DNA of 56,006 bases, filler included, from Sphacelaria rigidula (Eukaryota): assembly GCA_964200075.2 (NCBI GenBank). It is 4 parts of 4 records of this genome, joined end to end, with 100 filler letters (N's around TTAATTAATTAA, not from the genome) between each part and the next. Parts side by side here need not be neighbours in the genome. Positions count along the whole stretch, not along the records: positions 14,030 to 27,958 come from CAXNAA020002581.1; 3 more parts are not named here. One strand, 5' to 3'. Below the pieces are notes generated by a model. That model was not told where the DNA came from and did not search any database. It worked only from the letters and a program-made list of their open reading frames with translations. Of the stretch, positions 1 through 56,006 are shown piece by piece; the first letter of the stretch is position 1; each line of letters starts with the position of its first letter. The position numbers and the translations under genes were made by a program.

Positions 1-199
1 CTAGGACCTCAACATTTCGGTGATCGAAATTCAAATTTCCATGGGGTGTAGCAGTTGTCAATAGCTATCAGTACGTGAAGAAATGGAACCATATTTCGAA
101 GATCTGGCGTGGATACGAAGATTTTATTTCTCCGGGTTTCTCATCCCCAATAAATGATCCATCCCTAATTTGTAAGATCCCGTCTTTATTCCTCTTATT

Positions 200-477
200 C
201 TTCAGTGTGTATGTTGCCGCCTCATCTATTCTGGACGCCGGTCTACACCTTTCGGTATATGTGGGCGCACCAGCCGTGGTCACACAGGAGGAAGGTCAAC
301 ACAGGAGTCTTTTCTTTTTTTGTTTGTTTTCAGTACTCCACCTTCCTTCTGCGGTGCTTGCTTTTACTTTTTATCGCGAGAGGGGTTCAGCAGNNNNNNN
401 NNGCTCCGAGATTTGAACCCACGACCCAACCGTCAGAAGATTTCGAGGTTACCAAATGAGCCACCGGGGCGACCGGC
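200..477 (-). mobile_element. tRNA-derived SINE
   Basis: The minus strand from 477 reads GCCGGTCGCCCCGG-TGGCTCATTTGG (Pol III A box)...GGTTCAAATCT (B box), followed by a non-tRNA body. An N-run interrupts it at 394-402. The 3' boundary is approximate. Confidence 0.7.
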
Positions 478-671
478 TTCAGTGCACAGGACAAATAGAA
501 CGGCAATAACTCGTGCAATGCAGCTTCGGCAAAATTGGCCTGTCCGCGCTCGGTCACTATGCAGATCAACATATGGTTGATTTATACCCTCTCTTCATCC
601 AAGTCCCCTACTCAGTATGTATGCCTCCCCCTTCTGCTGCCCTCCTCCCCGTGGTCGTCCTATGTTGTTAG

Positions 672-3600
672 GAAAACCAGCATGACCATGAACTCCCATC
701 CAGTGAACCGACTGATCCAGGCGGAGGTAGACTTGTTTATGCACAAACACCACAAAATCGGCAAGGGAGAACTAGCGCAGCTGGAGAAAGCGGTCAAAAC
801 GGCCGCGCGAAACGCCAGTCACGAGGAGGGTGACCAAAGCAACGCCGCTAGAGGAAGTACTTCCCGCCCCCAAACTGCCAGGCAAAACGGACTCTTTCCT
901 GTATTCTGCGTACTGCTGCATTTAGAACAGGTTCATGTGTGTACACATACGTGGGGCGACGCGATGTGACATTCAGAATGGTTCACGCCGGAGAAGAAAT
1001 ATGTTTTCCGAGCTATGAATGAGCGCGCTAGTGGAAAATAGCAGAGCCATACTACTTATAGTGATTACCATTGATGTGCTGGTGCGGTCGGTCCTTGATA
1101 TACGGCCTCCGCTGAGAAGGTCAACGTTGTCAGAGTGTTCAACAGGGAGGGAGGGATCAGTATTGGGGGAATGACGCACACATCACTCGTCCTGCTCGCC
1201 ACTTTCGTATCGACGGTGTTCCTTGCTCAGTTCTTCCCCAAGTAATCCTTCGATGGTGGCCCGCTCGAGCGTCAAAGGAGTACAGTTGAACTCGAACCAT
1301 GTTTGCCGTCCTGGTACTGCGGGTAGCAGCACTGCCCGCGGGCCCACTCTCTTCCCTGGAAGAAACAAGTCGCCGTCAGCCACTGGAATACGCCGCTGTC
1401 CAAGTGATCACTGTGGTGGCAGTGCACAAGTACCTACGAATTTACGAGATGAATGGCTGATACTAGAGACATATCAGCAACTGCAGGCGGAGAAGAAACA
1501 GGCAGAGGAATCCCGGATATGTCGTGAAGGTCTGTGCACGTGCTGGGTACTCCCCCGGAAAATGAACAAACTTTGCAAGGGCGGTACAGATAGCGGGTAC
1601 GTGCAGATAACAGCTCAAGACTAATGTGGTCAAATTTTTCCGTGCTTTGGTCACCTCTGCAACTGTAGTGCAAACTTACCCAACGATAAATCTTGTCTAG
1701 TACTGAATTTGGGAGCGATCGGTTTGGTGTGCAGTAACGTTTGCACGGCTACGGCTGGTATTGTTGGTGCGTTGTAATTAAAATGGACAATGAGTACATT
1801 GCAATATATACAATACCAAGCACTATACCATACCGTGTTCTACTTTAGCTTTCATCCACCGATGAACACAGTAGGGGCGCTTACTAAACCCGGTATCGTT
1901 CATACGAGATAACGAAGAACTCATTTGCGAACGTCCGCGGATTGATGGCCGAAGACAAAACGAATTTGTACACTTTGAGGCCATTTTTCAGCGTGGTTTC
2001 CTCTCAATTCCCAAACATATTCGTAGCTATTCGGCGCTGTAAAGAAGACCTGGAGACCCAAATGGCACATAATCGTGTTCTAGCGGACAAAGAAGCGGCA
2101 GAAAGAGACGCAGAGAAGATGGAACAGCGCCGGATGGTCGAGGAGCACGTTCGTAGTCAGGCGGCGTTGAAGGAGGCATCTCGCCAGAAGCTCTTGGTGC
2201 GAAGTGTCCACGTGTGCATCTGCCGTAGGTGGTCGGTGAAACAGGTAGTGCTACTTGCTGTTTCGATATTTACAGGGTGCTACGTTTTTGGTTTTCCTCT
2301 GTTGGTTAGGGTTAGGGTTAGGGTTAGGGTTAGTTGCGATAGCTACAATGAACGTTTCATCAGCTGACGATATCCCGCCATGAAGAGAGCAGCACATGGT
2401 CGAACATTGAACATGTGATGAATCACCAGTTGAGCGATAGGACAGGGTGGCGCTATCACCTACTTTTCGACTAAAACGTACAAGTATTAAAAAAAACAAC
2501 CGTATACCCACCACTGGTGAAACTTGAGTTTTACCCTCCACAGGTAGCACACAAATCTCCTCACCACCGCAGACGACTTTCGTTGTCACTTGTTGCTCCC
2601 TCTGACAAGCGCAGCATGGCTATGGGGAAGCAGGAAGGAAAGGAGGTGGTGCGTGTGAATGACCTAGGAGCGTTAGGTGCTTGTTTTGAATCTTGCGATC
2701 GAATTCACATAGAAAACGGCTTGAGTGAAGTGATACAGTACAGTGCGGTCAGTATAATACATGCACAACGACGAAACGATCAAGGTAGGACAGAGCTCTT
2801 GTGTAACTCATGTGGGCAGGACGGATGCCGGAAGGGGGTGACGAAAATGTGTGGGCTCCCGGGGGAAACTTGACTCCATATAGTGCGTTGTCAATCTCGG
2901 CCACTATACAATGTAGCACAACGTCTCCAACGAAATTATAGTACCCGTTTCCGTGCTGTGTAATTCTATTCTTTTGTGTGATTGGTAAACTCGAGAGTAT
3001 AGTTTTTTCAAAGTTCACTGATTGATCCGATTGTTTGATGGATTGATATCTACGAATAATCTGATCCGTCACGAATCACTATCTATCCAATTGGCTTACA
3101 TGAACTTTCCAGCAGCCTATCGACGAGTTGGTTTGGATAACATTTGATATAGGTGTTGGGATCTTGATTTCGAAGTGAGGTGGCTTGGTATATCCCATTC
3201 CTTACACCTCTTCCGATGTCAAATCCTATGTCTTGAGGCTCATCCATAGGTCATTCTTAGTTTTGAATCTCATCCATAGGCTACACATAACGTGGACTCA
3301 AATCGGTCACGGAGTTCTCCACTCTTCCGTCACCTGTCCATGCCATTCACCCAGTCCACAAAAACTAGACGTGGTTCGTCCTGCCTTGACCATTCCTTGA
3401 TTGCATTGGCTGGACTACACTGGACTGCATTGACGCTATCCATGTGTATGCGACCGCACGATTCAGTACAAACCCCGAACGCTCGCAGGCAAATCACACG
3501 GACGGTCTCCTTCGCTTCCCGCCTCTCTGCAACCGTGCTGTGCTTTCCAGACGGCTCAAGGGGGGGTTGAAAAACTCGTCTGTGGCGGCAGGTAAAACTC

Positions 3601-6600
3601 GCGCGCCACCGGTGGCAGGTAAACTCGTCTGCCACCGGTGAGCACTTTTGTCAATTGTCGAATTTAAGACAAGTTGAGGAAACGTTCGCGTGATCTAGCC
3701 ATCACTGCAACAGCTACCAGGTTCGGCATGTCGGTATGACTATTCAGATACATTATGTAAGAATGCCACTACTGAAGTGTCGTGCATTGCTCTTACGTAG
3801 TGACATACCGCTCGCCAAGGCCTACGACAGAGTTATTCTGGATAGATTGATTAATTAGCCTATTGCCGTGGCCGCATGATAGACGTACCGGAGGTAAAAA
3901 GTACGGAAACATTTGGCGCTCGAAACGTGGGGGGGGGGGGGGGTGCAATAAAATAAAGGGGAAGCATACAGAGTCAACTAAACAACATTAAAATTGACTA
4001 CAGCAACTGAGACCATGAAAACAAATGACCGGAAAAAAGAGATCAAACGAAAAGAGTCGTCAGACCATGACCTAGTACCAACCCGGAGACAAACAAGTCT
4101 CTTACGAGGGCGTCAGCTGTGGAACACCGTACAAAACCCAAGGTCGTGGAAACACGTTGCCGTTCAGCTACTTCGTGACCACACTGTTAGAGCAAAACCT
4201 CTCAGCTGCCAACTCCCCAGGCGCAATGCACTAACACCCTTGAGGCTCAGCACAAAAACAGAAAAAAAAACGGGGAAAACGAGCAGGAAGCAGACGTAGG
4301 AATCATCATCAGGGCTGCAAGCAGAGGACAAAAGACGACAACCCACATAATAGGACGGGGGCGTCAATTTCTGTGTGGACCGCTCTCTTCGCCCACCCAT
4401 CCCCAGCCGGACACGAAGCGAGAGCCTCTCTTGCCCATCTCCATATCAATGTCCTTGTGACTTATAAGCGCTGTTGTTGTGCCAGCCGTGGCGGGTTCTC
4501 TAATTGGCAGCTCCACACGCATGGACCGCTTCCTTACGGCGTAGATGCGATCGGTGGAGGTGGTCACCTCGCCACACCTCCTCGCACCTTTCTGTCCCCT
4601 TTTCGATCGTCAGGTGCGATCTGCTCGTGTTCCTAGCGATAGTGCGCGATCTTGCAATTCCTTGACCTCAACATCATGAACGAATCGCTTCATTCGTTTT
4701 CCAATACGTGGGATAGTCCCTAGGACAGGCCGGTTCTCCCGTAGGCGGTTCCCGGTGTTTCAAGGACCGGCCAGTCTCCTTAGGCGCCTGTTTGACCAAC
4801 CGTCTGAGCATGGTTCCCAAACGTATGTTGTCGTGCCGTGTAAAGTTCCTCTCACACTGAAGTCGGCGCTTGCGGATGGTCATCTTGCGCACAGCTGTGT
4901 ACAAAAGATGAAAAACCTTGTGTCCGTTGGGATCCTTATTATCGGAGCCAACTGCTCAAAGGGAAAGCTTGTAATAGGCAATACACAGGCTCTCAAAGCC
5001 CTCCGGGCGCAGCGTCCAAGTAGAACTTATGGGTTAGGGTTAGAGTTAGGGTACTGTAAACACCCTCACCCTAACCATACCATTTTTCCCACCACCATTT
5101 CATCGAGCAATCAAATCTTGCGCGATAGCTGAGCTTTAGGTCGATATGGAGATGGGAGCTACACGTTCGGAGGTGCGCGCACGTAGCGCTGTCTCAGCAC
5201 ATGGCTTCGATGGAAATATTCGAGTTCTCGCTGATAGCAGCGCAGTACCAAGAACATAAACTCAGCCGTCTGCTTGAATCGTTGCCCTGCCGCCTGGGCG
5301 TGCAGTGTATCTTGAGAGCTGGGTACGAACACAGATACCTGGTCTTTGTCGTGCCTGCCAATACCGCTAGTCCAAACTGTTGACAGATCGCGACTACGGG
5401 GATCTGGAGATCACACCCCCTTCACTGGTGTGTAGCATTCCACACATCGCGCGTCGCGCCCTCTCTAGTAGCTTGTGTTCTTTCGGGTTACAATCCGCAT
5501 TCTTCTGCGTCTCATTTAAGTATGTCCGAAATGTCGGCCGAGTCTGCATCAGAACGCTGTGGGAGCACGCCTACCACCGCCGCGGAGGAGAGACGGATCC
5601 CTGAGGGTCCGTTACAGACGGGTAACCACTCTGATACTTTGCCATCATCTAGTTGCACCCGAGATCCGTTGCCATTCTGCAGTATACGCATTCCCTCAAT
5701 CATCGTGGCTGCGCTCAGCAGCGGGCAATCCCTCAAGGCTTTGAGGTAAACGGAGTCGTACGCGTTTTGCGGGTCAGTGAAGCATAAATCCGATGAAATA
5801 TCCCTTCCTCATTCTGATTACTGAAAAAGGCACACGACGAACATAATGTCTGTGATCGTTGGCGACGAGATCGCTCTGCTCTTTCAGGAGAAGTTTTGTC
5901 TTTCCGCACAACCTCCCGAGTTTGTTGGCTACGGTTTTGACGAGGCCTTCACCAACATGCGCTACGAGGGAGAGGACAGTAAATTAATGTTACCGCCTCA
6001 GTCCTACCCTTCGCGTGCAGTTCGTTGAAAGTGACGTCATTCCAACCCTGCGTCGTCTCGGCAGATGTCTGGATAGCAACGGTTATTGTGGAAGTTGCAC
6101 ATGACTTTCGAAGGCTCCTCAACCAGTGCAAGCTTGATCACTCCAACATGTAGCCCATCCAACCTCATGGTGTTGATTGACTAGTTGGTTGATTCATTGA
6201 TGAGTGAAACGTCGTACATTGACATCAGCATCAGCATTAACATGAATTATCCTGTACGAACCCACCCGCGGTGTCAAGATAGACATACCGAAGGTCGATA
6301 AAGGGAGAATTCGCTGAGGAACCAGGCGAACACAACGAGGTGCAGACGAGAAGAAAGGAGCGAGAAAGGAGGAGAAGAAGGAAATAGTGAAAGAAACAGC
6401 AGCAGAAACCAGAAACAAGAAAGGACGAGGCTAAGATCTACTGCTTGTTCATGCCCTCTTTAATCGCTCCTGCAGGAGGAGAAGTGTATAAGAGCGTCCC
6501 AAATCCTGCAAAACGAACGAAGGAGGGAGAGAGATCGGCGTGAGAAGAAGCTCGATGGCGAAAGAGTTCTCAAGGAGTGCAAACGGGCGATGGAGGAGGA

Positions 6601-9600
6601 AAAACAATCTCAGGTGCTGCAAATGTGCACGAATTCCGTCTGAAAATATGTCAACTGTGATTGAGTAGAGGAGATCCATCACGAGGCGACATCGGCCGCG
6701 ACAGCGTTCAAGCTCGACTTTGCGTGACCTTTCGATGGATTCGGCAGCACACTATTGATGTCATCTTGTTGTACCAACATGGTTGTCGGGGAAGCTGCGC
6801 CGCAGCTGACTGACGTATGACACGCTGATACCGATGAACATCTCTAATCCCTGAAAGGTTGACATCTCTGTGTGTCGACCACATATGTTATGTGTGCTGT
6901 GCATTCCAGCTTAAAAGGCAACAGGAGATCGCGGAGTCCCTTCAAGCGATGCACAGGGAGAACAACGCCAAGCTCCTCGCTCGTGAGCAGCAGAAGGTGG
7001 CGGATGAGGCAGAAGACAGACGCCTTATGCGCGAGTACCAAGAAAAACTTGACAGGTTAGAGCCGTAGAAGCAGCGAGACGGGCCGGACAGACTCTCCAA
7101 GATTGCTTTTGATTGATTTAATTGATTATCGCACTTTGACTGACCCCCATAAGGATCCACCTGTGGTGACATGATAGATGTACCCGAGACAAAACAAAAC
7201 TAAAGCGCTTGCTGAAGACAAACAAAAACATAAAAGGTAGAACAGAACAACAGAGTAGACTAAGACAGGAAAACAAAACTGTTGTTTAGGAAGAAAAGAA
7301 AGAAACAAAGTGGCCGGTCTCTGCAACATGGCTTCGGTGGAGAAGGTCTGCGCAGAATCACACTCATACCCAGTTGTTGGGGGAAAAGCGCCGTGGGAAA
7401 AGAAAAGATTGCGGCTCTTCGACTACGACCGCACTACTAAGGGTATGACCCCTCTCATACATGGACAAATATATTGAAGCGAGGTACCACACTGCTCTGG
7501 CATACACCATACACCGGCAGGAAAGACAACACATATAGAGAGAAAGAGAGGGGAAAGGGAAAGCAGAGAAGGAGACTACAGAAGTGATGACGCCCGAAGA
7601 ACTCAGGGCAGCAGAACAGAAACAGACACGCACCAGGGGGCACCGCAGAGCCACCCACTAAGGATAGCATCAACAACTGATAGGAGCAGACAGGATCCTT
7701 CGATTGGTGGCTCTCGACGCAGCAGCCTCTCGTTTGTGACGGCGGTTCGGTTCTCGTTTTTCTTCGCGTCGCCACGTGTTCTCAAACTCTTCCGCTTCAT
7801 TTTCGACCCCAATATGCCGTTTTCCCATGTTCTTCGCCGAAGTGACCAAGTCGTATGCATTGTTAACCTCTGCACCGTAAACGAGCCATTTCGGTCGTGC
7901 TTGTTTGAGCGGAACAGCCCCTAGTGCACGTAGGTTCTCCTGGAGGTTTTCCTCCTATTGTTTAGGAGAACGGCCAGTCTCCCTGTGCCCTCGTGAGGTT
8001 AACCGTCCGTTCATGATGCGTTTCGGAGGGGGTGTTTTCTCCTGCCGCACAAGGGCTCCCGCGAATCACAGTTGACGTTTGCGGATAGTCGTCTTGATGC
8101 GTTCGCAGCTGGCCATCTCGAGCAACGCTCTGCACGAAAGAGTATTGTGGCCATTTCAAGCTTTCCTGCGGAATCCAACCACCCGCAGCAAAAGCTCGTG
8201 ATAGGTAGTGCGCAGATTGTCAAAGTCCTCAGAACGCAACGTCCATGTGGCACATCCGTACGACAGACCTTCTACCACCTCCGCTTTAAGCAGCCGGACT
8301 TTCAAGGATAGCTGGGCGTTGAGTCTATCGTAGAGTTGGGGACTATATATTCGGGTATGCGCCGACGCTGGGCTGATGCGGCGGATAATTTTGATGGACA
8401 TTGTCGCATCCGCTCTGGTAGCACCACCAAGGTAGACGAACTTCCCCGTCTGCTTGTACCCTTGATCGAAAGCTTTGTTGTGCAGGGAGACCTCCGTGGA
8501 ACTGGGTACTGACCACAGGCGCATGGACTCTATCTTGTTCTCAGAGACCGTCAGGTCGAATTCCTGGCAGGTCATCCCAACCACGCCACAACATGGCAAT
8601 ATGTACTGTTCCGTTTACGACGAACATCACAGAAAGTAATGTCGCTTCCGCGGCCCTCCCGTTATTCGGGCAGTCGTAATGCACTTCACCACTTCAACAC
8701 AACACGCACATGACAAACAACGTATGATATACCATATGCCACATTGTGTACGTTTCCTTTGACCCCACACGTTCTCCCATCACAAGACGGTAGACGATGA
8801 AGACTAACACTAACACTAACACAATAGTTTATCATGAACGGGCTCCTTTGAACGACGATAAATCGATGGCAGCAATAGATCGTGCCTCCTTCCTCACCCG
8901 ATGCCCTCTGCGGCCGTCACCCCTCACTATCCCTCTTTGAGGGCAATGTTGCTCCCGTGGTACATGAAAGCACAGAGAGCAAGCCCAGCGGGTGGCCGCC
9001 CACCGTCGACGAACGGAAAGGTACGAGTTGATCGGTGCTCGGTGGGCTGAGACCGGTGCCGGTAAGAAGCAGCACGATATTCAAGTGGCGGAGGAAAAGA
9101 GGGTGCTGGCCGAAGCCGCAGCGAAGGAGAGAGTCGACGATGAGCGCGAGCAGGTACCTATCAACACACTTGTGAAGGATGAAAACGGCAGTGAAGATCA
9201 CGAGAGGGTAAATGTCATGGAGATGAGTTCCACGCGATTGTGGCATCTGTTTCAAGCTCTGAGACAACGGATGGTACTGCAAACGGCAGAAGATAAATAG
9301 GGGACAGGTGTACGTTAACTTCTACTTCGACAGAGCAAATTCGTTGGGCCGCGGATAGTGTTCAAGGGTACCATGTGCCATATTTCCCCTTGATGTGGTG
9401 TGCGACCTGTACTTACCGAATATGACGACCCGGAGATGGAGGCGTGCCATCGAAAGCGCTTCAGCAGCTATTATCGCGGAATTTTCCGCAACTATAGCAT
9501 CACCGTGTACGACGCAGGGTTTGTGTGAAAAAAGGAAGAGTCTCCCGTACGTTGTCAACGATTGTCACCGCACCAACCGCACGCTACAGGCATCAATCGC

Positions 9601-12600
9601 TCCCCGACGGTAGACGCCTGGCTGGTGGTACGTACCAATACGGCAGCCTCATACGTCTCCCTTCACGCCCAGCCACGGACTTGCACTGATCCTACAGGCT
9701 TCGCGGCGATGGCCTTGTACACTTGACATATCATGGGCATCACCACCACACACGGTGGTACTATGTGCGTTCGTGGATGGAATATTACCCCTCTTGACAC
9801 ACTGCACACGGCGGAAATGAAACACGGCAAAATGAATGTCGCGATTGCGATATGTCGAGACCGACGACGTCAGTGACCGGGTTTTCGTTTGTCTGTACAT
9901 GGTGAAAAATTTCCTGATGGGCGTGGGTCTGTTGTGCGTGTACTCTGTCCCGGAAAAAACAGCGGGACAAGGAAGCGATTCGCAGAGATCGTGCAAGATG
10001 CCTCGAAGACAATATGCGCTTAATCGCGAAGAAGCTTTCGAGGAAGCAGGTAAGAAGTATATTTGATACTTTTTACGATAGCCCCCCTCCCCAAAAAAAG
10101 TGGGGAGACGAGAAACTGCCGATCGTAGACCAGTATACATACCTTGGCGTAGAGATCTCAAAAATCTGTGCTTGGGATGCACGTATGAACAAAGTAATAG
10201 AAAAGGGTGAGGCACAGATAGGCAGGATGGACGGGATCCTCAGAGAGCCGCACCCAGACACTAGGATCAAGAGATATATCCTGATGAACGTGATCGTACC
10301 ATAGCGGGAATATGCAGGAGAAGTATGGGAGGGGAACGTGAAGTTGGTGAAGAGGCTGGAAACAGTACAGATAGCGGTAGCTAGGAAAATTATGAATGCT
10401 CGGAAACGACAAGGAATACAGACTTGAGAGCAGAGTTGGGAATATACGCACTTGAAACAAGCAGAAACATGAGGAAAATGCGATGGCAATTTAGCGTAAA
10501 GAACATGCAGAGAAAGAGATTGCCAGCCATAGTTAATAAAGCTGTATGGACGAAAAATACGAAAGGGAAGGCTGGAGTAAGGTGGGATAAAGAAGTCGAG
10601 AAATATTGGGAAAAGATAGGAGGAAATCAAGACGAAATACTGTCCATAGATGAAGGCGCGGGGTACAAGACAAAAGGAAGAGACTTGACAAAAATAAGGG
10701 GGGGGGGAGCGCTCAGGCGCAAGTAGACGAGGGGAAACACCTGGAGATACACGGGGGGTTGATGGAGGGGATAGGGATGAAAGTATATTTGCACGGGCCG
10801 ATGGACGCTGCGAAAAATCTCAAACTGCGAATTCGGGTGGGGAACCTAGACCTGCCGGAGCTAAGAAAGAGATATACCAGCCGCCGAAAGGACGAGGAAG
10901 TAGATGAACAGGATTCCTCCTGTTGCAAAGCAATAGAGAGCAGAAGTCATATAGTGGCAGAGTGTGAACTATAGAAGGAGGAACGGGACGTGCTAGAGGG
11001 GGAAATGCGGGACGTGAGCGAAGTTTGCATGAAATAGTTTGATGGATCGGACAGTAGGTAGAAAACGATAGCTATACTAGCAGATAGATGGTTGCCACAA
11101 ACGGCGAAACAGGACGGGGATAAGATATGTAGAAGGTTTTGTGTAATCTATGGAGAAACGTAATGGGCGCCGGAATGTTCAAGTGGGCTCTCCTAGGAGT
11201 GGGAATGGTGCTCCGTCTCGAAAGGGATGCGTGGTCAATGGTCAAACGACTAAGGCAAGCAACAAATGAGTACCCCCCCCCGAAAGAAGTGGCTGGTTTG
11301 AGGAGGCAAAATTCACATGTGAATCAAAATGACACATTGCCGAGCACAACGAGAAGCTGGGAATTCCCATGCTTGGGTTTGTTTTCGATAATGTCGTTCA
11401 TATGAGGCCCTTCATGCAGCCTGAAAACAAACATCAGGCGCTATATGACCATTTTCTTCATGACAGTTATGGGCTGCTTTTGGGGTGGGGGCTATCGGAG
11501 AAAGTGTCATTTCTCGTGACACGAATGTGGCCACCTGTCCTGCCCAGCGAGCATGCAAACCACAAGCCACAAACGCACGTGTGCACACCATGAGATAGCA
11601 ACCTCGAGCATGCGCACGGGGGAGCAGCTCAATGACGTTTGAAGTCGGCACTCAACGTCCAACAAAACCTCGGTGCGATGTAATAATCCACGCTGCCATA
11701 CCCCTTCATGAGTTGAGCTGCATGGAATCATGAGAACAGCACAGTTGGCGAAACCACAGGGGCCAAATGTGTGCCATGTTCTCTGTCCTGCCACTGATTG
11801 TATTCTTCAGGAAGAAGAATCAGAGGAAGCGCGGTACGCTCGCCAGTTTCGCTCCGACGGCGAGAAACACGCGGCGCAGGGGATTGACCGAAAGCGCGAG
11901 AGGATCCGACAGCAAAAAGCCTACATGAAGGATCTGAGACGACAGGTAGTGAGTCCATAGCGACTAGCATACCTGAGCGCTTCCGACGACGAGCGTGCCT
12001 CCTACCCCTGTTTGGCATCTAAGATCCCTCCTACACATCACCCTCACCTTACACTCTTACCAACGCCGATAAAGGCGTGTGCGACTGAAGGGACCTAAGG
12101 GACCTAATTCATTTACATCGTTCGGTGGACACGGCTTCCACAGATGAAAGCAACACGAGCGGCCCGAGCTGCGACAGAAATGACGAGCACGGAGCGAGAA
12201 ATGAACGGTAGAACTTTGAGGCTACTGCACGATGACAAGGCGCTACAGGAGGCCGTAAGGTACTTACTCGTCCGCCCCCCCCCCCTCCACACCGCCCCCC
12301 CCGGTTCCAGATCTCATGTGGTGACTACACGGATGAATAAAGATAACTTCCCCAATAGTGGGTACATCGTCGCAGACTGAATCGGGCCCCAGACCTCAGA
12401 GTTACCACATGCTATTTCGAGGAGACACTCTCGTGCGATAGGAACGTCTCACAAAGCATGTGGTCACAGCACTCACGCTCTTTATGGTTGGCTCATATGC
12501 AAGTGAATTTCCCAACGGCAACCATGTATAGTACTCCAAAGGCAGTATGCACCCTGGTCCGGTGTATACATTGAAGTGCGTTTTGTCTGTGCGGCGGAAC

Positions 12601-12931
12601 GCTCTCCTGCATTACCAGAAAATATGTTGTGCGGGAGACTATTGCTGTGATACGAATATGGTCTGGCCATCAATCCACATTTCATTCGCGGTCGGAGGGA
12701 CGGCCAGAGGTCAAATCGGAGGAACACGACTCTATTCCTCGGGTATATACAACTCGCAGGACTCGTATGCCTCTCCCTCCGTGTTGTTGCTGTATTCTCG
12801 GGTTTCCCTTGCTCCTTGCTCTCGGTTTAGCGCGCGTGTGCTACGAAGAGAACATTTTTTGCAAGCCGGGGCAGCTTTTGGCCGCGAACACTCGGATGGA
12901 AACAGCAGCCGCAATGCCAGCCGAGCAGTGA
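672..12931 (+). CDS. Multi-exon E/K/R/Q-rich coiled-coil protein (trichohyalin-plectin-like, possibly ciliary)
   Basis: Phase-consistent exons bounded by splice sites: 672-881 (GC donor), 1231-1529, 2027-2196, 6476-6613, 6910-7055, 8976-9153, 9963-10049, 11811-11945, 12144-12254 and a tentative last exon 12875-12931. They join into one open frame (…DEWLILETYQQLQAEKKQAEE…LKRQQEIAESLQAMHRENNAKLLAREQQKVADEAEDRRLMREYQEKLDR…MTSTEREMNGRTLRLL…). The start (ATG 682 or an upstream exon) and the last exon are uncertain. Confidence 0.8.
2306..2333 (+). repeat. Interstitial telomeric repeat (TTAGGG)4 + TTAG
   Basis: Four perfect TTAGGG units read directly, inside an intron. Confidence 0.9.
3571..3640. 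repeat. Short degenerate tandem repeat (AAACTCG...GGCAGGT units)
   Basis: Three imperfect units of roughly 25 bp: aaaactcgtctgtggcggcaggt / aaaactcgcgcgccaccggtggcaggt / aaactcgtctgccaccggtg. Confidence 0.6.
3945..5850 (-). mobile_element. Degenerate 5'-truncated RTE-like LINE (RT domain to 3' UTR)
   Basis: Minus-strand peptides CFTDPQNAYDSV…RVQLDDGKVSEWLPV (~5600-5790) resemble LINE RT motifs. The downstream part aligns with the LINE at 7870-8590. Frameshifted; boundaries approximate. Confidence 0.65.
7170..8590 (-). mobile_element. Degenerate RTE-like LINE 3' fragment
   Basis: ORF 8156..8599 contains FVYLGG…LSLKVRLLKAEVVEGLSYGCATWTL, typical of the post-RT region of RTE-type LINEs. A T-rich 3' UTR follows on the minus strand. 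Boundaries approximate. Confidence 0.75.
10104..11281 (+). mobile_element. 5'-truncated LINE (RT C-terminal region) ending in a 66-nt structured module and oligo-C tail
   Basis: Peptides VDQYTYLGVEI…ILMNVIVP*EYAGEVW…LRAELG…HIVAECEL with stops and frameshifts. The 3' end is TGCTCCGTCTCGAAAGG…GAGTAC followed by a C-run. Degenerate TSD: CCCCAAAAAAAGTGG (10089-10103) and CCCCGAAAGAAGTGG (11278-11292). Confidence 0.85.
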
Positions 12932-14029
12932 CAGCGGCATAAAAGTAACTGGTATTTGGAGACTAACTGGCGTAGGCATAAAGTCTCTGTTTTCAGTTCA
13001 TAATATCACAGTACAGTAGTAGCACATCGTACGACGAACCGTCTTTCCGCGTTTTAGACAAAAAGGCAATGAAGGAGCTTCCCCAAAAGAGTCTCAACAT
13101 GACGGGTGAACTATCGGATCGATGTATTGTTACTGGAGGGTGGTCATCTTCTACTGCTGTGGTTCAATAACTGATGGAAATTTACCTTTGGATGAACGAA
13201 AGAGCTTGTGAATTTATGCCTTGACCAGTCAGATTTAATGAACGTTGAACTAGAAGGACTGAATAAAACATGGCCGAAGGTACGGCTGAGCGAACAGAGT
13301 GTTCGAATGAATTGATGAGTGGGGTGTGCGATGCGTATGAAAAAATAGACGAGTAAAAACGCGAAAAAGGAGGGCCTGCGGTGGGATACGATATACTTTG
13401 TAGCACATAAAACCGTCACTGCTCTGCACCGGAATGAGCGGCAGGTTGGAGAGTACGGAACTCTGCCAGCACTCGGTACAAGCGCGAACGAGAAAACTTA
13501 TCACCCCACGATATGGATATCGCGGATCCCAACGCCGAATGAAGGGCTACTCCTGTGACCGTGCTATGAACGGCATATCAGCGCCATGAGCACCGTGTTG
13601 GGGTTCAGCTTGTCCTCTACTGGGGAAAGACGAGAGATGGTAGGGCCACCAGCAAGCACGGAGTGGCATATGGCGCGTAGCTGAACCTTTCAAAGCGTTG
13701 CTCCCATTCACAGACACCAAGCGTCAGCAGTATGAACCGATTTGCGCTGACGCTATTTCGGCCAAACGGCATGGATGGAACACAACGTAGTACTACTCGA
13801 CGAATGTGTACGCGCAATAGCAGCGGTGGTACCAAGTGGTACTGATCGAATTAACGTTTAACAGCCGATTTTCGAAAATGGGGTTGAAAAACAAATTGAG
13901 GTTCAACTCAAAAGCCGTGCTTTCCCTGANNNNNNNNNNNNNNNNNNNNNNNNNNNNNNNNNNNNNNNNNNNNTTAATTAATTAANNNNNNNNNNNNNNN
14001 NNNNNNNNNNNNNNNNNNNNNNNNNNNNN

Positions 14030-14078
14030 CGCCTTAGTCATTTGACCATTGACCACGCATCCCTTTCGAGACGGAGAA
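14030..14078 (-). mobile_element. 66-nt C-tailed retroposon module (3' part lost in gap)
   Basis: Near-identical to 11209-11257 on the opposite strand. Confidence 0.85.
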
Positions 14079-14080
14079 TG

Positions 14081-14470
14081 GGAGGGGGGTGGGGTGTACT
14101 CATGATCATGCATGCCATAGTCATCAGACCTTGTGATCTTGCATGCCCGAGGCATATGACCGTCGACCTCGCATCCCTACAAAGCCGGGACGGAGCACGC
14201 CGGGTTTTCGCCGGAACAGGCTCGCAATCAATCACCAACCGCGTCGTGGTACGGAGGGGGGTAGGGGGCGTACTCATGATCTCGCATGTCGTAGTCATTA
14301 GACCATTGGCCTCGCATCCCTGCGAAGCCGGGGCGGAGCACCCCGGTCTTACGCCGGATCAGGCTCGCATTCATCAAGGGTGAAGCGTGGTGATATGTTC
14401 GGCGAGTCGTGTGAAGGGTGAGCTGCATCCTAAGATTGTTCGGCCCGAGGCGTGCTGATTATCTTGCACA
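14081..14470 (-). mobile_element. Two stacked copies of a related C-tailed retroposon 3' end (family 2)
   Basis: 14081-14250 and 14253-14470 both end (minus strand) in GGGATGCG…ATGAGTAC followed by a C-run, and align with 32131-32552. Confidence 0.7.
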
Positions 14471-15384
14471 TGGATGACAGCCTACAATGAGTTGCTTCAT
14501 TTTCTGTCATCACCATTTCCAGGGAAAGCTACGGGGTACACACTACCTCATGGGTATCACCAGAAGGGCGGGGGGGTATATTGTGCAAGGAGATAAAATC
14601 AGTCGAGATCGACTACATATCGCCAAACCCAACTTGCAGTCGACAGCGATGGAGTATCTCAGGGAACAACGGCCTTCAACCCAATACGTAAGTGGATGTT
14701 TCAACTACTCAGTACGGTAGTCAGGCCCATGACATGATGTAGAGACGAGCGACATGAAATTTCGATAACGTTCGAGTTCCCGCTGCGGCATGCATGCTCA
14801 GACATAGAAACTCTGGATGGCCTGGGTGATCACTAGCATCATTTTCTTAACGGATGAGTCTAAACGTGGCATTTTTCGAAACCTTCCGAGCAATAATTGT
14901 TTTACACATGCTCAGACTTGGACCAAACCTCTACAGCGGGGTAACCGACAGAGACCCAGTTTACTTGTTTGGGAGGAGGGGGAGGGAGACGTCATATATC
15001 TTCCGGTTTGATTGGCCACGCTGTTCGCTTTACGCTTGGCGAAAATTCATAATGCGTTCGTGTGGGGCCGTTTTTGTGTGGTACAGCACCCACTATCGCT
15101 CATCAGGCCCACACCTTGTCACCAGCATTTGCGGGCGGATTCTAACTCCTCCGAGTGATTGTACAAGTATCTTCCTCGCCTTTCTACTAAACGGCGGTAA
15201 GAAACCACTCGTACAGATATGACCGCGGGTAGTACAACCCCACGGTGATGACCACGACACCCTCGGACGTTGGGGGGCGATAGCCTCGTGGGTCACAGAC
15301 GTGTGTCACTAGGACGAAACATAAAAAAAAATGAGGATGCAACGAAAGCAAAGATGAATCGCAGGCCGCTCGTTTGCTGTTTAA

Positions 15385-15712
15385 CCCTTCTGGAACTCTT
15401 TGACGATTTTTGCTTTTGTGAATCGGCATCATATTAATTTATTTTGAAGTCTAAATGATGTCGATTCACAAACACAAAAATCGTCGATAGATGGTTTCGG
15501 AAAACGCTTTCTTGTCATTTCAGAGTGCAAATATCTCAGGATCAGAGTGGAACGAAAAATCATTTCCCCCTCCGTCAAATGTGGTATCCCCTTGACTTTT
15601 TTTCATTGAGGTGTATTTTTTTATTTCTGCACTCTGATCCTGAGATGTTTGCACTCTGAAATGACAAAAATGCGTTTCCCGGAACTCTCTACTGTAATGG
15701 GTTCCCACAGGG
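15385..15712. mobile_element. piggyBac-like MITE
   Basis: TTAA on both sides (15381-15384, 15713-15716). Imperfect TIRs CCCTTCTGGAAC / GTTCCCACAGGG with CCC..GGG termini. The interior is AT-rich and non-coding. Confidence 0.65.
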
Positions 15713-17718
15713 TTAATGACGGAAATAAATATGGGACCATTTTTGCTTCCTTCTCCCTCTTTTGCCAAGGTACAGAGGGATGCCCTATATAGTGCCGGTC
15801 GCCGGTGTAGCGCCGGTGGAATCGCTGGGCACAGACCGAACCCGCACTACTGCGGACGATCCTTTATAGCGCCGGTTTGGGCACGTCTGTCTTCATCAGT
15901 AGTGCCGATTCAGACCACACCAGCATTGCTGTATATTACAGTTATACTCCCATGATGGTACACATGCAACACTTCTGTACAGCACAGCTGTATACCCACA
16001 ACACACTGCTGCAATGTACCCCACGTGACACCATACCGCCCTACAGTGAGGTTTCGTCCTGTTGTGTTTCGTGGGTCGCTGTGGTCGGCATGGTCTCTGG
16101 GTGCAAAGCTACGGCAGTTGTCCGTGATAGCTCTGTTTCCCCCTCCCAAAAAAAGTCGCCACTGTGAACCTACAGCATACAGCATTGTTTTTTTCGGCCG
16201 TATTTATAGGAGGCAAGTGCAGGGCTTCGCTAACTCCGTTGGAATGAATATTGCTTCTACACGTTCGTTCGCGTTCTCTACAAGGATTTGTCATCCCTAC
16301 ACTACACTACAATCCTACAGAGTGTTGTACAGCACGTACCTCAAAGTGCTTGCTTTTTGTTGTCGGCGGGAGTGCATTTTTCAGGCCGTGCAAAATGGAG
16401 TGTGTTCGCAAGAAAGCCACCTTTGGCTTGCGTCGGGGTGTGGACACGGAAAAAAATACATCTTCGTTGGGACCATGTCAAGCCACAGCTACTGTACATA
16501 TCGGGGTTGTGCCACCATTGGCGTGTGCACAACAGCAGTACAGTACATGCCGTAGACTCAGCAATTCTGCACATGGCGGCAGGTCCGCTTCGTTGTATGT
16601 TTCAACACCGCTTTTTTGCGCTGCGTTCAGTTACGAGACTCAATTTATTTTGCCGATGTCCCTCCGTAACCACCAAACCCTAATCCGTCTCTGACCGACC
16701 CTGTAATATCACAACCCCAATACTGTTAGTTCGGGCACTACCCAGGGCCAATCAGTATAGTGTCGGCGAGATTGCTTGGGACGTACCGTTACTAGTCAGG
16801 GCACCCTACTGTACAATCGCTGAAAACCCCACAAGACCACTTTCTTCGGCTATATTTTGTGCATCCTCCAAAACAGGACACTCCCGCCGACACATGTCCT
16901 GGGATGCTCGTATGATGTAAAGCAACATGTTAGTAGTCGCCGAAATATTGGTTCTTCCGGTATTTTGTGTGTCGTGGCGGCTCGAACACATTACCCCGGG
17001 ACGTGTTGCTGGCAGGAGTTCGACATGACTCTGCAGCGGTAAGATTACGTGCCCTGTGTGGCATCTGCATGAAATGAATTTGACACACCAGGGACATCAC
17101 TCGTGTGAGTAGATTTTTCAAGCAAGTGCAGCGAAAAATAATGGATGAACACGACATGGCATAGCATTATATTTTGGCACGCTTTCAATCCTTTCCCTTC
17201 TTCGAGGCTAGACCATGGTCTAATGGTCTCGAGGAATCAATCTATCTCTTGCTCTTCCCTCGTTACACGCCCTACATTACGGTATTATCGCGGGTTGGAT
17301 CAGCACTCCTGCACCGCGTCAGCTCTCACCAATACGCGTTTGCTATTCTCGTCCTCGAGTTTCCAACAACGGAAATCCGATATATTCAAAAGAGCCACAG
17401 AGCATCTGCGGTGTATCGAACCGGCATTTTTTCCAACCTATCGTAGTGTTTTTCGCTGTACCATGAGACAGACCACCGGAGCGGGGCGGCAAAATGACGT
17501 GAACTGGATTAACCAAGAGGAAATACAAAAAACATCTCTTGCGTTTCTACTAGGCAATACGCAACCACCAGCTCAAAAACTACAAGTGACCGCGAAACAA
17601 CCCCCCCCCCCCAGTGAACAGTCATGTCTAGTAGAAGCTACTTACTAGAGCTGATACTGTTATCATACCAGATCATTTGTTCGAGAGTTGGTTGGCCATT
17701 GCATGTTGTTTATGGGTT

Positions 17719-20700
17719 TCATTCCTTATTGGAGGATACCACACACCGTACAGCCTCGATATCTTGGCGTTCGTACTGCCGCCCAATATTGAAGCAGCAA
17801 GTAAGCAAACAACACACGGGACACAGATTCGATGGACAAGATTCCTCTCCCTACTCTTCACAGATACTTGGAAACGCACCTCCATATCTACGCACGCGTG
17901 AAAGACTCTCACCTCGTTTTGCGCCATGTCGGTCACAGCCACCGCCATCTGCCCGTCCAGCTCATCAGCTCTTGGTTCCGGGAAGGCCAGGTCCGAAGAA
18001 GAAGCCAGGTCTGGGGAGGCCAGGTCCGGAGAGGACCACTCCGGCGAAGCCAGCTCCCCCATGAGCTTCGCCTTTTTCATCGGCGCCTCGCTTTCCTCGC
18101 CAGTGACGGAGGTGGCTTGTACATCACAACCCCTACCATCGGCACTCCTCATCCCCGTAGCCAATACAACATCCCCGACTGTCGTGCCGCTGGCACCCGC
18201 GTCGCTTCCATCTACGGTTTCCTTGGCCACCTCGATATCATCTTGCTTCTTCCCGTCCTCCTCCGCTATCGCCCGCGTCCGCTTCCTCTTGCCTGTTGTT
18301 GTGGATATCTCATTGCCATCCGCCTTCTGGCCGTCTGCGTCAGCTTCATATCTTCCGCCTTGTCGACCATTGCGCTTCGTTGATCCCACCGCGCTCGCGC
18401 TTCGCTCCTCACCAGCAGCGACACCTGCTACACCTGCAACACGCGCCTTTTTCCCTCCCCTAGGATCCACGCTGTCATGAGGTGAAGCTGGGGGATCGAC
18501 AGTATCTTCACCTACTGTGTCATCCCGCTTCCTTTTGATGGGCCCAGAAGCTTTATTATTAGGGTGTAGGGGGGCACACCCGCTCACATGACCTCCAGGG
18601 TCCGCGGATGATGGCGCATGACCGGTGACTCCATCCTTCTTGGCCGCAGCCCCATTCCCGCCCGATACTCCTGAGTCCTCGACGTCTATAGCTGGCGATT
18701 TTCTCTTGACGCCAGTGACGGCCGCATCCGCCGCATCGGCACCGGCACCCGGATCCGCATATGTATCATCTTCGGCCGCCACGTCCTCCACACCTCCACT
18801 GCTATCGGCCATCGTCACCGCCGGGTTGGGTTGTGACTGCCCTGGCGGCGGTGGCGGTGGCAGCTTCCTGCTGTACACTAGCAGGTACGCCTGGTCCTTC
18901 AGGACGGTCTCGACGTCAACCTGTACGCAGGGGATGAAGAAGCGATGTTGTTGGGACGGGGCCGGGCCAGGGTCAGCAGCCGGCGCCAGGGAGAGGGGTG
19001 GGAGAGAGCGGGGGGGTGTTGCCTTTTGCTCTGAATGACAAAACGAGCAAAATAGTCAATACACACTATGAAGTCGGATCAGCTTCCCCCTGTAAAACAA
19101 TAGCCTCGAGAACACAATAATTGGTGCCTCTGGTTCCTCTCTCGGGGAGCTGCGCTTAAATGAGCACCCGCTGAAAAACGAGCGGAAAACAGAGTGCATC
19201 ACATATCGCGATCGCGAAACAAAAACTTCACATGGAGCTCAAGTCAAGGAGGGGGGGCACAAATGCGTATACGAAACCCCGCCCATCAGGATGGTTATGT
19301 AGTACTTCGAAGTACATCGAAGAGGATACTGTCTGGCCTGACAAGTGAATCAAGTGCTAAAGGCGCACACGTTGTACAACATACGAAGTGGGGACTTGTA
19401 GTGAAAAAAAACAGTGGCATTAACACGTTTGCCTTGACGTGCGATATGAAGACGAGTCAGCATGGAATGCGTTCATTTGTACCGATGGAGCACTGTTTTA
19501 CTTCGTCGTTTGAAAGTCGAAACGGGTCGCTAGCTATGAACAAATAGTGTACACCAGCAGAGCCGCTGCAGCAGTAGGCGGCTCGTCTTCCTTCAGAGTC
19601 CTCGTGCGAACAGAATTGCCTCGCCCTCCTAAACAGGGCAAAGTGTGAGCATGTCGTGGATAACAGCATCGCTTGAATACCTAACGGTTGCTCAAGAAGG
19701 GCACAGATCACCATGAAACCGTGAGCCCTTGAGCACCAGCTGAACTAGATCGAAACCCGAAATCCCCAAATCATGTGTCGTGCCCAAACGAATGTTGAAT
19801 GCCGCGTAAAAGTGGTGGTGCTGGCGAGTAACAAAGGAGCTGTTCAGCTATAGAATTGAGAGTACGGCGTTGAGGGTCACCATGTAATATCGCTCCGAAA
19901 CTAGGCCTGGCAGCGAAAACATTAGGACCTGCTCAACTGCAACAGCGTCTGGGCTACGGCGTCGAGTGTCACCCGGCGGGTATCGTTCCGAATGAGGATT
20001 CGGCGCCCACAGGGCTGAGCTTACCGCGGTCACGTTGCGGTCGTCCATCTTCTGCCATTGGCCAGCTGCTGAACGAACGTGGGCGTAGTAGTGGCCTGAG
20101 GACATCGAAGGTCCCTCGTGAACGACAACCCTGGTATAAGACGAAAAAGGGAGAAAGGAATAGAAGACCAGAAGACCAGAAGACAACAACAACAACAGCA
20201 ACAACATCGGTGATGAGGGGAAGGCGAGGGCAGAATCCCAGGTGTGTCCATGTGGTCGTGTGGACCGGTCATGAGTGGTGCGCAGTATTGGTCTTCCCCG
20301 TGTCAAATGGATCCAAGAGAAGTACGACCCGTTTCGACTTTGCAAACCACTAGCATAGGCTTGCCCTATGGACCGAGAGTCGCCAACATGTTTCATTTGC
20401 TTGATACAACACATGGTGCTGCTGCAAAAGCAAACAGCATACCCATACCCGTCAAGTTTCACGTACCAATTGCGAATGCTCAAGGGAGCACTACCCGACC
20501 TCTAGGTGACGATATTAAAGAAACTCTGCTCCACGCCGAGATGGTAGCCGGTGTTGCGAGGCGGACAAGATAAAAAATCAGCCGTTCTGTTCCAGGAAGA
20601 AAAAAGACAGTAACCATTAGCAACCGACATACCATCAGCGAATCTCAAGAACTGGGGCGGGATGCATCGGCTGGATTCCATTGGGAAAAGGGAGCATTCA

Positions 20701-23700
20701 GTGTGTGCTGTGTATTGATGCCCAAGACGGCTTCACTTGTGGAAAATATATTCGTCAGGCTGTCTTGAAATTCATTATAGAGACAACGCGATTCCTCCCC
20801 CCCCCCTCTCCCGTTCTCCACCGATTCACCAAACCATAGTTGCGTAGAACATGTGTACACATTAGGTAAGATCATTCAAGGTGGGAAAGGCGTCGGGCTG
20901 ACAACGTACTTTTTATTTCTGGACGTATAAAAGGCTTGTGACACACAGTATGAATAAATTAACTGTGGGAAAAGATGCGAGAAACTAGAGGATAGATGTG
21001 GAGAGGGGTGAAGATGATAGAATGTGCTGAATGTGTTACGATGCTAGACAGGGAAATCCAGAAAACGTTTGATATTTTGCAAGGAATTGCACAAGGATGT
21101 ACGTTATCACCCACTCTGTTCAAGGTATCCATGATTGACCTGATAATAGCGATGGAAGCAGAAAAGCAAGGTGTCAAGGTGGGTGAAGATATGCTATCAG
21201 GATTGATGTTCACGGAAACACCAGAAGGGTTGCAGACGCAAGTAGACAAGGCGCTAGAATACACTGTAGGAAACGGAGAGTGACAGCGAGCCTTAGAAAA
21301 TGCGCGGTACTTGTATGTAACGAAGATGAGAAAAATCCGGTAGAGTTCAAGTGGGAGTGGGGAGAAGAGGAACTGCTGATCGTAGACCAGTATAAATACC
21401 TTGGCGTAGAGATCTAAAAAATTGTTCTGGGGATGCACACATTAATGAAGTAATAGAAAAGGGTGAGAAACAGATAGGCAGGATGGACGTGATCATCAGA
21501 GTCTCACACCTAGATACCAGGATTATGAGGTGTATTGTGATTAATGTGATTGTAGCAAAGGTGGAATGTGCAGGGGAAGTATGTCAAGGAAACGCGAAGT
21601 TGGTGAAAAAATTGGAAACAGTACAGCTGACCGCAGCTAAGAAAACACAAGGATGCTCGAAAACGACGAGTAATACAGCATTGAGGGCAGAATTGGAAGT
21701 GTACCCACTTGAAACAAATACATGAGAAAATTAAAATGGCAGTATAGCTTACTACCTTTAGACACAACCACTGATAAAAGCGCAAATATGTCCGTGATGA
21801 TATCGAAATACTGACTGCGCTCATCTACGAATGTGAGTAATATCGGTAAATCCTACCCATACGCAGCCCCGCCAGTCCACGCCTTCCCGTAAGAGGCGCG
21901 GATTTGAGCTTTCCCAAGGCGAGATTTTCGTCGCCCAAACCCACTGCAGCACTCTCGCCCAAGGGCTCTCAATCTGCCCTCGTGGATGTCTGCTTGTGTT
22001 ACGGGTAAGGCTGACGTTACGCCCTTTGCTCTTCGAAACAAGGCAAAAATTCACGTATTTGTCAAACCATGGACAACAAATGGGGGCCTCGGAGGGAATT
22101 CACCTCCTCTTATTGCTGCCGGAAATCCAGTATCATGACGAACACACCACATTCACGAAAAGAAAAATAAGAAGGGCCACAGCGCACGATTCTTCTCCCT
22201 CTGTGAGCGGATGTATCGAAAGGGGGGGCGTACTCATTTGTTGCTTGCCTTAGTCATTTGACCATTGACCACGCATCCCTTTCGAGACGGAGCAGGATGT
22301 ATCGAAAGGGGACGGGTGACAAAAACCGGGGTACGATTCACGCCCTTGATTAGCTTACCCTTTGGGGCTGTCTTCTGGGGCTGATGGCATTGCACTTTTT
22401 TGTTTTCCGGGCGGCATACCTAGTTGGGACTAGAGTGAGTCAATGTATTCACGACCTCATCTTGCAGCACTGCAAATATCGCTGCTGGTCCGTATAAATA
22501 CTCAAAGGGTGAAAATGGCGTCCCCTTCCTACGCGAAATAGTTTGGCTTGCCATCTCCCTGTTTGTCTTTCTGTCTCACCCGGTCAGGACGTACTCCGCG
22601 AAGCGTTCCGGGCCCGACACTTCGAGTCGAAGATCTCCTGTAAACTTTACCTCTTGCTCGAGTTTTTCCACGTCGTTTTCCCACGGCATCGCTGTTCTCT
22701 TCAGATTGAGCACCAATGCGTTGGGAGGCTTGAAACAAACGAGAAACAAACGCAGTCGATCAATTCATTTTTCAATAAGAAGAGAAAAAAGCAGAGGGCG
22801 ACGGGCGAGACGCGGGGAAAATAGGGAATGTTGTGAACCTGAAAGAACCGCACAGATTTCGTACATTGCACATGAAATTTCAGTAGTGTAGGTCGTTCGT
22901 TATTTTACCTCATCCAATTATTCGAACATGTATTTGTACTTTGTTTCTTCGACTGCTTCGGGATATCTCCTTCCACTATTCTTATCTCCCCCTCCTTCTA
23001 TTATTCACACGTGTGCTGCTCTGACTCAAGAGTGCTGTTTGGATTGAATGCATTCTTCGTGTTTCCCCCAAGATGAGTACTCAACATGAAACTTCTACTC
23101 CCCAATCCTACATTCTCTCCAATTTTCACAACTCCTCCTCGAGGTCGACTTCATTCAATCTCATCCCTCGGGGCCATTTTACACGACGTCAATGCTTGCT
23201 TGCAGTCACCGTCCGAGAAGCTTTTCACGCGGTCTATTGCCTTGTGACAATGTGGCTGGACTCATAGCATGTCAGGTCATGCTCCAGAATCAACAGACTA
23301 ATCCACCGATCAACGAACCGATCGACCAAGCGTACAAGAATGGATGAAGACAGGGCATGGGAGCTGCAAAGGTATGACCCATTCCCCACCACGGGGAGGG
23401 GAGGAAAGTGTAGTCATTTGCCTGGAATAAGGGGGTTCGTGGCGGGTGTAATGTATGACCAACGTCTCAACGTGGCTCCTTCGGGCAGCAATACTTGTAC
23501 TGTATCGGTGAAACAGCCTTCTCTCGACCGTCGCATGGCTATCATACTTCACTCACGGTACAATCATGCAAGAGGAGAACAGGCGCTCTAAAACATGTTG
23601 AGCGCCCGCGCGGTGCCGCCCGGTACATGAAGAAGGAACAAGGACAAATCGAGCAGGTACTGTACGCACGTACGGTACGCCAAGCTCAGCAATACCACGA

Positions 23701-26700
23701 CCGAAGACACGGGGGGGGGAAACGGAGCATAAATCACTCCACGCACCAACAATCTGCCGTTTTCATCACCGCCCCCAACAGTCAAACCACGATGGTGGCA
23801 AATCACGTAACCGATAGAAATCACACCGCCACTGCCAACCTCTGCGCTGTGTTTTCCATCAATTCTACTCTTTACTTTTCGGAACGTGTCCGTAGTATTC
23901 ACAGATCGATCAACCTGCGGCATTTTCAAAGCAAGGAAAATGTCGGCGCTTCAGCCGCACGCATCAGTCACTATTTAAAATAGAGTCTTGCAGTTTGGAA
24001 AAGAAAAATTGCGACACCAAGAATAAAGCTACACAGAAACACACAAGACATGCTGAAACATTCGCCAAAATCCACCGAAAAACTTCGCTACACATCAGTA
24101 TAGTTCTCTTTTCCCCCTCACAATGAAGCACCGGAACTGTTCCAGAAAATAGGTCACGACACACACACACACACAAAAAAAAACAAATTGCACGGAGGTA
24201 CATCGCGATTGTTAACGAAAGAACATAGTCACCTTGTACACCGTTACGCGCTTTTCCGCGCGCACTTTTCGCTCGCAACCCCCGCACTCCCATAGGTTGT
24301 CCTCGTCCATCAGCTCCACGGCTGTGAAGCGCTCGAACAACTCCTCAAGGGAGCACACTCCATCTACTCCATCGGCCAGCGGTAGAGACAAAGACAAGTC
24401 GAGGAATGCCTCGTACTTGTCACGGCAATACCCGCATGAGCGGCATTTTAACTGCGGGAGGGGTGGAGGGTGAAGGGGGCGACAAGTGAGAAAACGATAA
24501 TGCATCATTGGTTGTCACTCTTCCATGATTGCTGCCATCAATATTTCATCACCACCATTATCATAAACTTTTCGAAGAGTAGTCGTTTTCGCTTGACGTT
24601 GCGTTACGATGCGCAGTCTTCCATCATGTTTTCCCAATATCATTGTTGGTATTCTTGCTGGTACAATATCATCACCGCTGCCGTAGTCGGAGAAAACCCA
24701 CTCCAGCTCGCTCACTCTCTTCGTCTCTGTCTCTCTGTTCGTCTGTGTCCTTCTCTTTTCCTCTGTGATCGCCCTGACTCTTGAGTTGAGGTCGACGGAA
24801 AACAGCTCGCCCGCCGCGCGAGAACAAACTAAAAACAAGACACAGCGGGTTTCCAATGTGAAATAAATGCTATAAATATTAATTTCTTCTTTTTTCATCT
24901 GCAGTTTTAGTGCTAGTTCTAGCGTTTCATGTTTTCCTTTCTTCATTCACTGTCACTGGAATTTATCCTAGTCCAATCATCGTTATTTGGATTAGTTTTA
25001 GGCTGGTTTCACTAGTTTAGGGTTTTCGTGGGAAAATTCCACGGGAAAAAACACGGAACGGGACAGATTTCTCGCCATGTTCCTGGGCGCGGACGTACTG
25101 ACGTATCCCGTCTCGACTTATTCCCGAACATTCCGTCGCATCCCGTGAGTGTTCGGCGATGGGAAAGTTTCCCGCCTCGTCCCGTCATTATTGTGGGGAC
25201 AAGGATAATTTCCGTCCCGCCAACGCGAGATGTTAATGAGAGTTTCCCGTTGTGCCTCACACGTAATCCTGTCCAATCTCACAGGAGATTGAAGATATCT
25301 TGGGGGTATATTCGGATAATTACCGCATGTTACACATTCATCTTACCGAAAAGGTTGGAATCTCCGATATTGGCGTATACTAAAACCTGAAGGCATCGCT
25401 TGCACGAAACCTCCGTCTCGGAGCAATGTCGTTTCGGATTGCTTGCCCATATTTCCCGTGACAAGGGGACGGCGAAGGACGGGAATTTCACGGGATGGTC
25501 ATGATTTTCCTGCGGAGACCGGAAGGGAGTTTCTAGTAAACACATGTACTCTTTCGTGTGCCATTCCGTCATTTTTTGCCACGGGAACTTTCCCGTCCCA
25601 TCCCATCCCGTCCCGTCGCGTCACGTCCGAGAGGACGGGTATTCCAGACCCACCCTGTCCCGTTTCCTCGTGAAAGTCCTGGGCTCCACCAAGAGACACA
25701 ATCGTCAGTTCCCACAACACTTTTCAAACGCTACGGACAAGGCCCGAGGCTTCAAGCACGTCCTCTCCCCGCGTGTATCCAACCCCTGCCCGTGTTGCAG
25801 GGTGCATGTCGTCACCTCTTGCCCACCAGTTTCGAGGGCGTTTCTCGACAAGTTTAGATTTTCCTTCCATGTGGTATTTTTACCGTGTATTGATCCACAT
25901 AAGACGGCTATTATGGGCAGGCACATGGACACGTTAGCGTTAGATCGCCACCCTGCTCCACGCACTCTCTGATGCTTCTGCATCTCCGTCTACTACTGAA
26001 GGTGCAGCAGATGGGCAGGGTGATGCAATATGCCAGGGCCAGTTCGACGTTTCCCGTCTTTTTGGTGTTTTCCTCTTATCCAATCCGCAGATGAGGGCAC
26101 GCCGCCCCTCACCGATAGAATTTCCTGGTTGCACATCAGGCTTTTTCACGTGAATATTTTTGGTTTCTGCTTCTTCATACTTTACCGCACATGAGCGTCG
26201 TGGGCAGGGAACACGTGAACAAGGTGCACGTCTCGTAGACTTCATTGACTTCCGCTTTTTTTTTTTTTTTGTGTAGTGCAAGGCTCCGAGGCGGGTGTGA
26301 TGACGTAGAGTACAGTACTGTGAAGGAACATTGCACCGTGTCATGTCTCAGCGTCGCGTGCACGTTGAAAGGACGAGCTGTTTGATTCGGTCCAGTGGAA
26401 AATATCTGCATTTGTGCTTGGCTCTAGTCATGCCCGTTTCTCCCAATGGTGGGCCCAACTTTATCCCACAGAGCCCACTCCGATTCCACCTGTGCTCTCG
26501 TACTCTCACGCTCAAAGGTTGCCGGGGAACCTTCTACAACAACCCGTTCGCTCGAGGGTTTACGCTCTGCTTTCCCAGGGGTGGGATTTAGCGCTAGCCG
26601 TTCGAAGTCCAAACTAAGGGCGGGATTCGTCGTTCTCACGACTTTGATATCATGGTCGGGTCCCTCCCATTTATCCTATTCATCTATCCATCCATCTATC

Positions 26701-26902
26701 TAGGTGGGCGGGTGGGCATATATACCTCAACTGTATTCCCGCCTGCCTTCTTTACCTGGTCTCGAATGTAACCGCCGAAGATTCGGTGGACGGCAGTCGT
26801 TTCCGCGAGGGGGCCCACGGTGGCTGCACTCATCCCGCAGCGTTCCAAACACCCCTCAGCCATCTTACCCACGAGATGCCTCAAGAATTCGTGGGCGTCT
26901 TC
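17719..26902 (-). CDS. Ubiquitin-specific protease (peptidase C19, USP36/42-like); 5' exons not located
   Basis: Phase-consistent exons: 26902-26756 (EDAHEFLRHL…VHRIFGG), 24451-24233 (CRSC…FLDLSL…CGGC), 22728-22580 (PPNALVLNLKR), 20130-20025 (His box VVVHEGPSMSSGHYYAHVR…WQKMDD), 18920-17880 (QAYLLVY plus a long low-complexity tail with KRK motifs) and a tentative last exon 17775-17719. Confidence 0.88.
20880..21745 (+). mobile_element. Degenerate LINE RT fragment, same family as 10104-11281
   Basis: Peptides FLDV*KA.DT…QGIAQGCTLSPTLF…VDQYKYLGVEI…LRAELEVYPLET. The nucleotide sequence is colinear with 10100-10500. It lies in a USP intron. Confidence 0.85.
22226..22294 (-). mobile_element. Stand-alone 66-nt C-tailed retroposon with 17-bp TSD
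   Basis: Flanked by the direct repeat GGATGTATCGAAAGGGG at 22209-22225 and 22295-22311. Confidence 0.9.
25018..25681. mobile_element. Putative non-autonomous DNA transposon rich in CGGGA/TCCCG motifs (hAT-like)
   Basis: Ends TAGGGTTTTC… and …GAAAGTCCTG form weak TIRs, and CGGGA/TCCCG motifs are dense in both orientations. No TSD found. Confidence 0.4.
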
Positions 26903-27896
26903 CTGATGATGGTAAAAAGCGGGCAAAATGCGAAAATCAGAAAATAACGTCGGTATTTTTGCTGCATACAACCCTATTCAACTACTTTAAGCATAATTCT
27001 CAAGATTTTGTTGACGGGTGATCACGTGTTTCCCGTGAGAGTGCTGGCAGTCACTCAGTCATTGATTGCTGTCTGTTTCGTGTTTGACTTGCCTCGCTTT
27101 GTTTTCAATTTTTGTCACGTAGATGATGACATTATTGAATGCGTGGTTGTTGTTCCGTCAGCAGCTGAACGCTTCCTACACAATTTTTCGGCAAGAAGTA
27201 CTTTTTTACGTGAATTCGGCCTCTGTGTTCCTTGAACACCTTAATAAGCATTCCGATATTCTGCACAAGTAGACAGTGCTCTCTATTCGTGATGTGATTC
27301 TCACCTTTTGTCGGTCCAACCCAACATGAAAGAACACGAAACAAGCCTCATGGGCCACGAGCACGACCAAACAAAAGGCTGACCGATGAATACATCGATG
27401 ATCAGCAGAAGTTAGTTCGCCATACTGCACGATTCAGAGGTTTGTTGTTCGTGGTTCGGACGCTTCTCTTTATTGTCTCAATGCATACAGCGCGAGGTGG
27501 GTCTTAGCCCGTTTTGTGCTGTACTGCTTTATCAACTCTACATTGGTCAACACTTCTCCTGTGCTGATTATACTGTACGATGATGCACTCAAACACGACA
27601 GCTAAGTCAACTCAACTACGGCTGTTGTCAATTGAGAACGTCAGGCACTCAATGGCCCCAGGAAAGACTGCTTCTGCGATTGCTGTAACTGTGCTGTAGC
27701 TGTAGAGTCGGGGTTCGTGGATGAAGGGGAGAGCGAGCACGCACAACTTGCTATTCCTCTAGAGGGTGGTCGTAGCTTAAATGATACCCTGAGCATGGAG
27801 GAAATATCATAAAAATGTCGTTTTTATATAATGGGTATTGGTGATGTTGACTTTAAACCAGAGTGCTGTCGGAAGTCCACACCCCTCCGTAACACA

Positions 27897-27958
27897 GGGG
27901 GGGGGGGGCGTACTCATTTGTTGCTCGCCTTAGTCGTTCGACCATTGACCACGCACCT
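27897..27958 (-). mobile_element. 66-nt C-tailed retroposon module (5' part lost in gap)
   Basis: G12-CGTACTCATTTGTTGCTCGCCTTAGTCG… matches the module. Confidence 0.85.
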
Positions 27959-28058
27959 NNNNNNNNNNNNNNNNNNNNNNNNNNNNNNNNNNNNNNNNNN
28001 NNTTAATTAATTAANNNNNNNNNNNNNNNNNNNNNNNNNNNNNNNNNNNNNNNNNNNN

Positions 28059-28322
28059 CCGCATCTGGATTCGAACACCCCAGGACCGACATGGCAGGAG
28101 GACCGCGCGGGCGTCGTCGATGCCGGGACCGCGCCTAGGCCCGACCTGGGCCGCGCATTTTATCGAGCCAGGGGTAGCAAAGGCAGACACGTATTATTGA
28201 TGATCGGCATGCACAGCTTCCAGCTGCCTAAACGGCCCTAATGTGGCTTGGTACTCCCGGGTACTGAGGTGTTTAGGACTTCAATGCGGTCCTCTAAGCA
28301 CGCGGTCCTCTCACGCATCACA
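28059..28322. mobile_element. Ginger-like MITE family member (left TIR in gap)
   Basis: Ends in GCGGTCCTCTAAGCACGCGGTCCTCTCACGCATCACA, the same TIR as 30930-31144 and 32160-32354. Confidence 0.7.
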
Positions 28323-29175
28323 ACGGATCGCAGAGAGTGACCCACACACACTTGATCAAGCGGAACATAATGTCTGCGAAAAAGTCATGCTAACCTGCAA
28401 TTACTGAGATTTCATTCAGGCGCGGTCCACAAGCTACTGCTGCAGCGCTCCTTCATAGACAGTGCGCACAGAAAAACACCGCAAGGGTTAGCGAAACGAA
28501 ATTAGTGGAACCCCAGCGCAGGTACAAAGCGGGCGTCGAAAACGCTGGTGTCGAACATAACGCAGACCAAGCACCCCACATACTCATCGACCAAGCGCCA
28601 GCAGTCCGTGAAAACGCTATCTTCCAACTGTTACATGGAACACAAAAGTCCACACGACCCGTCTCGGGTTGCAGCTCTTCGGAACCCGCAAGTACTGAGA
28701 CGTCGTGTGCCCGCGTTGCACGACCTCACTCGGCCTAGTGAGGGAGCGAGCGTCGAAAACCCTGACCTTACATATACAGCAGAGCAATTGTCCGAACTGT
28801 AAAGAAATCAACCCATATATGTTTGTAGGTCCGTCGAACCTGGAAGTACTCGTACTTCATATGACCGCGGTCCACGAAATAACCCCCGAGACATTCCTCT
28901 CCAAAACGTTTCCCTGTCTGGGGCCGTGTCCGACTGCAGCTCGTCGGAACCTGCTAGTACTGACACTTCATATGGCCGCGGTCCATAACGTAACTCCGAG
29001 ACGTTCCCATCTGAAACCATTACTGAAGACAAGCGCACGGCGCCGGAACCTCAGCCTAAGAGGAGAGCGACCGTCGAAAACCCCGACCCTCATGGCCTGT
29101 AGCAACACACCTTCACGTTGTCAAATCAAAGCAATAAGGGTATTCCCCTCACACGAGCCCACGAGCCACAAAAGC

Positions 29176-29419
29176 AGTACGCGGGAGTACCAAGCCACGT
29201 TGGGGCCGTGTATGCAGCTGGTAGCTGTGCGTGCCGATCATCAGGAGGTGCAATTCGTCTGCCTTTGCTACCCCTGGCTCGATAAAATGCGCGGCCCAGG
29301 TTGGGCCTAGGCGCGGTCCCGGCATCGACGACGCCCGCGCGGTCCTCCTGCCATGTCGGTCCTGGGGTGTTCGAATCCAGATGCGATCCTCTAAGCACGC
29401 GGTCCTCTCACGCATTACA
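29176..29419. mobile_element. Inverted partial copy of the 28059-28322 element
   Basis: 29176-29385 is the reverse complement of 28059-28265 and is followed by the TIR …CTCTCACGCATTACA. Confidence 0.75.
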
Positions 29420-30689
29420 GTTCTCCATGCTAAGTTTCAAATCACAGTTCTTAAAAGTGATCTAAAACATTCAGATAAGGCCCAAGAGCAACATCTATTT
29501 CTCCTAAAATATTCCCTGAAAAACTGAAGAAAAAAACGAAAAAAACTGTTTCTTCTTATTTTATCATGCACTAGCAGTTCTCTATACGGAATTTCATAGC
29601 ACAACCCTCAATACGTGAGACGCGACCTCCTGATTTTGGGCATCTAGTGCCTCTGCTCGTAGTATATTTATTTTAGTACGCAACCTCATGTGCGCCATAT
29701 CTCGGGATTGAGAATGAATCTGGTGAAGGTGAGGGTATCTATCGTCTCCTCCTGCTCCAGGGAATATCGTCACGAAAAAAACGTCATCCGCTTAATTTAT
29801 CGTTCAGGGTTTCATATAGGTTTTAGTTTTGATGCTGTCTCCGTACGGTACAGGAATTACTGGACATGGGGTTTAAATTAACAAGAAACAAATGGCCCAC
29901 ACTGTTGAGCAGATGGGCGCCTTCCGCTTGGATAGGCGATTAGTACGAGATGCGGATCACGGCCCAACTCGTCTGTGTCGACGAGATATTGCTTTGAGAG
30001 CTTAAAGCCGTTTCTAGGCTGGCCCAGCTCGTACATATTTGGAACGAAATCTGACATATTGGCGTCCCGTGACGTGCTGCTGCTACGCGCGCAACCCCGG
30101 ATTCAGCGATCTGGGCTTGTTGGGTATGCATCATCTGACAAATGACCACAGTTTCCGCGCGTTGTAGTGCCGCGTGCCCACGCACAGCAGTTCGTCTCAA
30201 ACCCAGCTCCTCTACGGGCGACATGTAACTGGGTTTAGCGTAGATACTCATTATGAGCAGGAAATCCCAGTTCGGATCGATGTTGTTTTCCAGTGCAGCC
30301 ACTGCCCGGCTACACATGATGATGAGGCTAGTGCACCAGCGTGTCGAAATATGCATCAAGGGCTCGTGCATAAGGGTTTGGTCTGCGGGCAAGCCGTGCG
30401 TATCAACGATATCGCTAAAACTTGGTAATCACTATGCTACATTTTGCGCATGAGCCAAACGTGTCGCCAATTGACGCATGATGTTGCCTGCCCAGTGTTC
30501 AAGTACTGTGCCAATTTTCACGTGTGGGTATCCACCCGCGATGAAGAATTACAAACATAATAAGTTTACTGCTGATCAATGCAGTGACCATCGTATGTGG
30601 GCATTCACGTACACAAAAAAGGATACATGAAGGAATGGGTACGGCCACTGCAAACGGTAGGGGTAGCTTTACCCCGTGTGTCTCCGATC

Positions 30690-30779
30690 TGTGACGGTTT
30701 AAGAGACTACCAACTAGATTACTGATAAGTCAGCGCTGACCTATCAGTAGTCCAGTTGGTAGTCTCTTAAACCGCCACA
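30690..30779. repeat. 90-bp near-perfect palindrome (45-bp arms, no spacer)
   Basis: The arms pair at 41 of 45 positions around a central AGCGCT. Confidence 0.95.
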
Positions 30780-30929
30780 AAAGTTAGTCGTGGGGGTTTG
30801 ATCCCAGATCGCAGGATTGAATCTTGAGCCCCGAGAGGATGCGATGGGATCGTCAAAGTATGTGGGGAAAGGGGCGTCGGGCTGCAATCGATTCGTGATG
30901 TGTGTCAATAACCAGCGAGCATAGTACGT

Positions 30930-31144
30930 TGTAATGCGTCAGAGAACCGCGTGCTTAGAGGACCACATCGGAATCTGATCATCCCTACGGTTAGGGTTGG
31001 GGGTAGTGTTAGGGTTAGTGCTGGGGTTAGGGTCAGGGGCGGGTTCCCTGCAGGGACTGGCCCGTTCGTTTCGAAAAACATCGATCCTGAGGTATTCAAA
31101 CTACGATGCGGTCCTCGAAGCACGCGGTCCTTTCACGCATTGCA
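30930..31144. mobile_element. Ginger-like MITE with internal degenerate telomeric tract
   Basis: ~40-bp TIRs TGTAATGCGTCAGAGAACCGCG… / …CGCGGTCCTTTCACGCATTGCA. ACGT flanks both sides. TTAGGG-like units at 30989-31038. Confidence 0.8.
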
Positions 31145-31842
31145 ACGTGTGGGGCCTGTGCACTTGTGAAAAGGGAGAGTCGTTTTCCGCAGTTTGAACG
31201 TAAACGGCCGATGTTTTACCGCGAAAAGAGTGAAATGAGATAAGCAACTGAGAGCACTTGGTAATTTACGCGTGACGAGTGATTGGTGATCCGTGTAGCC
31301 AGAGTATGACGAGACTACCTGAACCTCCACTAAGCCTGCGCTTGGTCTACAACCTAAAGAGAGAACAGCCAGCAGGAGCAATGGCAGGAGCAATGGCTAT
31401 TTCACCGCACTGCCCGGTCACGAGCCTCTCTCTTGAGCCACGCACGAGCACACATGTCCGAAAAGATCGCTCGCACTACAGATGAACTGCCCGTTCCGAC
31501 AAGGCTTGAGAGATTCGTTCGAACGCAACGGCTACTTGTAACGGGGGCAATTCACGTATGATACAGGCTTCGAAGAGTGGGGCGCGAACGGGTACGAACC
31601 AGCGCGGCGTAACCGAAAAGCTGGTTATTGAGTACAGTGGCTCAACATTCTAGCGCGAGCAGCGCGCAAAACACGCGTAAGGATGCTTCATTCGTTTCCT
31701 GCTCGCACATTCAAACATGCTCGAATACTGACTTCCGTGTTTTCCTCGCATATGTTTTTGTAGGGTCGGGGGGGGGGGGGATTTTGGACCATTTCACCAC
31801 GACAGCAGCAATGGTTGTTCGAGCACGGTTGTTACCGATGTA

Positions 31843-31964
31843 TAGCACTCATTCATACTGCTTGACACGGCACTTACCGAAACACAAGCGCACCCTGAGT
31901 GTGTTAGGTCGTCCGACACACCCATGAGCCTTTGATGATCGAATCAAATATCCCGCGCCCCCCC
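31843..31964 (+). repeat. Dispersed repeat ending in a C-run (family 3, copy 1)
   Basis: Aligns with 36632-36761. Confidence 0.65.
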
Positions 31965-32159
31965 TTATCGTGAGATGAGTGCGGGGTGGAAAACCTCATC
32001 TCCACTCAAGGAAGATAACCATACTACGTGGTATTCAAGTGGCGACACTCTTGAGGCAGTGTACCCTGTGACTGTCTCCACAAGTGGTGTCACCAGAGAA
32101 TGAATAGATTCATTCCAGACTTTCGTCCGAACGCACAATGATTACTGCGCTTCGGGCCC

Positions 32160-32354
32160 TGCAATGCGTGAGAGGACCGCATCGGAATTTGAACATCCTT
32201 ATGGTTGAGGTTAGGGTTAGGGTTAGGGTGAGGGTTATGGTCACGGGCGTAGTACCTGCAGGGACTGGCCCGACTGGTATTGAAAAACGTCGATCCTGAG
32301 GTGTTTTGAACTACGGCGCGGTCCTCTAAGCACGCGGTCCTCTCACGCATTACA
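32160..32354. mobile_element. Ginger-like MITE with internal (TTAGGG)n
   Basis: TIRs TGCAATGCGTGAGAGGACCGC / GCGGTCCTCTCACGCATTACA. 4-bp TSD GCCC (32156-32159, 32355-32358). Telomeric tract at 32203-32237. Confidence 0.85.
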
Positions 32355-32552
32355 GCCCAACAATCTCAGCAAGATGCAGCTCACCCCTCATGCAACTCGC
32401 CGAACACATTAAGGCACCTCATACTTGGCGATTGACCGCGAGCCTGGTCCGATGAAACCGCGGCGCGCTTCGTCCCGGCTTTGCGGGGATGCGGAATAAG
32501 CGGTCTTGCGACGACGGCATGCAAGACCATGGGCACCCCCCCACACCCCCTC
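32355..32552 (+). mobile_element. C-tailed retroposon 3' end (family 2), interrupted upstream by the MITE
   Basis: Aligns with the reverse complement of 14253-14445 (GATGCAGCTCACCC…CGTCCCGGCTTTGCGGGGATGCG…CATGGGCA followed by a C-run). Confidence 0.7.
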
Positions 32553-33305
32553 GCCAGGGATAGCCGTATGACATAAATATCATGAGCCACCCTGTTCCCG
32601 CAGCAGTCTGTCCAATTTTTGCATATTGTGAGCGTCATGATGACAGGAGTACTGTGACCACCTGGAAAACCCCCCTGTTCTCCGCAAATCTCTACTCGTG
32701 GTTTAGTCCCCAGCTCCTACCAAAGAAAATCCGAAACAACCTCCGCATGCTCTACTGGAAGTGCCCCCCGGGTGAGGAATTTGAAGAGATTAAACTCTGA
32801 AGAAATGGGCGAGGAAAACAGACAATCTTATTGTGTGCAATACCCAAACTCCAGTCCCAAATTTCAAAATTCCTGTGTGAAAAAGCCGGAAGAAATATTG
32901 TCAAATATTCCCGGTCAGAGCTGCCTATCGATAAGTACTTTTGGAGAATCTCGTTAGGATGTTATAAGGGTGTTGCAATGACACAATACCATATGGTGCG
33001 CGTCGCTAGTAAATCAAATATTCCATCTCATCAGAACACCTGGTGTTCTTTTGAGCAGTATGCTAGGGGTGCTTCCCCTGCACCATAGCTGCTCACCAAC
33101 CTTGAAGGCTGCGGCATGACGCGCACCGTAGAAATATTGAGTTGGTACCATGTCGCATCGAACTCGATTTTATCATCAGACTCGCTGTGGCGAGAGACTG
33201 CCACGACGACGAAGTCCCTCGTTCAATCCACCGGTGCTGCTTGCTTCCCATAATGTATTGTCCGTCGTCTCTGGCAGACGTTTCACAAAAGAGACGCCGT
33301 CGAGC

Positions 33306-34354
33306 ATGAAGATCCTCTTGCTTCTTCTACTGAGGCTCACCGCCTTCTTGGGCGACTCCGCAGGTGGGCTTGAACAACAATATAAAAACTGTATCGATGG
33401 GTATTCGTGTCCTACAAGTGACGGCAGTCGCTTACTCGCTTGTGTGATGCGTCATGTGTTTGATCCGCAGCCAGGTTGAGGAAAAAATGAGGGAGTTCAT
33501 ATCCCCGGCATGATGAGTTGAGCTACACACACACAGAGGCATCGACTGCTAGTCTAGCTGCTAACATTTGCCAAATCGCCTTCACAGATACAGCACGAAA
33601 CCCGTGCAGTGGAATGTAGTCGTTCTTGAGCCACAAGTATTCTCCCACATGTCACACCGGGTCGAGTGGCTCTTCAGTTCCCTCCAGTGCGAAGATACCG
33701 TCTGCTCTCGATCTCGTTTTCGTTTAAGTGAAGTTAATTGTTTGCCTGTGCCTACCCCCCTCCTCCCCTAATGCTCCGTCTCGAAAGGGATGCGTGGTCA
33801 ATGGTCAAACGACTAAGGCAAGCAACAAATGAGTACGCCCCCCCCCCTCCTCCCCTAACCCTACCCCAATCGTTCTTTCTCCCGCATCATTCCTCGCTGC
33901 TGTGTGTCACTGCTGCATTTGCTGGGGCTGGCGAACTCGCAAGCTGTCCCAGGGACACTGTGTCCCGAGGGGGTGAGTAATCGATTCGTCTCCACCACGG
34001 CGGATGCTTTGGAACTGAGCGACGCGTTGCTCTGTTTGGGGCGCGGTCAGTTCGAGGTTGAGTGGAGCGGCGAGGTGTTGTTAACACGAACCATTACCAT
34101 ATCGAATGTAAGCTCGGTCGCGGTTTGGGGGCATGGTGCGGAGGAGGCCGTGATGGACGGTGGCGGTGCCGTTCGGCTCTTCGAGGTCGACGGCGGGTCA
34201 ACCCTGGAGATCAGTAACCTGTCTCTCGTGGGAGAGTGGGCGGAAAATGAGGAAACATCTACTGGGAGCGGCGGGGTAGTGCTCATTTCAGACTTTTCCC
34301 AACTGACTGCGTCCAGCTGTTTTTTCATAAGCAACAAAGCTAACGCTTCTGGAG
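33306..34354 (+). CDS. Secreted Pmp/adhesin-like (beta-helix) protein, N-terminal two exons only
   Basis: Exon 33306-33363 (signal peptide MKILLLLLLRLTAFLGDSA) joins in phase to exon 33944-34354 (…FEVEWSGEVLLTRTITI…AVMDGGGAVRLFEVDGGSTLEISNLSL…GGVV…FISNKANASGG). This resembles brown-algal polymorphic-outer-membrane/adhesin-like proteins. Downstream exons were not found. Confidence 0.65.
33772..33841 (+). mobile_element. Stand-alone 66-nt C-tailed retroposon with 17-bp TSD
   Basis: Flanked by CCCCCCTCCTCCCCTAA at 33755-33771 and 33842-33858. It lies in intron 1 of the adhesin-like gene. Confidence 0.9.
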
Positions 34355-36631
34355 GTAGGACTTGTGTTTTCCATAACGTTGTACAAAGTTTCTCCCCGTT
34401 CTCCCCGTACCCCGTGTGATGCAGTACAGTATTACCCGTATCCAGCATACTGGGCAGTACCAAAGTTCTAACGTCAGATCCTGACAGAACGTCATGTAAT
34501 CCGTGCGTTCATTGTCACCTCTTGAAACCTCCCTAGATTTCTCGTGCCCGGCAGTATGAAGGTGAAAACTAGAACCAGATGGTTTTACTGGTCGATACTG
34601 AGGGACGATACATGCCAAACTGGTGCTGGTGATGCGGGAAGGACATTCAGATGAAATGGCCCACACGAAACACATACAAATGGAAGGTATGAAGGAAATG
34701 CGCATGTATGCATCGCAAATAGGCAAAAACGATACATGAAGAAAATATCGGTGTCGCACACCGAGCCAGGGTACCGGACCAGCGAACGAAGCCGGGGAGA
34801 CTTGATGTGCGATTGCACCCCCCCCCCCACACACACACACACGGAAACACGCACACACGCACACACGTACACACAGCGGAAAAAACGTTTTGAGGGTGGA
34901 CATCGGTTAGCAACGACGCTCTGAAATCATCACTTACCGCGCAAGATAGGCAACCAGCTTTCGTTACCGCTTTTGTTTGCTTGATTTGTTTGGGGAAGGT
35001 AATCGTGGCGATGGTCGAGCTGGATCATATTGTGTGGACAACTCGAACTCTGTGCAGAGGGGATGATGGTACTACGTAGTGTTCATATGGTGAGACACCT
35101 ATGGCGCAGTGCGCATCCCGTGGCCGTCTCTGGAAGTGGCGATACCAGAAAATGCAGCAACTCATTCAAAGCTCCCATCTAGAAGCAAGAGGATCGATAC
35201 ACTTCGGGCCGAACAACCTTCGCAGGGCATTACAACCTCATCACCAGATACGGAGTATTGAAAAACCTGAATCAAATCGCCAAGCAACACGCATGCAACA
35301 TGCAAGCGTTGGAAGGCTCAGTCTGGCCACCACGGTCTATCAAACATCAATAAGAATAGAAGCCACAACCCCGCAAACAGCAAGGGTGCCCTAGAAAAAA
35401 GACCGAATATCTGTACCTAATCGTGAAACCGCAGAAGCCCAGCTAACCCCGTTTCCTACGGTTCATAGTTTATTTGGGCTCGTACTCTCCACTTTTTGGA
35501 AGTTTGACGCGGTTTTTGGCCGCAAAACAGAGAATATCGCCAGCACACGCCTTGGCCACTTTTTACCGCCCTACCTGGAGGGGTGTAGCCCGCTTTTCCG
35601 TATCGCACGGCTTCGACGTGAAGATACCTGCAGATACCTCATTTCATTTTGCAGCTGTACCTTTGTCCAGAGGCCGTTTTCGAAACCTCGGAGCCGTGCA
35701 AATCGGACACGTGGGCTAGACTCCTCCAAGGGGAGCGAAGCAAATTGTCTTTGATGTGTGATGGCGATATTTTTCTGTTTCACGGCGAAAGCTCATGCCA
35801 CATATCTCCAAAGTGGAAACTTCGAGCCCATAAAAACGAACCGTAGGAAACGTCCCAAGATACATGAAAGTCGCAAGTCACAAGCTGATTGCAGTTAGCA
35901 AGAGTAGTGGCTGGCTTCCAAATCCAGATCCCGACCATCTTCAGTTGTAGATAGACGGCAGACATATACCAGGTGCTATGGGCGTGTTGGCGCTCACTGC
36001 ATGCTACCGATATTGCTCTTCTTGTTCTGGGATTCGAGGTGTTCTGCCCCTGTTTGTGTCATGTCCTCCTTCTCCGCACGAGCTTCCTCCCACACAAAAA
36101 ATCGGTCTAGGCGCCGAGTCGAGTTCCCCTTGAATTTTTCAAATCTCATCGTCTACTACATGAGAGAGCCACACTCATACTTAATCGTAGGACGAAAAAA
36201 GGAACCTGGGCAATGATTACGGCTCATCTGCTTCGACCTCATGCTGCTGGGTATGGACCTGTCATCCATGAACCCCACGGGAGCGAGGCACCAAACTGCT
36301 CTTGCACACGCCGGTAGGAAGGATCACATACATGGAGGGGAAAAGGGGGGAAAGCTAGCATACTTGTGAACAATTTTCATATATCTTGATGATGCAGACC
36401 TCGACAAATCCCATCCCTACAAGATATTGACCTCCGAAGTCCAGACCATCGAACCCGATCATTTCCGTTAAGATATTCGTAACTTTGGTTTTGTGCACAT
36501 TAATGGCTACATGAGTCATCCTGCGATAGCGCGGGCGGGGGGGGTATTTTGTGCCATTTCTTGCACCAAATTCCGTGGCGAATAGCCGTCGAAAGCAGGA
36601 ACGATTGTTCGAACAAGCTTGTTATAGATAT

Positions 36632-36761
36632 ATGACGCTCATTCATGCTGCTTGACTCCGTTTTTGACCAGATACAAGCGCACCGCGAGTGTGGCAGGTC
36701 GTCTGACACACTCATGAGCCTCTTTTTTGGTGCAATCAAATACCCCCCCCCTCTTCCCCCC
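36632..36761 (+). repeat. Dispersed repeat ending in a C-run (family 3, copy 2)
   Basis: Aligns with 31843-31964 and ends in AATCAAATA followed by a C-run. Confidence 0.65.
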
Positions 36762-36947
36762 AATCGTAGGGTGGTTTACATTGCAAACATAATTTTTTAT
36801 TCGTCAAATACTTCAAGTGGATACACGTGCACGAAAAACAAATATTTAGAGAGGCGGCAGAATCTTGCGTGTCACGGTTTCCTCTCCCTGGTAAACCCAC
36901 TTCCTGTAAAAATCATAGCAACCGCAAGAGCTTCGTCTGTTTGGGAC

Positions 36948-39900
36948 TGCAGCCTCTGCCAGACGATCTGGACAAGAGGACTATCCACGAGGGACTACTA
37001 CTGCAGTAGCACTGGTCTCGTGCTCGAAAGGTCTCTTTTTCTCACTTGTTATTATCACGGAGTGATCCTTCACAGACCGCAACACCAGCCAGTAGCAAGG
37101 GGCCACATAGTAAGAGACATCAATCCAGGATCCCCTGTCCCCTGCCACTTCTCCAATCATACATGCGACTATACTGAAGCCTAAGGCTTGCTACCATCCG
37201 GCTACAGCACCCCCAAAGCGAGTTCAAGACAATCGAGCCTTATCATCCCACGGAATCCACAAAACATCACTTCTGCTTACATGAACGCGAAACAAACCAT
37301 CGTCAGCCAAGGCAGCTTGATCGAAAGTCGTAGGAAAAGAATGAACACCGTCGCCGACTGATTTGCCCTGCGCGGTACGGATGACATCTAACGAGGGCAG
37401 CGAATCATCGGCATCGCACGGGCTGTACACGGCAACAGAACGAACAGGCACAGTAGGAACCTTCACCAAGCGAGACAACAAATCTACCCAACAACTGCGC
37501 TCTCCAGGAATGTGTTCAATAGCCTAGCGGTATTGGCCTAGTACTCCTTTCCAATTTTCAAGCCGTTGGGCCATGACCTTCGTCATCGATGTGACACACT
37601 CGTCGGGGTTCAAAATGTATTTGAGATTGCGATGATCGATGAAAATGCCAACACTACCACAAAGCAAGTACTCTAGCCTTCGAAATGTATTGACTGTCGC
37701 GAAACCTTTCTTGTTCACTGTCGCCCACCGCAGCTGTGAACCCTTAAAGCTACCACTCAGAAATGCAACGGTTCGTGTGAAATGTTTTCTAGCGCAATGC
37801 CACTACTAAACTTTGCGACAGACACTTGCGTAAAAAGACTACCCCAATGAAAATCCGAAGCATCTGGAAACATGAGAACAACGCACTCTGGACGAGGATG
37901 ATACAACGGCACCGATTGGGCCACCAAATCTTGCGCAGCACGCCATGCCTGCACACGATCCTCCGTCCAAGCGTCCTCCAGAATGGTACGATTGCGCGCC
38001 ACCCGCTTGGTCCGACGCGAAGCCCCGACCATAAGTTTTCCCAGAAATACTCGCAGGGGAGCAACGACTTCCGCCATGCGCGGGAGCGAAGTCCGCGACC
38101 AATTCATCACCTGCAGAAACTGCATCAGCTCACCAGCGTTTTGAGGACGTCGCATATTTCTCAAACCTCGGATGCGAATGGGATCATGCGAGACAGTACC
38201 CTTGGAGGAAACCCTACCACACCGAACCACTTTGCAGGCGAAACAAATTCACTTATGCGCAGCGACGACCAGACCAAACCCTTTCAAGTGGCCAAGAATT
38301 TCGTCAAGCAAAGCTAACAATGTTTCTTCTTTTTCATTAACATAGAAAACGTCATCCACCTTCACTTTACAACCTAGAGCTAGCAAAATGTCATTCACCA
38401 CACCTTGGAAATACACCGTGGCGTTCAACACGCCCTGCGGAACACGAGAAGGCGTAAACAAACCGTCCGCCGTGACGATCGTGAAGATCTTCTGAGCCTC
38501 CGGCGCCAGAGTCATCTGCCAATACCCTTGTAGCATGTCCAACGTGCCGAAGAATTGGGCTCCTAGCAAGTCCTGCATGTCTTCTTGGCTTGACATCACC
38601 CCCGGCGACTGTTCCACTTGCGCATTCACCGTCTGATAGTCGCTGATCAAACGGAATGTGTCCCATCGGCGGGCTCACCTACACAGCCTAAATGTTCCTG
38701 ACCAACAAACCAGACCACCAAAGCTGCGATGCATGAGGCAAGCCACCCGGTCTTCACCGGATCGTACCGTCCGGGCTTGGCCTTCACCGCATTTGCCTGG
38801 GGCTTAAGCTGCACCCTCATGGCCTCAACGCGCGCTGACGGATCACCACGCAGCGCACGGCGAAATGTATCTACGCGACGAGCCAAAATATCGCGCAGGC
38901 AATGTGCGCCATCGGCGCTCAGGCCCTTCTGCTCGGCCTGCCGCACACTATCCTCAAGCGCACGTTCTTGGGCACCTCTCTTCTCTGCTGGGTCCATGAA
39001 CATGTCCGCTCTGAAATGACCGTATGGAGACGATCACACGACTTGCAGCAGGATGGGTGGGGTTTTCCACGCCGGTTTGCACCGGCACAGCACGTGAACG
39101 TAACAGATCGATCCCGAGCCCCTTCATCGTCGCCATCCGAAATAGAACCACGTTGTCCCTACCGGACATGGACAGCAAAAGTAATGGGCTGCAACTCCAC
39201 AGCCCCCCATGGCGTACGCACGCTAACAGTAATTGGCCTCGTTTCATGGGTAACCGTCATGGGAGCACCCGCGGCGGTCTGCGCCGTTTGCGCTTCGTTT
39301 TCGAACGGAATCTGAAACTGAGCGCCGCCAAACTGCGAAGACACTTGCTCCAGCAACCCCACACCGATTGACGTGAGCGGACCCAGAATCCAGAATAACG
39401 CAAGCCATGAACAACCCTAAAGAACCAGGCAAGGATAAATCTGCGCGTAAACACTCAGCCTTGCGATCGACAAGTACCACGCCTGCTGAAGAACCCTGTT
39501 CGGTACCAAGAGTCACCTGAGGCCAGGGCTGCCCTCCAGCACTTGGCATCGATAGCTGCGAACCGTCGGTCCAACCAGACCAAGCCGCCGAATATGCAGA
39601 CGGCGCTGTTACAGCCGTCGCAGCACTAGGATATGCACAAGACACGGATCCTACCTGGCCCGGGGAATACGAGCTATTCGCTCCAGCAATCCCCACCGAA
39701 GTATTTGCACTTCCCACGTAAACTGTCCGTCCCGCTACGGACGAACCATGAGATTCAGAGTCACCGACTGTAGTGGAAGAAAAAGCTGCGGGGGAACCAC
39801 TATCCGCCGCCGATTGCTTGCTACCGCGGCCGCCGCGCCCGCTTCTCTGACTGGCACGGCCTCATCCACCGTGACGACAGCCCCGAAATCCTGATGAATC

Positions 39901-41190
39901 TCGCGCATTGCCCTGTGCAGCGCCTTGAGCGCGAGGCTTGGGGAAATCCTTAATCAGATGTCCGGTGTCACCGCAGTTGTAACACGCGCGAGCGGACGAC
40001 TCTCGCGAAGACGGCTGCTATCTCTGTTGCCGTTGCTGTGTGCGGCGAGCATTACCTGCACTTGCCGCAGAATCGCGCCGGCTATGTGCCTCAATAAATT
40101 TCCACTGGTCGGCGGCTTCAAGTATTTTCTTGAACACCACCGTCGGATTATTTTTCCAGCCGTCAACATTCGTTGGTGTACTTCTAACATACGCCTTGAA
40201 TTCAGGAGGCGAAATCCCGTCTACCAAAGCTATGGAAACCGACTCGACCGGGCCTGGCAAACACCAACCCCTGTCCTCCGCACGGTATATTGCTTGCACC
40301 ATCAGGTTTTCTGCGAAACATATTTCCATATCTGAGCTGACCATCTTAGTACGATCCTTAACAGATTTTCCACCACTCTGTGTCATAGTAAGAACTCTCC
40401 ACAGGTCTGCTGCAGCTCGCGCAGTGTCATGCTTTCCACCGGTTGTAGTGTACCCGGCATGCTGCTTCAGAGCATCAAGCAATCCATCGGGGGTCATAGC
40501 ACGACGGTCCTTGTTTATATCTTCAAAACAACGATGAATGTATGTAGGGGTGAGTTGACCTATGCTCGCCCTCTCATGCCTCACAACGCCTGTACTAGTG
40601 GCTAAACTCAGCCTCTCTAAATAGTCGAGATAAGCGGCTTAAAATCTTCTTGACGCCTCTTCCGTCCACACTTCGCCATACTTCGGCGGCTCTAGTGGCT
40701 CACCTAACACCAGCGGCGCTGCCGTCGCTTGAGCCATGTCGTCCATACTTCAAACACGTCACGGAAAGACTCTCGCCTGACTTGTGCGCCCCCCCGGCTC
40801 GCGGAGCGTCCCCCACTGCTGTGCGCTTCAAGTTGGTCTCCTCCTGTCTGCGTGCTGAACTGGCTCTCAGCTGCAGCCCACTTTCTCCTCAGCCAAACTC
40901 CTCTAACAGAGTGCCGGAAGAATATGTAGATATTATAGCCTCTGCCAGACGGTCTGGACAAGAGGACTATCCACGAGGGACTCCGCCAGTAGCACTGGCC
41001 TCGTGCGCGACAGGCCCTCTCTTCTCACTTGTTATTATCACGGATTGATCTTTCACAGACCACAACACCAGCCAGCAGCAACGGGCCACACAAATAATGG
41101 CCACAAATCCAGGATCCCCTGCCCCCTGCCACTGCTCCAATCATGCATGCGATTATTCTGAAACCTACGGTTTGGTATCATTTGGCTACA
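36948..41190 (-). mobile_element. Degenerate Ty3/Gypsy LTR retrotransposon (gag-PR-RT-RH, integrase deleted)
   Basis: LTRs at 36948-37206 and 40934-41190, both ending GGCTACA. Internal domains: gag-like ORF 40018-40584, protease CVILDSGS (~39400), RT FFGTLDMLQGYWQ/VPQGVLNA/VDD (38249-38650), RNase H FPDASDFHWG…IFIDHRNL (37520-37900). Multiple frameshifts. Confidence 0.93.
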
Positions 41191-44100
41191 TGGCTCAGCG
41201 AAGGAACCATAGGTGAATGACTTTCACTAGAGTTAATGCGCTTCGTCGTGAACACTTGTCGATGCCAGGTTTTTGCAAATATGTATGTAGTGTAGGATCT
41301 TGAACAGACAGAGGGAGGGCAGGAAGATGTTCGACACCCCTCCCTCCCCTCCTCGGCGACCATGAGTACGATTCTCCAGAAACGTTCCTGTTGGCCTTGA
41401 CGATGTCTGTTGTTTCAAAAGCGATTGGAGATTATCGAGGTAGAACCATTACCAATCATCATTTTGTCAATGGTATCAAGGACATTGAGATGTTGGGAGA
41501 TCAGGGCCTCCATGGCTGTGACCCGCTACCTCGTACCTCTCGATGCTAAAAAGACAACACGTTCAATTGGTGTAGAGTTTGGTGCGCCCCGCCCTCGTCT
41601 GGAGAAGTCGAACGGAGTTGTAGCCAACGCGTAGCCCCTGAGGATTACAATGACACGTACAACGCAGCTGGCAGTTGCGAGCCATACAAGAATGTCAAAG
41701 AAACCACACGTCCTTCTGTACTCGAGCCCAAGCGCTGAGTAATCCATATTTTGGAATATAAACAACGTGACGGTTCGTGTAGTCACGGCAGGGAAAAAAA
41801 GGTGACGGTAAGGCTCCTTACTCTACCATCCTTGCTTCACGCGAAGAAAGTGGGCCCTCAAATACAGGCAGCCCAGCTCCAGATGCGTGTCGACCGGAGC
41901 ACTCCGCACCACGCGACATTCCACACCAAGATGGAAGAGCTTTCGTCGCACCAACACTTGCGTACAGAAAATCTGAAGAGAGGNNNNNNNNNNNNNNNNN
42001 NNNNNNNNNNNNNNNNNNNNNNNNNNNTTAATTAATTAANNNNNNNNNNNNNNNNNNNNNNNNNNNNNNNNNNNNNNNNNNNNCAGATGTCTCGTTGCTG
42101 TCAAAGCATGCGCATGTCCGCATGCCGTCATGGAATTGGCGGATGATGGAAATTATCTTGGCGGGTATACCGTAGCGTGCTAGAACTTTCTAGAGAAGAG
42201 AACGGTCGACTGAGTCGTACGCTTTTTAGGGGTCGATGAAGCAAATATTATATATATATTTATATACATCCTACGCTCCCTATTTCGCCCTCGGCCGCTC
42301 TCCACCTTCGATGGTGCCGGGGTTGCACCCCATCTCTCGACCTCTTACGGTATTCGGGGATGTGCGAAGTCGTACACCCCGTAGCGCTTTTCTTGAGACA
42401 CCTTTCTCCGGAATTCCTGTGCTGCCTGCCGTTTGCTCCCGATGACGATATCTTGAGAGTGGACGCGTGCCGAAAGTTGAAGGCAAGGCGCCTCGTGTGA
42501 ACGATGACCGCGCTGTAGTCCAGTACCGTACCAGGAAATAACGTGGCAAGTCAAACGTTGGTACCTCAGCGAAGTGCCATTACTTGCTAATTTCCCCGTG
42601 TAATCGTCGTTTGAGATGAGGCCTCTCACACCCTACCGTTCGAAGTGCGTCCTCATTCCTAGAAAAAAACTTCGAAGGCGAGGGGCATACGACACAAAAC
42701 TCCCAACGATAGGTTCACCATGAAAAGGTTACAGGTGGTGCGACACCGCACAAATCGGGCACGGTCAGAGAAAGCAGCGGAGGTGGGGTACAAAGAAATT
42801 CAAACCAAATAACAAAAAATGAGACTAGTGGCGGGGGGGGGAAGGGGGGGGATGAAACACAGAATGTTCCAGCCTGATTTCGAGTCCATGAAAAATACAG
42901 TCTCATGTCCACCACCTCGTGTACTCTCGTGTTTCCGCGTCGGCCTTCAGCCATCTCGGGGTAACAGCGCCGATTTCAACTCGATATCTGACCGAAGTCA
43001 CGGCATATGGCGAGTTGATTATCCAGGCAATGTCTATCCGATCTCGACTCCCCTCAATTCACACCCTGCACGCAAACTTGTCATGTGTTCCACACTTCAC
43101 ATTACTCCACAGCGCATACCCTCCTTGAGTGTGACATCCTCAAGTGCGCGCGACCAAAACTGTGGACACATGTATTACGCATCTGTACTTTGGACGACCT
43201 TCTCAATTTCTCCAACCCCGGGTTGCGCACGTCTGTACATTTTATTTTCCACATGTGCTGTTGAGGTCGATCATCTTCTGTGCTTCGTTTCTCAACGTCA
43301 TGTTTCCTCTTCTTTAGTCAACCAATTATGTTATGTTTGATTCTCCATTTGTTCCTTTTTAGTGAGCGAGTGTTTCAGTTTTGCTCGTCTTGGGTACGTC
43401 TGTCGTGTGACCATGGCTGGACGCATGGTTGTCAAGTTGAAGTACGACCATCATTCTATCAAATCGATCAAATGTGGGGGAGGGGTGGGTGGGAGGATTT
43501 TCTCTTGCAAAAAATTGCACGCAATTGTTCGTGCCCGTATCATCGGTCATGTCCATGTCAGATGTTCTCTGGTACAAGCTCCTTCATAAGTCATTCTCCA
43601 CAGATTTGGTGCCTTGACAGTGCGTCTTCGGGCGGGGCTAGCTGCTACGGCCAAGTATGAGATCCAAGACCATCTCAGGACCACCGTCAATGTTGTGGCG
43701 GAACAAAGCTGATCACTGCTTATGGGCTCAGGGGAAGTCGCTCAGTGTGGTTGTTGTGCGCGCATTGAAATGAACAAAATAGCACCTTAGGAAGCCAAAT
43801 TATGCCCCGGGGTAAAACATGCATCTACACGGGACATCATGGTGCACAACGCAGGGCGTCAAGCGGAAGTCACGGGTTTGGCCGGGGACACCCCGAACAC
43901 GCACCAAGTACGCTGGTTGGGGCCGGCGTCATCGAGCCACGATCCCACCATGAAGAACAAGGGGAAGGGAGTCATGAGCCGAACTGACAGCAATCGCTCG
44001 CGTGAGCACCTCAGAATCGGATTTCGGGTTTCATCGGTCGTGACATTCCCATCAAAAGGTGGCAAGACCAGAGCTCTGTGGTGCATCTACACATCTCCTG

Positions 44101-44466
44101 CGTGGAGCTTGTGTCAATGTGTAGTGGGCTCATGTCCCACGAATTATACTTCATGATGCCCCAAAGCATCAGATGTACACCCGCCCCGAATAGCGCATGG
44201 CTTACCGGAAGACGACGAGATCATATTTTCCCCAATCCTCGTATTAATTATTGAAGCTGCGCAACGACGGGAACCGTCGCCAACGGCACAAGAAACTGTC
44301 GACACAACAAGACGCCTCCGGGAACCACACAGACACCAAACCCGATCCCTTTCGCATGTTTTCTAGTAATCGCCCACGAGTTTCTTCCGCCCGTGCGGGC
44401 GGGTTGCGAGGAAGCAGGACCCGCTACCATCTCATCACACACTAATCGCAGTAGTGAAGACAAGTC

Positions 44467-46070
44467 CTAGTCGCCGCCACCGCCACGACCGAAGCCGCCT
44501 CCACGGCGGTATCCGTCCTGGCCGCCGCCCTGCAGGAAACGGCAGAGCGTGATATCAGGTGAGTCGTGATCTGGGTCATGATTTGAACGAGAGTCCACGC
44601 AGTCGTTGTACCAGGCTACGATTGATGTACAACGAGCTGAACTCGAACTAAAGCGCGTCGGTACGGGGGACCACAAACGCGACGCGATGTCGAGAAGACT
44701 GTTGAGTAGCAATTTCGTGGAGTCCGGCCGAAACACCCCACGGGGCGATACTGACGACACGAGGAACTTCGGGAATGCCACCGTACACTACCGCCGTCTT
44801 GCAGCTTGGGCCGATTTTATGATCAGAGAACGGACTCTCTGAGAACCGGCTCTTCCAAGCCTGTCACCGCGGAGTTTTGGCAGAAGACGCGCCTTGTGGA
44901 TCGGACTTCCTCTGAAATAGTTTGTTTTCCCACCATCAAGGGTGGCCTCAAGATTGTAAAAAAAACAAAATTACAGCGGTGTGCGTTTCGAGGGTAGTGT
45001 TGCTTTCTACTCGGTTTCAGCCACCATTATCCTGCACCATGCACGATCACTACATGACTCGCAGGTATCAACTTACCCTTTGGAACTCCGGGTTGAAGTC
45101 CCCTCCCGGGCCCATCTTCTTGTCACCGAAACGGTCGCCGCCGTAGCCGCCGCGGCCGCCGTCACGCTCGCCTGAAATTTCGGACAATCATGTCATTGAT
45201 TGAATTTCAGGTTTAGTCAGGATAGATGTTTCACGAGATCAACCAAACTCATGTCAACAACACTACAATACACGAAACCGACAGACTACTCCTTCCGAGT
45301 TCTCTGCTGTTTTTACCCCAGGAACAGTGATAACGCCACCAAATATATACAAGGTATGGACAAGATACCTCCAGGTGCAGGTCCTGGACGGGCGGGGCGA
45401 GACGCGCTCTTCTTGAGCGTGGCCGGCACGATCTCCTCGGGAAGGTGAAGGTACTCCCTCAGATACTCGATGCCCTCGACCGTTAGGTACCAGTAGAAGT
45501 ACTGCCTGAACGTTCAAATTTCAGGTCAGGTACGAAAGCAATGGGGGAAGTGAGAGAGAAATCACAACGGAATAATACATGGTGTCATGTAGAATGCGAC
45601 GAACAACGACAACCTTCGCGACAGCGGGGCAGGAAGAAATGGCCACGATCGACGTGATCTGTCTAACTTGTGCCGTCATGTGGCAACAGTCTGGAATCGC
45701 TGGCCAGACAATTGATTGACACCACATAAAACCCTGCATCTCCGAGTGCACTCTGAGTGTTTTCCTCTGTATGCAGTGGGGTTTCGTTTACTCTTCTTCA
45801 ACTACTAGCACTTCAACGACTTCAAACAGAGACACATAAGCGCCCTCACGTGTGCCACTGTCGAAAAAAAAATGATAAGGCCGCTCACCAGTTGAAGGTC
45901 TCGCGCACGAGGCCGCGAGACTTCATCGACTTCATGAGGCAGAGCACCTCCAAGTTGGGCACGTCCTCGATCTCATCGTGTTTGGCTTTGAAGAAGTCCT
46001 TCTTCGCCACCAGGACGCCTTCCTTGAAGAGGTAAGAGTAGACCGCTACGCGGTTCTTCTTTTGGATGAA
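44467..46070 (-). CDS. RPS10: 40S ribosomal protein S10 (eS10)
   Basis: Exons 46070-45889 ([25 protein letters not shown]…[17 protein letters not shown]…FNW), 45505-45369 ([30 protein letters not shown]), 45171-45077 and 44529-44467 (RG-rich tail, TAG). All introns are GT-AG and in phase. The start codon probably lies in an upstream micro-exon that is not resolved. Confidence 0.95.
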
Positions 46071-49000
46071 CTGTATCGACAACATATCCACAACAAACCC
46101 AGAGAGGAGACGAATCGGCGTTGAAAAAAAACACAGCTGTGGGGATCAAGTACTTGTTTGTTCATCATCAGCTTTAAATATGGAGCTGATTCATGTTGAT
46201 CGTGGACGATACAACGAGATGATCCCTCCTCCTTGGGTTTCTCGCTGATGTGCAAGCTAGCCCACCAAAGGCCAGGGACTTCGCCAAGTCCCGATGCGCT
46301 ACTTGCTTCTCGGGTTAGAAACTGATTTATGGACAGGAGGCGTGCAAGGTACTCGCAGACCCATTACGAGTCAATGTCCGGGGGGTAGTCGTATCTTGAC
46401 CCGAGGAATAAAGGGGAGGGAACAGGCGCGCGATGCTTGGGTGATTACTTCGTCGGTGACACCCAACTTTAAGGCATCAAGTTATGGGTTACTCAATTCG
46501 TGCAGGTGTCGTTGCAAATCGGCTGTTCAAATAGCCAACCTCAGGATCTGTCTCACCACCCTTCTTTCCGGTCGAAAAAATGGGGCGGTGGAATCGATCT
46601 GAGCGAAAATTTCTTGTTTATATGCAGGGTGAAGATGGATTTCCAAGCTTTCGATCCAAGTACAGAGAAAGCGTGAAACGGCACATGATCACTCGTGTAC
46701 AGTACAGACAGGGTGTACCGCCTGCAGTGCTTTGAAGCAGGGTGTATTGAGTGCATGGGTGTGTTTCGTGTAGGAAGATGTGAAGGAGAAGCAGGCAACG
46801 TGCAGTGCAGACAGCCTAGGACTTTCAAATATCTCTGCTACAATGCGGTGTGAAAAGGACTTCAGCAACGTGCGGCTTGTACTGCCTGCATTGTCCATGA
46901 GCTTGCACGCAGATCCGTTGCCCACCGTACCACGCAGTTCCGTCCCTCATGCCGACCACGAGAAAATATGTTCAAGTTTTCGCTAAAAATAAACAAAGCA
47001 CACCCGACTACTGCAGTATAGTCATCCCTGTGCTCAACTCGTGCTCTATGCTGCAGGGTTGCGGTGGTAGCTGAGACTGAGTTGGACGGAGTTTGCATGG
47101 TCCCGTGAACAGGTGTTACTTTGCGTGGTGGTCTGTAAGATAGAAGTAAAGTGCCGCTCCGTGCCTTTCGACCGCATGTGTTTGATAAAAACCGACTGTG
47201 TTTCACCTCGTTGCATTTTTCTCCGCGCGCCGCTAATTATAATTTTGAGTTGAAGCCTTCAAGGAACATGAATGCGGTGGACATATGAGATCGGCCAAAA
47301 AGAATCGACCGCACTTTTTCGATCGGAAAGAAAAGTGCCAATACAGGCCCTCATCATGAGGCCCACCTGACTCGCCGCCACAGCAAAAGACTCATACTAC
47401 TGTCGCCGCACCATCACCTCGCGTCACCCTCTTCGTCTTCTGCAGCCCTCCCACCGACAGGTCTAGTCTCGCCGCCTCGTAAAAGACTTTGTCGTCTCGT
47501 CCCCACCCGTCGACTCCATTAAGCAAGAGTTTTCACCTCGTGGAGGCTACCATCACAAGTTTCCTCCACTGCCTCGCCCGGACTACGCATGTCGCTGTCT
47601 CATCACAGCCGACACCTAGCCCAGCCTCTCCTCATTTCAAGTGTGTTTTTCATGGCGCTGTGTACTTTCTGGCATTGTGTTAGCTCGGTGCTTGTCTTGT
47701 CCAACATCAGAAATAAGACAGGCAAGGGACTGACACAAAGTCAGGAAGTTCACAGCGCGATCAAGATAAACTTAGAGGGACCAAGAGGTCGGGCTAACTG
47801 CCGGCTGTGGAGAAGACAGTGCGAGGCTATGTAGGTAACTTGAGACGGCGGCCACTGACGATGTCAGTACTCTCGCTGTAAATGAGGACGGGTGGAGTCG
47901 AGATTACAGCGTCTTATACGAAGCGGTGCGAGGAGACCTCATGTTGGAGGGGCTGAAGGAGACGAGTAGGGTGAGACGAGCGGACGGTGCAGCGGTGGAT
48001 TTCCCAGTTTCTTGCTGTGGGAGTGAGTCAGGTGGGCAACACGATATGGGACCAGCCGGTAAAGACACGATTTGAAACAATGTCACGACACCGAGTACGT
48101 CGACAACGGCCCATGGTAATTGTTGCTCTTGTTGTCTTTACATCAAAAACCGTTCCGACATCTGCGCGGTACATTCGCACTGGGGATCTGATGCGGACGC
48201 CTTCCGTGGTCCCAGGCTAGCAGGAAAAGAAAAAACAAGAGAAAAAAATAGACCCAGATTAAATCTGACAAAACCCGATAAAAGCTAAACAGAAATAGAT
48301 AATCAAGAAGAAAGGGAGTACACATTGCTAATCTCAGAAGATCCGGTGCCGCAGGTGGCCATTAGGACTTCAGGGGGTGGCACTCGGTTTTCCAACTCGA
48401 CGTGCGACAGGTAGAGACGAACACGGGGTCCGGCTACGGGCGATGCGGTTCAGATATCGCGCCGAAGTGAAGAGGCCAAATTCGTTGCTGCTTCACAACG
48501 ACCAAAGACGCACAGGACCGAACCCAGCAGGCACTCTGCGGTGGACTCGACGGCCTCGTACAGCGGGTCCAGCCAAAGGAGTGTGTGTGCCATACAAGTC
48601 CGGGGATGGCTGCTTACTCAATCGGGATTGTATTCCTACACGATTTCTCATCTGCTCACTCGAAAAGTTCACAAGTTTGGTTCACCCTTTTGGAATGCCT
48701 TGACGAATTTTGTCGATGTGAATCGGCATCATTTTCAGTCATTTCCGAGTCAAAATAATGCCGATCCATAGAAACAAAAACATTCCGGGGGGTGCCGAAG
48801 GGTTAGCATGGGGAAAATATGCAGGTCGTGCTCACGACACACTGCTTCTTCCGTTTCATCAGGGCATTACAGAGTCCGCGCATCAGGGGGTGTTACGGGT
48901 TGCATATGATCCACGGACACGGTTCCAAGGCTGTGGCGCCATGATCGCAATTTTTCTCTTCGAAATCCTTGTCGGGTGTTCCTGTCGATTGTCAAGGGTT

Positions 49001-49819
49001 AGGCTCGGACAGAGAGGGTGATGGGTCGAGGTAACCGAAAACCTGGGAAAATCGTTCTTGATCGAACTACTTTATTCAACTTGAACTCCTGTATTCATTG
49101 ATAGACCCCACGGCTGTGGGGGGGAGCAGAGAGGAGAGTGAACAGAACATCGGGATTATAAACGCCCATAGACGTGATGAACTGAACGACAGCGACGAAA
49201 TACGGCTGACCTGAGCAACAGACAGCAAACTGGCAATCTCGAAGGCTTTTCCAACACAACGTTCAAGTTCAGGACTCGACGGTCTCACGGGGTACCGCGT
49301 GAACGGATTCTGGCGGAAAGACTATACCCCCAAGGCACGCACAAAAAGGTGGAGTATGCAATGTAGTCGTACACCTGCAGCCCACAATTACGCCAGAGCG
49401 GACTCGGATTGAAACATGTATCCACTGTCGATCTCGGTGACCGCCTCCCTCACAGCTTAGGGTATAGACCAACTCGAAGAAGAGGCAGTTTAGCCGGCAG
49501 CAGCTGCATATCAAAGTCGGGACAATCCTGTACGAAATTGGCGAGCGAACTTGCCAGGTAACCACCGCACCGGCGACCGCGATGGAAGTTACTCAATCAA
49601 TACTCGGAGCGGCCCAGACACGAATCCCCGAAAAGGCACCAATACCATGTATGCCGGGGCGGCGTACAAGAGGAAGCTCCTGCCAAACGACGGGAGAGCT
49701 CCTCTGATGGGGGTATTACGGCCCTGGGAAGCTCCCAGAGCCGCGTGTAGGGGAATACGCACAGCAACAGGCGACGGCATCGATGCACATCTGGAGAGGT
49801 ATTAGGCACGGCGAGGAGC

Positions 49820-50545
49820 GATCTACGAGGGTCGGGACGTGAGGGGCTTGTATAAACACCCCGAGAGATTGGTGAGCCCAGAAGGAAGACAAGCGGGGCA
49901 AGAGCAGTTTGTCACAGACGGAAACGGTGTTTTGCTGAAGGACATGGGAGGTATCGTATCAATACCACCATGGGCAAGGTTCTTCGAGGAATCCTCCGTG
50001 ACACCAAAATCGACATCAAGCGAAGACGGGTAGCACCTCCTGAGATTCGGCATTACTTGGGTCGACACGAACAGTGGAGGAGATCAGACGGCAAGTCCGG
50101 GGTATCCAGACACGTAGACGCGCCCGGACACGACTCCTTGATGTACAGCTCCTGCTGGTGATGAACGGCCTCGCCGAAACCCTTTTTTTCACGTTCCCAT
50201 GCCATCCTCAACACGTGTAACGGAGGGGAGGTCGCACAGGAGTAGGAAGATGCAACCATCAAAGTGCTCTACAAGAAATAGAAGCAGTCCAAGGACAAGA
50301 ACCACAAGGAAATCACACGGGTCGCGCACGGAAAAAGTACTCCGGAAGATTGGGATTCTACAGGAGGAACGGGATTTCCGGCCTGATCGGTACACCGTCG
50401 TTTGCTGTTCACAGTTCGCCGACTCCAGGAGCTGGAGCGATGAAGAGTACCGATGTTTATGTACTTCATCGACCTCCAGAAGGCCTCCGACTCGGTCGAC
50501 CGAGAGGTTGTGTTTGAGGTGCTGGCTCGAGCTTATGGGCGTGTA
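49820..50545 (+). mobile_element. Degenerate RTE-like LINE fragment (RT N-terminal motifs)
   Basis: Peptide …LFTVRRLQEL…MFMYFIDLQKASDSVDREVVFEVLAR. The 5' boundary is approximate. Confidence 0.7.
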
Positions 50546-50863
50546 CTGCTCTCCTCAGGCGCCGACCATATTCCATGCTTTCCTTCGTATACCGCAAGAA
50601 GCGAGAAGTCTCGCAACGGAAGTGCGGGTTGTACAGCTGTGTTGACGTCTATGGAATGCGGACCAAGAACTTCCTTACAGATCATGATGTGTCTGAAACA
50701 AGTAATCAAAGGAGACTCTCGAGTCCGTTGGTCCGAACCAACATGTAATGATACTGCTGCACCGTCTGCATGCCGCTATTGGTGAGATAATCGTACCCCG
50801 AAAGCGGTGAAGGTTCATTTTCTGTCAAGATTTTCACATACAGCAAGAGACAAGAACCTCCAG

Positions 50864-51192
50864 ATGGATCTCCATCTCTCAAGGTCGCGGACGCACCGCC
50901 TTTCAGACTTCACTCGTTCGGGACATCCGAGCTGACGCCTTCGGACGAGGTAGTCAAGGCTCCGTTTCTGATCGTTTCAGCTAATAAACGCGGCGACCTT
51001 CAGCATGCTTCCACAAGAACTGGAGACCTTAACCAACTACTACTGCTGGAACCTCTCACACTTCCACCTCTGGGAAAGGACGCAGCATTTTGGAATTTCA
51101 ATGCTTGCCAGCGACGCGAAGTTCTTCACCAAGGATCCTCACCATGGGCCACAGCCATGTATGAGGGGTTGGCCCACAAAAACAGTATCCAA
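50864..51192 (+). CDS. Possible exon of an unidentified gene
   Basis: Stop-free frame between cag| and |gtgaga, phase-compatible with a candidate exon at 47711-47787. No recognisable homology. Confidence 0.25.
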
Positions 51193-54100
51193 GTGAGAGT
51201 GAATAGCGCCGTAGTATTGAAGGTATAAATATGGCACTGTAAAGCAGTACAGTTGTACCTTCCCTTGACATGCTCTTCACAGTCCAGTTACAAACAGCCC
51301 TCATTTCAAACAGTACAACAACGACGATGCTCTCTCGGGAAGAACGGGAAGGGGACAGTCCAGTTTCATGTAGAAGTTCACGAGTCAAACAAGTCGTTGC
51401 GTGAAACACTTGGGACACAGTTCACCCGACTGGTCACAACAAGCCTGCACTCCGACACAGAGCAAATTCCGAGGAGGCTGAAGGATCATTGAACGTGGAG
51501 CGACCCGGGTGCGTTCGTGGCCGACGACAGGCTTTTTGGGGTATGCACAGGGTGGTGTGAAAACAGCGTAGTAAGCGGTACCATAAAAATGTCAATCACC
51601 AACTCTGGGCAAGTACATTGGCGCACAATACACATGGTAACAATGAGTTGCATTACAATATACGCCATAGCTATTCGGGTGCATCACGCGGCTACTAGAC
51701 AGTATGAGCTCATTATCCTCAGTCAACAAGTGCAGTGTCCTCAATGCACTGCCTTGTATCAACACCACACAACAAGTACCCCGTGTACACAACGCTGTAT
51801 AGCACCCCTTGTTCGAGGCTTTTTCGATTCAGAATTTTGGGAGAAATGAACCAATTGCGCTTCCACGGGCATTCCAGCCATTTCATACTTCTTGATGGTT
51901 TCTTATGTAGAAGTCTCCGGCAGTTTAGTGGCTCACGTGACCAAAGTACATCTAATTCATCACAGCTAGGGGGTGTTATACCCCGTCACCTACGGTGGCA
52001 AGGCAAACACACAAACACAGACAACGCGTGCTGCAGGCACAACAACAGGTATCCCACTCACCATTGGAACGCCAGAAGGGGGGGAGAACCAGGCAGCGAG
52101 TTGTCGCTGCTTGGTTCAATGCTATCGCTAGTGGCGATAGCACGGGGATTCGCTTGGGAGAGGGGAGGAGGGGGGGGGGTATCGCAAGCTTGTGATCCTC
52201 GGCAGTGCAAAGAGAGCCACGAAAACGGCGATCACTCAAATACTTCAAGTCATATTCCAATATGTACATTTATGGCACGATTTTTCGCCTTTGTTCAGAT
52301 CCGCGGTATAGCAAGAAACGGATGCAAATGCGAGAAAACCAAAGGAGATGAAAAATTGTCCCAAACGGGTACACCTGTGCCAATTTCTGTCAATAATTTT
52401 CAAGTTAACTCGGAAGTGGACTTTCGAGACCCTGTAGGGCTATCTAGTCAAGTTTTTCACACATGAACATAAAAGTGGATAATGGCACCTGCGAGCATCG
52501 TAATATTCACCCGAGTCTAACCTGATCCACAGGGTTGGTGTGTGGATAATTTGAAGAGAGAAAGAGATGGCCGAGCAAGAGAGCATGATGCGCGCAGGAA
52601 CTGATCTTCTCGATTGCTCGAGGTGAAGTATTTTTTCTCAAATACTCTGTGCGCGTGGTGACGCACTATTCTCATACTCATAGGAAGCAACTGCGAGATC
52701 CACATGATGTGGTGCACCTTTTAGCAGTTGTGCGGAGTGTCTTGCGTGCTGTCTACGCCAAACTGTCTTTTGCTGTACCTCCTCTCCAGAGAGTATTATT
52801 TGATCAGTAGCCGCAGCGAAAACTGAACACTACCCTTCATGATGTATTACCCAAGTAGACACACCTGCTTCTACAATACACGACCTCCCTGCTGTTACAG
52901 GTGTGTTACAGACGGCTTGTGTATCATGCCGCATGATGGTGTATAACACCCCCTGCGCATGTGTGAGATCGTATCGGTCATCAGCTATCAGCTTCAGTAT
53001 TCCCCGAACAACGGTTTCTGGGAAACTACGATAGTCACACCGCCGAAACACTGTGCCTTTCAAAATTGAGTCGTCGAAATCTGCACGTATGGGGGGGGGG
53101 GAAATGTAACAACATCCCGGGGTCACGACGGAATTGTCAGCGTTCGTGAATCTGCGCTGTGAATCAAGAGGTGGCATACCTGTCAACCTCGGTACAGTCC
53201 TCTCCTCGAGTAGGTTTTCGTTTCTCACTCATGATCCAGAAATCGAAGAAATGTTGATCCCTGAGCATGCTATCACACGTCTGTTGTGGGTTCGTTGAAT
53301 ACTTTTCGTGTTTGGGCTGATTTTTTGGTATCAAGCGTGTCAAAAGCTGGTTTACTTCTTATTTTAAATGTCCCTCATCTGCGAGGTATGCCTCGGATGT
53401 GGTTTGCAAGTCGGGGAGGGGGATATAAATCTTAACTCTTGGACTGCGAGGGTAGTCCATCTGAATTATTCATGCTTTTTCGAGTGAAGTTGATGCCGAT
53501 TCAGCGGATGACCTGAGATGACCTACACTCGCTGTCTAAGGGATAATCTCGTTTGATCTGATCACGGTGAAAGAACAACAATAGAGGAAGCTTTTTCAAG
53601 TAGATTTTGTTCCTGTTGTCAGGTCGCTTCTCGCCCCACTTTTTTTGCAAAGATGAATTGTGAACCGCATTGATTTGTTTTTTGGTTTGGTGAAAGGACT
53701 GGGTCTACGTAGAACAAAGGCCCGAGCGACGAACGGTAGCTTGATGGCGACCTAGTTCACGGCACGTCACGTATTTTTTGTACGACTTTCCACGGCTAAG
53801 AAGACTGCAGAGGTTCCCCGATATGCAGCTGCTCTTGCCAGCATCTGTGGAGCACCACAGTACCGGCTCACGATCTAGCGATAGCCTGTTTTAGCTACCT
53901 GAGAGAAACTTGAGTTCACGGGAATCGGTCCTGTTGGGGATGAGCAACACCAACACACGCCAAAAAACTTGGATACAGACGTGTTTACGTACTGCTTACT
54001 TTTTTCGTTACTGCATCATGGCTACAGAACCCATCGGATTTCATTCCATTCTTACGAGACAGAAAAATATAAATGTACACCGTGCTCAGGTAACCAAGAG

Positions 54101-55932
54101 CTACGCTTGGGTGCGCGTATTGTTGCGTCACAAGTATCCGAACACACGAGGCTAGGGCGCGCGCATCCGTTTGTCGTGTTTCCAGCATCTCTACTTAGTC
54201 GCTACAAAACTGTCATGGTCCCACATACGTTCCCGTTCGCCTGCCCCGTTCTCTTTTTAGAACTCTCGTTGAATCTCGGAAGGAAGCTATCCTGCCGAGA
54301 GTTGGCCAAAAATGGTTGCCAAAAAACTTGATATAAAGTAACTGGGCCCACTAACCAGCGATCCGCCACAATTCTTATGATTCTTAGTCGGTCCCGACAA
54401 TCAGTTTTTGGCAAGAGAAGAAGACACGACCTCATCCAGACGTCTAGCTCTCACGCGTTATTATTTCAAGCCCAAAATGTATACCCTTCAGGCTCTGTAG
54501 GCGAGTGCAGTAGCTGCAGGAGCTGCCGAGTAAATATAGGTTGTTTGATATTTTTCGACCTCCCCTACATGGGTGTGATGGTCTCGAGGCAACTCCGCGA
54601 CTGCCTCGATCTTCGTTTTTACTCATCGAGTCAACTCGATTTCTGACTCGAGGATGAGTTTTGTCGACGGTCTCCGCCCAACAGTGTTGTACATGTTTAT
54701 TTCGAGATCAGTGACAGGCAGACTCTTGTTCATATCAAATGATTTTGGTTTAAAGGCCTGACTGCCTCCGGCGGCTTACTTTAATATCTAGATTTAGGGC
54801 CTCCTCCCACCCACCCGTTCAGGCCTAATTTTTTTTTGTTGAAAGATGCCCCACTCTTGTCAGGAGGTAGTCCATGACTTGAAAAGAGTATCAAACTCCG
54901 CTTTTTTTCCCCTCCGGACGCCCATGCGCCAATATACTGACCTTGTTTGCCCTTTACCGATCCTCGGGATGGTTTTTTTGAGGGTGGAGAGACAATGTCT
55001 ACAACAGAGAAAAAGGCCGTTGCCACGCATATGCTGCGCGTTCATAAATGTTCGTGCACAAGCCGCGGCCAGCGGCATTGCCGTTTGAGGGCAGTAAATT
55101 TTGCACACCCTAGATAACGACAATGGATAATATTGTCGAAAGCTGTACTGCATACAATATCGATTATTGCGTATGTTTTTCCAGTCCATGTTGTACGCAG
55201 TACACTTTTTGATAATATAATATTTTCTCCAGGGTGTGAAATTTTGAAACATACACTTCAGCAGCCGTGATTCCGCCCAATCGTAGTAGTACGCCCAAGT
55301 AGTCAATACGCACAGCTGTTGTTGCTGAACGGCGTCGGGTGTCTGGTGGGGGTATACGAGCTGTAGGTGGTGCGGACGAATGTGGACGAGAGGTAGTTGA
55401 CTTTGTATCTGAGGAATTGGGGAATTTGCGCCCCCACCCCTACAGTCATCTGGCGAAGACGAGCACAAATTGACACATACACACAAGCAATGAGCATGGA
55501 GCCGAAGCGGTATTGCTTTCCCCGCACAAATTTGTGCTGCTCGAGCGGTAGCTCGTGGGATTCAAGGCTATATAATTGAGGGCTACCTCAATCGGCTGTT
55601 TCGTTTCGAACATGTACGTAGGCAAGGAAAGTCTCTCAGTCCTGCCCGCTCGGCCATGTAACCTAGTATGCTGCAATCCTATTGATCACAAGTCGAAATT
55701 CGATCATTCGTTTTGGCGCTCACCCGGCCTCTGGTAAATAGCGGGCATTTTCACGTACACAATTGCGATCCCCCAACAACTGGCGGAACTGATAGAGGTC
55801 AGAGTTTCAGAACGGTGGGCCGCAGGCGCTAAAAGAACTATAATAATATCAGCCCGAATCGGGTCAGGAGCAAGGAGGAGGAAAGATTTACCCATGGCTT
55901 TGCCTACCGTAGTCTTAATATCATTGAAAATA

Positions 55933-56006
55933 GGGGGGGGGGGGCGTACTAATTCGTTGCTTGCCTTGGTCGTTTGACCATCGACCACGCATCCCTTTCG
56001 AGGCGG
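55933..56006 (-). mobile_element. 66-nt C-tailed retroposon module (runs off window end)
   Basis: G12-CGTACTAATTCGTTGCTTGCCTTGGTCG…CCCTTTCGAGGCGG matches the module. Confidence 0.85.

Follow-up and report, generated by a model that had tools for sequence, protein, structure and literature searches.

A 66-nt C-tailed unit at the 3' end of an APE-type LINE is a candidate retroposon in Sphacelaria rigidula

A 66-nt unit (TGCTCCGTC…ATGAGTACG, followed by a run of C's) that occurs six times in the window, the 56,006-nt stretch of Sphacelaria rigidula DNA analysed here, is the very 3' terminus of an APE+RT LINE and runs from ~20 codons before the TGA stop to 5 nt beyond it. Because the unit coincides with a LINE terminus and comes with 17-bp target-site duplications (TSDs), an exact empty allele, TSDs flush with C-runs, tails of variable length and clustered 5' ends, we read it as a retroposon. 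This retroposon is probably non-autonomous, consisting of the LINE's 3'-terminal recognition module alone and copied by the LINE's proteins through target-primed reverse transcription (TPRT). The window is made up of four ~13.9-kb contigs joined by N44-TTAATTAATTAA-N44 linkers and is not one contiguous locus. The evidence for insertion consists of two intact TSDs and one empty site, and what we say of 5' ends, TSDs and targets describes the copies and contigs cited rather than a genome-wide census.

A search with the 31-nt core of the unit, allowing at most 3 mismatches, gave five matches (11233+, 22240-, 27920-, 33796+ and 55956-), where the shuffled control led us to expect none (100 shuffles), and BLAST added a sixth copy at 14031-14076/78 (-); the six occurrences of unit plus (C)n listed in the preliminary description were thus confirmed. 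Two of the copies are complete and stand alone. The first, at 22229-22294 (-), was recovered by direct reading, core search and BLAST and carries the T variant at the AAAYGAC site. Its 17-bp 5' TSD copy, CCCCTTTCGATACATCC, lies at 22295-22311 by direct reading. Downstream, GTACG is followed by 7 C's and then TTTCGATACATCC; four of these C's belong to the 17-bp 3' TSD copy (22225-22209, read directly and in agreement with a TSD scan), and the other three (22226-22228) form the tail. The second complete copy, at 33772-33837 (+), lies between a 17-bp 5' TSD copy, CCCCCCTCCTCCCCTAA, at 33755-33771 (direct reading) and its repeat at 33842-33858 (direct reading and TSD scan), with a tail of four C's at 33838-33841. 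Exact TSDs of 17 bp therefore flank 2/2 complete short copies, each opening with a C-run after 3-4 extra C's as had been described, and direct reading places both flush with a run of C4 or C6 that has a non-C in front.

Three further copies run into a contig or window end and are described here for their visible part. One, at 14031-14078 (-; reading and BLAST), shows the 5' part of a unit, and the C-rich tail/TSD of a related family (family B, below) lies in front of it. Another, at 27897-27955 (-; core search and reading), is a 3' part with a C12 run at 27897-27908, and the third, at 55933-56006 (-; core search and reading), is 92% identical to the unit and has a C12 run at 55933-55944. The start base that the preliminary description had found to be shared by both complete copies and the 14078 copy is indeed equivalent in 3/3 readable short copies of the window (22294, 33772 and 14078), the last of them reading TT in place of TG.

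The second complete copy is a recent insertion, polymorphic within the species. In contigs of public sequencing runs, for which we used Logan contigs, record 9 of run X3 joins 33607-33754 (0 mismatches) straight to 33842-33925 (2 mismatches), and the 87 nt missing from this empty site are exactly the 66-nt unit, CCCC and one 17-bp TSD. A ~91%-identical paralogue or haplotype in runs X1 and X6 has an 88-nt skip. Runs X1-X3 may be the sample behind the window's assembly. The insertion reading put forward in the preliminary description is supported by this 87-nt empty site together with the LINE 3' terminus and the TSDs flush with C-runs.

That description had also guessed at a parent LINE, and rightly so. 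The LINE was seen in three contigs outside the window (L001, L002 and L003) that share the same 3' end. In L002 it has a 1426-aa open frame (P0001) that terminates within the unit, 5 nt ahead of the C-run. Residues 235-461 of P0001 match Exo_endo_phos (PF03372, E 6.7e-13) and residues 807-1056 match RVT_1 (PF00078, E 1.1e-30), giving an APE-like endonuclease N-terminal to the reverse transcriptase (RT); the best solved relatives of the latter are human L1 ORF2p (E ~3e-22) and R2 proteins. The ~370 residues C-terminal to the RT contain, by eye, a C…C…H…C motif. Scans for further copies returned 2 loci in metagenome contigs and 1 locus in genome contigs, none in viral contigs (0 by pattern scan and 0 confirmed by protein scan), and the MAG that carries L003 held no unit copy beyond the one already known.

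The endonuclease, the RT, the TSDs, the variable 5' truncation and the lack of LTRs are those of an APE-type LINE. Such LINEs end in poly(A) or a short tandem repeat and this one ends in a C-run instead, a point of difference that does not exclude it from the LINEs. A single ORF with a very short 3' UTR is a trait of RTE elements, and the present LINE has one long frame that stops just 5 nt short of the C-run; the presence of a C…C…H…C motif after the RT is, to our knowledge, not typical of RTE. The closest named relatives are Ectocarpus proteins (59% identity, with an Ectocarpus member in a 73%-identity cluster). The support for an RTE or RTE-X assignment consists of these relatives and of the clade filing of Ectocarpus LINEs, which are mostly placed in RTE-X, RTE or CRE in the available part of PMC12477816.

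Within the window the LINE is represented by a 5'-truncated copy of ~1.18 kb at 10098-11273 (+; tblastn, blastn and reading), which matches P0001 residues 1037-1426 by tblastn and L001/L002 at 78-82% identity by blastn. It ends in the unit without the final G, 65 nt at 11209-11273, with the TGA 4-5 nt before the C-run, and a C8 run read by eye follows at 11274-11281 (+). The copy is flanked by a degenerate, inexact TSD-like pair (CCCCCCTCCCCAAAAAAAGTGG upstream and CCCCCCCCGAAAGAAGTGG downstream). A second match to P0001 and the LINE, at 20826-21751 (+), is an internal fragment (residues 852-1170) whose 3' end is missing. The short copies are very close to these LINE ends: the one at 22229 equals the 3' end of L001 over 73/73 nt (100% identity), and the one at 33772 equals the window's LINE copy over 65/65 nt.

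Three related families occur beside the unit, whose own family we call A. Family B, at 14096-14252 (-; reading and BLAST), is what 5' truncation has left of the 3' end of a related LINE family; its termini are TGCTCCGTC…ATGAGTAC, its tail is C-rich, and ACCCCCCTCC stands on both sides (14253-14262 and 14081-14090). Family C, at 14269-14420 (-; reading and BLAST), is again a LINE 3' end, from a further related family, and closes with ATGAGTACG plus CCCCC. Family D, at 32382-32542 (+; BLAST), is an older, diverged relative of B and C (68-75% identical) ending in C7. The first three are chained, with B directly on the tail of C and A on that of B. The truncation points of B and C lie upstream of the unit's equivalent start, and their tails carry A and T interruptions (CCCCCTACCCCCC and ACCCCACCCCCC).

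C-rich targets are seen at three further junctions: those of the LINE copy at 10098, which is preceded by CCCCCCTCCCC, of family B at 14252 and of the A copy at 14078. In the public contigs, the loose ends upstream of the unit have a C-rich consensus in X1 and X6, and the loose ends behind 33844-33855 run on as C's (both among the best 24 of 548 loose-end rows). C-runs of 7-13 end all 9 copies read. Such runs are commonplace in the window's DNA, with 93 C7 words against 5.9 expected. A scan for TSDs over all C-runs of at least 5 gave three matches, two of which are the known copies at 22229 and 33772; the third, at 41122, was rejected as a C-tail insertion, being a pair of long direct repeats ~4 kb apart that are probably LTRs.

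To account for these features, we propose that the endonuclease would place its nick in the strand that is complementary to the element, immediately 3' of a G-run (5'-Gn/H-3'). Once free, the G-run would pair with oligo-C at the template RNA's 3' end and prime the cDNA, following the T-run/poly(A) logic of L1 with C in place of A, and cleavage of the second strand would follow at a distance of 17 bp. The simplest view of the tail is that it perpetuates itself: a copy that lands by a C-run could be transcribed into read-through RNA that carries the run onward, and slippage would alter its length. Alternatively, the RNA would end in …GUACG and a nucleotidyltransferase would add the oligo-C before priming, in which case the tail would not come from a genomic C-run. 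Post-transcriptional addition would suit the similar small surplus of C's over the target's own run in the two young copies (3 and 4) and the predicted ability of the 5' and 3' ends to form an acceptor-like helix. However, the surplus is that of n=2 copies, ARAGORN made no tRNA-like call, and the A/T interruptions in the tails of families B and C resemble target sequence or mutated runs, and we consider added C's an unlikely origin of the tail.

The public contigs also bear on copy number and on the 5' end. The number of contigs matched, nearly all of them on the unit, was 81,851 in X1 and 61,614 in X6. Head-to-tail joints are frequent in them, with a tail-to-start period of 69-84 nt; the joint from 33847 to 33772 alone accounts for 48 contigs of X1 and 40 of X6 (among the joints listed). 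The fixed 5' end noticed in the window recurs outside it: among the best 15 of 85 joint rows, 129 of the 182 X1 contigs resume at 33772, and all 182 do so within 33771-33776. Where extra letters stand at the 5' junction (AACGG, GG or G), they are the LINE sequence just upstream. The loose ends at 33772 are a mixture of stand-alone copies and copies that continue into the LINE, and the X3 consensus at this position is the LINE.

The many contigs that join tail to unit start with this period would be expected if the unit and its C-run had spread mainly as satellite DNA, by unequal crossing-over or replication slippage, with the dispersed copies as a minor by-product. Joints are frequent in the public contigs, yet 2 of the 6 window copies bear TSDs, one of these stand-alone copies also having its empty site, and the unit is an exact LINE 3' end. 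Nor is there a homologous tandem in the window, where 0/6 copies are followed by another A-family unit and the sole array is heterologous (C, B, A). A mainly satellite origin appears highly improbable. Joints with only 4-10 C's between units misfit a 17-bp TSD, and retroposition needs an extra mechanism at this point. The RT would run off the true 5' end of its RNA and sometimes jump to the tail of another template, which would yield head-to-tail arrays. The fixed 5' end itself may come from LINE-derived RNA that is trimmed or processed down to a structured, protein-bound 3' module; this is the weakest step of the proposal, and we give it somewhat less than an even chance.

The same 5' end could also arise by abortive copying, the RT or the integration halting 66 nt from the 3' end of a long LINE or read-through RNA, perhaps at an RNA structure or a bound protein, so that the copies would be dead-on-arrival 5' truncations sharing a single, very strong hotspot. 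In line with this, the short copies match at least two LINE lineages, the extra junction letters are LINE-templated, and other truncation points do occur (the 1.18-kb copy at 10098 and families B and C). In addition, nt 1-6 of the unit can pair, in the LINE, with GGAGUA 13 nt upstream, a possible road-block. An upstream hairpin would, however, be expected to stall the RT before nt 6 and not at nt 1, and families B and C carry the same motif yet are truncated elsewhere. Moreover, the many joints from tail to nt 1 would be more readily explained if the RT ran off a genuine RNA 5' end and then jumped to a new template, by analogy with the R2 RT. Altogether, we hold abortive copying to be possible and rather doubtful.

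Transcription starting within each copy would fix the 5' end as well. In such a self-transcribed mini-gene, an internal Pol III promoter, or an initiator/downstream-element Pol II promoter of the kind that occurs in Drosophila LINEs, would start the RNA at nt 1 in the manner of a SINE. The scatter of the 5' ends by a few nt around one position is like that of transcription start sites, and the very high copy number suggests that copies act as sources. Against this, ARAGORN found 0 tRNA genes in the window, no Pol III A/B box is evident in the unit by eye, and Rfam gave 0 matches over the whole window at the gathering threshold. At E<=10, cmscan returned nothing on 14030-14420 and 33700-33900, and only a chance SAM_alpha match (E 7.7) on 11000-11330. 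The preliminary statement that no A/B box is visible is in line with these results. The unit is, furthermore, LINE coding sequence conserved across the clade, and since the junction extensions are LINE-templated, some templates at least carried upstream LINE sequence. A promoter of its own is improbable.

Ribozymes offer another precedent for a defined 5' end, HDV-like ones being found in R2, RTE and L1Tc and hammerheads in Penelope-like elements and retrozymes. Ribozyme-processed LINEs resemble the present case in having a sharp RNA 5' end within a longer transcript and tandem arrays. Here, in contrast, the unit, its LINE context and the tandem region gave no ribozyme match (E<=10), and the ends are ragged by a few nt. 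Since cmscan gave no credible match, the known self-cleaving classes (HDV-like, hammerhead, twister, hatchet and pistol) were rejected; a ribozyme of an undescribed class at the 5' end is still conceivable on the sequence.

The preferred reading, a module recognised by the LINE's proteins, is one under which conservation and structure of the LINE's 3' end are of interest. Different LINE lineages are 97% identical in the last 66 nt, as against 75-80% over the 1.1 kb upstream; the adjacent 132 nt are at 79-84%, and with a divergence rate of 20% the conservation of the unit has a binomial P of 6e-5. At the protein level, a GCVVNG-type motif is present in 27/121 homologues, 4-10 residues from the C-terminus (25 in one), against a background of 0.0026 per 45 residues. 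Judged from these alignments, the 3'-terminal module appears to be under selection, and peptide constraint or 3'-end recombination between lineages could partly cause the conservation of the last 66 nt. In the predicted helix P1, nt 1-5 of the unit (UGCUC) pair with nt 60-64 (GAGUA), and this pairing is complete in 5/6 sequences, the sixth having 4 of the 5 pairs. One pair of hairpin 1 varies as U-G, U-A or C-G across the families, and the covariation is confined to that pair. For families A-D, MAFFT had put a loop indel at the 5' end, and the alignment was re-anchored for RNAalifold, which makes it lean toward the expected structure. The stability of the fold is not in excess of that of shuffles (z -0.96 to +0.01).

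We regard the C-tailed element as a variation on the LINE/SINE theme. Measured against a strict definition of SINEs, it has a LINE-derived 3' end, TSDs and a high copy number; it has no Pol III promoter head, and the whole unit is LINE sequence. In human L1 and Alu, a homopolymer tail anneals to a complementary run at the nick (TTTT/AA), TSDs are ~15-17 bp long and 5' truncation occurs. The unit is like them in a TSD that opens with the tail base, in its inferred homopolymer priming, in TSD size and in 5' truncation. It differs in that its tail is C and not A, so that ordinary polyadenylation cannot be the source, and in that it seems to need a conserved 3' module where L1 needs none.

RTE-class elements reportedly have very short 3' UTRs and truncated copies once called SINEs, as is attributed to Malik and Eickbush 1998. 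They are alike in their single APE+RT ORF extending nearly to the 3' end and in short copies that are mistaken for, or act as, SINEs. Their tails are AT-rich short repeats, unlike the C's of the unit, and we know of no report of a discrete 66-nt form or of C-run targeting in this class. A simple-repeat target that matches the element's own 3' repeat is shared with the microsatellite-targeting LINEs Waldo, Mino, Kibi and Koshi, said to have been described by Kojima and Fujiwara; their targets are di- or trinucleotide repeats, whereas that of the unit is a mononucleotide C/G run of 4-6 nt. Platy-1 (~100 bp) is likewise a very small retroposon, dependent on L1, and in the accessible part of its description it is larger than the unit, A-tailed and present in far fewer copies (~2200 full-length members).

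Among catalogued LINE/SINE 3' repeats, the available part of PMC3747384 lists poly(A), (TTG)n, (TTGATG)n and poly(T), and poly(C) is absent there. The LINE/SINE pairs with a shared 3' tail treated in the same part (eel UnaL2/UnaSINE1 and RTE-tailed SINEs; PMC3747384) resemble the present system in the 3' end of a partner LINE, its presumed recognition, TSDs and a slipping 3' repeat. Compared with those pairs, the unit is without a foreign head (tRNA, 7SL or 5S), consists only of a 66-nt coding LINE tail and carries a C homopolymer. Closer by host are the brown-algal RTE-X LINEs of Ectocarpus and RTEX-N1_Ec32, an abundant non-autonomous partner that has the LINE 3' end in common with them according to the available part of PMC12477816. 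RTEX-N1_Ec32 differs in being ~600 bp long with a 5' part of unknown origin, and the main text of PMC12477816 is silent on C tails, C-run targets and a 66-nt form. The preliminary description knew of no system of this kind. Our literature search brought up no published account of a C-tailed LINE or retroposon; the supplements of the curated Ectocarpus TE library lay outside the search, and bracketed spellings of 'poly(C)' may have been missed.

The tails described for LINEs and SINEs consist of poly(A) or short tandem repeats, and a C tail on C/G-run targets would move to another base the logic by which the L1 tail anneals to its nick. Priming from a C tail would also work without polyadenylation. 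The 66-nt terminal module, if copied alone, would set a practical lower bound for the template of a LINE RT and offer a compact in vitro substrate for TPRT. As the module reaches into the end of the ORF and its conservation far exceeds that of the remaining element, one sequence would serve both as coding sequence and as RNA signal. More speculatively, there may be an algal, possibly brown-algal, LINE clade that combines an oligo-C tail, G-run priming and an ORF-embedded 3' module released as a discrete ~66-nt RNA by undescribed processing or exonuclease resistance, a combination that we think possible without expecting it. If this is true, the unit would be the smallest known retroposon, with ~10^4-10^5 copies, and still active.

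Two groups of C-runs in the window, at 36537-36751 and 31768-31964, were considered as the tails of other retroposons and rejected, being the inverted termini of a MITE-like element; some of the window's C-runs thus are termini of an element unrelated to the unit. Polymorphism of the unit within the species bears on assembly quality and might be used as a marker system. The unit also breaks short-read assemblies, and in the window it is interrupted by three contig or window ends.

The 66-nt unit is a genuine retroposon, active in recent times and present in very many copies, and consists solely of the terminal module of a LINE. Five matches to its 31-nt core were found in the window at up to 3 mismatches (0 expected from 100 shuffles), and BLAST added a sixth copy (14031–14076), in agreement with the six occurrences of unit plus C-run in the preliminary description. 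The exact 17-bp target-site duplications (TSDs) reported there for both stand-alone copies could be read directly. On the minus strand, the copy at 22229–22294 reads CCCCTTTCGATACATCC, the unit (TGCTCC…GAGTACG), seven C's and TTTCGATACATCC; with its 17-bp TSD and three surplus C's (those beyond the ones belonging to the TSD) the whole is exactly 22209–22311. The plus-strand copy (33772–33837) is flanked by the TSD CCCCCCTCCTCCCCTAA at 33755–33771 and 33842–33858 and carries four surplus C's. Both TSDs accordingly open with a C-run, with three to four extra C's between it and the unit, as had been noted, and the copy at 14078 does begin at the equivalent base before it is interrupted by a contig end. 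The copies at 27897 and 55933 have their 5' sides cut by a contig end and by the window end, respectively; three contig or window ends thus fall inside the unit, the usual effect of a very abundant repeat on an assembly. At 23711–23735 (minus strand), ATGCTCCGTTT precedes a C9 run and looks like the unit's first 8 nt fused to a C tail; it may be a copy with an internal deletion, or a coincidence.

Both the anatomy of the insertions and the origin from a LINE terminus were observed directly. For the former, we aligned Logan contigs of four public sequencing runs to 33500–34100: X1 and X3, which are from one organism, X4, an RNA run by guess only, and X6, an 'algae metagenome'. X1–X3 may come from the same material as the assembly, which limits their independence from the window. 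A contig from X3 (record 9) joins 33607–33754 (0 mismatches) directly to 33842–33925 (two mismatches), and represents an allele shorter by exactly 87 nt, the sum of one TSD, the 66-nt unit and CCCC. Since 31-mers were used, the 17-bp repeat alone cannot produce this join. X1 and X6 both contain a ~91%-identical contig that likewise skips 88 nt. The aligned contigs numbered 81,851 (X1), 8,447 (X3), 2,758 (X4) and 61,614 (X6), and summed depth on the unit exceeded that of the flanks by a factor of 10^5, a ratio that is not a copy number; we take these values to mean no more than tens of thousands of separate sequence contexts, which is consistent with six copies in 56 kb. A C/T site at 33810 divides the unit copies at 16–31% of depth.

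A degenerate core pattern retrieved two loci in metagenome contigs and one in a genome-contig scan, and in all three the unit forms the 3' terminus of a long reverse-transcriptase element, confirming the parent LINE supposed earlier. In one of them (L002), an open frame of 1426 residues encodes endonuclease/exonuclease/phosphatase (E 6.7e-13) and reverse transcriptase (E 1.1e-30) domains, and among solved structures its nearest relatives are human L1 ORF2p and R2 proteins. The frame ends …AAC AAA TGA GTACG, then a C-run, so the unit covers the stop codon, the ~20 codons before it and the 5 nt after it, and the LINE is essentially without a 3' UTR. The window itself holds a 5'-truncated 1.18-kb copy terminating in unit plus C8 (10098–11273) and an internal fragment (20826–21751). 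The closest named relatives of the LINE protein are from Ectocarpus (59% identity); Ectocarpus members also occur in the cluster to which a 73%-identical relative belongs, and the last 20 residues of one Ectocarpus protein (P0006) are nearly identical to its own. These affinities make the host probably a brown alga or a near relative of one. Another outside locus, L003, is a full-length copy whose record is classified as a bacterial metagenome-assembled genome, an algal contig having been binned with bacteria.

The module is more conserved than its surroundings. The window LINE copy, L002 and the L001/L003 pair (96% identical to each other) share 75–80% identity over 1.1 kb upstream and 79–84% in the adjacent 132 nt, while 64/66 of the last nucleotides are identical across these lineages; conservation rises from ~15 nt upstream of the unit. 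At the protein level, 27 of 121 homologues, reaching down to ~28% overall identity, carry a GCVVNG-type motif 4–10 residues (25 in one) from the C-terminus, against a chance rate of 0.0026 per 45 residues, so that both the module and its set spacing from the terminus characterise the clade. In the predicted fold, nt 1–5 pair with nt 60–64, followed by a GAAA-capped hairpin and a second hairpin. This predicted terminal helix is retained across families A–D (A being the unit, the others 3' ends of related LINE families), and one hairpin pair varies among U-G, U-A and C-G; fold energies of the unit were not better than those of shuffles.

The C-run opening each intact TSD (n = 2) is preceded by a non-C, which would place the first nick precisely at the run's boundary. 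The LINE copy at 10098–11273 adjoins an upstream CCCCCCTCCCC and lies within a degenerate TSD-like pair. At 14030–14420, a head-to-tail chain links three families: family C, with terminus ATGAGTACG plus CCCCC; family B, beginning 16 nt past it with ACCCCCCTCC on both flanks; and a family A unit, beginning 17 nt past the end of B. Each insertion thus lies on its predecessor's C-run, spaced by roughly one TSD length. A further family (D), which is older, terminates in C7 at 32536. Insertion would occur by target-primed reverse transcription, with the G-run exposed at the nick annealing to the template's 3'-terminal C's; L1 follows the same logic when a T-run at the nick anneals to poly(A). Most simply, the C's would come from transcription reading on into the C-run next to each source copy, together with slippage, but they may instead be added post-transcriptionally. 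Loose contig ends behind 33844–33855 run on as C-runs, indicating that tails are often longer than that of the 33772 copy.

The common 5' start holds beyond the window. Many contigs connect the tail (33841–33855) to the unit start, forming head-to-tail arrays with periods of 69–84; in the best 15 of 85 joint rows, 129/182 X1 contigs land on 33772 and 182/182 within 33771–33776. Among the loose ends listed upstream of the unit, the peak is at 33772 (X1 1088, X3 284, X4 154, X6 928), with a second at 33774 or 33771. Their upstream consensus is LINE sequence in X3 and C-rich in X1 and X6, so these counts mix stand-alone and LINE-attached copies. Letters between units at the joints include AACGG, GG and G, the LINE sequence immediately upstream. 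We tentatively favour, at somewhat under even odds, a trimmed or processed RNA ending at the base of the terminal helix, as the tail-to-nt-1 joints resemble template jumps from a real RNA end, the junction extensions are LINE-templated and the short copies match two LINE lineages. A fixed reverse transcriptase stop on a long RNA is a less probable origin of this end. That an internal promoter sets it is doubtful; in line with the preliminary description, no Pol III signal was seen in the unit, ARAGORN finding nothing in the window and Rfam giving no family there at the gathering threshold, nor around the unit at E ≤ 10 apart from one chance SAM_alpha match (E 7.7).

C tails with C-run targeting are unusual within LINE/SINE elements. 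Tails named in the consulted part of one review are poly(A), (TTG)n, (TTGATG)n and poly(T) (PMC3747384), and the poly-C tracts of another paper are internal to L1 3' UTRs rather than tails (PMC5381506). The main text of a 2025 Ectocarpus transposable element paper, as far as consulted, lists CRE, RTE and RTE-X LINEs and mentions neither C tails nor C-run targets (PMC12477816). As first supposed, our literature search found no description of a C-tailed LINE or retroposon, though the bracketed spelling 'poly(C)' could escape it, and a brown-algal transposable element library may well list the family already, without remark.

The window consists of four pieces of 13,923–13,929 bases, which look like size-sorted draft-assembly contigs rather than a single locus, joined by N44-TTAATTAATTAA-N44 linkers (13930–14029, 27959–28058, 41984–42083) across which neighbourhood is not genomic. 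At ~50% GC, it holds 93 C7 words, 16-fold the 5.9 that dinucleotide shuffles predict, and ~36 separate C/G runs of at least 7 in 56 kb, both strands, only some belonging to the elements treated here. A TSD scan over all C-runs returned the two known unit insertions, one false positive and nothing else. Some runs are transposon termini and not retroposon tails, given two oppositely oriented copies (36537–36751 and 31768–31964) of a ~200–215-bp MITE-like element; its inverted termini have a G-run at the start and a C-run at the end (GGGGGGGGTATTTTGTGCC… …GGTGCAATCAAATACCCCCCCCC). Long direct repeats ~4 kb apart (~37100–37180 and ~41085–41165; …ATCCAGGATCCCCTG…CCCCTGCCACT…CTCCAATCAT…) are probably the LTRs of an LTR retrotransposon; ORFs between them had no Pfam match. 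At ~45400–45500 (minus strand) a coding exon, translated by eye, resembles ribosomal protein S10e and confirms that the host is eukaryotic. A minus-strand open frame at 19851–20501 with a partial ubiquitin C-terminal hydrolase match (E 1.9e-7) is probably a host gene exon adjoining the LINE fragment.
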